Source of the DNA: Selaginella moellendorffii
Taxonomy: Eukaryota; Plantae; Lycopodiophyta
DNA: 57,225 nt
Assembly (NCBI RefSeq): GCF_000143415.4
Contig: NW_003314466.1
Coordinates: forward strand, 1-57,225
Direction of reading: 5' to 3'
A program made the translations under genes and the position numbers. The notes under the pieces were generated by a model, which saw nothing but the letters and a program-made list of their open reading frames with translations, was not told where the DNA came from and ran no database searches. Below are positions 1 to 57,225 of this stretch, one piece after another. Numbering within the stretch: the first letter of the stretch is position 1; each line of letters starts with the position of its first letter.

Positions 1-405
1 CACTTGGTATCAAAGATATTCCTTAATTTAACTTTTATTAGTGATTAAGTATATCATCTCTTGATATTGGCAACTAAAGGTCCCATAAGTGGGGTTATAC
101 TCTAGGAGTAATGTGTCAAAAGAGTATAAATCTCCACTTTAATTTATATATGAATTTATAGGCATTGTGGTGGATAAAAAGGGGGACCAATAAAGTAATG
201 ACTTTGGAATCTTAGGGATTATAGAAGGTTTTCCTCAAAGAGTGAAATATGTGATCTATATAAGAGTTTGACTTAACAAATTAACTTTAATATAGTTATG
301 GTAAAAAACTATAGTTGGGATCCCTTGAAGGATGGGGACTCCTATACACTAAGATTATTCTTATGTAGTTAAGGATTGTGTTCATGAATTTAAGAATAAT
401 TATGG

Positions 406-1222
406 TGTAAAAAACTAAAGAAAATAATTTGAGAGACAATCTATAAGGGTTTAAATATAGAGAGAAAAGGCTCATGAACAAGAGTGTCCCTCCTGTTTCA
501 ATTAGTTAAAAATCTTGGAATACTTAGGGTTAAGTGTCTTTAGGTTTGAATAGTATTGGCTAAGTGATCTCTTGGGAGTCCAAATTTAGAAGTTTACATT
601 TGGTATCGAAATGATCTCAGGTCTGATTTTGCTAGTTGGCTAGGGGAATCATACAACGTTATTGATATCTAGCATATCCAGTTTGCTCTAGGGGAATCAT
701 ATCACATATTGAGATTGACATCTGGCATGTTCAGTTTACTCCGGTTGGGCTCAACCAGAAGTGTTAAAAAAATAGAAGAGAGTTGTGGCTCTTAGCTTCC
801 ACTCATAAGGGTGTAAACTTGTAGGGAAGCATGGTAAATTATAAGCAACCAAAGAAAATTATTTGAGAAATGATTTATGAGGTTTAAATATAAAGAAAAA
901 AGGCTCATAAATAAAAGTACACCTCTTTTTTAATCAGTTAAGGGTTTTGGGATATTTGGAATTAAGTGTCCTTGGGTTTGAATAGTATTATGTTAGGTGC
1001 CTAAGAACCCAAAATTCAAGATTTTACATGTGGTATTAAAGAGATTTCAAGTTCGATTCAACTCAAAGGGTAGGGTGTGAAGAGAGCAAAGCTCTTGGGA
1101 GAGTTGCAATTATCAATTTTTGTTTATGAGGGCATGAATTTGCAAAGAAGTATAGTGGATTGTAAACAACTAAAGAGAATAATTTGAAAGACAATTCATA
1201 GATATTCAAATATAGAGAGAGG
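406..1222 (+). mobile_element. Degenerate tandem Cassandra TRIM array (LTR-int-LTR-int-partial LTR)
   Basis: LTR-like units at 406-598, 840-1028 and 1161-~1222 resemble the reverse complement of the Cassandra LTRs at 15766/16098. The first two are followed by a tRNA-Met PBS (TGGTATCG at 601, TGGTATTA at 1031). Confidence 0.75.
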
Positions 1223-2095
1223 TGTAAGTCATAAATTTTTCATTTTCAATTTGATAGTTTACCTCGTCTATCTAACCACCACTACCTTAGCCTTAGTTAA
1301 GTTTTCTTGTCAAGGTTCTGGCCTATTGTACTAGCTTTTACTTGTTTCTACTTGGATTCAACTATTCACTATATAAGCAATGGGGTGTCAGCCATCCATC
1401 CATGGATTCCCAAATTCTCTCCTAATTTCCCTCTCCAGGTGAAATTAGACTTAAAGTTTGGTTACACTCCCCGTAGGCATAATCAGCCAAGTATATCAAG
1501 CCTCCAAGTTTCTAACATCCCTTGGTACAATAAGACTTGATCATGGACCTTTTAAATCCCAAGTCTTGGGTGTATCTTTTACTTCAGAACTCTGGGGGGA
1601 AACACTATGGCCTAATGGCCTGATATGAGTACCTTTACTCCCCCACTTCTGTTTTAAAAAGAAGGCCCAAACCTTTAGGAAGGAATAAGAACCAATGAGT
1701 TATATGGTACTCAAGTGAGATATCACTTTATATAAGTTGGGAGCATTGCAATTTATTTCCCTTTTGAGAGTGGCCTCTCTCAAAAGGCCTCTCTTACACC
1801 ACTTGAGTCCATGTTCATTCCCACCCAATGCCACTAACCCTCACTCTCAACCTTAACTCGATTTGGAAACACTGTTCCTTTAAGATTACGTCCTAGACCT
1901 CACTATCCCTACTATACTTTTGAAACCCCTCCCCCCTCCTCCCCCTAGGAGACAATAGCTTTGGGCTTTCACTCTATGACTTGTATTAGTATTCAGACTT
2001 AGTCTCAGACCTAATTTTGAATTCTAAACTTGGCCTCATTCAATGAACTCTTTATCATTTCAGTTGTGATTTTGTGATCCTTTAACCTGTGACAC
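1223..2095. mobile_element. Degenerate LTR related to the 19204-20923/39376-40991 solo-LTR family
   Basis: Starts TGTAAG..AAATTTT..CATT and shares blocks such as CCCCCTAGG...GCTTTGGGCTTTCAC with the 19.2-20.9 kb LTR. Boundaries are approximate. Confidence 0.45.
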
Positions 2096-2489
2096 CTCAA
2101 GAAGTTTGATTCGTTATAACTCCACAACCCATATCAAACATCTTTATTTAATCCTATGACTTGTTGACCATGTCTCTAGGGGCATCCCCCCACTTAGTGG
2201 TATGCCTAAGTCAATCTCCTTAGCTAGGAGCCCATGACAATGAAATATAGGTGTCCCTATACCCCTCACCTCACCTCGTTCTAATAGAGAGTTAGGACTA
2301 ATCTAGCCTTGCTTTACTAAAGAGTTAGCACTCGAACCCAACCTTTGTAAAATATATCTATAGATTTAATATCCCCTTTGGGAGTCAGGTGTAGCTGCAG
2401 TCGACCTAACTAAACCCATGCTAATTGGCTTACATTTGGGTCCCAATATATGACATTACTCAATTTCACAAATGGATATTTTAATTAAA

Positions 2490-5400
2490 TTTTATATAGG
2501 TATATAAAGTTCTACCTTGCAAAAATTCTTCCACTATATCTCGAGTGTTTACCAAATTCTCCTCCGGTTCCCATATTACTTTGTAAAGTGGAAATCCTTT
2601 CCACTATACATGGGACTCCTTCACCTCGCATCCTTGTTACTTGCTCTTGAGGATGACCTCAACCTCATATTCTTCCTACCCTTGGATAACCTTAGGTAAA
2701 AGTTTCATTTGGTCTTTGCAAAGTGGGTCCTTAAAGTACAGTTTGAGTAAGTTCATATAGAATACAAAATGCATCTTCCCCATCTTTCTGGGAAGTCGGA
2801 GGCAATAATCCATTTTACAAATTTAAGCCTCAATCTCATAAGGCTCTATAAGCTTGCTTAAAGAACTTAAAATCAGTTCATTTCTAGAAATATATGCATT
2901 TTACCTTTGGATCAACTTCTAGTTGATCCCATTTGATAGCTTTAGATTCTTGGTGTTCAACCATACCTTCTCCCTAAGTTAGAACTTTTATTTTTTGGTT
3001 TGCATTTGTTGAGCCTATTCTAAGGAATCCCTCACTGGATTCCAAATGTTAAGTTTTTCCACTATGAACACCTCCACTGCAAGTAACTCTCCATAATACT
3101 CGGCCACGCCAAGTTTTATGAGACCTTCAATAACTCACCTTAACACTCGAATGTGGTGAGTTATTATAGCACATTTTTGCAAGTCCCAAATGATTTACCT
3201 AATCAGTCTGGTTTTCAAAGACATAGCATCATAAATAATCCTCCAGTTGCCTATTCACCTTTTATGTTTATTCATTTGTCAAAAAGTGTTATTACCATCA
3301 TACTTAAGTCAATACTCAATACTTATATGTAGGTGATAGGTTGTGCTAAATTTTAGTTTGGTGTAATACTACTCTAGGAGAGTTCTCTAGAACCTATTAG
3401 TAAAAATCTTATCTCGATCTAACATGATTCTTTCGGTCTCCCCCACACTCAAATCACTTGTTTGAAGAATAGCTTCGCCACACTTTCTACATCCACTTAT
3501 GTTGTAGTGGGTATGAAATGTGACATTTTAGAAAACCGATCCACCATTATAAATATTGTATCAAACCCCTCACTTGTGGGGAGTCTTGTGATGAAGTCCA
3601 TTGTAAAAAATTTCTATAGATGATTAGGAATTGGGAGGCTTTGCAAGAAGTCTTTAGTAGCCTTAGTCATGACCTTTATCTGTTGATATGTTGAACATGT
3701 CTTTACATAGTTTTGAATGTTCTTAGCAATGTCTGGCTAGTGATACTTTCTCTTAAGTAAACCCATCATCTTGGACACTCCGCTATGTCCCACAAGAGGT
3801 TCATTATAACACTCTTTTAAGGCTACTTTTCTTAGTTTCCCTTGTTAAACGGGGCCTTTTATTTTCCAGAAAAGCATAAAAAAAACTAGGCGTGGTTTCG
3901 TTGGGCACAAAACTAGCAAAAAGCCTTTATCTAGAAGGGCTTACAATGGAATTACCTACGGAGAGGGCGGTTGCTCATGAACTGGAACTCGAAAGTCTGC
4001 CCAGATGTGTCACTTGGAACCATTCGTCTGGTGGTGCCCACATCCATTCCCGAGTACCTACCTCCCCTTGCTTCCACAAGAAATGCTAGATCTATGCTTC
4101 TTTTCTCACTTTTTCTGGACCATTTTGCCCTCCTCTCTTTTCCAGTTGTAGGACACAGGCTGCTGCTGCAGTGATCATTCTAGTCCACACCTATGACACC
4201 ACCACCTTTGGTCCTTCGTCTTTGTCGTTAAAAATTCTGTTGCACCAGGCTTTCCACACTTCCCACAACATAATTCCTTGCAGTAGGTCCACTATCTCCG
4301 AGGGAACTCCTACTATGTCTTTTCTTGTCGTGTTGAGCTGGTCAAACCGTGGTACCCCTTCCCCTATTGAGGACCATTTCCAAGAGTCTATTCCATTTCA
4401 CATTCCTGTAGCAGCTTTGCCCCACACTGTCACTTCATACGTGAGGCACACTTGTCTTTGGGAATGTTGTTGCAGCAACTAGCATGTGCTTCTCCACACG
4501 TCTTGTGCGCTTTCACATTCCCAAAGTATGTGCCTTTGTGTCTCCCTCGCTCCACATTTATTGCAAGATTGGTCCGGGAGATGTATGATTCGTTTAGATG
4601 GTAGTTGATCTTGCATAACCAACCACATGAAGTATCTTGTTTTCGCCGCCCATCTTCCTTTCCACAACCTCTTTAATATCGCCTGTTGTATCATGTCATG
4701 TATGTTAGCTCGTTTCATTCTTGATACCAGTAGCGCGGCTGAATGAATTTTCTTCCCAGTCTTGTCTCGTAAGCAAAGAACTCTTCCTGTGTCCTTCACT
4801 GCCAATTCCATTCTGTTGGATCTCAGACCAACTTGCTTAGTTTTGGTTGCCTAAACTAGTACAGCCTGGCTACGAGGCCTTCCGTTATTGTCGGGTCCAT
4901 CGATGCTGTTTTCTTATCCATCCTTTGTACCCGTATCTGCTCTAATCTTGACATGTCCGGTCATATACTTTCCTCGGGCACCTTGTATGATAGCAATCAA
5001 CCAACCACCCCAACTTCGAAAGCAATACATTTGGCCTGATCTTGAGTTGCCGTATATATCACCTTTCCATCGGCTATCCACCACATTGGTGTCGTTTCTC
5101 TGACTTCCCTAATGCTCTGCTTGCAGTACCTTCGTGCGTCCTCAAAAGCTATTTCAAATTTTTTCCAATCAGTGCACCGAGATTTCCAGTCCATAAAACA
5201 CTTGTAGCATGTCTCTGTTCCTTTTTGTTTCCCCCATTTTCAACATCGAGTTGGCCTCTACAAATGTTCTCATCCCAGCACTGTGCAAGCCCCAGCATAC
5301 TTTGTCTATTCCTTTGTCCCCTATTTCTCCCAAGCATTTCCCCTTATATTGGAACAATTTGTTAAGGAATATTGGTTGTCGGTCCAGCTCGTAACTATTT

Positions 5401-8050
5401 GCTAGTTTTCTTTTGCTTTTGAACTCTTTCCATAGTCTGAATAGTTTCATTGAGAACGTATTTGGTCTTGGCATTTTTAAAGCACATTCAGCGAACAGCC
5501 ACCTTTCATCTTTTCCCCAATTCTGCCTCGTGTGTTCTAGTCTATCTGGGATGACCTTGAGCAGTTGGTGGTGTAGTAAGAGTTTCCAAGACTGGTTTCC
5601 AAGCATATTCATTCGATGAAAGATCTTGAATAATAGTGCCTTGCATTGTTCCTCTATATCGATTATGTTTATGCCCCCATCCTACTTCGCTCTTGTGACT
5701 AAGCTCCATCCAACCTTTGCCCCTCCTCTTGAGACTGTTGCATGTCCCTTCCATATGTATGTCCTGATGAGTTTGTTCATGTCTTTTAGTGTTTTCTTGC
5801 CTAAGTTCCATGCTGCTGCTAGAAACCAGATTGCCCCTAGCACGATATTGTTCGCCACTACACATTTTGTTGAGAAGGACAACTTTCGTGATGCCTAGAA
5901 TTTTAGTTGATCTCTGAGCTTGTCAACTGCTTTTTGATTATGCGGGAGACGGTTATAGTCCCAGCCCACTTGAAACCCCAAGTATCTTGTTGTTTCCCCT
6001 TGTTTCAGTCACTTAAAATCCTACTCCCCCCCCAGTTTGGCATGTCAGAACTTATTCCCATCGATTTTCCCCAGTTTATTCTTGAGTCTGCTGCCAAGTT
6101 GAAAAAGTTTAAATCCTCCTTGACTTTGCTCATGTTTTCTAGGGAGCCTGATGTTATGATTCCCGTGTCATCTACAAAGGCACTAGATTCCAACTGTGTT
6201 TCTGCTATCCCTGCTAGGTCTTGTAACGAGTCTCTGTACCCAGGTAAGACCAACCCCTCCAGCCCATCCACTCTTGCTAGATAATGTGGTAATGCATTGG
6301 CCGCGAAAAGGAACAAAAAAGGGGCCAAAGGACACTCTTGTTTTACTGACCATTGTAACTTGATCATGTTCCCACTGTCCTATTTATTGTAACCTTGCTT
6401 GATGCGCCTTGATATAAGGTGGTCATCCATTCTATAAACTTGTCTGGAATGCCAATTTTCCTCATTGTTGTTTGCAAAAACTCCCAGTCCACTCTATGGT
6501 ATGCCTTCTCATAATCCAAGAGTATTATTACCATCTCTAGTCCTTGGTCCTTTATTTGTTCTTATGTGAGCAACACTGTCAATGTGTTGTCTACCAACTG
6601 TCTACCTTCCACAAATCTGTTTTGGGTGTCATATATTGTTTTGGCAGTATCGGCCGTAATCTCTTAGTTAACATTTTGGCTACTATCTCTTAGTTCCCCT
6701 TGTGGAATATATACTTTGTTTACCTATAATAAATGAGTTTATATAACCCATTTTCTCTTTCCTAGATGGCTCACCTCTCTAGTGAGCATCCTGCTCCTCT
6801 TAGTTCCTTAGCAACACTTCTTGTGCTAGACTATTGTCCTCATATACTGTTCACGTATCATCCCAAAAGGTTGTTGTGTTGGATATCACTAACTTTAAGC
6901 TTACTTTTTGACTTAGAGAATTTGCCACAATATTACTTTTCTTAAATTTATAAAAAATCTCACAATCAAACTCATTGAAAGCATTAGCCCATGGTAATGT
7001 TGCCACTCCTTGAGTGCTTTGACCACCAAAAATAGTTTCTTTTTATGGGCAGGCCATTTTTGTTGAGCATTGTTCAACTTCTTCAAAAAGAATGTCATTG
7101 GATGGTTGTTTTACTTCAAAATTGTGCCCAATGCAAAGTTTAAAATTTATGTTCTACCTCAAAGTCTTTACTAAAGTTTGGTAATGCTAACGCGGGAGTC
7201 TTCCTCAATTTCCCTTTGAAGTGGACAAATGCTACCTCATATTCAATTGTTTATACCATTTTCCTTTTTCCCATTTGGTATGTTTGATAAACTTTTGGTA
7301 GTAGTTGCATAACTCTAACAACATTTAACTTGTGTACATTTGGTAATCATTCCCATTCTTGGATCATTTGCATCTTCTCAAGGTCCACTCTGAGCACGTT
7401 CTTCCCCACCACATGCCCGAGAAACTTTACCTTTTATTAAGCAAAGTCACATTTTCTCTCTTTAACATACAACTTATGTTCCTTTAGTTTCTCAAACACT
7501 TTTGTTAAGTGTTTGGCATGCTCCTTTAATGTCTCACTATAAATCATGATGTCGTCAATATAAATGACTAAAAAGTGATCTAGATAGGATACAAAAATAT
7601 GGTTCACCAATGCCGAGAACGTTGCCAGTGCATTGCACAACCCAAAAGGCATCATCAGAAACTCAGAGCTTCCATACCTCATCTGATAAGTTGTCTTCTT
7701 GACTTTAGGTTAATTCTTGAAAAGTATTTTGCCTTTCTCAATCTATTGAATAGATCCTCAATCCTTCATAAAGGGTATTTGTTCTTCTTTGTATACTTAT
7801 TAAGTAATTGATAGTCTATGCACATGTATATAGAGCCATCTTTCTTTTTCACAAATAACACTAACACACTATATGACAACTTACTCAATCTAACATATCT
7901 TTTATCCATCAACTTCTCAAGTTGGCACTTGAGATTCTTAAATTCGTTTTTGTTTAACCAATAAAGGGGATGAACCACCACCTTAGCACTCTCGACTAGC
8001 TGGATATTATGTTCTATTGGTCGGGTAAGGGAACCCCGTCGATAATTCCT
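2490..8050 (-). mobile_element. Decayed Ty3/gypsy chromovirus pol (RT-RNaseH-integrase-chromodomain), interrupted by a LINE
   Basis: RT fragments (7437-7981: MPFGLCNA, YIDDIMIYS, KKKDGS..MCIDY), RNase H (6913-7098), integrase remnants ~2900-3830 and a chromodomain remnant ~2520-2640 (WKGFP...WEPEENL). Many stops and frameshifts. Confidence 0.85.
3846..6687 (-). mobile_element. 5'-truncated L1-like LINE (RT C-terminal part, zf-RVT), pseudogenised
   Basis: Motifs LLDYEKAYHRVDWEFL, QECPLAPFLF, FVDDT, and FMWLV...CNKCGARETQRHILWEC. Flanked by a ~16-bp TSD: TCTTAGTTTCCCTTGT (3830-3845) / TCTTAGTTCCCCTTGT (6688-6703). Confidence 0.88.
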
Positions 8051-8314
8051 TTAGTACGGTATCTTAGCTAAATGTGGACCCCAACCCTATTATACTCCCT
8101 TTTTCACAAGTTATCATTGAAGTGCACCTTAATAGCTACATTTAATGCTGCTTTATAGTTGATTGAGGTCCAACATATCACCTTGCCCCGAGTCCAAGTT
8201 TGTAAGCTTGATATGAAGGCATGGAACACATCCATGTCGCCCATATCTATGATAAGGATCCTCTTGGTTGTAAACACATTCATATACTCTTGAATAGTTT
8301 TTGTCTATTTTAGT

Positions 8315-9080
8315 ATTGCAAATGTGATTATGGGTATCGAAAGTTACTTGTCAGCTAGTCCTTTGGATATTCTCTCCTTACTATCATGACAGCAAGAGGT
8401 TGGTATTTATCAGTCCCTCTTATGCTAATGGAGTTAACTAAGCATTTCAAGAGACGAGCATAAGGACGAAATTCCTACGTGCTATTAGCTAAGCATACTT
8501 AGCCTAGTAAAGAGTTCTTATCTCATTATGTCTTGCACTGGCTAGTGACAAGAACCTCTGCATATTGAGAATAGTCCCTTAATATTGCCAGATGATAACT
8601 TACCATATCTGCCAAACATCCTCATTATCATGTCTTATGTGTTAGTCTTGTTTAGTTTTAATTTATGGAGAGTGTCTAGATTTGCTAATTTAGCATATCT
8701 ATGGAATGTAGAGATTGTTCTAAACACAATAGTGTGGGTCCCATATTCAAATTTGCAATCTAATGTCATTCCATATTTAGTAAGTTTTTATGTTTGTCCC
8801 AAAGACTAACTTTTGGTACCAAGGATGACTAGGGGTGAAAGCCCAAAGCATGCATTCCTAAATGGGAGGGGGGGGTTCCAAATGTATAGTAAGGATAGTG
8901 GGTAGGTCGAACATGGTTGATTAACCTAAGGTATAGTTTAGCTCCTACTTGCGTGCTTGTGTCTAAGCCTAAGTTCCATACCATGCTAGCTAGTGGAGTA
9001 CCCATATCTTCATGTTAGGCCACCAGTATATTAAACTAGTGCTAAACTCTATTTAGCTCCATTTTGCATGTTAGTCTTAG
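8315..9080 (+). mobile_element. Degenerate LTR of the chromovirus family at 44891-52037, opposite orientation
   Basis: Reverse-complement similarity to 51119-52037 (e.g. GGGGTGAAAGCCCAAAGC, AGTGTCTAGATT, TCGAAAG.TACTTGTC). Confidence 0.65.
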
Positions 9081-10497
9081 CATTGGGATGCTAGATATTA
9101 TAAGACTATTCTTACGTCACTCTGTGCTTTTGTCCCTTTACTCCTTGGGTTGAACGCTTGGGAGTTGCTCTATGTTCTAGTTCCTTTACTCCTTGGTTCC
9201 ATACTTATTAAACAAGTATATAACTTAATGACGTAAGTTTAGTGTTTGGGACTTATGAAGTAAGTAAGTTTAATAACATAACCCTTTACAACACCATTCA
9301 GTAAAGTAAGCCCCACCATTGCAAAATCATCATCAAGCACATAGTTTTTCCATATTGGCATGTCAACTTTACCTTTGTCAATATTATTTGATTGCTTTTA
9401 GTTTTTAGTGTTGGATTACATTACATTGAGTCTTGAATGTGGTGATTCACTCCTTGATGATGTATTATATATAGCTGAGTATTATCAAAGGATTAGTCTC
9501 AGATGCTAAGTATAGTATCTTCAACCTTGGTTAGTCTAGTTGCTAAAGAGTTTTGAGTGGTGATTTGCTCTCTCTTTTCTTTAGTTTTGCTATAATGTTG
9601 ATGGCATTGAAATGATGCTCTATCGTTGACATTGTTACTATCAAGATTCAAGTGAAATGAAATGTCTCTTGAAAAAATTGATATTGAGTTTCTGTAGCAT
9701 ATATGGTTTTTACCCTTTATCCTATGGTGATTTACCATAGGATAACAACGAAGTGGAACCTAAACCATCCATGTGCCACATGTCATGTATCTAAAGGATA
9801 GTGGTATGAAACCCAAGTTTCATAGCCTTGGGCCACTAAACAAAGAACAGAGCCAAACTCCTAAGTATGGAGCGAAGGAGCGAAGGTACTAGAGCACAGA
9901 GTGACTTTCGAGCATATAGCCCAAAGAGCAAAGGACAAGAGCACAAAGCGACTTGAAACAGTCCTAGAGCATCCAGTATTCCAATGCCAAGACCAGCATG
10001 CAAAATAGAGCCAAACAAAGTCTAGTGGTATTTCAACATATTAGTGGCCTAACACAAGGATATATGGGTACTCCACCAACTAATATGGTATGGAACTTAG
10101 GATTAAATCCACGCAAGACACAAAGCAAAAATAGGCATGCAAACGAGAGCTAGACTATACCTCAAGTTGGTCAGTCATGCCTAACCTATTGATTATCCCT
10201 ACTATACATTTAAAACCCCCCTCCCCCCTCCTTTGAGGAACACACGCTTTGGGCTTTCACCCTAAGCCTCCCTTAGTATCAGGAGTTAGTCTCTAGGACA
10301 AACTTGAAACTTATTAAATATAAAATATCCTTAGATTGTGAATTTAGACACGGGATGAACACCATTGTGTTCAAAATAATCTCTACATTCCATAAATATG
10401 CCAAATAAGTAAATCTAAACACTTTCCATAAATAGTATTTGGGATCGGAATGAGACTAACACAAAAGGTGTGATAGCGAAGGTGTTTGATAGATATG

Positions 10498-10916
10498 TGG
10501 AGAAGGGAGAAAAAGACAAGCTCAAGGATTCAAGCTTAGGAAAGTAAACTTGAGAGGTTCAAGGTTAGGACTGTATTCCTAACCTTGACGTGAGCAGTAG
10601 CGACTATAAAAGTAGGACTTAGAATGTTTTTAGACTTATCCCTAATACAAAATACATTGCAATACATTGTCTTTCTGCTTATCTCTTCGGCTCTTCACAA
10701 CAATGTCTTACTTACCCACCGCCTTCAAGGGATCAAAGGCGTGGGACTAGCACCTTCAAGCACTTGTTCACAGTCTCAACTTGGCTTGGCACAAACAGGT
10801 AAATGCATTCTTCTTGTAGTGTAGTTTTAGTTTTAGGGACTAGATTAGATTTGAAACTCCTAGGAAAATCTCGTGTGGACGTTTTCCTCCCAGATTAGAG
10901 ATTCCAGGAGTTTTCA
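10498..10916 (+). repeat. 5' LTR
   Basis: TGGAGAAG...TTTTCA; direct repeat of 14904-15322. Confidence 0.95.
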
Positions 10917-10917
10917 C

Positions 10918-10935
10918 TGGTGACCACGGTGGGAT
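10918..10935 (+). promoter_or_regulatory. Primer binding site, tRNA-Arg-like
   Basis: TGGTGACCACGGTGGGAT lies 1 nt after the LTR and resembles the complement of the plant tRNA-Arg(UCG) 3' end (recalled, not aligned). Confidence 0.7.
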
Positions 10936-11773
10936 AGGCGAAGTGAAGAGCACCCAAAGAATGAAGATTGGCAGCCTTGGCTACAACTAGAAGATGAAGC
11001 TGAAGTCAAGAATCAAGGGAAAAATCGAAAAGAAACAAAAAGAAGAAAACAAAACGAAAAAGAAGAAAATCGACAAAATCCTAGAGCAAGAAGCATGGAA
11101 ATCATGCTAGAGACCAAGCGTTTGAAGGCTACGATCATCTAGAGATCGCCCACTTCTCAAAAAGTCCAAGAATCTTCCATAACCGCCTCTTGGCGAGAGG
11201 TCGAAGACGAAGAATATTCTGCACATTAGAATATTCGAAGAATCTCCGACAAGAAAATTAGAGCAAACAAGTGCTAACAAGCATGAAAACATGAAGAATG
11301 AAAAAACACGACTGCCCATTTGGAGATACAAACTGCACAAGATACGAGGACTGCCTTTTGTGTGGATTCAGAAATTGTGCTAAACCATACAAACAATGCT
11401 ATCCAAAATGGTGATGCGACACTTGCAAACAAGCGAAAGCAAGACTACGAATCAGGGATGACATTGCCGCAACAGAAGAGAGAAAGAAACGAGAAGAAAT
11501 AGCCCACGAAAATGACACTAAAAAGAGTGACAATAGTTTAAAAAAAAGAAGAAAAACAGAGCACTAGTTGCTTTCAAGAATTCAAAGAAACAGTCTTGCG
11601 ACTATTACACAATTTGTCCAGCAAATTGAAAGAACCAAAGGGGAGGAATGATAAAAGAGAATGAACAATCACCAAAATTTTGTAGCCCACATGAGGAGAG
11701 CGATAACAATGACGCAAAATGGAAATTTTGGGCTTGCACGAGAGACCAGCGAGATGAGGAAATCCCTCGATAG

Positions 11774-12688
11774 ATGCAAGACTCTCAAAACTTTTTAGAA
11801 GCCATTAGGCAGCTGCCATCTGAGATTCAGGAACGAATCTTTAATTTAGTTCACAACACATTAGACAAGGAGAACTATACACCAATTTGCAACAGCGCTA
11901 TCATACACGGCACACAGTTTATAGGAAAACAAGATAAACAAGAATTGTATACGTGGAGAATCATCCTCGAGCTCTCGTGGAGATCTTTCGTGTACATCGA
12001 TCAAGAATTTATTTGTCTTAAGGAAGAAGTTGAGTGGCATACTTGGGACGCTGTCACTCGAATTTACGAAGAAATTCCAAGGTTCCTGCTTAGAGAAATA
12101 CAGGAAATACTTGGACAGCAATTTGTAAGAGGATTTATTACACCGGTTGGAAGTGCAATACATGAGCTTACTGACCTCAAGATAAAGGAAGGACTGTGGG
12201 AAAAAGAGTGCTGGATAGATCCGCGCACACATAGGCTTAAAGCAACAAAAATTTTTTGGAATCCATACCTTGACATGTGGACACCATTTGAAAAGAAAAA
12301 CATACAGGAATGAAGTTGGAAACCCGTATCAATCGGAGAAGGAGAAGTGAGAACATTAAAAATACAACCACTGTTGTATTTAGCATTTTCAAATATTTTT
12401 ATCGACTGGGAAACACAAACGCTCATAGTGAGAGCTCGCATTCCAGTACGACCAACATATTGTAAGAGACCAAAACAATTGTTCAAGAATTTAGATAAGA
12501 TTGGACTCCTAAAGAGAGTTGCAATCATTTGCATACCTGCTCGATCCCAAACTTGGAGAGCAGCACCAAATATCACTAGCGAACAGCTACATCGATCAAT
12601 TTATGACACAACCAACCTCCTTCCACAAACAAAATCGTACTTATTTACACCACCAGTTTTTTCAAATACAAGACCTTTTCTGAGCTAG
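11774..12688 (+). pseudogene. Extra ORF upstream of gag (~304 codons), unknown function, one in-frame TGA
   Basis: ORFs 11774-12313 and 12347-12688 are in the same frame, separated only by TGA at 12311-12313. Confidence 0.6.
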
Positions 12689-12936
12689 ACACAGGAAAGT
12701 GACCTCGAGAAGAAAATTGGGAAGAATCGAGAAAGAAAAAAACTCGATTGAAGACTCAAGACACAAGAGCTTGACTTCGTATTTATACAACAAAACCAAA
12801 CTTGTAACAGACTCAAGGCGTAAGAGCTTGACTTTGCAATCTATGAAGAACAACATTTGACTCAAGACAACTTAGGCAACACATAAATTCAGGAAACTTA
12901 CCTCAACATTCAAATTGAGAAGACTCAGCAAATTGA

Positions 12937-14869
12937 ATGTACAAACACAAACCAGACCCAATCAAGATCCGGGAAAGAGATCTTCGACAAAAGAATCGAG
13001 AAGTGAAAAAGGAAGGGATAGAAAAAGAGAAATTAGAACAACAACAGCAACAAATTTTAGAAACGATATTAGAGAAGTACAACAAGGAGGATAAAGAGAT
13101 TCAAGTTGCTAAGTCGAGCAACCCAGTTAAAGATAACAAAGAACTAAATATCGAAGACGCCCCAGAGTTTGAGGCATTTGAAGAAGCAGAATACATAGCA
13201 CCAAAGTTTTACTTAAATCCAGACTCACCAGAACAACAATTTCACCAACAAAGTCTACAACTTCAAATGGCAATCATCAACCCAGCGACAGCCATAGGGA
13301 ACATGATTTCTTATCCCATTTTTACTGGTGGAAAAACCGAAGATGCAAACCAGCATCTTAAACAATTTGATCAAATTGTAAAGATGAACAAACAGGAAAT
13401 GCATCGGGAAATACTTTTCCCATACACACTTAAGGGAAAAGCACTCGATTGGCATAATACACTCGATGATGCTTTGACCCATGATGAAAAGGTCACACAA
13501 TTCAAGGAGCAATTCCAGACCGGTGGAACTCCAGAAGAACACTATGAGATCATCAAAAATTTTAAGCAAAAATCACGTGAAGGAATTCAAGATTACACTC
13601 GAAGATTTAAGTTTCATGCAAAGCGCTGCAAGGATTTGATAACAGATAAAGGAAAGAGCTTATCCTATATCCAAGGACTAAAAGAAATCTATAGAAACAT
13701 GGTAGCAATTGCTGCTGCAACAAAGAATCCAGATGATGAAAGTGTTAATACACTCTCCAAAGAAATCCTCACATTGGAAAAGAGATTCAAGCAATTCACA
13801 AAAGCTATACCTTCACAAACCGATGATAGTTCAGATGATGAAGAAGAGGAAGAAATCCGCATCAAGACAAAGAAGAAACCATCAAAAAAAAAAACAAGAC
13901 TTGAAGGAAATAATCAGGAAAATCTCACAAACCGAACTCAAGGAAGGAGTGTGGTGTACAAAGTGTAAAAATAAAGGACATACATATTTGGAATGCAAAT
14001 TTCAGCTTCCAAAATGTCAAATTTGCGATAGAGAAGGCCATATAGCCAAGAATTGCCGATTTAGGAATACAATGGAAGTTTCAAGAATCGAGAATACTTC
14101 TCGTCGAGAGCCCAATCTTCGATATCAAGGCAATTGGAATCAAAATGCGCGACCACCACGAAATCAACCTCCAAGATATAACAATTATTATCAACGTGAT
14201 GATAATTTGTATAATCAAAGACAAAACTATTACCAGCGAGACAATAGCAACTACAATAGAATACCCCCTCAAGATCAAAGACCAAACAACTATACTGGAA
14301 ATTATGGAAGAAACTACAATACATATCAGCAACGTGATGGACCTCAGGACAATTATCAACGTCCTCCCCCACGGAATTACAATTATGATCAAGAACCATA
14401 TCGGAATTATAATCAAAGACCACCCCAGGCTCAAGGTTACAATTACAACCAGCAACCTGCACCACAGCAAGATAATCGTCCTCGGCAACCTTACCAAAAT
14501 GCAAATCGTGAAAATAACCAAGTCGTAAACAATCAAGCTCCAAGAGCAAGACCACCTGCAGCACGGAATGTTGAGGTCGAAGTCGAAGACTCACAAACTT
14601 ATGAAGAACCAGCAATACGAGCAATCACGAGACAACAATACAAGTATCAACAACCAGATAATTTGGAAGAACAAGATCACGATGATGAACTGGAAATTAT
14701 CCCAGAAACCGAATGGAAGAAAAGCAAGAAAATACTTAAAGCAATTCAAGCTGAATTGCAAGCACAAGATCCAGAAACAATCAAAGAACACGACAAACAA
14801 TCAAACAATCAAGAAACGGAGAAGCCACATGAGGGAGCAGCTACCCACGATGCAGCGATGGAGCAGTGA
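12937..14869 (+). CDS. gag: Gag with two CCHC zinc knuckles and N/Q/Y-rich tail; frameshift in an A11 run
   Basis: Retrotrans_gag-like core (FPYTLKGKALDW, FKQKSREGIQDYTRRF), knuckles CTKCKNKGHTYLEC and CQICDREGHIAKNC. Removing one A at 13884-13894 joins the two ORFs. Confidence 0.88.
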
Positions 14870-14903
14870 CTGCGGGACGCAGCACAAGGCAATTGTGGGA
14901 GAG

Positions 14904-15322
14904 TGGAGAAGGGAGAAAAAGACAAGCTCGAGGATTCAAGCTTAGGAAAGTAAACTTGAGAGGTTCAAGGTTAGGACTGTATTCCTAACCTTGACGTGAG
15001 CAGTAGCGACTATAAAAGTAGGACTTAGAATGTTTTTAGACTTATCCCTAATACAAAATACATTGCAATACATTGTCTTTCTGCCTATCTCTTCGGCTCT
15101 TCACAACAATGTCTTACTTACCCACCGCCTTCAAGGGATCAAAGGCGTGGGACTAGCACTTTCAAGCACTTGTTCACAGTCTCAACTTGGCTTGGCACAA
15201 GCAGGTAAGTGCATTCTTCTTGTAGTGTAGTTTTAGTTTTAGGGACTAGATTAGATTTGAAACTCCTAGGAAAATCTCGTGTGGATGTTTTCCTCCCAGA
15301 TTAGAGATTCCAGGAGTTTTCA
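14904..15322 (+). repeat. 3' LTR
   Basis: Direct repeat of 10498-10916. Confidence 0.95.
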
Positions 15323-15424
15323 ATATGGTAAGCTATCATCTAGCAATATTAAGGGACTAGTCTCAATATGTGAGGGTTCTTGTCAAGCCAGTGCAAGACA
15401 GAGCAAAAGAGAACTGATAAACTA

Positions 15425-15720
15425 GACTAAATATGCTTGGCTAAATAAACACTTAGGAATTCCTTCCCTATGCTCGTTTAGCTAAGTATAGATGCAAAGT
15501 CCAATTACTAAATAGAACTAATAAGCCAGACTAAATATGTTTGGCTAAATAGACACTTAGAAATTCCTTCCTTATGCTCGTTTAGCCAAGTATAGATGCA
15601 AAGTCTAATTACTAAAGAGAACTAATAAGCTAAACTAAATATGCTTGGCTAAATAGACACTTAGGAATTCCTTCCTTATGCTCGTTTAGCCAAGTGTAGA
15701 TGCAAAGTCCAATTACTAAC
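15425..15720. repeat. Tandem repeat, ~104-bp unit x ~3, inside LTR
   Basis: CTAAATATG.TTGGCTAAATA...TATGCTCGTTTAG...GATGCAAAGTC recurs at ~15428, ~15531 and ~15636. Confidence 0.85.
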
Positions 15721-15765
15721 ACTTAAACAAGAGGGACTAATATAAGCTCTAGCAATACCAACCTT

Positions 15766-16291
15766 TGTAAGCTCCTGAATTTGGACTTCCCGGGAGGTCA
15801 CCCAGCCCAGTACTATTCAAACCCAAGAATGCTTAACCCCAAATATCCCAAGACCCTTAACCGATTGGAAAAGAGGGGGTGCACTCTTATTTATGGGCCC
15901 TTTCCCTTTATATTTGAACCCCATAGATCGTCTCTCAAGTTGTTCCCTTTGGTTGTTTACAATCCACCACGCTTCCCTGCAAGTTCACGCCCTCGTGAAT
16001 GAAAGCTGAGGGCCGTAGCTTTCCCGAGAGCCCCGCTCTCTTGACACCCTACCCCTTAGATCAACAGGGTCGGACCCGAGACCTCTCTGATACCAACTGT
16101 AAGCTCCTGAATTTGGACTTCCCGGGAAGTCACTCAACCCAATACTATTCAAACCCAAGGACACTTAACCCCAAATATCTCAAAACCCTTAACCGATTGG
16201 AAAATGGGTTGCACTCTTATTCAAGGGCCCTTTCCCTCCATATTTGAACCCTATGGATCGTCTCTCAAGTTGTTCCCTTTGGTTGCTTACA
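15766..16291 (-). mobile_element. Cassandra TRIM, complete
   Basis: LTRs 15766-15961 and 16098-16291, TSD ACCTT, Met PBS (TGGTATCAGAG on the - strand). The LTR carries the 5S rRNA box-C-like segment TAGTACTGGGCTGGGTGACCTCCCGGGAAGTCC (15783-15815, -). Confidence 0.92.
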
Positions 16292-19203
16292 ACCTTTTGC
16301 CGTCGTGGCAGTAAGGAAAGAATATCTGAAAGCTCTAGCTAATAGATAACTTTTGATACCTAAAGTCACATTTACAACATTCTTTCCCCCTTAAGGAAGA
16401 TTGATGTCCTCGTCGATGCATACTCCAGTCTAGACCATTGCTAAGGAAACAACTCTAATAAAAGTTCATAGTGATCATACTATGTTCAAAATGCACCAAC
16501 TTAAATGAGTTAGAGAGACATAAAGAGAAAAGCTAGAGGCCCCAACCTCATGAGCAAAGAAACCAGGTTTAGATAGACTACTATAAATAGGTAGTTAGAG
16601 TTGTTTACATGGTCACACCCTTTTAACGAAATAAGGAACATTGACAGAAAAGCGGGTGATGTGACCAGTTAACAATAGTTACCCCATGACTAAATATTTC
16701 ATTATGCACACAAAATGCTGAAGACAATCTGTTTATACTGGCCCAAACTCAAAGATTAATAGATGGATAATATCAAAGTTAGAGACAATAATATCTTAGA
16801 GACTTAATTATCAGTGAATAAATATTAGATTAGAACACAAAAGTATTCCAAATAAGGTATCATCTGATAAACCAGAATTAGAGTACATGAACCACCAGGA
16901 TCACTATAGTTGGAAAACATAGGATTCACCATCTAACAAAATTCAATAGCTAGTGTATCATTAAGGACACTCAATGACAAAACTTAACTATCAAACACAC
17001 TAAACAACTTATAAAAGATAAGTATAAGAACACAAAGTATCATTGACAGATAAGTAAAATGCTCACGAATGTATAACCCAAAGAAAATAACATTTAACTT
17101 ATCAAAACCAACTGTAACAATAATTAATAGAATAAAATGAATGTTACAAGACCAACAAACACTTATTCATGCTAATTATCACACTAGCCAATCTGAATAA
17201 ATTTTAGTTAATAAGTTGTTTAAACAAGTGTTAGCAACATCCTATTGATGTCTCAAACCCAAAAGACCAATCCAAAGAAAACCACAAAGAACATATGGTA
17301 ATGTGAAAAACCATAAGTCATCAAAGAGAATAACTAACCATCATGAAAAAACATTAATCATCTCATCAATGAAAAGATGTATAATCATTGTCAAAGATAG
17401 AATCCATCATCCCAAAGAACAGCAAATCATTCTAAATCAACAATAATTAAGCAAAACTTTTGACAAGGACAATAATTCAAGATGATAGTTATTCATTATC
17501 AATGATTGCTATATGTAAATACAAATTTCAACTTCAAAGCATTATGAGCTAAAATGCTTTCCTTAACAATTCCTAATAAATAAAACAATGAGCATAAAAG
17601 TCAAAAAACCAAAAACTTGAAAAAGCTTATAACCAAGTCTTTCATAACAATGATCATAAGTTTTGTATGAACTAACTTCAATACTAAAGAAAAAATTATG
17701 GTACAACCCACAATATCTTCTTTAACATATCCATAAGCTAAACTTCATAATGCAAAAGTTAATGAAGAATATATTTGCATCAATTTAAAAGCCAAGCAAA
17801 AACAAATTATGTTTAACAAGTGATCATCAAATCAATCCTTCATGAATCCATCTTCTATAACAAGACATAACTCATTTCATAATAAGCACAAGAAGAATCA
17901 TTAATGATCAGTATATTCCAACTTAAATCCAATAAGGATTCAAACATTCAAATATTGTTCACTAATTCTTCCTCTCATAGAGTTAGCATTGTCCACGACT
18001 AAATCACTTTTCAAGGAAAAGCGTAAAGCTCAACCCCTACTAAACAATCTCATCTAAAACACAAATAACTCAAACTTTCTACTCAATTCGTTTGAACGTC
18101 AATACAATTGCTAACTAGCAATTATACAAATGCCAATAACATAAAGCTATAACCAAACCACCAACACTATTTTCATTGAGACTAATGAAACTCAATATTA
18201 ATCCTACGGAGAGATATCTCATTTCACTCGAATCTCAACATTAATAATGTCAATAACAAGGCATCACTTCAATACCATCAACACCATAACAAAGTTAATA
18301 GAAAGCAAGAGTGAATTAGCACCCAAACTCTTTAACAACCAAATTAACCAAAGTTGAAGATACTTTACTTAGTATCTAAGACCAATCATCCAACAATACT
18401 CAGTTATAAATAACACCTTATCAAGGAGTGATTCACCACATCCAAGACTCCATAAAATTTAACACTACTGACTAAACACAACTAAATGATATTGATAGAG
18501 GTAGAGTCAACATGCTAACATGGAAAAACAATGTAAGTTTAATGACACAATTTTTCACAACACCATTTAGTAAAACAAGCTTATCATTGATAAATCTTCA
18601 TCAAGTGAAGCAAGTGTTAAAAGTCATTAACAAAGTCTATAAGCAACCACTAGTTATAAAGTAACTAACAATCACTCTTCAACTTGCCTTCACAAAACTT
18701 AAACACTAAACTCATATTATCGAGTTATATACTTGTTCAACATAAACGTAATACCCCAAGTATAAGATAAAGGTTCATGGACAAACACAAACTAAATGAC
18801 CACTCAAATCTAACTCAACCGCAATAAACTCACTAATGCATTTAACCAACATTTCTGAGCATGCCTTGAAGAGGCTAACTATGTATGATCAATACTTAGT
18901 TGAAACTAAAATGAAGACCATGAGATAGATAACTTCCTCATAGACAAAGCTATAGTATGGGTACTAACATCTTAACCTCAAACAACTAAGTTAGACATTA
19001 TCATACTTAACCAAAGTGCAAGACTACCAAGACTAAGTCAAGATCAATAAAAGTTCACTACTTTTACAGAGTTTAACGAAATGCAAGGTGCAACTTGCCA
19101 CCTAACATAATGCTATAGAAAAATGGCACAAAAGTGACTTTTCTAGAAAAGTGCAATAGCCACAATTCTACACCAACTCCAGACACTATCCAACTTAATT
19201 GTT

Positions 19204-20923
19204 TGTAAGCAACTAAATTTTCCATTCTATTTTAGTCACTTAACCACACCTCTGACGACTTGGAGGAGTCTCACTCATAACCTCTATAAGTCCTATTCCG
19301 GACTTGGGGCTTGCTATCCCCGAGAATGGCATCTATGCCACTCAACCTTTGCACTTGGTCCAAGTGCTCCACGTGTCCAATCCCATGACCAACACCCCAA
19401 GGTACCACCAACCTATCAACCCGTTACGCTAAGGCCATGTCCCTTCACCTTGGTCATACTGATGGTCTAACACCACCTGCATCACAGTCCCGTCTCTCAA
19501 AGACTGGGCCATCCATCCATGAGTGATCATCCCAGATCCACTCCTTAGCATCCTTAGGATGCCTACAGATAGGGGACATAGCCTTCCCCAACATCCTTTT
19601 TCCAGTCCCCTCCAAATCCCTTTCTGTCCATGGCCGTGTTCACCAACACTACCACTGGGTCAAGGCCCACAGGCCTGACCACTAAGTTCCCTAGTCCTCT
19701 AGGACTTCTTCACCACATGACTGTATCCTTGGTCACTACACCAGAAGACTACTCCTTTTCCTTCCCATAGTTTGGACATTTGGGACAACATTTAGGAACA
19801 CTGTGGCCCTATGCGAGCCTTGCAGGTACTCTCCCTGCCTTCTGCCTTTGGGTGTCTAGCCATGGGCTTAGAGTGAGATTCCATTGAGCCATGCTAGGTA
19901 TCCAAGTAGGTAGTGCCACCCATACTTTGACTGGGAGCATTAACCATTCAATCTCCCAGGGGAACTAGAGCCTGCTCTTGAACACTTCACCAAGCTACCC
20001 TATTTGTCGGTCTGTATTCACTTTAGTCTTGGACTTCCCAGTGGTCAACTCATCACCCAACACCTGGGTATACCCTTCCTGGGCCAAACTGGCCTTTCTT
20101 GGCCAAATTGGCTCCACTAGGCTCCAACCCTGATACTTTCCCTACTATACTTTTGGAACCCCCGGCAGAACCCCCCCTGGGGGGACGATTGCTTTGGGCT
20201 TTCACCCAACAGCCTGTATTAGTATTCGAACTCGGACTCAGACTCAAACTCGGACTTGGACTCAGTCTCGGTCCCAGTTTCAGACTCGGACTCGATTTTG
20301 GTTTCGGTCTTGGTCTTGGTCTCGGTCTCAGTTCCATCTTGGACTCCATCTCGGACTCCATCTCGGACTCCATCTCGGGTCCATTTCAAACTCCATCTCG
20401 GACTCCATCTCGGGTCCATCTCAGACTCCATCTCGGGTCCATCTCAGACTCCATCTCGGGTCCATCTCAGACTCCATCTCGGGTCCATCTCGAACTCCAT
20501 CTCGGGTCCATCTTGGACTCCATCTCGGGTCCATCTCAGACTCCATCTCGGGTCCATCGTGGAATCCATCTCGGACTCCATCTCGGGTCCATCTCGGACT
20601 CCATCTTGGACTCCATCTCAGGTCCATCTCAGACTCCAACTCGGGCTTCATCTTGGGTCCATCGCAGACTCCATCTCGGTCCATCTCGGACTCCTCCACG
20701 TGTCATGTGTTGGTCCTTTTGTGTCTCTTTTCTAGAGACTCACTCATTGCTTGCTTTGTGCTTGTTCTTTGAGCACTTCGTTGGGAGTTCCACTCCCGCT
20801 TTCGACCTTTCAAGTCAGAGCTTTTAGTCCAAACGTGTTATGCTCGTTTGGCTTTTGCTTCGGCCATCACCATATTGCACCCTTTCAGCTCCACTTTGGG
20901 GCCTATGGATTTTGTGTCTCACA
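19204..20923. mobile_element. Solo LTR (~1.7 kb) with internal minisatellite
   Basis: TG...CA ends, near-TSD TTGTT/TTGTC, inverted homologue at 39376-40991. Confidence 0.8.
20228..20695. repeat. 6/12-bp tandem repeat (GACTCCATCTCG / GGTCCATCTCA)
   Basis: Directly visible; explains the overlapping spurious ORFs at 20053-20827. Confidence 0.95.
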
Positions 20924-22709
20924 TTGTCTTAGCCCCAAAAGTTAGCATCCCTTTCGGGTCGCATTATACAAACTACCTACTATAGTTTAAGCTAGTGAAA
21001 GGGTTAGAGTTGACTTCAATTAATTTGTAATAGTTTTCAAAAATGGAATGGTTTTCAAGCAAAAACTTTAATAAATCAGCCATTGGAAAAGCCTAAGAAA
21101 ATTTATGGAAAATTTTCCATCCTAGAAAAAGAATGAATCTTAGTCTAGAAATACAAATTCTCAAGACTCAACCAATTTCCTCTTGCTAACAATTTTATAT
21201 ATGTTCACCTCAACACAAATTCTTATAACCTAACAATATGTCTAAGCATTGAATATCATACCTATATTTCTGACATCTAACACTGACATCTGTAAAATGC
21301 AAAATGAACATCCAAGGCTTAATCACAAAGACCACATCTTTGGATATCCACATTGCACTAACACTTTTCTTCAATCACCTTTAAGATTCAATATAAAGCC
21401 AAAACACTAACAAGAAAAATAACATAGAAATCCAAGATCTAAGGAAAATTCCTCATCACTTAAAATAACAATGTCACTCATTAACACAAGTGCTAGCATT
21501 TTTAATGCCTCAACTACACACCTTTTCCATTTAACAATTTATTTAAAGTGCTAATGGATTAACTAACAAGCTATAGTAAATAAATGCTACAACCCTTTTC
21601 CAATACCTCAATGGGCAAACTCAAGGAACCAAGGAACCAACTTAAGCTTAGCATAATGAATCACTATAAAGAATCTAGTTAAAGTTACTACAATATTACT
21701 ATATGTAAGTTCACTATCAACCACTTTGGGGTTGAACATCGTTTAACCAAACAACTTTGTAAACACATTGCTCACTATCATATAAATATGATATAAAAAT
21801 CATAATGACTTGATCATCAATTAAGTAATACCATGAGCAACACCCATGTCATTACTTCAAAGGTTTATGTGACTATCAAGTGCTAACTCGATTCGATAAA
21901 ATGCAACATAAATGCCACACTCCACCGATAGAGATTTACGATACCCAACACCACTAACTTTTATTCATAACATAGACAAGCTCATACCACTTTCTTTCTG
22001 ACCAAAATCAAAAGTAATCCAACACTAGACTACTTAAGAAGCAATAGCAAGGTTCTTCGGAAAAGAATTAAGCATTGCAACCCAAGCTTTCAATAGTAAG
22101 CTTAGACAAAATGATTTAGTTCTTCATTGCTATCCATCCCATAATTCACCATTTATAAGATCATCATTTCCAAAATGTATCAAGGTAAAGACTCTTGATT
22201 ACATAATATGAACACAAGCAATGAATTAGCACCTCATTGCAAATCATCTCTCCAAGAGAAAATGATTTATGTTTTGATCCCTCATTCTTGATAACTCTCT
22301 TTTCGATCTTATCTTTAACTAAACTTTAAGCTTGCTTTCACACTGCTTTCAGTCCAATCCAAGACAAGTTTATGAGAGAGCATGACAATGACTACTTGAA
22401 CCAATAGACTAATCCCTACAATCTTGATTGATCCACTCATAATCATGCCTAGGAAGGATCCACTAGTGCTGTCTTAAACAGCTACAAACTAGCCTATTTA
22501 CTACTCATAGTAAACCCAATAGAGGTTTACTTTCATCTATGGTACATGAAACAACAACTGGAATCACCGATAAGCTAGCATTAATTCTGCCAACTCAAAG
22601 TGTAACCTTGAGTTACTAATGTGCCTCACTCATGAGCCCAAATGCAAACTCGTGCAAAATGGTATACCTCAAATCCATCTTCCCAACTCAAAGTGTAACC
22701 TTGAGTTGC

Positions 22710-23495
22710 TAATTGCCTAGGGCGAAGTCGTTGGTTCACCAAGCTAGATCTTGCTTTTGAGTATTGGCAAGTACCGATGGCCAAAAATGATATTCTTAAG
22801 ATTGCTTTTCGTACACCATTTGGTTTGTACGAGTTCTTGGTGATGCCGTTTGGTTTGAACAATGCTCCAGAAACTTTCCAACGGATGATGGATGAGGTTC
22901 TTTGTGATATGCCAGAGGTGATTGCTGACTTCATTGATGATGTCTTGATTCACTCAAAGGGGATGTGGGAGGAGCATATTCGTGATGTTTGTAAAGTGTT
23001 GGATCGGCTACGCGACATTGGTTTAAAGCTAAAGCAGTCAAAGTGTGTGTTTGGGTCCAAGGATACAGCTTATCTTGGGTACCGTATTTCTCATGAGGGT
23101 TTGCAAGTTGATCCTGACAAACTTGTGGCTGTTCTAAAGTTCCCTACTCCGAAGTGTGTGAATAATATGCAGTGTTTCTTGGGCAAGGTGCAGTATCTCA
23201 GTTGTTTTGTGGATCATCTTTCTGATCACACTACACCATTGCGAGCATTGCTGAAGTCATCAACATCATCTTTCATCTAATCTCTGGATTGTGAGTGGGC
23301 ATTTGGGGATCTCAAAGAGCTATTGACGACTCCTCTAGTTTTGGCATATCCTAACTACACTCGACCTTTTATTTTGCGCGTGGATGCTTCTGACATTTGT
23401 CTTGGAGGTGTGTTGATGCAAGAGAGCTCGAGTGTGCCTGGTCAACGCCATCCTATTGCGTATATAAGCCATACATTACAACCAGCGGAAATGAA
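22710..23495 (+). mobile_element. Ty3/gypsy RT-RNaseH fragment (host of the DNA-transposon cassette)
   Basis: AFRTPFGLYEFLVMPFGLNNAPETFQR, FIDDVLI, PVLAYP-like LVLAYPNYTRPFILRVDAS. Stops abruptly at ~23495, and pol-like sequence resumes at ~39120. Confidence 0.9.
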
Positions 23496-23770
23496 AAGTG
23501 TAACCTCTTTCTTCTCCTTGTCATCGTCGTCCAATTTCTTTCCATCCTTTTAATATTGGCTCAGTTGCTCTGAGTCTAGGTGGAGCCCAAGTCCCCATTC
23601 AATCTTTACTTTCCCCTTATTAATAAAACAACTTCGTAGACTTCCAATAACATGCTGTAACACTTCTAGTATAATGCAAATCCTCTCAAAGAATTGTCTT
23701 TTAATATTAATACAATGGCATGGAACCCCATGCCATAATAAGTTACATTTTTAAATAAATACATGCCATC

Positions 23771-24655
23771 TCAGACTGTTATTTTTTGCCTCCAACGCCT
23801 ATACAATAATCTTGGAATTTCATCACTCTCCACACTATCAGGATTTAAACCCAATAGTAATGCCATCTCTTCTCTAATACGTCCACGCTCATGTTCAGTG
23901 GTCGAAGAACCCATCCGGTTGAGCAGATTATGGAGATGCGGATAGTGCATGGCTAGACAATATACATGCCATAAATGATGACTGGTGTCTGTCCGATCAA
24001 ATGGCTTCGGATATACTGTTCCATCTGCCATTTGGTTGATTTCTGCAGCCACCTCCTGGACTGGCCGGTTCTCTATCACCATCGCTCCAAGCCGTTTTGC
24101 AAGGTCCCCCAGAACATACGGTTTCTTCTCCCTAGTTTCCATACTGCAAGAGATGGGGTCCACTGCATATGTGTGCGTGTTCGCTGCAGTTTTAATCGGC
24201 GAGTCATCGATGATGAGGATTTCACTTGACCTAGCAGTCCGGTTCATCACTACAGCCTCTGGCTTGATGAAGATGGGCTTGCTACCCCTCACATGGACCA
24301 TAGTCAAGCAATCCTCCTGTGTTAGGAGAAAGTCAAATGGTAATATTACTCGCGTCTGATCATGCATCATCTGTAGCAACGTTAATGCATTGTGGCGCAT
24401 TATGGATGTCCAAACTCCCAATTGCAAATTGAACCCGGCCCTCTGTTTTAAGTGTCGCATGGTCATTATTAGATCCCGCAGTTTCTCCCGTGTGATTAAT
24501 GTGAATCTGTCTCTTTTGACCAACTTGCGACCACAGGCTTTGGAGGGTGCAGTGACATTCGAGGACGAGCCACGCTCATGGGAGAAAAGGACACCGTTCA
24601 GATCAAAAACGATACAGTACCTTCGCCGTGACTCTGAAATGAAATGCGTTAGCAT
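23771..24655 (-). CDS. FCP1/NIF-like HAD-superfamily domain protein (possibly an exon of the upstream gene)
   Basis: 294-aa open frame with HAD motif I variant IVFDLNGVL, motif II GVWTS, motif III FIK and motif IV LIIDDSPIK. Confidence 0.72.
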   Translation of the reverse strand: MLTHFISESRRRYCIVFDLNGVLFSHERGSSSNVTAPSKACGRKLVKRDRFTLITREKLRDLIMTMRHLKQRAGFNLQLGVWTSIMRHNALTLLQMMHDQTRVILPFDFLLTQEDCLTMVHVRGSKPIFIKPEAVVMNRTARSSEILIIDDSPIKTAANTHTYAVDPISCSMETREKKPYVLGDLAKRLGAMVIENRPVQEVAAEINQMADGTVYPKPFDRTDTSHHLWHVYCLAMHYPHLHNLLNRMGSSTTEHERGRIREEMALLLGLNPDSVESDEIPRLLYRRWRQKITV

Positions 24656-26587
24656 AAAAAATGGTACAAGTCAATTTTACCATCTACAATATTAGCGAAT
24701 GGTGCTCCCGATGGTCGTTGAGAGGGTTTTGGTCGAGGAAACGTGAAGGGCGGAAATACTCTCCTCTGCAATGTGGGGTCAATCGCATCCGATGGCGTGT
24801 GGGCACATGCCATTTCAGCTGTAGACTCTGGTACAACTGGCTCAACAGTGGCATGGGGTGGTTCCGATGGCGTGTGATCACACGCCATTTCAGCTGGTGC
24901 CTCCGTTGGCAAAGTGGACATGACCGAACAGGCAGTAGGGGCGGTGTAGGGAGGTTCCAACGGCGCGTAGTCAGACAATTGGGCACACATTGAGTCCGTT
25001 GGAAATGAGGATACGACCGGCTCGGCGGCTGGGGCGGCCTCATGCGGGTCCAATGGCACCTGGTCACCGTCAGTTGGATACGTGGAGAAGATTGACTCAG
25101 TGGTATGGGCAGCATCAAGTGGAGCGTGGTCAACTTGCTTGGCGTTGATATGGATAGTAGCCTCCACCAGCTCTGATGACTCTTGCAGGCAAGTAGAGTC
25201 CACTGGCGGATCCATATGCATGTCCAAATATCTCCCTTCGATTGAGATGGTATCCTCCCGTGCTACTAAAAACAAACTCATTAGCACATTGAATCGACTA
25301 TACTGTATTTACCATCAACTGCTATTGAGGAACTAGGACCGATATCACTTGGGCGCACTGCTGATTCTGAAGGATTGGACATACATTTCAACCCTTGCTT
25401 GGCACTATCCTTCCTCGACACTAAAGGTTAGAGTTTGTAAATTCAACTGAATAATCTCTACTTACCATTTGCTCTGCGACCTACATGGACAATGTTAGAA
25501 ATGGTAAAAGGTTAGGAATGGATGTACTATTATTTACCTGATGGTTTGTCTTGTATGACCTTCCTCCGCTGCTCTTTGGCCACCTCAGGCTGGCCATCGT
25601 CGTCATCATCGTCGTCGTCGTTATTGTGATCGTCACCATTGTGAGGGCCATCCAAGTCCTCTTCGTCCTCCTCTTCTTCGTCCTCCTCTTCTTTGTCCTC
25701 CTCTTCATCCTTCTGCTCTTCCTGCTCATTATCTTTCTCTGGCTCCTCATCCCCCTCCTGCATTTCTTCCATAGGCTGCTCAGGCTGGATGGCTTGTTTT
25801 TCCAGGACCATCTTGGGAAAATCATCTGGCTGAGTCTCCATCTCAAAATACAAGACATCCATAGCCTGTTTTAGTGCGTGACCTAGGACCGTATCCTCAC
25901 CCGACTGTCTTAACATGGTTTCTGCACGTTCTTGCACCCTTCGAAGACGACGAGATGAGAAAAACGTGGCCCTGACTTGAAAAGCATCCCTCATCCATTG
26001 TACCTCTCCATTGAGATTGGGGAAGGGGAGTCCGCCATAGGAATCTGAGTCAGGAGGTGGTGACTGCCTGCTTTCACTCAGCCCTTGATCTGCAATGAAT
26101 GGCATGAGCACACACGCCATAACCCCGAGGCATTACCTATCATCTTTTCGTTGCCCTTCTTCCTTTTCGAATCAAACGCCTCTGATCCCGACGACTGTCC
26201 AACGTGCTTTCGCTTTTTATGACCACTATCAGTTTGAGCTTGGCTGGTGCTTGCCTGTTTTGCCTTTGAAGAAGTGTCTCCTGCAAGGAATGGCATGAGA
26301 CCACACGCCATTGCAAATATAATTTGTACCTCCTTTTTTCGTGTCTGTTTGTCCTTTTTCGACGCGCCACCAGTGTGCTTTTCAGTCCTCGTGTTTGAAT
26401 ATTCATAACTATCTATAATCAAAATGGCGTGAGGCCTCACGTGACCTTACCTTATGCAGGTTGTGAGCTCGGCCCAACATGGGTATCTTCAACAGTAGCT
26501 GTTAACGCCGTTTCAGCATCTGGGGGTGGCCACGCTCCTGCATACAGAGCTTGTGAGATAACATTTAAACTTAAAGTGCGTACTCAC
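24649..26587 (-). pseudogene. Low-complexity acidic and Pro-rich exons continuing the ParB-like gene
   Basis: GT-AG introns at 26538-26587, 26413-26450, 26281-26329, 26090-26136 and 25481-25538 link ORFs 26078-26440, 25530-26120 (E/D-rich) and 24649-25287. One splice phase is unresolved. Confidence 0.55.
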
Positions 26588-26606
26588 CAGGTTCGCAGAG
26601 AAGATA

Positions 26607-29105
26607 CTATTTTTCTTTGGCAACTATAATTATATGCTCCATTGAAGTCACCTCTTCAATGGAGTTTGTCACCGCAACACACGGGACACCCTTGAGTAGT
26701 GCGGCTCGAAAGAATAGTCCGCCGCAGTTGTACTCGACAACGCATTTGCCCTTGGAGTCGGAAGCAGGTGACCCACCCGCTATTGCGTTGAAGACCCAGC
26801 TGAGCATTTCCCATGCTGCACCTGGAGCTTTCTCTGGATTCGAAAGCTCCATAGCCGTCTTCAGTTCCTCAGGCACGGGTAAATTGACCTCCCTCAGATC
26901 AATTCGATCGGCCTTGTCGAATGAAGCTGGGAAGTCACTCCAATCCCACTCTACTGCAGGACCAATAACAAGGGCGAGTGTGAAGATGCGGACATTCGTC
27001 GGTATCTTCTTCTTAGCCATTATCCCATGGATCTCCCGCATCTCCTTGCCTTTCAACCGAGCCTTCACCTCGTTCAAGGCCTTCCAGAACTTGTGATAGG
27101 ATTCGGAGTCGTAGATCATATAGTGGACTGAAGATTCCACCTCCGCAAGTCCCACCATTAAGTCAATGATGGAGCTGACTTCGTCTGCATGAGTGATCTC
27201 CTCGTTTGTGAAGTCCATCACACAAAAGATGTTCTTGACCTGCTCATCTCCGCGGGAAACGATGCTCCTCCACCTTTGATCCTCATCCGAATTCACGTAT
27301 ACCCGGTAAGGTTCTCGATAGGCCTCTGCTGCGGGGTCGAGCTGTTTCTGAAGCCGGCGGTCGACATCAATCTTAATGAAATTTGGATACTGATCCAACT
27401 TCTCAGCTTTACTTTTCGTGGCATCCCGCAGCAGATCGATGAACTTGGGGGCCCCCTTCACGTACTCGTCGATGTCTTCATTAGACAAATCCAACGCTTC
27501 CATCATCTCTTGCGTGGTGTCGATGCTCACCCTCTCCACGGCCACTTGCTCGAAGATCCAATCCTTCAATAGCGCACGAGCTCTCAGAGTCGTGCACAAG
27601 TCCTCGTATGTCACAATATGGCCGGGAGTCATTTTGGTCTTGTTGAAGACTACCTCACCACGTAGAAGAGCATTAGCCACTGTCAGAAGGTCGTCATCGC
27701 CTAGAGACCGCGAGAAACGCAAGGCGTTGAGCTTCAAATCATTGGGCTTCCGACTGTCCTCCACACCCATTGAGTTTAGTAACTCCCCGTCATGGTACCT
27801 CCTCAGCACATCTACCCATTTGTCAAAAATAACTTTTGTCGCGAGTAGAATGTTATGGATGCTGAGTGTGTCATTGACCCCCAGTGTTTTCGAGAGAAGA
27901 CTCGAGAATTCCTGCAATGGAAATGGCGTGAGGCCACATGCTATGCCACATGCAACGAGGCTTACCTGCCAGGCACTAGTTGCTAGTGCATGTCCTTGTC
28001 TTGGTTTTTGTGGCTTCTTCAGTTGAACCCAGAGCTTCCGTGTTCGTGCCAATGTCTCGTGCAGACCCGATTTGTAGCACGTTTCTTGCTTGACATTCTG
28101 CGCGTGGGAGATGTATATGATAGATCGGAGGGGCGAGTTGCCTTTTATCAGGCGGACAACTCTTGTCTTGAAGACTTTCTTCACCTCCTTGCCCACCATA
28201 ATATCCACAACTATCTCTTGCATCACCAAGCTAGAATGCTGCCCAGAGACGGCATAGAACCGGATGTTCTGATCGTCCAACACCTTCCTATTGATCAAGT
28301 CTGGAAACCTCGTCTCGCCCTTCATTGTTCGGTAGTAGGGGATCACGTCTGCGATGTCGGGTGTTACTAGACTTGCCAACATCTTCTGCTTCAGTTTCTC
28401 CACCCACTCATCAGATACTAGCCTGTGGTTGTATTTGCTTTAGATGTCGATACGGCTCACGTCGATTGTATATACTTTGTTGGAATAGTAACAAGTACTA
28501 TTATCTGCGATGATTTTTGCTACCTCTTCTTGCTCTTTCTGCTCTTTGCGGCTCTTCTTTTTGGTGGGTGTAGTGTTCGAACCCGAGGCAATGGCATCAC
28601 CGAGTAGCTTCTTTTTTGGAGGAGAGTCGGACGTCGGCCTGAGCTTGACCACCCTTTTCTGCTTCGGGGTAGTTTCAAGATCGACCCCCTTCCCCTTCGC
28701 TTTCCGAACTGGAGGCATTCTCAACGGCTCAATGTTGGAATATAGTTTTTGAACATCGCCGTAGGTGAGGTCCGTGGATTCCATGTGATCTTCATAGACC
28801 CGCAGCGTCTTTGAAATTGTGGGCCTCCTGGACAACCTCTCCCTAGCTCCCTCTAGGAATTCCTCATAGCCGCTGCCCCCCTCCGGGAAGCCGCTAGGAT
28901 GTGCAAGGTGGATCTTGAAGGCAGACGCTGTCTCTACCACAAGTGCCAGTCCATATTCTTGCATGGAACTACATGGAGTGTCTGTCACTTGGATGAGGAT
29001 CCCCATGCATTCTTTTCTCCCACCATCTGTGTTGTACAGCCTCAGATCCTCGCCTTCCATCCCGAAAGTCCAACTGGTGAGCTCCTCCCCCTTCTCTGCA
29101 TCCAC
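26607..29105 (-). pseudogene. ParB/Spo0J-like NTD + HTH-like segment fused to a degenerate amino-methyltransferase-like domain
   Basis: ORFs 28440-29105 and 26607-28403 are one frame split by a single TAA. Motifs IDVSRIDI*SKYNHRLVSDEWVEKLKQKML, FYAVSGQHS, IIYISHAQN, LSKTLGVNDTLSIHNILL, and C-terminal CVVEYNCGGLFFRAALLKG. In-frame 54-nt intron at 27912-27965. Confidence 0.6.
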
Positions 29106-29499
29106 ATTGACAATGGCTGGAAGAAGAACGCAATTCCTCGCCTATTAAGAAATGCACAACAATTAGAGCTGACAGATGAAAAGCTAGCAACTGGAAATAA
29201 CGTGAGGCCACACGCCATTCACCACTGCATCAGATGTCTTGAGGCTGCATCCTAAGATGGCGTGAGGCTACACGCCATCTGTAACCGGACTGCACTCGAG
29301 AGCCTAATCGGTGCATGCCAATGTTGCTACTGAATGGCATGTGGCCTCATGCCATTTTCTACTTGGCCTAAAAGACTTACCATTTGAAGCCGAATGGAGG
29401 CGTGACAACCAGACTTGCTGGCGAATGTGCACTGTGTGTGCAGCGGATCGTAGCAGCAAGGCTACTCTGCCACTTACAGTTGGAGAGTGGCGCTGAAAT

Positions 29500-29935
29500 C
29501 TCCCAGGACGCGTGTGGGTGGCGAAGTGGGCGGCGGAGTTGGCGGCGAAGTTACAAACTGGGTGTGTCTTGAAGTGGATGCCGATGCACACGAGCGTGAT
29601 GCGAGCGCGAGTGTGATGCAAGCGCGAGTGGACGCCGATGCACACGAGAAATCTGTAGAGAAGGTAGATGAGCGCGAATGTGAGCGTGATCACGAGTGGG
29701 AGCGCGATGCGAGCGCGAGTGTGCGAGCGCGAGTACGAAGCAAAATGCAAAACCTAACCTCACACGCGCGAGATGTCACGACAGTTGGTAATCCCGCAAC
29801 GTCATCATTCCTCGGACTTGGGTGCCACCATTAATTTCTAGATCGCCGCGCGCATGCATGCACGTGAAATCCAAAAGAAATCCGCAACGTCATCATTCCT
29901 TGGACTGCATGCACGCGAAATCCAAAAGAAAGATC
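29500..29935. repeat. CpG-rich short repeats (GAGCGCGAGTG; duplicated GCATGCACG.GAAATCCAAAAGAAA), probable promoter region of the ParB-like gene
   Basis: Repeats are directly visible ~400-800 bp upstream of the ATG at 29105; the promoter role is inferred. Confidence 0.55.
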
Positions 29936-30642
29936 ATGATTAGGATATCATTTAATACCTTCGCTATATTTATACCATGCATAATTGGATATTCCAAAGC
30001 ATCTTGTATTTCCAAAAATGCCAGATGTTCAGCTAAATAAATTGTCAGAGGATTTGATGTGACGTTCAAGCGTGTGGGCTCATGCAATTTTGATCCCAAA
30101 AAATGCACCAAAAAATGCTCGGCGTCATCTGGCGTTATCTCTTGAATGGCGTGGGGCCGCATGCCATTTTCAAGGGCACATAGGAGTATATTTCTAGAAT
30201 ATTCTGACATGCGCGAGATTGTTTTGAGTTTTCTGGAGATCCAACCGTTAGATCGCAACTAGATTTTACAGAATGGTATACAATGTCCTTCTTGATGACC
30301 CTGCAAAGAAGCATCTCGATCGGACACCACATGAGACCACACGAGCCTTACAATGTTTCAGAGGCATTTGCCATAGATCCGACAGTTATTTTGCTCCAAG
30401 ATTCTACAGTTTGGTGTGCATTGACCTTTCCATCAACACTGCAAAGGGATATCACAATCAGATGTGGGATCACAAGAAACCAACTTCACTAACTCTGGTT
30501 TCACCAAGATCTACGTAAGGAGTTATGAAATGAAAGGACCCTCTCTATTGAAATGTGTTTATGGTCCTAGGGGCATTGTGACATATCAAAGGATTTTGTA
30601 TCAAGTTCTGTATTTGCATGTTTATCAAGCTACTGAATTGCT

Positions 30643-30666
30643 AAACCCTAAACCCTAAACCCTAAA
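30643..30666. repeat. Plant telomeric repeat (AAACCCT)x3, telo-box-like
   Basis: AAACCCTAAACCCTAAACCCTAAA. Confidence 0.85.
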
Positions 30667-31872
30667 CATGTGGCAAATGCTGCGTGAAGAAAGATGCCCT
30701 TTCTGGGCAAATGCTGTAAGAGGCAAATGCCAAGCAGATGTATCTCAGGCTAGCGAAGGGGACAAACGAAAGCTAGCTATAAACATGACGGGATGCAAAT
30801 AGATTACTAGGCTGGTCCTGCGAAAATCAAAAACCATAATTGAAAATATTGAAAATGCAAAAAGAAAGGTTTATAATATTTTTGAATTTTAAGCAACCAA
30901 AGGAATGTAAGTAGGGCATGTGTTTGTAAGTTTAAAAATGCCTCAACCACTTAAATTCCCAAGTAAATAAAGCTGTTTCTATTTTTGGTACAGGTAAACT
31001 TTATAGCGTGTGGGCTCATGCAATTTTGAACCCAAAAATGCACCAAAAAATGCTCGCCTAGAATTATTCTTTGAATGGCGTGTGGTTTTATATTGCCATA
31101 AATGGACGTACACACACAACATAATTATTCCTTTACACGGCGAATAATCTTGGCGCGGATCACTGAAACGGCATGGCAAAGTTCGAATCACTGACATGGC
31201 ACAGCTGGATCGAGGCAAGGACATGATGTGACAAAGTTCAACCTCCGACAGCAAAGTCTAGAAGCTACTCAGTTTGAAATTTGTCAGAGGAATCATAAAA
31301 TCTGGTTTGTCAAAGGATTTGATGTGACGTTCAAGCGTGTGTTATTTTTGAATTCTCGAACTCATTCCTAGGTCTATCATTTTTGTGCGCTGTGTTCTTG
31401 GTTCCGCTGAGCGCAGTGAGCGCTGCTTGTGTAAGCGGCATTGTGAGCTTTGGTTTATGCGTCTACAAGCGGTTGTGGCATTGCGAGTGCCATTGCAAGC
31501 GGCAATTTATGCGAGTGGCAGTTTGTGCGAGCGGCGTTACGAGCAGTTGCGGTGTTGTGAGCGGCGCTACGAGTAGTTGCGGTGTTGCGAGTGGCACTGT
31601 CTTTGGTGTGGCTACCGCTTCCTCTTGATATTCGGCACTTGTGCTTCCTGGTATGTTCACCATGGAATGGCTTAGGACCACATTTAGAAATGGCATGAGG
31701 CCACATGCCATCTTGGGCCTTTGCAATTTCATGGCTAGCGTATCGTCATGTATGTTTTTACTTGCCTGCAGCTATGTGTATATCAAGATGGCATGAGGCC
31801 TCATGCCATCTTTGGCCCCTGCTAGCCTATTGCCATATTCCTTTTGCCTTGCTGCAACTGTATATATTTTTG

Positions 31873-34684
31873 GTTAAGCAGATCGACTAGGCCGTTTTCG
31901 GTACATTCGTCTGAGGCATAGGATCATCCGCCCGTAACCCGGTACCGACCATGACCATAACGATTTCCCTAGACAATTCCTATGTCACCTCCTACAGTTT
32001 GGGTGTCCGGGGGGTACCTGTATCATGGAAGACGAGGATTAGTAATGCAATCTCCGCTAGCTCTATCTCTCATTTTGTGAAAGTACAAAGCTAGGTCTCA
32101 AAACTTAACTGAGATTTGCACGACTGATGCTCGCGAGCCAATGTACTCAGGTACATGTCCGGGCCGCACATCAGAAGTGACTTCCAAAGATTAGAGCTAA
32201 GGAACATGCTCAACCTGATCGCTATCCGTTGACTCATGGATCTCGCCGTCTGGACCAGTCGCTGTCATCCCGTCTTTTTTCTAAGCGGATGATTAGAAGC
32301 TGGAACAGTCGAGAGTACAAGCACTACCTGGGCAGATTCAGTAAGAACCCCTTGTGTCGCCGTGGTATTTAGTTCCAGCGCTCTGACCGAGAGAGATTCC
32401 TACAGGCCAAGGGTAAAAGAACGCAGCAAAACGAATCGTTTGTACCCGTTTTTGCGTGGCCAGGAATGCGGTAGTGAGATTCCTCGCGACCTTAGTGGTG
32501 GGTGTAAGCTCATTTTGAGCTATCCCCAAACAAGCACTTCGTTGGCGCTGCTCATTCTTGCGGTGCGCAACGAAGCGGCTGTTGATCCTGGAGTGGGCGA
32601 GAAGTGTGCGTGGTTGTGCTAGCGCACAGCCTTGCAGCGGCCCAAGATTGCTCTGCTTGTGGATGCGCTCCTGGAGAATGCGGCGGCGGCGGATGCAAGC
32701 GAGAAACCCTAACGTTAGGGTTTTTCCCGTCGCTTCATACCTTTCGGTGTGAGAAAATCCAGCGCCCGCAGCCATGAAGTCGAATAGCTATAGCTTGTAA
32801 TTAGGTTTGCCAATCCGTACGGCGTGTTTCTTCGCGCGAGATTCTGTGAGGAATCCAAGGTTTTGTTTTTTACCATGCCACGTCTACTCATGTATCCCAT
32901 TAGTTTATTCATGGGAAAACAGAGTTTTCTGTAAGTAAGGTTTCCTTTAAAAATTTGTTTTTAAGGAAGACCTTGCTGTGGTTAAGGCGTGGGATCTGTC
33001 TCAGAGTGAGAGAACAGCAACTTGTGTTGTTTTTTAACTTTTATCAATCAAAACACAGTTGTAGTCAAAGGTGCGCTTGTGTTTTTTAGTTGAGCGCGTA
33101 ACCAAGGACTGCATGGTAAGTTTGGGGGAACTAATTCTTTTGTTGTTCACAATCCAAAATGGCATAAATATCGAATCTATTATGTTTCGATATGATGCTA
33201 AATTGATGGATCGTCCTGTCTAGAGGACAGAGTTCCTGGTGCTCAGCTTGAAATTGCTGAGTCGTCGAGCTGTGGTGGCCTATTGGCTGGTTCTCTCCAG
33301 ATGTCAAAGAGAATTTCCAAGACTGCTTGTACCGGTGTCAGGGGGCTGGTGAGAATGATACAATCCAGACCACTGAGGATGAGTTGTCTCAATGCATAGC
33401 AATGGAATCCTTTTTCCACGAAGCCTTCAACGAGATTATCAATCTCGAGGATGACACCACCGGCGGTATTAATCAAATAGAAAAGCGCAAAGACTTGCCC
33501 CAGGATCACCTTGGATGAGTTTGCAACGGGCCGGTTTGAATCTCGATGAATGTACAGCGAGACTTTGAATGGAAGTGATCGGCGCTTGTCATATTTGGTG
33601 GTTAAGAAGGTACCATCAACTCGTATGATCTGAATCTGAAGGCTCAAGAAGTGAGCGGACAGATTCACGAGTGAGCCGTCCATGTTCACGAATGGATTAT
33701 CCATCTCATTCTGCATGGCCAGGAAACGTAATGGATATATCCAGAACGGATTTCCTTCGGATTCGACTTGATCGGGGTCAAGGAATCGGAGGATCATGGG
33801 GTTATTCATTGACACCAGATCGTCCATGTATCGGAACGTATGTTCGAATAAGCACAGCAGATCATACCGGCCTAGACGAGCGAGTCGAGTGATAAAGTTA
33901 TACTCGAAATAGAATAGGTACAGGTTACACCACAGAGGCGAGCACGAGAAGCCCATAGGAATCCCTCGGACTTGTCTCCATACTCTATCACCCAGCCGGA
34001 CATATGTGTTCCGGATAATGAAGTGATTTAGCTCGATGACTTTTGCTAGATCCATTCTGGTGGCCTTCACTGATGAGTGGCGTAGAGGTTTCCATTCGGC
34101 CTCAAGCTCGCCGTTCTTTTTTTGAATCAGAAAAAGGTCCTTATGGAGGTGGTTTTGGTGCGCGAAAGCCAAATTGACGAGGTTTGTCATGGCTGTCGTG
34201 AGGCCTTGATCTCCCTCGAGGGGGATGGCTTCGTAGCACTTTGTGATATCTCCCGTATAGATCGTGGTGATCTTGTCGGGGAGATTAATTGCGAACTCCT
34301 GTGTGGATCCAAGGATCCAGCACGCGTTCGTTTTTCCTCCAAAGAATTTTTCCCGTGCATAGAAATCATCGGCTACGTTTTGTAGCGCCTCCTGTATTCC
34401 TTTCAGGATAGCTGTGAGGCAAAATGTGATTTCAGAGAAGACACATCCATCCGCGTTCGTTAACCAGCGCATTTTATTCTTGTGCGCATTATAGATTCCC
34501 ATAAGGTAAGGGAGATCTGGTTTCTGTGGCGGGAATTCCTGTAAGGGTGGTTCACCGAGCAGTTGTTTTACAACTTGCTTAGGCTTTTCAGGGACATTAT
34601 TGTCCGAGACTACTAGTGAAAAGTCGTCACTATTCATCCGTGCAAGCACTTGCTCTCGGGCCAGCGTTTTGCAAAAGAAAGTGG
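31873..34684 (-). mobile_element. 5'-truncated Penelope-like retroelement (Naiad/Chlamys-like RT)
   Basis: Bounded by a 123-bp direct duplication (31750-31872 / 34685-34807, 2 mismatches). Contains the RT ORF and a ~1.4-kb 3' region. Confidence 0.85.
33243..34684 (-). CDS. Penelope-like reverse transcriptase (uninterrupted, N-truncated, no C-terminal GIY-YIG)
   Basis: GDITKCYEAIP, QVRGIPMGFSCSP, FRYMDDL, HFLSL, YDKRRSLPF...SNRP. The tracked start at 34739 lies in the duplicated target DNA. Confidence 0.88.
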
Positions 34685-34722
34685 GTATGTTTTTACTTGC
34701 CTGCAGCTGTGTGTATATCAAG

Positions 34723-34914
34723 ATGGCATGAGGCCTCATGCCATCTTTGGCCCCTGCTAGCCTATTGCCATATTCCTTTCGCCTTGCTGCAACTGTATAT
34801 ATTTTTGTATGGGTGACTAGTCACGCACACAAAAATATATACAGTTGCAGCAAGGCAAAAGGAATCTAGCCTCAGGCTAGCAGGGGCCAAAGATAGCGTG
34901 AGGCCTCATGCCAT
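34723..34914. repeat. 192-bp near-perfect inverted repeat (hairpin) capped at both ends by the 22-bp palindrome
   Basis: Symmetric about GTGACT|AGTCAC (34818/34819); the arms pair with few mismatches. Confidence 0.92.
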
Positions 34915-35093
34915 TAATGGTACCACTAATGGCATGAGGGCTCATGCCAATTTTGTGAATGCAAAATTTCACGTGGGTGTCTATAGCATGTTTGAATAAT
35001 GGCATGTGGCCTCATGCTATTTGGTATGTTATGATTTAGGCCATTCTCCAATCATTTTTTGTATGGTCTTAACTTCTTTTCTGCACTTTCAGA

Positions 35094-38000
35094 ATGGCCT
35101 TCAGGGTTGGGGAAAATGTTTACATTTTGAATGGTGGGAAGAGAGTTGCAAAAGGGACCCTTGTGTCTATGGATCGGAATTTTGTTATACACTGTCAAAG
35201 GCTTGGGGAAGGCAATGCTGCTGTATCAGTAGAGACTGTCTTTCATGGGAATGTGGTTGCTATTGAACGAGGAGAGATGGTCGTCGGGGTAAATGTTGTT
35301 GTTGCCTTGAAAAATCTGCAGAAGAAAGCAGATGTTGGGAACAGCGCAAGTGCGACGCATGTTCCCTCCGTGGATCTTAAGAATCGTGCTACATGGATTC
35401 AGGCAAAGGTGTTTCTAAACAACCCCGAGGGGGAGGTGGTAGCTGAGGGCTTAGCCACAGTTGTCGAACCAAGAGATGCGGTTGCTAATCAAGAATTGGG
35501 CTGGGATGATATTGGAGTTGCGATTTTAAAGGTTGTTGACACAGAAGAAAACAGTCTGACTATTGGAAGCATTGTGCGGTGGAAATTGAGGCATTTAGTG
35601 TTTGAGAATGTGAAGGATTCACAATCAAACACCACTACAACTGATGACAGAACATCTCTTCATGGGAAAAGAAAGTACACCTTCCTAAAGCGCAGCCAAA
35701 GGGATCTGAGCAACGAACCGAAAAGGCAGAAAATGGCGATGGAGGTTCGAATGGTCTCGACAGTTGCTTGTTGCAAGAGGAGGTGCTGTCAACATGCTGA
35801 TTGGGATGCTATTGAAGAGGAGAGAGCAAGATACAAGACATTGTCCTGGAAGGTAGCTCGCAATTTTGTGTATGAGGCATTACGGTCATCTGTTGATGCT
35901 TCAGAACATCAGGTGGGGGGCATGGTCTTCCTGAGGGGTTTGGTCTGCATGAAGGCATGGAGAATCATTTATGGAGTCCCTCGAAGCACATTCTACAGAA
36001 TCAAAACTGAGTTCGAGGAACAAAGGGTTCAACAGGCAGTCCATGGGAACGACGGTACGCACAAAACCAGGGGTCATGTTGTATATGGAGAGGCAATCTT
36101 CAAGAGGTTTGTCGAGACATGTAGCGAGCAGCAACCACATAAAACCCGCCTCTTGGAAGATGGAACACGAGACACCCAACGAGTTCTCCCTTCCATGTAT
36201 ACCAAGGGGGCCATATTGGAAGATGTGAATCGGGAACTCCAGAGTAATGGCTACAGGAAGCTGAGCCAATCTAGATTTAGTAGATTGTGGAGCAACAGGT
36301 TCAGGGATGTGAGTATAGGAAAGTACTCCAGCTTTTCAAAGTGTGACGAGTGCACTGCTATCAAAATGGCTTTGTCGAAGAATTCTTGCAGCGCTCAAGA
36401 GCGAGAGACGTTGGTTAGAAGGCAGCTCGACCACAACATCGAGCAGAGAAGCTGCAGGACTGCATATTATCATAACAGGATTCTCTCCATGGAGAGACCT
36501 GACTCTTACCTCTGCATCATCCACGACAAAATGGACCAGAAAAAGACGTGCTTACCTCGACTCAATCCTGCCCCCAAGGCAATCTCTTCATCCATGCAGC
36601 TGCCTGTGTCTCTGTTTGGCATAATCGCTCATGGGCATGGTGCCTAGAACTATGGGAACTTCTTTGTACCTCTATGGGGTGGCGGGGGTGCAAACATGAT
36701 GATTGCGTCCCTAGCAAAACACTTAAGGTCTCTGCAAAGTGCGCAGACTGAGCTGAACGGCCAATCCTTGCATAAGGCCCTTGTTGATTGAACCCCATAC
36801 AGGGTTCAGCTGGAGGAGGAGCAAAGGCTTGCAGTATCGCGTGGGGCCCCATGCCATCCCAGTGAATATGTTGGCCGTCAGATTGTAGGGTTATCACGTG
36901 AGGCCTCATGCCATTCCGACGAGGCTGGTCGCCCGGTGAATGCACAGCCTCATCCAAACGAAGCAGAATCTCAAGGAAGTTCTTGCGGCCGATGTGGCCT
37001 TCCACCCCATCTTCTGCTCCAAACAGACAATGCTGGTAGTGAGAACAAAAACATGTACGTCTTCGCGTACTTGGCGATGCTTGTTGCCAAAGGCATATTT
37101 GAAATGGTTACACTTGGCTTTCTCATGGTTGGGAACACTCATGAAGACGTCGATGCCATGTTCAGTCACCTGGCAGAGTCCCTCCAGCGATCCAATGTCC
37201 TCACCCTCCCACAACTCTACGATGAATTCCAAAATTGCATCAAAGGCACTGTTGAAGCTGCACTTGTGACAGAGGTTCCAGACTTTAAGGGGTTTGTTCT
37301 TAACTGGCTACATCAGGGATGGATCCAAAACGCTGATTGGCCACTCCAAGCCTCTTCAGTTTCATTTCAGCATGCGTGACGGTGCTCCAGTGATGAGGTA
37401 CAAGATGAGAGAATGGGACACACTATGGCTGCCAGTGGACGGCATTGAACTCTTCAAGAGAGATCCCATAACTGGGGAACCTATGATTCCTCAGGGTTCC
37501 CCACGGCCGATGCACCCGGATGGACTCAAAGACCAGGAAAGTATAGTGGCCGGGATTAGACAGCATATTGCCTTCTGGAAGAGGGGGTTGGTGTTTGGTG
37601 GAGAATCCTATTTTAAGAGGTGCAAGCCTTTGCTCGAATACTGGGAGAAGATTATATCTGCTATCCAAAATGGGCCGGTTGTATATGAAGAATTGGAAGA
37701 GTCCTTTTGGCCAGAACCCAGAGCACCAGATAGTAGCGGAACAATGTCCCCTGGAAATGCAGTGATAGATAACGATGTTGAGGATCACTATTGTGGGCCA
37801 AGGAACAAGAAGCTGGATTCAGCATTCAATCCAGTACAGGTCTGCAAAGGAATGCTCGTGCTTGTCAGACCCAGTAATAAAAAACAAATGATATGGGTGG
37901 GGCGCTGCATCACTGATGCAGAGGAGGACACGGAAACTAACTCCTTCAATGTAACTGTGGAGTGGTTCAAGCCAAGTTCCGGATATACGAAGGATTGTCT

Positions 38001-38239
38001 AGAAAAGAGATGGGTGCTGAATCCAAGGGATCCCAACATGAGCATATCGGTGGATAATGTTGTGCATGGTTGGATGCGGAAGCAGAGTGCCACCATCACC
38101 TTGCCAAACCATGCAAGAGATGCAGCAAGAGCATTCATAACCCGGGTTCAAGGTGAGATTCATTAATATTCCTTTACTAAGTTTCTAATGTATTTTATTT
38201 CAAGGTGAACAATCCGAATCTAAATCAGAGGAGGCGTGA
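35094..38239 (+). pseudogene. Sola-like DDD transposase (DUF7869-type core)
   Basis: FSKCDEC, LCIIHDKMDQ, LLLQTDNAGSENKN, FLMVGNTHEDVDAMFS. Same frame 35094-~37300 with stops at 36645 and 36788, a frameshift near 37300, and a last intron 38154-38204 followed by a short terminal exon. Confidence 0.8.
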
Positions 38240-39119
38240 TGGCATGGCGTGATGGCGTGAGGCATGACACCAAAAAGGAGGTGTCCACTAGCGCTTAGGC
38301 TTATAATGGCGTGTGCCCTCATGCCATTTACTTGATCACCAAATACCTTTTTCCCTTTGCACTAGTATATCTTAATACCGGTCTGAGAAATAGAATGGCA
38401 TGTGTCCTCAGGCCTTTTACTAAATCACCTTTGAAAGAAATGCAAGCCTCTATGTCATAAAAAAAAGGTACTAGAGAAATTCCTTAATAATATGAATGTT
38501 ATTTAGTTTCATGAAAATACACTAAGGGTCAAATGAGTTAAATGACTTCTCCAGACTAGCAATGCCTCTTGCTACACCTTCACAATTAGATTCGTTAGAA
38601 AAAGATAACATTGAATAATATCTAAATGTTCTCACCATTAAGTTATATGTCTAGCTAATAGGAATGACGTTCATCTTGGAAAGCTCACCACACGCTCAAT
38701 GAACAAACAAATAGTGTGTGCGCGCATGCCATCGCTCTTCTTTAGCTTCAGATTCGACTTGTTCACCTTGACAATGAGATTTATTATACAACTAGATGGA
38801 CTCAGTCTGGACACAAAGTCACCGCGCTAGTCACCATGCCCCAGATATGTCTAGCCCCTGGACAAAAAACATATAATTTCACGTCATTTTCAAATACTTG
38901 AAAATTTGTACCTAGTCCTATTTTACTGAATAAATCCCACTTTAACGAAATAGAGCTTCCTTACACTCTATGAAAATTTACTAAATATGAAATGGCACTA
39001 GATTGGTCCGTATCCATTTCCTTCTCTGTTTTAATGTGCTAATGTTTCTTTTACAACAGCCAATTTGTACTTTATCTTGGATTGTAACCATCTAAGAGTT
39101 CCAGCCAACTTTTCACATG

Positions 39120-41493
39120 CAAATTTGTATGATGGATCTGTTTATGATGGATTTGAATGAGTTCCTGGTTGCTAAGGCTACCTCTTTTGTGGTCCTAGTA
39201 GCATTATAGTACATTATAGTGTACTTGGATTCAGGCAAGTTCCCAACAGATTCCTTACAAGCGCAACAAAAGGCATTGAAGATTCGAGTATAGGAGTTTT
39301 GCCTTCTTGACGGACATCTTTGCACCATAGCTACTTTTGGCCTCAAATTCACCAGCATATCTTAGACTATGCAAATGTGAGACACAAATCCGTAAGCCCC
39401 AAAGTGGAGCCAAAAGGGTGCCACATGGTGGTGGTCGAAGTGGAAGTCCAATAAGTGTAATATGTTTGAACCAAAGACTCCAACTTGGAAAGTTGAGAGT
39501 GGGAGTGGAACTCCAAACAAAGTGCTCGAGAAATGAACACAAAGCATTTAGTGAATGAATCTCTAAAAAGGGACACAAGAAGGATTGACACATGGCAAAT
39601 GTCATGATGCATGGAAGTGTTAGGAATGAGTCCAAAAAAGAGTCCAAGAAGGAGTTCGAGATAGAGTTTGATATAAACTTGAGATGGACCCAAGATGGAG
39701 TCTGAGATGGAGTCTGATATAGACTCAAGATGGAGTCCAAGATGGACCCGAGATGGTGTCCAAGATGGAGCTAAAATGGAGTCCAAAATGGACTTGAAAT
39801 GGAGTTTGAGATGGACCTAAGATGAAGTCTAAGATCAAGTTCGAGACGGAGACCGAGATGGAGTCAAAGGTCAAGACCCAAGATGGAGTCTGAGGTCAAG
39901 ACTCGAGATGGAGTCCGAGGTTGAGGTCGAGGCTGAAACTAAGACTGAGACCGAGTCTGAGACTGAGCCCAAGACAGAATTCGAGTTTGAGTTTGAGTCC
40001 AAGTCTGAGGGTGAAAGCCATAGCGATCATCTCCTAGACCCTAGGGGGTTTGGTGAGCTCCAAAAATATAGTAAGAGGAGGACTCCAATAGAGCTAGTTT
40101 AGCTAGGAAATGCTAGTGTGACCAAAGAAGGTTATACCCATGTGTTGGGTGATGATATAACCATTAAAAAGTCCAAGGCTAGAGTGAATACAGACACACA
40201 AATAGGGTAGTTTGGTAAAGTGTTTAAGAGTTAACTCTAACTCCTTTAGGAGATTGAATGGTCGATGCTCCCAATCCAAATGTGAATAGCACTACCTACT
40301 TCGATATCACATGGCTCATCAAAACCTCATTCTAGCCACATGGTTAGGGCATCTAAGGGCAAGAGGTGGGGAGAGTACCCACAAGGTTTGTGTAGGGTTA
40401 TGGTGTTTCAAAATGTCTTCCCAAAATCCCAGACTATAGAAAGGAAAAGGAATAATCCTTTAGTGTAGTGACGAAGGATGTGGTCACATGGTGAGGAAGT
40501 CCCAGAAGTTAGTGGGACTTAATGGTTGGGCCTTTAAACCTTAACCCAATAGCAATGTTAATGAGCATGGCCATGGATGGAGAGGGATTTGGTGGGAACA
40601 GAATAAAGGACATTAGGGAAGGGTGTTCCTCACATCTCCAGACATCCTAAGGGCTAAGGTGTGGTCAAAGGATGACCACTCATGTATGAATGGCTCAGTC
40701 TTTTGAGAGACGTGACTATGATGTAAGTGGTTTTGGACTACTGATGTGATAAGGGTGAATGGGTATAGGCTTAGCATTACAGGCTGATATATCAATGGTG
40801 TCAATCATGGGATCAAACATGTAGAACACTTGGACCAAGTGCAAAGGCTAAGTGGCATAGATGTTATTCATGGGGCTAGCATGTCCCCAAGTCAGGAATA
40901 AAACTTATGGAGTTTGGGAATAAAACTCCTCCAAGTGGTCAAAAGTGGGGTTAAGTGGCTAAAGTAGAATGGAAAAAATTAGTCACTTACAACAAAGGTA
41001 TGTAAATAATGCCAACAGTTCAATTCAAAGCTATGTTCAATGCCTTCCTTTCCAGCTTGTCACTTCTCTAGGTCTCTGTTTTTAGTGGGGACTTGACTTT
41101 GTTAGCCCGATCAACCCATCAAGCTCAAAAGGATAGCAATATATCATGGTTGTAATGGACTACTTCACAAAGTGGTTGAGGCCATTCCTCTGCAACAAGT
41201 AGATTAACAGTCTACAACAAAGTTTATTTATGAGTACATTGTTTACTGATTTGGAGTTCTTGCAATTTTGATTTCCAATCGTGGCAGCGACTTCCTTGGA
41301 CAGGTGATGTAACATCTCTTCCAGCAGCTGCAAGTCAAGCACATGAAGAGCAGCAGCTACTATCTTGAGTGCAATGGCTAGGCAAAGTCCAGCAATAAGA
41401 TATTTGAAGACCATCATTTCAAAGTTTGTGGAGGATCACCCCAGGCATTGGCATGAGCATTTGGTTATGCTATTGTGGGCCTTTCAAACATCC
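39120..41493 (+). mobile_element. Continuation of gypsy pol (integrase), split by a solo LTR, ending at an assembly gap
   Basis: YLDSGKFP linker; WGLDFV...YIMVVMDYFTKW; LKTIISKFVEDHPRHWHEHL. Confidence 0.8.
39376..40991. mobile_element. Solo LTR, inverted relative to 19204-20923
   Basis: TGTGAGACAC...CACTTACA, near-TSD GCAAA/ACAAA, same (GAGATGGAGTCC) minisatellite. Confidence 0.8.
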
Positions 41494-41494
41494 T

Positions 41495-41979
41495 NNNNNN
41501 NNNNNNNNNNNNNNNNNNNNNNNNNNNNNNNNNNNNNNNNNNNNNNNNNNNNNNNNNNNNNNNNNNNNNNNNNNNNNNNNNNNNNNNNNNNNNNNNNNNN
41601 NNNNNNNNNNNNNNNNNNNNNNNNNNNNNNNNNNNNNNNNNNNNNNNNNNNNNNNNNNNNNNNNNNNNNNNNNNNNNNNNNNNNNNNNNNNNNNNNNNNN
41701 NNNNNNNNNNNNNNNNNNNNNNNNNNNNNNNNNNNNNNNNNNNNNNNNNNNNNNNNNNNNNNNNNNNNNNNNNNNNNNNNNNNNNNNNNNNNNNNNNNNN
41801 NNNNNNNNNNNNNNNNNNNNNNNNNNNNNNNNNNNNNNNNNNNNNNNNNNNNNNNNNNNNNNNNNNNNNNNNNNNNNNNNNNNNNNNNNNNNNNNNNNNN
41901 NNNNNNNNNNNNNNNNNNNNNNNNNNNNNNNNNNNNNNNNNNNNNNNNNNNNNNNNNNNNNNNNNNNNNNNNNNNNNNN
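41495..41979. other. Assembly gap (other gaps at 45773-45872 and 48564-48777)
   Basis: Runs of N. Confidence 0.99.
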
Positions 41980-43229
41980 TTCACTTTACTGTCACAGTTT
42001 CTTTTTTATTTTTAGAGGGTGTTTCTCCATTGGACTATAACTCTTGCCTTGGATTCATGCTCAGGTTGCATTACCATTTGTATAGAAATTTTTCACTTGG
42101 CTCAGGCTATGTTCTAGGTTATTTGGCCCTTCCCTTACTATTACTCTACCCCACACATTCCCCCACCCATTCTATATCATCTACACTCACAGATCCACCA
42201 CCAATCATTTTTAGTAGCATTTTCTACACTTACTTCTAAATGCCCGTCTTGCATCTTCCATTCTTTCACCATTGTCCACATAGGTCATATTTACTCCATA
42301 CCATGGACACAAATACACACACCGGTAGCAAAAGACATCACCTCATTTAAACATGTTGTTTTCAAAATATCATTATGACCATTTTCTGATGACGTGCTAG
42401 CTTTTCTGGAGTGACTTTCTTTCAACCAGATGAACCCATTTACTCAAAGCACCTAGGTGGATTTTTAGGCAAAGCCACAGAAGTTGAAGCCACTTTCTCC
42501 TGCTCTAGCACTCAGTGGACATATACCACCTATCTTTACTAGCAATTCAGCGATTATGTCATCCTTTTTTGTTGTGGTTTTCTTTAGTCTGACATATCAG
42601 ACCATAGGTTTGACACTTCTAGAGATGGCCACCTTCTCAAAGTGCCACCACCATCTTGGCACTCCACCATATCACTCCATCTTTCATCATTTTTACACTT
42701 TCCACCCTTGGGTAATGCATTCCCTCTTCTACCTCTCTTTCTTTCTCGATTCGGCCAATCCTTACTTGAAGTCATCATGAGGCAATATTTGCATATTACA
42801 CTTTCTTAAGGCAAAATTCAGGTACAGGTCTTTGGGTTCTCACTTTTTTTGCTTTTATTTTCTTTCTTTTTTCACACAGTTTGACTATAGAGATTTCTAT
42901 TGGGTTTTCCTCTCTATCTTCAAACTTCACCCCTACCCCTTTTCTGTCTTTTTCCATTTTATTTTCCAGAGTTTCTACTAGTTCACGCAGTGACCAAGAC
43001 TTGGCATTAGCAGCAAAGGTACACTCTACACTTTTTGGGGGGTTCTCATGCATCTAGAGCTAGCAAGATCCACTGTGTGTGAGAGAGGGAGAATATTCCA
43101 ATTCTTAGAATATTCTTTATCTTCCTTATATAAAACCCTTGCCCCACAAGGGCAAAGGGGGGGCATTTGTGGAGAGTATTAGAGCATTTTTTCGTATTTG
43201 AGCAAGTGTTGGGGGAGTGCCCTTCCTCC

Positions 43230-43560
43230 CCTCAACAACTATTTGAAAGTAATTTTACCTTTAATAGACCAAATGAGAAAAAAAAAGATGGTATAAACAG
43301 TGGAATATGAAGTGGCATTTGTCCACCTCAAAGGAAAATTGAGGAAAGCTCTTATGTTAGTACTACCAAACTTTGGTAAAAACTTTGAGGTAGAAATGAA
43401 TGCTTTAGATTTTGTATTGGGCACAATTTTAAAGCAAGACAACTATCCAATGGTATTCTTCTTAAAATAGTTAGATAAGGCTCAACAAAAGTGCTCAAAA
43501 GAAAATATCATTAGCTAGAATGGCTAAAGATGTTCAAAACTATGTAAAAACATACCTAAT
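43230..43560 (+). mobile_element. Gypsy RNase H fragment
   Basis: LVLPNFGKNFEVEMNALDFVLGTILKQD; related to 6913-7230. Confidence 0.6.
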
Positions 43561-44890
43561 ATATTATACGTGTTCCTCCCATGTCCCGTCCAAATGGATT
43601 AAGATATCATTGATGAAATCAGCAGTCACCTCCGGTATATTGCAAAGAACCTCATCCATCATTTGCTAGAAAGTCGCTGGAGCATTATTCAAACCAAACA
43701 GCATCACCAAGAACTCATATAAAGAAAATGGTGTACAAAAAGTAGTATTCTTCGGCCATCAGTATTTGCTAGTACCCAGAAGTAAGATCTAGCTTGGTGA
43801 ACCAACTACTTCTCCCCAGACGATCCAAGAGATTAGTAGTGTGAGGAAGAAGGTACATATTCAAGATTGTCACTTTGTTTAATGGAAGATAGTTGATGCA
43901 GAAATGAATATTTTCATCAAACTTTATTGTAAGATGAAGTTCACATGCCCAAGGATTTTGCAAATTTCGAATAACACCTTTTTTCAATATCTCCTTGATG
44001 TTTGCATGTAGAATCTTGATCTCTTTGGGTGACTAATGATGAATAGGAACTTTGATTGGACGAGCATCCCCAGTTAGAATTGGATGATATATGGCAATCT
44101 TAGCCCCAGACAATAGGTCAAATTGAAAGAGATCAACATATTCTTTCATAAGTGAGTTAATTGTTACAACACAAAAACCGTTAGAGGGATCAGAAAAGGA
44201 AAGAGCGGAACAAGACAACAATATAGAAGGATGTAATGGGGAGACAAAAGTAATGGAAGCAGAGGTAAAAACGTAGGGACGAAGAGGTACGGAAGTGAGA
44301 AGAATGGATGAAATATAAGGAAGTATGAGACAAGGGGATAAAGTCTCAAAATCACACTTGATATGATTATGTTACAATTAATCTATACCAAAAATGAGGT
44401 CAAAAGCTTGACTCAGCATCACCTGCAATGACTACAATTCAAACTCGAGAATGCCCATATGCATAACTAAGTCCGCCTCATCCCATGCATATGCATATGT
44501 ACGGTTGTTGCCATAAAGAATGAAAATTGGTTTTGCCACACAACGTAAATGTAGATGGCAATATGTGGCAATAGGTCAAGCAATAGAAGATAAACTCGAA
44601 CCTATATGTAAGCTTTTGAATTTAGACTTCCTAGGAGGTCAGTCAACCTAATACTATTCAAACTGAAGGATGCTTAACCCTAAATATCCCAAAGCCCTTA
44701 ACCAATTGGAAAACGGGGTGCACTCTTATTCATGGGCCCTTTCCCTCTATATTTGAACCCCATAAATCGTCTCTCGAATCATTCCCTTTAGTTGCTTACA
44801 ATCCACCATGCTTCCTTGTAAGTTCACGCCCTCATGAACGAAAGCTGAGAGCCACAGCTCTCCCAAGAGCCCTGCTCTCTTAACACCCTA

Positions 44891-47800
44891 TGTAGCGCAC
44901 CTGAATTTGGAGCCATACTCCAATCCCATTGCACTACGAACAAGGATCTGGTACAATCCCACGAGCACCAACTCCCCGTATCTAGCACCTGCATGCAAAA
45001 TGGTGTCAGACGGAGTCTGACACAATTTTGGCATACCGGTGGCCTAACGCGAGGAGGGTACTCCACCGACTAGAGCAGCGTGGAGCTTGGGCTTAGACCC
45101 AAGCTGGATGCAAAACAAGGAGCAACACAGCCCAGCGGGAGTCAAACTAATGTCTCAGGTGGTCGGACATGCATTCCAACCACTATCTCTACTATACATT
45201 TGGAAACACAAACCCCCCCCCCCCCCCCCCCTCTTTGAGGAACACACGCTTTGGGCTTTCACCCCAAGCCTCCCTTAGTACCAGGAGTTAGTCTCTGGGA
45301 CAAACTCGAAACTCGAAACTTACTAAATATGGAATGTCTTTAGATTGAGAATTTGGACACGGGACGAACACCATTGTGTTTAGGCTGATCTCTACATTCC
45401 ATAGATATGCTAAATGAGCGAATCTAGACACTTTCCATAAATAGCATATGGGACCGAAATGAGACCAACACTAAGGGCATGATAGCAAGGGTGTTTAGCA
45501 AACACGGTAAGCTATCATTTAGTGATATTGAGGGACTAGTCTCAATACATAGGGGTTCTTGATACTAGCAAGTGCAAACTAATGACACGAGTTTCTCAAA
45601 CCAGGCCGAGTATGCACAACAAGAAACACATAAGGTTCCTACCTTATGTTTATCCAATTTAAGTACACGGTCATTGACCAGTTTCTCAACTAGCTCAAGT
45701 GGGAACAATAAAGGGAACCAACTATATTGACCTTTTGCCGTCATGGCAGTAAGGAAAGAGTGTCTGTAAGGANNNNNNNNNNNNNNNNNNNNNNNNNNNN
45801 NNNNNNNNNNNNNNNNNNNNNNNNNNNNNNNNNNNNNNNNNNNNNNNNNNNNNNNNNNNNNNNNNNNNNNNNGTATCTTTCGACACCTGAAGTCACATTC
45901 GCAACACTCTCCCCCCCTTGGGGAAGATTGACGTCCTAGTCGATGTATACCTGAGTCTAGCAAACTGTCAAGGAAAAAATTTTGAAAGTTAATGGAAAGC
46001 ACACTATGTGGAAAATAGACCGACTTAAATGAGTTATGGAACGACCTCTCCTCTACGTCCAAAGATGTTAAGACTCAGACACCCTTCGGCCGTCGCCGAT
46101 AAGGAAATGACTAACGGAGTTGGCCACCCTTGCTACTTTGAGTACCACTCGGCTTACAAAAGAATGATACATCCCTGCCTGCAGGGACATAGGGAGAAGG
46201 CCAAAGGCCCAACTGCCCTTGAGCAAGAAATCAACCTCGTCGGGAAGATTTAGACAACTATTATAAACTGGCAGATTAAGTTGTTTACACGACCACTCCC
46301 TTTTCCGAAAATGAGTCATTGAGAGAGAGGCGGGGACTTGTGATTAGTCTATAATAGTTATCCCCATGATTATAGATTGGACCCATGCACCGAAGTGCCA
46401 AAGTCAGCTTGCCAAAACTGACCCAAGTACGAATGAATGAAAGAAATGACACTTTGATTGATAGAAATATATTACTTTATTGATTTGCAAGATTTATTAC
46501 AAGGTTTTTACAAAAATTAGTCTTTATTACTATTCTCATACTCCGTGACAAGCTCATGAGCATGTATAAGATTCCTAAGAGGTTCCCAAGTTAATTCACA
46601 AGTTGAGTAACCTTTCCACTTAACTAGATATTCCTTGGAATGACCACCACTAGCTTTGCGAGACAAGAGAATCACTTTGACCTCATACTCCATGTCACCA
46701 TTCACAACATCCGGAGGGGGACAAATGTCCACAGAGCGATTCGTAGCAACATGATATGGTGCTAGTAAACTGAAATGAAACACATCATTTACATTGGACA
46801 ACTCATCCGGAAGATCCAACTTATAGGATACATCACTAACTTGCTTCACCACCCAATAAGGTCCAACATATCTAGGCAATAACTTCCGAGATAAACATCC
46901 TTTAATGTTCAAGTTCCGGAAAGATAACCACACCTGATCTCCCACTTGATAGGATATATCTTGACGATGCTGATCCTTATCATGTCAATACCTATCCTGA
47001 GCTTTGCCCATCGCCTCAGTAGCCCTAGACCAACCTTGGCGTAGCTGCTCCGCATAAGTCTCAATAGCCAGGACCAACATTTTGGACATAGGTTTCGGTA
47101 CAACGATTTGTTGAGGAACCCCACGAGCATTCCCTTGCAGCATCTCCCATGGAGAACAGTCTATAGCACTGTGAAATGTGTTTTTATAACATATTTCTGC
47201 TGTATCCAAATGCTCAACCCAATCGCGTTGGTCTGCCGCAACATAGTACCGCAAATAATCCTCAACTTGAGCATTCACGCATTCGGTCTGCCCATCAGTC
47301 TGAGGATGATAAGTTGTACTAAATTTTAGCTTGGTACCAAACAGCTGGAACAGTGTGCCCCAAAACTTCCCTGTAAACCTTGAATCCCTATCCGAGATCA
47401 TCTTTTCGGGAAGACCACGAACCCGCACGACTTCATGGAAAAAGAGCTTTGCTGCTTGTTTCGCATTCACTATTCCCACAATTGGAATGAAGTGTGCAAT
47501 CTTCAACAATCAATCCACAACTACCATCAAAGTATCATAACCCTTAGACTTTGGCAAGCAAGTGACGAAATCAAGTGTCACACTTTGAAATGGCCATACT
47601 GGTGCTGGAATGCACTGCAACTTTCTAGCCTGCTTCTTAGTTCTACGCTTACATTGCTAGCATATAGGGCAGGAACGGACATAATCCGCTATATCACCTT
47701 TCATACCAAACCAGAAAAATCCTTTTTTCAATAAAGCCAGAGTCTTTCGCTGTCCACCATGTCCCGCTGTTGGAATATCATGATATTCCTGCAGAAACAA

Positions 47801-50800
47801 CTGTTGTAGATCCTTAGAGGGAAGATACAATCTTTCTTGTTTATAGAATATAAGCCCATCCCGAACCGAGAAGTGAAGCTTTGCATTGGTGCGGTTAGCA
47901 ACTTTCACTACCTCACTATCAGAGTTCTGCTTCGACAACTCTGCACGGCATAAGATTGCTTTCGCCAATGAATCACTTCCATACGAAGCCCAAACGTCCT
48001 CCAACCAGTCCAAACTGATTGCCGATATTGCCCAAAATTAAGCTTGACGACTGAACGCATCCGGAACAATATTGTCTTTACCAGGTTTATATATGATTTC
48101 AATATAATATCTAGAAAGCTTCTCTTGCCAACGAGCCTGCTTTGGCGTAAGCCTAGGCTGCATAATAAAGTAGCTTAGTGTGTTACTATCCGTATAAACC
48201 TTGGTATGTCCACCCAAGTAGTGTCTCCAGTGTTCTAGGGCCGACACTATAGCAAACATCTCTTTCTCATGCGTTGGCCATCTTCGTTGGGTCTCATCCA
48301 ATTTCTTGGAATAAAACACAACGGGACAACCATGTTGCCTTAGCGTAACACCCACCACTTTGTCACAATCTTGCTGTAACACGGCACCAATAGCATAACA
48401 AAATGCATCACAATGCACTTCGAAGGGTTTATCAAGATTTGGGATCCTGAGAACAAGAACCGTAGTCAAGATCTCCTTCAACCGTACAAAAGCATGCTAA
48501 CAAGCTAGTGTCCAGTGAAACGGAATACTACTCTTCATCAACTCAGTCAATGGAAGAGCAATTNNNNNNNNNNNNNNNNNNNNNNNNNNNNNNNNNNNNN
48601 NNNNNNNNNNNNNNNNNNNNNNNNNNNNNNNNNNNNNNNNNNNNNNNNNNNNNNNNNNNNNNNNNNNNNNNNNNNNNNNNNNNNNNNNNNNNNNNNNNNN
48701 NNNNNNNNNNNNNNNNNNNNNNNNNNNNNNNNNNNNNNNNNNNNNNNNNNNNNNNNNNNNNNNNNNNNNNNNNNNNNGCAACTTCTGAAACACCAGCTCC
48801 AAGTGTTTCAAATGATCCTCCAACATTTTGCTAAATACTAGAACATCGTCGATGTATAGGACAACAAATGTGTCCAAGTAATCTCTGAATATTCTATCCA
48901 TCATAGTGTTGAACGTTGCCGGAGCATTGCATAACCTGAACAGCATGACAAGGAACTCATAAGATCCATACCGATCCTTAAAGGCTGTCTTCTCCACATT
49001 CTGATTTGCCACCTGTATCTTATGATACCTGGACTGCAAATCAAGTCACGTAAAATACTTAGCCTTTAAGAGTTGGTCAAACAAGTCATCAATGCGAGGC
49101 AAAGGATAACTGTTTTTAACCGTGATCTTGTTGAATGCCCAATAGTCAATACACATCCTAATAGTTCCATCCTTTTTCATAACAAAAAGGACCGGCGCTC
49201 TATAAAGTGACTTGCTTGGTCATATATGACCTTTGTCAAGAAGATCCGTGAGTTGCTTCTTGAGTTCAGCCATCTCTTTGATGTTCAACCGATATGGAGC
49301 TTTTGTAGGTGGTTTAGAACCCAGAATAACCTCAATTCGATGATCAACCTCACGGCTAGGAGGTAGCCCTGGTGGCAAATCCTTTGGAAAGATATCTTGA
49401 TTCCTCACCAACAACTCCAATATCCTCTTTGGTACAGGATCAACCCCATCGCTGATTCGAACTGAGTCACCAACACCCTCAGCTTCCATCACTTGAACCC
49501 AAAAGGTCTGACATCCCCTCGTAGCTGCTTTTTGAGCGGCCCTCGCAGTCAGGAACTTTGCATCCCAATCCTTTTAGGAACGCTTTTGCAACTGAAAGGA
49601 TATATCAGGACATCCTTCTGACTTCAACGTGATATGACTTTGTCTAGCACCATAAATCCTTTTTATATACTTGTTGAAGAAATCCATACCAAACACCATC
49701 TAAAAATCTGGTATTTTCAACACTACCAAGTCCACTTTTTCTTTCCACTTGGATATCTTTATTGGAACATCGCTCATAAACTTTCTGGCTACTTGCCCAC
49801 CTTTCGCAAACTAGAAGTGCATAGGCGACATTTGCTCAGCATTCAATCTTAACAACTTAACTAAGTCTTCAGATATCATGTTGTGCGTAGCTCCCGTGTC
49901 AATCATCACTCGGATTCGGTGTCCATGGACAAAGCCTACTAGATACATCAACGGATCAGTATTTGCATTGAGTACATGAAAAGCTTGAGGAAAGCAATGA
50001 AAGTTACTCACCTCTTCTTCCTCATAGTCTGCATTGACCAACTTGTCAACCCCTTCAGCTTTACCACCACTGTCTTCCCTCATGACATTAACCCGAGACC
50101 TTGTCTTATGCTTGTTAAGACATTCCAAAGACCTATGTCCCAACTCTCCACAATGGAAGCAATGACCCACACTACCTATTCCGCTAGGAGCAAGTTTTGC
50201 AGATTGCTGCTACTTGCACCCACCAGGAGGAAGAACAGAGGGCCTAGGACCAGAAGAAGCTGCTGGTGGTCTCCAACCACCACCACCTTTGTTAACCGTT
50301 GCTTGTGAGCCTCCAGAGCGGAACCTGCCTTCCACACTCTATTTCCGATCACCTTGTTTATTCCTAGAATTTTTATTCTTATCTGAGTTACCAACATATG
50401 ATTGCTAATATTGTTCCATGAGCGAGTGACTAAAGGCAACTTGCTGCGCTGCCTCCTTACACTCCAAGTACGTCTTTGGCTTAAACTTCAAAATCTCATT
50501 ACAAGAAAGTGAACTTAAACCCTCCAGTTAATAACTCCGAGCATCTTCGTCACTCATATTTGCAATCATAATGCACTTCTGAGCAAACGCATTAACGTAA
50601 TGCATGAGATCCCCTCGTGCAACCAGGGGCAACTGTAGAACTTCATCGTCCTTAGAACTCGAAGAGGAGTCCGGTTGCTTAGGCTTAGCTGGTTTAGCTG
50701 CCTCAGCTTCTTTCTTCCTCTTCTTGTTCTCCTTCTTCAATTTGCGGACCTCCCTTTGCAATTCTCAATCTCGACTTCCTGAGCCGTATGTTGTAACGCC

Positions 50801-52037
50801 GCAGCATCTGGCTCTTCCTCTTCCGACTTAGCCTCAGCCTCTTCCACAGCATCTCTAGCAGGAGTTTCCTCCTCTCGATTCACCCATCTAGAGGTTTCAG
50901 CATCATCAGCACAGTTCCTCTTCACCATCCTGCTAGCTGCATGCATGCCTCTATTAGTAACTGAACATGCATACAATGTTCTTACCGAATGGTGCTATCC
51001 AACTAATCCTACATAGGTCGCTTCGGATCTACTAGAAAAGTCTCTGCGTATGCAACTTGAGTTAGAAAATCCGACAAAAGTTGGATAGGAATCGCTGAGA
51101 CAATCCTTTGATACCAAATGTAGCGCACTTGAATTTGGAGTCGAACTCCAAGCCCGTTGTGCTACGAATAAGGGTCCGGTACAATCCCACGAGCACTAGC
51201 TCCTCGTATCCAGCACCTACACGCAAAATGGTGTCAGACAGAGTCTGACACAATTTTGGCATACCGGTGGCCTAACATGAGGAGGAGGGTACTCCACCAA
51301 CTAGAGCAGCGTAGAACTTGGGTTTAGACCCAAGATGGATGCAAAATAAGGAGTGACACAGCCTAGCAGAAGCCAAACTAATGTCTTAGATGGTTAGACA
51401 TGCATTCTAACCACTATCCCTACTATACATTTAGAACCCCCCACAGCCCCCCCCCCCCTCTTTGAGGAACACACGCTTTGGGCTTTCACCCCAAGCCTCC
51501 TTTAGTACCAGGAATTAGTCTCTGGGACAAGCTCAAAACTTACTAAATATGGAATGTCTTTAGATTGAGAATTTGGACACAGGACAAATACTATTGTGTT
51601 CAGGACAATCTTTACATTCCGTAGATATGCTAAATGAACGAATCTAGACACTTTCCATAAATAGCATATGGGACCGAAATGAGACCAACACTAAGGGCAT
51701 GATAGCGAGGGTGTTTGGCAGACACGGTAAGCTATCATTTAGCAATATTGAGGGACTAGTCTCAATACGCAGGGGTTCTTGATACTAGCAAGTGCAAGCC
51801 AATAACAGGAGTTTCTTAAACTAGGCCAAGTATACTCAACAAGAAACACATAGAGTTCCTACCTTATGTTTATCCAATTTAAGTACACGATCATTGACCA
51901 GTTTCTCAACTAGCTCAAGTGGGAACAATAAAGGAAACCAACTGTACTGACCTTCTGCCATCATGGCAGTAAGGAAAGAGTGTCCATAAGGACTAGCCGA
52001 CAAGTATCTTTCGACACCTGAAGTCACATTCATGACA
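44891..52037 (-). mobile_element. Near-complete Ty3/gypsy chromovirus, pseudogenised
   Basis: LTRs 44891-45906 and 51119-52037, TSD CCCTA, Met PBS TGGTATCAAAG (~51106-51116), PPT at 45907-45920, gag-PR-RT-RH-INT-chromodomain order. Confidence 0.93.
46517..50976 (-). pseudogene. gag-pol polyprotein with C-terminal chromodomain
   Basis: CFHCGELGHRSLEC, MIDTGATHN, YIDDVLV, HDIPTAGH..CPIC, SDRDSRF, HPQTDGQTE, EYEV...YLVKWKGY...TWEP. Multiple stops. Confidence 0.92.
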
Positions 52038-55000
52038 CCCTACCCCTCAGGTCGAGCCTAGTGGGAGCAAACTGGACCAACCAGATGTCAATCAATATAC
52101 CTAGCCAACCAATAGTGTCGAACCTAACACCTCTCTAATACCAAATGTAAGCTCATGAATTTAAACTTCCCAAAAGGTCACCCAACCCAGTACTATTCAA
52201 ACCTAAGGATGCTTAACCCCAAATATCCCAAAACCCTTAACCAATTAGAAAATGGGGTGCACTCTTGTTCATGGATCATTTCTTGAGTCGTTCCCTTTGG
52301 TTGCTTACACTGTATATACTGATACAGAGAGAATAATAGGCGACCTCTTGTTATAAAAACGAGCTTGGAAAGTAAACATTGGATGAATTAATGCCAAATG
52401 AACCCCTTGATGATACTCCCAAAAGAAAGATGGAGGGGTCACTGACTTATTCATGCAAAGTCCCTCCATTACTCGCATGACTCCTTATTTCTCAGATGCA
52501 TCTCAGTGTCTAGACCTTCCACTGCATTAGCACTAATAGGACGTTGTTGATGCCAAGGTCTCCACGCAAGAAATAGAAGCTACCAATCCGGAAAATGCCA
52601 ACAATGCTGATAAGTGTGACTAACTTCATCACATGCCCAATAGCAAACATCACGGCCATGACCATGTCCTCGCCATTATCCTTGAACTCGAGCAGTAGCA
52701 ACATCAACCTCCATTGGAATAGGACCATCTCCCACAGAAAGTGGAGCTAAAACACATGTAGCAAGAAGTGGAAGAAATGACGTCTTATAACATTGTGATA
52801 AGTGAAAAGCATCATTAAGGGTGGTTGGAGCAAGTGCATGCACAAGTCCTATAATATCTTGACGAAGTGTTGACCATAACATTCTCAGCTTAATCCGCTC
52901 CAATATATTTGGCTTCACATGAAGCAAGAGGCTTTAGAAATGAATGCCAAATTACATCATCAACTTAGATGACCTTTGACGAAAACGATACAATTGGTGG
53001 AAGGCATTATCACAATTGTCAACATGTCCGAATGCGCATTTAAAAACGTTTGGGAGAATACTCCAATCCTTATGTGTGGTTGCACTCAAATTATTGTACC
53101 ACTACATCGCCATCCTTTGGAGATATGTGAGAAACTCACGCAAATATTGAGCATTATCCCAAGAATTATATGTGGCAATCACTGTGAAGTGATTGAATTA
53201 ATGGTACACATCATCCCCAGAATTCCCACGAAAAAACTCTAGCCAAACATAAGGATTGGCACCAAGAGCAAGAGGAATTGTACCACATGTCATTAATGCC
53301 ACCATCAATTAAGTTTGGTTATTCAATTGCAATTGCATAGCATCAAGCAATTGCATCAGCTACTGCACTAGAGTCAAAGGAGGAAGAGATTGTTGCTTTA
53401 CCATGAAGATGAATGAAAAGGAAAGAGCAAAAGAAAGAAATGAAAAAAAAAATATAAGGAAAGGGAGATCTAAATAATGCAAAAGCTAGATCTAAACGAA
53501 AATTCCGAAAGGAAAGAATAAAATAAGGAAATGGAAAAAGTTAGATCTAGATGATGTAAAAGTTATATCTAAACCAAAATACCAAATCTAAACACTTCTT
53601 AGGGACAATTAAAGGTGCTTCTCACTTCCACCAATGTGAATACATAGAATATGGAAAATGAATATAGAAAAAGTGTATATCAATTTGCCCAAAAACCTTG
53701 ATTATATACAGCAGTGAGTGGTTTGAATTGAAACCAATATGACATTTACCAAAATCCCACTACACTAATATTAGTATATGACATTGTAGCCACACACTTG
53801 GACCTCACATTATCAATTTTTCCTGATAATAATATTTTATTATTTATATTTTTATGTAACTTATACTCAGAAATAATTTCATTATAATAATTTTGGAAAT
53901 AGTGAAGCAATTTTAAGGAAAATAAATATGGATACATTAATTATTACATTTTTTATATTTTATAACAAAATCATTACCTTTAGATGGAACTACACCAGAA
54001 TGTTCTACATTTTATACATCCTATGTTGCAAGAATATTAACAATAGATATATTATTTACTATTATATTTAATAGTATAAATATGTCCAATAAACAATAAT
54101 GGTATTCATCAAATTAACAATGATAATACTAGACAGCTCATGTTTGAGTTGCTAGAGAAATTTATTTCCTATTAGAAATGCAAGAGCATCATATTTTATG
54201 AGTATTATTGTTCAACATGATATTGGTATTTTTGTAATATTATATCAAGTATAAGGATATACTCTTAGAATAACTCCTTATGATAATACTATTTCTCTTT
54301 CAATTCTATATAAGTTTTGTAATTTCTTAAAATCTAAATTATTTTGTGGATATAAAGGTTTATAATTTGCCACACATAATTCTAGTGAATTTTTAGCACA
54401 TTTTTATAAAGCATATTTATTTTAGTCCAAAACAATTATAATAGTGCTTTTTATTACAAAGATATAGTTTTATGGAATACTTATACATATGGAGAAAGTT
54501 TTGATTGTAAATTCAAATTGCAAGAAGATGGATTTTTTTTTTGTATTCAGCATTTTATTTGAAACCATTATATGCAAATGGAACTTATTGTAAGAAATTT
54601 TATTGTGTAAAACCATCAATGTTTATTTTACAGTTAGATTGTAATTTAGTTTTATATCAAGATGATAAACCTTCAATTCAAATGTGGTCAAGTAAAACAA
54701 AGTGTTATAATTAATATATTTAGAAACTAGAAATCTACTAATTAGTAATTTTATTTCTTTTGATATTTGTTTTTCTATTAAATTAAGTTTTGCTCACTCA
54801 AATCTCATTATGTTCAAGAGCATTTCATAACCACCCGATTAGTCTCTGATTCCCCCCATGCCATGGCTAACAAGTAAGCTTAACCATTCAATCTTCCATT
54901 TAGTTATCCTTTTTGAAGGATTGAATTTGGTTTTTCTTGATGGATCATAAGCCATTGAGCTTCCTAGAAGCACTCTTCTGTAAAAGAGGAAGGAAAAACT

Positions 55001-56099
55001 TTCACAAACCATGCCTAGAATAAACTCTTGAAAGTAGTATAGTATATCATGAACTATGAGCATGTATGGATATTGCTTATAAGTCTAGTGAGAGAGAGAG
55101 AAGAAAAATGATCATCAAAGTAGCAGAAAAACAGGAATCACTGATATGATTCTTAACACTGCCAGTCTAGACAAGGGATTTTATTTGATTTAAAGTTTTA
55201 GGAAAAATGACTTGGAATTATGGTATATGGTGTGACCTAGGTTTTTTAGGCCACCTTTTCACTATATCACTTTTCATTCTGTTTAGCAATTCTAGTTATT
55301 TTGAACATGTATTTTTACCAAAATTGTTCAATGCTTTCATTTTAATAATTGCCTATGTTTGATTCTAGGAATTTTGGCTTTAAGTTCCAATTGGTGAGAA
55401 TAAATATTTACTCACCCTGGTAGTACATAGTTCCAAATAGATTGGTGGCAACTCTAGCATTACTTTGGTGATGGTGATGATCATCCTTGGAGTGGTGAGA
55501 ACCTTTTGGCAGCCAAACTTGAGCTTGGCATATGGCCAAGTGCAGAATTCCAAGTACTACATCTCAAAGTTGCTAAGGGAGCTTGGTGTTGCTAGAGTGA
55601 AGGTATAGAGGTGCTCACACATGTGTTTTGGCAGAAGCCTTGGACTTGTACATCTTGAGTAGCCATCTTGAGAAGCTGTAGACATGGTGAGTAGAGTCAT
55701 GCTGCAGCAATAAGAAAATTGGTGACGTACATGACTTGTACCTCTAGTGTGCTACATGAGTGACACAGGTTTTCCCATGGAATGAGTAAACATCAAGGTA
55801 AACATGTTAGACATATTGGTGTCACTAGATAATAGAAATCCTGGTTTGTGTTAGCTACAAAAGAGAACCAAGTACATAAAGAAACAACTTCTTTTCTCAA
55901 ACCTCGTATATATATTGGTTTTTGGGACAAGCTGAGTGTGGACATATTTGCTCATAGGATTTGGATGTTGTGCTTATGCCTCTCATGACCACTCAAGCTT
56001 GTGAGAAGATCAAGCATATCTAAGCCTCTAACCCTTGCAACCTTTGTATCTATAGTGAATTTTTACCCAAGAATAAAAATAAAGCTTATTATTTGATTC

Positions 56100-56750
56100 A
56101 ATGGAATATATATGTACATTCCCTAATGAAGTGTGATTCATGGTCAACAATGATGGGAGGCACTCCAAAGCAACAACATAAGTCATAGATGAAGTTCATT
56201 GTGGCTTTTTTATCTACTAAGATCACTGAGACCACTTTGTGTAGTAATCTGTGATGACAATGATATAAAGATGGTGATTTTGCACTATGGAAATGGTCCA
56301 ATCCTCATTGAGTGAATGGACCTTCCAGCATGATGGGAACTAAGGATAATAGTGATCATATTGAGTTTTTTGGAACTTCTGGCATGGCAGACAACACTAG
56401 ACAAAGCACTTATCATTGCCAAAAAGAGTCAACCAGAAATACCATGATTGCTTTGAAAAGAAAAGTGATAAAAGATAGCCACTACATGAGTCACAATTTA
56501 TGATAATTGCAGGGACCTCCTTTTCTATAACACATTACAACAATACACCATCATTATATCTCTTATAAAGGTGTCTGCCAAGAAGAATATAACCAACTAG
56601 TTGCCCTTTGAAAATGATATCAGCTTGATGCCAAATTGTTCTCAAACAATTGAGCCTTGGGTGTTGCAATGATGTCAGAATACCATGGCTTGTCATGGCT
56701 AATGTAGTTCAGCACCTCATCTGGAAAAGGCTGCTCAGGCTGCTAGTTAT
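56100..56750 (-). mobile_element. Highly decayed gypsy integrase fragment
   Basis: Remnant motifs CVVCH, GPFTQ*GLD, YIIVITDYYTKW, CFGVPPIIV. Confidence 0.6.
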
Positions 56751-57225
56751 CAATTTTCTTTGTTCTAGGTAACAAAAACATAATATTGCTTCCATCAAAG
56801 ACTTTTCCTTTCTCAACTACCATGGAAAAGTCATATTCTTACAAAAGAAATCTAGCAACTGTGTTTTGGAGGACATGGAAAAGTCATACTCTTACAAGAG
56901 AAATCTAGTAACTGTGTTTTTGGAGGACTGGCTAGTGCAGCAAGTAAATCATTAGATGTAAATGCACTTGAAATACTATGTGGCAAGCAAGCAAGTAGTG
57001 GCGAAGCTGCTAGAAAGCATACACTACAAAGCCCATAAGATACTCCATCTCAGTCCAAAGGAGCTCATCATCAGTTAAGTGGTGTTTAGTGAAGTAAATG
57101 GCATGAGGTTTGCCATCATAATCCTACTGATACAACACTGTCTCATATGCTCCATCCAAGAGAGAGACTATAAAGATGGAAGTTTTTATCCCATTGTGGT
57201 GGCTGAAGCGTCAAGGTACAACAAA

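What the first reader, a model, noticed from the sequence alone, without database searches (positions are those of the whole stretch)
27800..28480. ParB/Spo0J-like protein in a plant transposon: candidate eukaryotic ParB-parS-like system
Seen: after reading through one TAA and removing a 54-nt intron, the sequence follows ParB motif order: IDVSRI..(NHR)LVSDEWVEKLKQKM; YAVSGQHS (cf. box II GxxR); VVRLI...SHAQN (cf. ALIEN); LHETLARTRKL; QEFSSLLSKTLGVNDTLSIHNILL (HTH-like). Established: ParB dimers load at palindromic parS sites and spread as CTP-dependent clamps. Inference: this protein recognises the 22-bp palindromes and coats its own element, for anti-silencing, transpososome assembly or retention of excised copies. 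The introns show it is a domesticated eukaryotic gene rather than contamination.
Basis: partly seen in the sequence, partly recalled or inferred. Interest (0 to 1): 0.9.

Follow-up and report, generated by a model that had tools for sequence, protein, structure and literature searches.

The report
ParB-fold accessory gene in plant transposon
A decayed cut-and-paste transposon in a land-plant genome carries a broken accessory gene with a real ParB/sulfiredoxin-fold domain fused to a dead DNA-methyltransferase-like domain, a design already reported in algal transposons, and nothing here shows that it works like a bacterial ParB-parS system.

Summary
On the minus strand (29105-26607) one in-frame TAA (28442-28440) and a 54-nt GT-AG intron (27965-27912) interrupt a gene of about 810 codons. 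Relatives occur in a liverwort, lycophytes and unnamed plant samples.

An AlphaFold model of an intact relative matches solved ParB, Noc, KorB, PadC and sulfiredoxin N-domains (Z up to 8.8; the top 29 rows are all ParB/Srx). No sequence search recovers ParB.

Both box II arginines are replaced (GERR becomes GQHS). There is no ParA and no ParB-type C-terminus. The C-terminus is a beta-class N6/N4 methyltransferase remnant without the DPPY catalytic motif.

The 22-bp palindrome is real: 22 copies, all between 24792 and 38416. Two related elements carry different palindromes in the same intron. However, two elements with the same transposase family (DUF7869) and no detectable ParB-like gene also carry their own palindrome arrays. 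Which protein reads the palindromes therefore stays open.

ParB-like plus methyltransferase accessory genes are published for an Ectocarpus Sola1 transposon and for green algal transposons; a red-algal one pairs ParB with an oxygenase. This scan had already found the same element family on other pieces of this genome. Verdict: new member of a known kind, and this copy is dead.

The parts
28443..29105 (-). N-terminal piece of the accessory gene (221 codons). It holds an unassigned N-domain and a lysine-rich linker. Its last ~12 codons (KVYTIDVSRIDI, 28478-28443) form the first strand of the ParB/Srx-like domain.
   Evidence: ORF list. No Pfam or PHROG family. Relatives P0008 and P0024 align to it.
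28440..28442 (-). In-frame TAA nonsense codon inside the ParB/Srx-like domain. This copy is a pseudogene.
   Evidence: Sequence. tblastn of P0008 runs through it. Relatives have a sense codon here.
27966..28439 (-). Core of the ParB/Srx-fold domain. Box I-like NHR. SGQHS at 28247-28233, in the place of ParB box II GERR. Box III-like SHAQN.
   Evidence: Family alignments. HMM of the family domain hits this ORF at E 3e-51. Fold shown on the model of relative P0026.
27912..27965 (-). 54-nt GT..AG intron, in frame and without a stop. It holds one copy of the palindrome (27923-27944).
   Evidence: Sequence. Same exon end in relatives and in the annotated Selaginella protein. Palindrome scan. Not confirmed by RNA reads.
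27315..27911 (-). Middle helical domain. It is the only confidently modelled part of the window's own protein. It has a winged-helix-like helix-helix-helix-hairpin element and may bind DNA.
   Evidence: AlphaFold model residues 190-380, pLDDT 71-93. Only weak structural matches (DdrC Z 4.1). Weak Pfam RIOX1_C_WH hit, E 0.03.
26610..27314 (-). Degenerate beta-class N6/N4 DNA-methyltransferase-like domain. The motif IV position reads DFTN (IFCVMDFTNE, 27230-27201) instead of DPPY. NPEKAP (26840-26823) stands for HPTQKP. YNCGG (VVEYNCGG, 26741-26718) stands for motif I FxGxG.
   Evidence: C-terminal family profile hits M.RsrI best in the PDB, E 0.001. Relatives L001 and L005 hit Pfam N6_N4_Mtase at E 2.6e-4 and 2.4e-4. 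P0020 links the window to L001. Language-model features point the same way. No [DNS]PP[YFW] anywhere.
24792..38416 (.). Span holding all 22 copies of the 22-bp palindrome ATGGCGTGAGGCCTCACGCCAT. The copies lie in non-coding stretches (upstream regions, introns, 3' regions of both genes) and show CpG-to-TpG decay.
35094..38163 (+). Transposase gene of the Pfam DUF7869 family, divergent from the accessory gene. It is broken by a stop at 36645 and a frame change near 37297-37319.
   Evidence: Pfam DUF7869 E 2.4e-34 on ORF 36936-37376. Homologues P0029-P0035. tblastn.
23774..24655 (-). NIF/CTD-phosphatase-like ORF downstream on the same strand. It may be a further part of the cargo gene. The catalytic DxDxT position reads DLNGV.
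   Evidence: Pfam NIF E 1.7e-5. Translation. The Diphasiastrum gene model P0009 joins a ParB-like exon to NIF exons.

Best explanation
This is a pseudogenised copy of an accessory (cargo) gene of a large cut-and-paste DNA transposon.

Domain order of the protein: an unassigned N-domain, a lysine-rich linker, a ParB/sulfiredoxin-fold domain, a helical and possibly winged-helix domain, and a beta-class N6/N4 DNA-methyltransferase-like domain that has lost its catalytic motif.

It belongs with the ParB-like plus DNA-methyltransferase accessory proteins reported in an Ectocarpus Sola1 transposon and in green algal transposons. These ultimately resemble phage and bacterial ParB_N-methyltransferase fusions.

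Shown here: the fold, the domain order, the loss of the catalytic and CTP-binding residues, the transposon context, and the decay of this copy.

Inferred: intact copies act as a non-catalytic, sequence-directed DNA-binding factor on their own element, for regulation, assembly of the transposition complex or protection from silencing. The element's palindromes are candidate targets.
For: - Fold. AlphaFold model of intact relative P0026: core pLDDT 75-93. In Foldseek against the PDB, the top 38 hits are all ParB/Srx proteins (best E 8.5e-3, probability 0.98). VIA-align gives Z 8.8 and rmsd 2.6 over 95 residues to M. xanthus ParB; the top 29 rows are all ParB/Srx, then Z drops to 4.0. AlphaFold DB gives E down to 2e-7, including proteins named ParB/Sulfiredoxin, DGQHR and one N-4/N-6 DNA methylase with this domain. 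The ESM Atlas shape search returns ParB_N and DndB clusters.
- Homology of the window copy to that family.
- Methyltransferase remnant.
- Catalytic motif absent.
- Transposon context: DUF7869 transposase on the opposite strand.
- Published parallels: PMC12477816, bioRxiv 10.1101/2025.02.11.637652, PMC4738411.
- Palindromes in the same intron of two other relatives, with different sequences.
Against: - No sequence method links the domain to ParB: Pfam, PHROGs, NCBIfam and PDB profile searches were blank or gave only stray weak hits.
- The good model is of a relative that is 22-27% identical to the window. The window's own model is poor in this domain.
- The Foldseek E-values are weak, and Z 8.8 is only just above the tool's stated grey zone.
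- DNA binding is not shown, and no ParB-type HTH was found.
- Palindrome arrays also occur next to DUF7869 transposases without a detectable ParB-like gene.
- No transcription of this copy was seen.
- Element ends were not found.
- The Sola1 label was not tested here.
Confidence: 0.62

Rival explanations
1. The palindromes are cis-sites of the transposon superfamily and are read by the DUF7869 transposase (or a host factor), not by the ParB-like protein. The ParB/Srx-fold cargo protein has another role, for example as a nucleotide-dependent regulator, a nuclease-like factor or a chromatin factor.
For: - Two elements with intact DUF7869 transposases carry about 20 copies each of their own ~21-bp palindrome, mostly in arrays just upstream of the transposase gene: L007 has AGATCAGAC-N3-GTCTGATCT and L008 has TTATCGTCG-N3-CGACGATAA.
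- Neither tblastn nor family HMMs find a ParB-like, middle or methyltransferase-like part in these contigs.
- In the window, four copies also sit in the 400 bp upstream of the transposase start.
- ParB/Srx domains have many non-partition roles (kinases, sulfiredoxin, DndB), as the hit lists show.
Against: - L001 and L006 carry palindromes inside the ParB-like gene's own intron, and no DUF7869 gene lies in the sampled flanks.
- L008 is cut at the transposase, so a cargo gene could lie beyond it.
- Very divergent cargo genes could escape the HMMs.
Confidence: 0.3
2. One reading: a true ParB-parS-like system, in which the protein loads at the palindromes as a CTP-dependent clamp and spreads over the element.
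For: - ParB/Srx fold.
- Box I arginine and box III asparagine positions are kept.
- Many dispersed palindromes are confined to the element.
- Related elements have their own palindromes.
Against: - Box II reads GQHS in place of GERR in all 12 aligned family members (T in one), so both arginines that ParB uses for CTP are missing.
- No HTH_ParB or ParB_C match was found.
- The C-terminus is methyltransferase-like.
- No ParA-like ORF was found among the element's larger ORFs.
Confidence: 0.06
3. The resemblance is chance, and the reading frame is not a real gene family.
For: - No curated family matches the window's pieces.
- The exhaustive search gave only 10 weak hits.
Against: - The family spans a liverwort, lycophytes and several unnamed samples. 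It has six invariant residues, a shared intron position and the same domain order.
- The fold matches are consistent across four libraries.
Confidence: 0.02

Closest known systems
ParB-like + N4C/N6A DNA-methyltransferase accessory protein of Sola1-1_Ec32 in Ectocarpus (Dinatale et al. 2025, PMC12477816). [quoted passage not shown]
   Same: A two-domain protein with a ParB-like part followed by an amino-methyltransferase-type part. It is encoded on the strand opposite the transposase in a giant cut-and-paste transposon. The authors propose that it binds and modifies its own element.
   Different: Here the host is a land plant. The methyltransferase part lacks the catalytic (D/N/S)PP(Y/F/W) motif in every family member examined. 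A NIF-phosphatase-like part follows. Sequence homology to the Ectocarpus protein and the Sola1 assignment could not be tested with these tools.
PAG3 of Plavaka transposons in the red alga Bostrychia (Petroll et al. 2025, bioRxiv 10.1101/2025.02.11.637652)
   Same: An N-terminal ParB-like domain in a transposon accessory protein. Arrays of inverted repeats lie next to the gene and are proposed as its binding sites.
   Different: The partner domain there is a 2OG-dependent oxygenase, not methyltransferase-like. The transposon superfamily is different.
Phage and bacterial ParB_N + N6_N4_Mtase fusion proteins (Pfam PF02195 + PF01555), and chlorophyte or chytrid Dam enzymes fused to a ParB-type HTH (Iyer et al. 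2016, PMC4738411)
   Same: The same domain order. Language-model features put the window protein nearest these clusters (scores 0.77-0.81, a lead only). The C-terminal profile hits the beta-class enzyme M.RsrI.
   Different: No Pfam-level match to ParB_N. The catalytic motif IV is lost and motif I is degenerate. The gene has spliceosomal introns and is much longer.
Bacterial ParB, Noc and KorB CTP-dependent clamps
   Same: N-terminal ParB/Srx fold (Z 7.9-8.8). Palindromic sites are nearby.
   Different: GERR is replaced by GQHS. No ParB HTH, C-terminal dimerisation domain or ParA was found.
DndB / DGQHR-domain proteins of the ParB/Srx superfamily
   Same: The motif SGQHS (DGQHT in P0007) resembles DGQHR. 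AlphaFold DB hits are named DGQHR. There is a DndB cluster in the Atlas shape search and a stray Pfam DndB hit at E 0.017 in 1 of 14 members.
   Different: The final arginine is missing. There is no significant sequence match. The context is a eukaryotic transposon, not a phosphorothioation system.

Membership tests
ParB/Srx-fold superfamily (domain level) | The three-dimensional fold superposes on solved ParB N-domains and sulfiredoxin | tested here: met
   Model of intact relative P0026. VIA-align Z 8.8, and the top 29 rows are all ParB/Srx. The Foldseek PDB top 38 are all ParB/Srx. AlphaFold DB and Atlas agree. The window's own copy is joined to that family by alignment; its own model was too poor to use.
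ParB/Srx-fold superfamily (domain level) | Conserved glycine at the strand-to-helix junction (box II position), with box I arginine and box III asparagine in register | tested here: met
   G141 follows strand 134-140 and opens helix 142-155 in the model. G, Q, H, N, S and R are invariant, and the box I arginine is kept in the window (NHR). The register with ParB is inferred from secondary structure, not from a residue-level superposition.
Partition-type ParB (ParABS, CTP clamp) | GxxR / GERRxR arginines that bind CTP | tested here: not met
   The family has GQHS (GQHT in P0007) at that place in all 12 aligned sequences.
Partition-type ParB (ParABS, CTP clamp) | Central helix-turn-helix domain that reads parS | tested here: inconclusive
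   No HTH_ParB in Pfam. The middle domain is well modelled and has a winged-helix-like element, but there is no significant structural match.
Partition-type ParB (ParABS, CTP clamp) | C-terminal dimerisation domain and a ParA ATPase partner | tested here: not met
   The C-terminus is methyltransferase-like. No ParA-type family was found among the larger ORFs of the element that were scanned.
Partition-type ParB (ParABS, CTP clamp) | Cognate palindromic sites bound by the protein | not testable with these tools
   The palindromes exist, but binding cannot be computed. Co-occurrence is ambiguous (versus 115, 116).
ParB_N + N6/N4 methyltransferase fusions (phage and bacterial; algal transposon accessory proteins) | ParB-like domain followed by a beta-class amino-methyltransferase domain | tested here: met
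   The C-terminal profile's best PDB hit is M.RsrI, E 0.001, over HPTQKP plus motif I. Relatives L001 and L005 hit PF01555 at E about 2.5e-4, below Pfam's cut-off. The window alone gives no Pfam hit.
ParB_N + N6/N4 methyltransferase fusions (phage and bacterial; algal transposon accessory proteins) | Catalytic motif IV (D/N/S)PP(Y/F/W) | tested here: not met
   Absent from the window's pieces and from the ten relatives checked that reach beyond the ParB-like exon, and from all six frames of 23000-39500. The aligned position reads DFTN, DLRR, DATT or DSAN.
ParB_N + N6/N4 methyltransferase fusions (phage and bacterial; algal transposon accessory proteins) | Encoded inside a DNA transposon, opposite the transposase | tested here: met
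   Accessory gene on the minus strand 29105-26607. DUF7869 transposase on the plus strand 35094-38163.
Sola1 superfamily of DNA transposons | Transposase homologous to curated Sola1 transposases | not testable with these tools
   Only Pfam DUF7869 could be assigned. No named relatives. No paper mentions DUF7869.
Sola1 superfamily of DNA transposons | Terminal inverted repeats and target-site duplication | tested here: inconclusive
   No terminal inverted repeats were found between 22.5-24.5 kb and 38-41 kb. The G+C step (about 0.49 inside, 0.33-0.41 outside) suggests an insert of roughly 24-38.5 kb.

The most novel reading that the evidence does not exclude
The ParB/Srx-fold pseudo-methyltransferase protein is a sequence-specific self-recognition factor of land-plant transposons. 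It reads the element's own palindromes, including those kept in the intron right after its ParB-like exon, and it co-evolves with them. If so, each transposon lineage carries a private protein-DNA address. That would be a eukaryotic functional analogue of ParB-parS built without CTP-clamp chemistry or methylation.
Probability: 0.3. Interest if true: 0.7.

Novelty: new member of a known kind. Interest (0 to 1): 0.45.

Why it matters
Apart from sulfiredoxin, ParB/Srx-fold proteins are thought of as prokaryotic. Their presence as cargo of eukaryotic transposons was noted for algae only recently, and no function has been tested.

This locus and its relatives extend the design to land plants (liverwort, lycophytes and this genome). 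They show that the methyltransferase half can be kept for long periods without its catalytic motif.

They also offer a simple experimental handle: short palindromes specific to each element, some sitting in a conserved intron of the gene itself.

The counter-observation, that ParB-less relatives of the same transposase family also carry palindrome arrays, sharpens the question into a direct two-protein binding test.

Tried and rejected
- **Sequence searches for ParB.** Pfam, PHROGs and NCBIfam on the window's pieces and on 14 family members, plus phmmer and profile searches of PDB sequences, gave no ParB. The only stray hits were weak ones to DndB (E 0.017) and DUF6551.
- **Word-indexed homologue search** with the 610-residue piece found nothing. 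The exhaustive search gave only 10 weak hits, of which two were spurious low-complexity matches (P0001, P0003).
- **Folding the window's own 610 residues** gave a poor model outside the middle domain. Foldseek and VIA-align searches of it were uninformative; beta-class methyltransferases appeared only among generic alpha/beta hits at Z 3.9-4.5.
- **Direct BLASTP** of the window C-terminus against the liverwort methyltransferase-like ORF found no alignment. The link had to be made through P0020 and a profile.
- **RNA-seq.** Three runs, each about 12% sampled, gave 0-5 diverged reads at the 5' edge only. There were no splice joints and nothing over the stop codon. The fourth run's contigs are fragmentary, and one starts inside the intron.
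- **Terminal inverted repeats** were not found.
- **The Sola1 label** could not be tested: no names and no papers on DUF7869. A search for the paper that first described Sola transposons (terms Sola1/Sola2/Sola3/Zator, up to 2012) found nothing in the library.
- **MpDN4MT1** of Marchantia was considered as a relative. The paper mentions no ParB domain, and that enzyme keeps TSPPY. It was not pursued.
- **P0024 and P0025 loci** could not be fetched.
Full report
**1. What is in the sequence**

On the minus strand an open frame runs from 29105 to 28443 and ends with ..YTIDVSRIDI. A TAA follows at 28442-28440, and the same frame continues for 598 further codons to the stop at 26609-26607.

Inside that second stretch, 27965-27912 is a 54-nt GT..AG unit. 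It is in frame, has no stop, and contains one copy of a 22-bp palindrome.

**2. It is a real gene family**

- An exhaustive HMMER search of 1.8 billion representatives gave only ten weak hits.
- Eight of them are true relatives, from Selaginella, the liverwort Calypogeia fissa, the lycophyte Diphasiastrum complanatum and unnamed assemblies.
- A profile search added six more.
- The N-terminal domain alignment has six invariant residues (G, Q, H, N, S, R), all kept in the window.
- Relative P0008 aligns to the window by tblastn from 28772 to 27987, straight through the TAA (E 6e-13). The stop is therefore a nonsense change inside the domain, not a gene end.
- The relatives' frames all end at the same W-K/Q position followed by gt. 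The annotated Selaginella protein bridges the junction as EWQ-AS-EFESF. This supports the intron and shows long residence in eukaryotes.
- RNA-seq gave no reads over the gene, so neither expression nor splicing of this copy was seen.

**3. The fold**

No sequence method recovers ParB. Because the stop splits the domain, I modelled an intact relative (P0026) with a 14-sequence family alignment that includes the window. The core has pLDDT 75-93.

| Search | Result |
|---|---|
| Foldseek vs PDB | Top 38 hits all ParB, Noc, KorB, PadC, sulfiredoxin or SbnI; best E 8.5e-3, probability 0.98 |
| VIA-align | Z 8.8, rmsd 2.6 over 95 residues to the M. xanthus ParB N-domain; top 29 rows all ParB/Srx, then Z falls from 5.5 to 4.0 |
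| AlphaFold DB clusters | E down to 2e-7; includes entries named ParB/Sulfiredoxin, DGQHR, and one N-4/N-6 DNA methylase carrying this domain |
| ESM Atlas shape search | ParB_N and DndB clusters |

The fold claim is therefore supported. The caveat is that the model is of a relative that is 22-27% identical to the window.

In the model the invariant glycine sits at the junction of strand 134-140 and helix 142-155, as the box II glycine does in ParB. The family reads GQHS where ParB reads GERR, so both arginines used for CTP are missing. The motif is closer to the DGQHR type.

**4. The rest of the protein**

The window's own 610-residue model is confident only in the middle (residues 190-380). 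That part is helical with a winged-helix-like element and has no significant structural match.

The C-terminal third is a methyltransferase remnant:
- A profile of its last ~85 positions, which includes the window, has the beta-class N6-adenine enzyme M.RsrI as its best PDB hit (E 0.001). The alignment covers HPTQKP and motif I.
- Two relatives hit the same part of Pfam N6_N4_Mtase at E about 2.5e-4.
- P0020 links the window to one of them.
- Protein language-model features point to ParB_N plus N6_N4_Mtase phage proteins. These are leads only.

The catalytic (D/N/S)PP(Y/F/W) motif is absent from every family member and from all frames of the element. By the usual criterion the domain is inactive.

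A NIF/CTD-phosphatase-like ORF follows on the same strand. Its DxDxT motif reads DLNGV.

**5. Context**

A DUF7869-family transposase gene lies divergently at 35094-38163 (E 2.4e-34). It is also broken.

The G+C profile suggests an insert of about 24-38.5 kb. I found no terminal inverted repeats and could not test the 'Sola1' label.

The element also holds a nested retroelement ORF. Its palindromes show CpG-to-TpG decay. This is an old, dead copy.

**6. The palindromes**

ATGGCGTGAGGCCTCACGCCAT occurs 22 times with at most 5 mismatches. All copies lie between 24792 and 38416, in non-coding stretches (chance expectation about 0.02).

| Locus | ParB-like gene | DUF7869 transposase in sampled span | Own palindrome |
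|---|---|---|---|
| Window | yes | yes | 22 copies; one in the intron after the ParB-like exon |
| L001 (liverwort) | yes | no | at least 12 copies of GCCTCGAGAT..TCTCGAGGC in 35-bp arrays; four in that same intron |
| L006 | yes | not sampled (2.2-kb contig) | GGTCGAGACAGTCTCGACC twice in that same intron, once upstream |
| L003, L005 | yes | fragment only / not sampled | none found |
| L007 | not detected | yes (intact) | about 20 copies, AGATCAGAC-N3-GTCTGATCT |
| L008 | not detected | yes (intact) | about 20 copies, TTATCGTCG-N3-CGACGATAA |

L001 and L006 fit the self-recognition idea. L007 and L008 speak for the transposase, or for the transposon superfamily as such, as the partner of the palindromes. 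The data cannot decide between the two.

**7. Comparison with what is known**

- Dinatale et al. 2025 (PMC12477816) describe a 1104-residue ParB-like plus N4C/N6A-methyltransferase protein in the Ectocarpus Sola1-1 element. It is encoded opposite the transposase. [quoted passage not shown]
- Petroll et al. 2025 describe ParB plus 2OG-oxygenase cargo next to arrays of inverted repeats in red-algal Plavaka elements.
- Iyer et al. 2016 list ParB-HTH-Dam fusions in chlorophytes and chytrids.
- I found no report for land plants in the searchable library.
- Earlier notes of this scan describe the same element family on at least eight other pieces of this genome, and three follow-ups reached a similar reading. 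That is not independent evidence.

**8. Verdict**

- The ParB/Srx fold and the transposon context are supported.
- The ParB-parS clamp mechanism is not supported.
- The palindrome link is plausible but contested.
- It is a new (land-plant, catalytically dead) member of a recently published kind.
- This particular copy is a pseudogene.

Noticed in passing
L007:605-1439 and 7375-8145; L008:8098-9517: Two metagenome or assembly contigs with intact DUF7869 transposases (1100 and 980 residues). Each carries about 20 copies of its own ~21-bp palindrome, mostly in arrays just upstream of the transposase gene (58-bp period in L008). No ParB-like gene was detected by tblastn or family HMMs.
   Followed up: partly
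window 27912-27965; L001:10460-10711; L006:~1690-1845: The intron directly after the ParB-like exon sits at the same position in three distant relatives. In each it houses that element's own palindrome: 1, 4 and 2 copies respectively.
   Followed up: partly
L002:10001-11425 (Selaginella moellendorffii, P0002, LOC9650508): A 451-residue relative that starts in the last helix of the ParB-like domain and keeps the middle and methyltransferase-like parts. It lies among ordinary host genes (ArfGap, VQ, SCAR), with no palindromes and no transposase nearby. It is either a domesticated gene or a relic fragment.
   Followed up: partly
window 23774-24655 (-): NIF/CTD-phosphatase-like ORF on the same strand, downstream of the accessory gene. 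The DxDxT catalytic motif reads DLNGV. The Diphasiastrum gene model P0009 joins a ParB-like exon to NIF exons (motif DLDDI there), so the phosphatase-like part may belong to the same cargo gene.
   Followed up: partly
window 35094-38163 (+); L004: The transposase copy in the window is broken: a stop at 36645 where the 97%-identical Logan protein P0029 reads on, and a frame change near 37297-37319. Two palindrome copies (36836-36857 and 36893-36914) lie inside the stretch that P0029 translates.
   Followed up: partly
window 31788-31872 and 34830-34914; ORF 33246-34739 (-): An 85-nt stretch of the 192-bp hairpin upstream of the transposase is duplicated about 3 kb away. The interval holds an ORF with a weak reverse-transcriptase match (RVT_1, E 1.7e-5). 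This is consistent with a nested retroelement insertion.
   Followed up: no
window 12937-14866 (+), 22777-23277 (+): Retrotransposon gag, zinc-knuckle and reverse-transcriptase ORFs outside the element. These are ordinary LTR-retrotransposon remains.
   Followed up: no
AlphaFold DB hits to model mb67788e21eea: Many uncharacterised eukaryotic proteins share this ParB/Srx-like domain, at E 2e-7 to 1e-3. They include a large set with one accession prefix (A0A388...), one of them annotated as an N-4/N-6 DNA methylase and one with a Helitron-helicase-like domain. Accession prefixes suggest some may be animal proteins and some fungal, but the tool masks the organisms. The domain may be widespread in eukaryotic mobile elements.
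   Followed up: no
window 24792-38416: Most departures of the palindrome copies from the consensus are CG to TG or CA. This is the pattern expected from deamination of methylated CpG in a silenced, old element.
   Followed up: no
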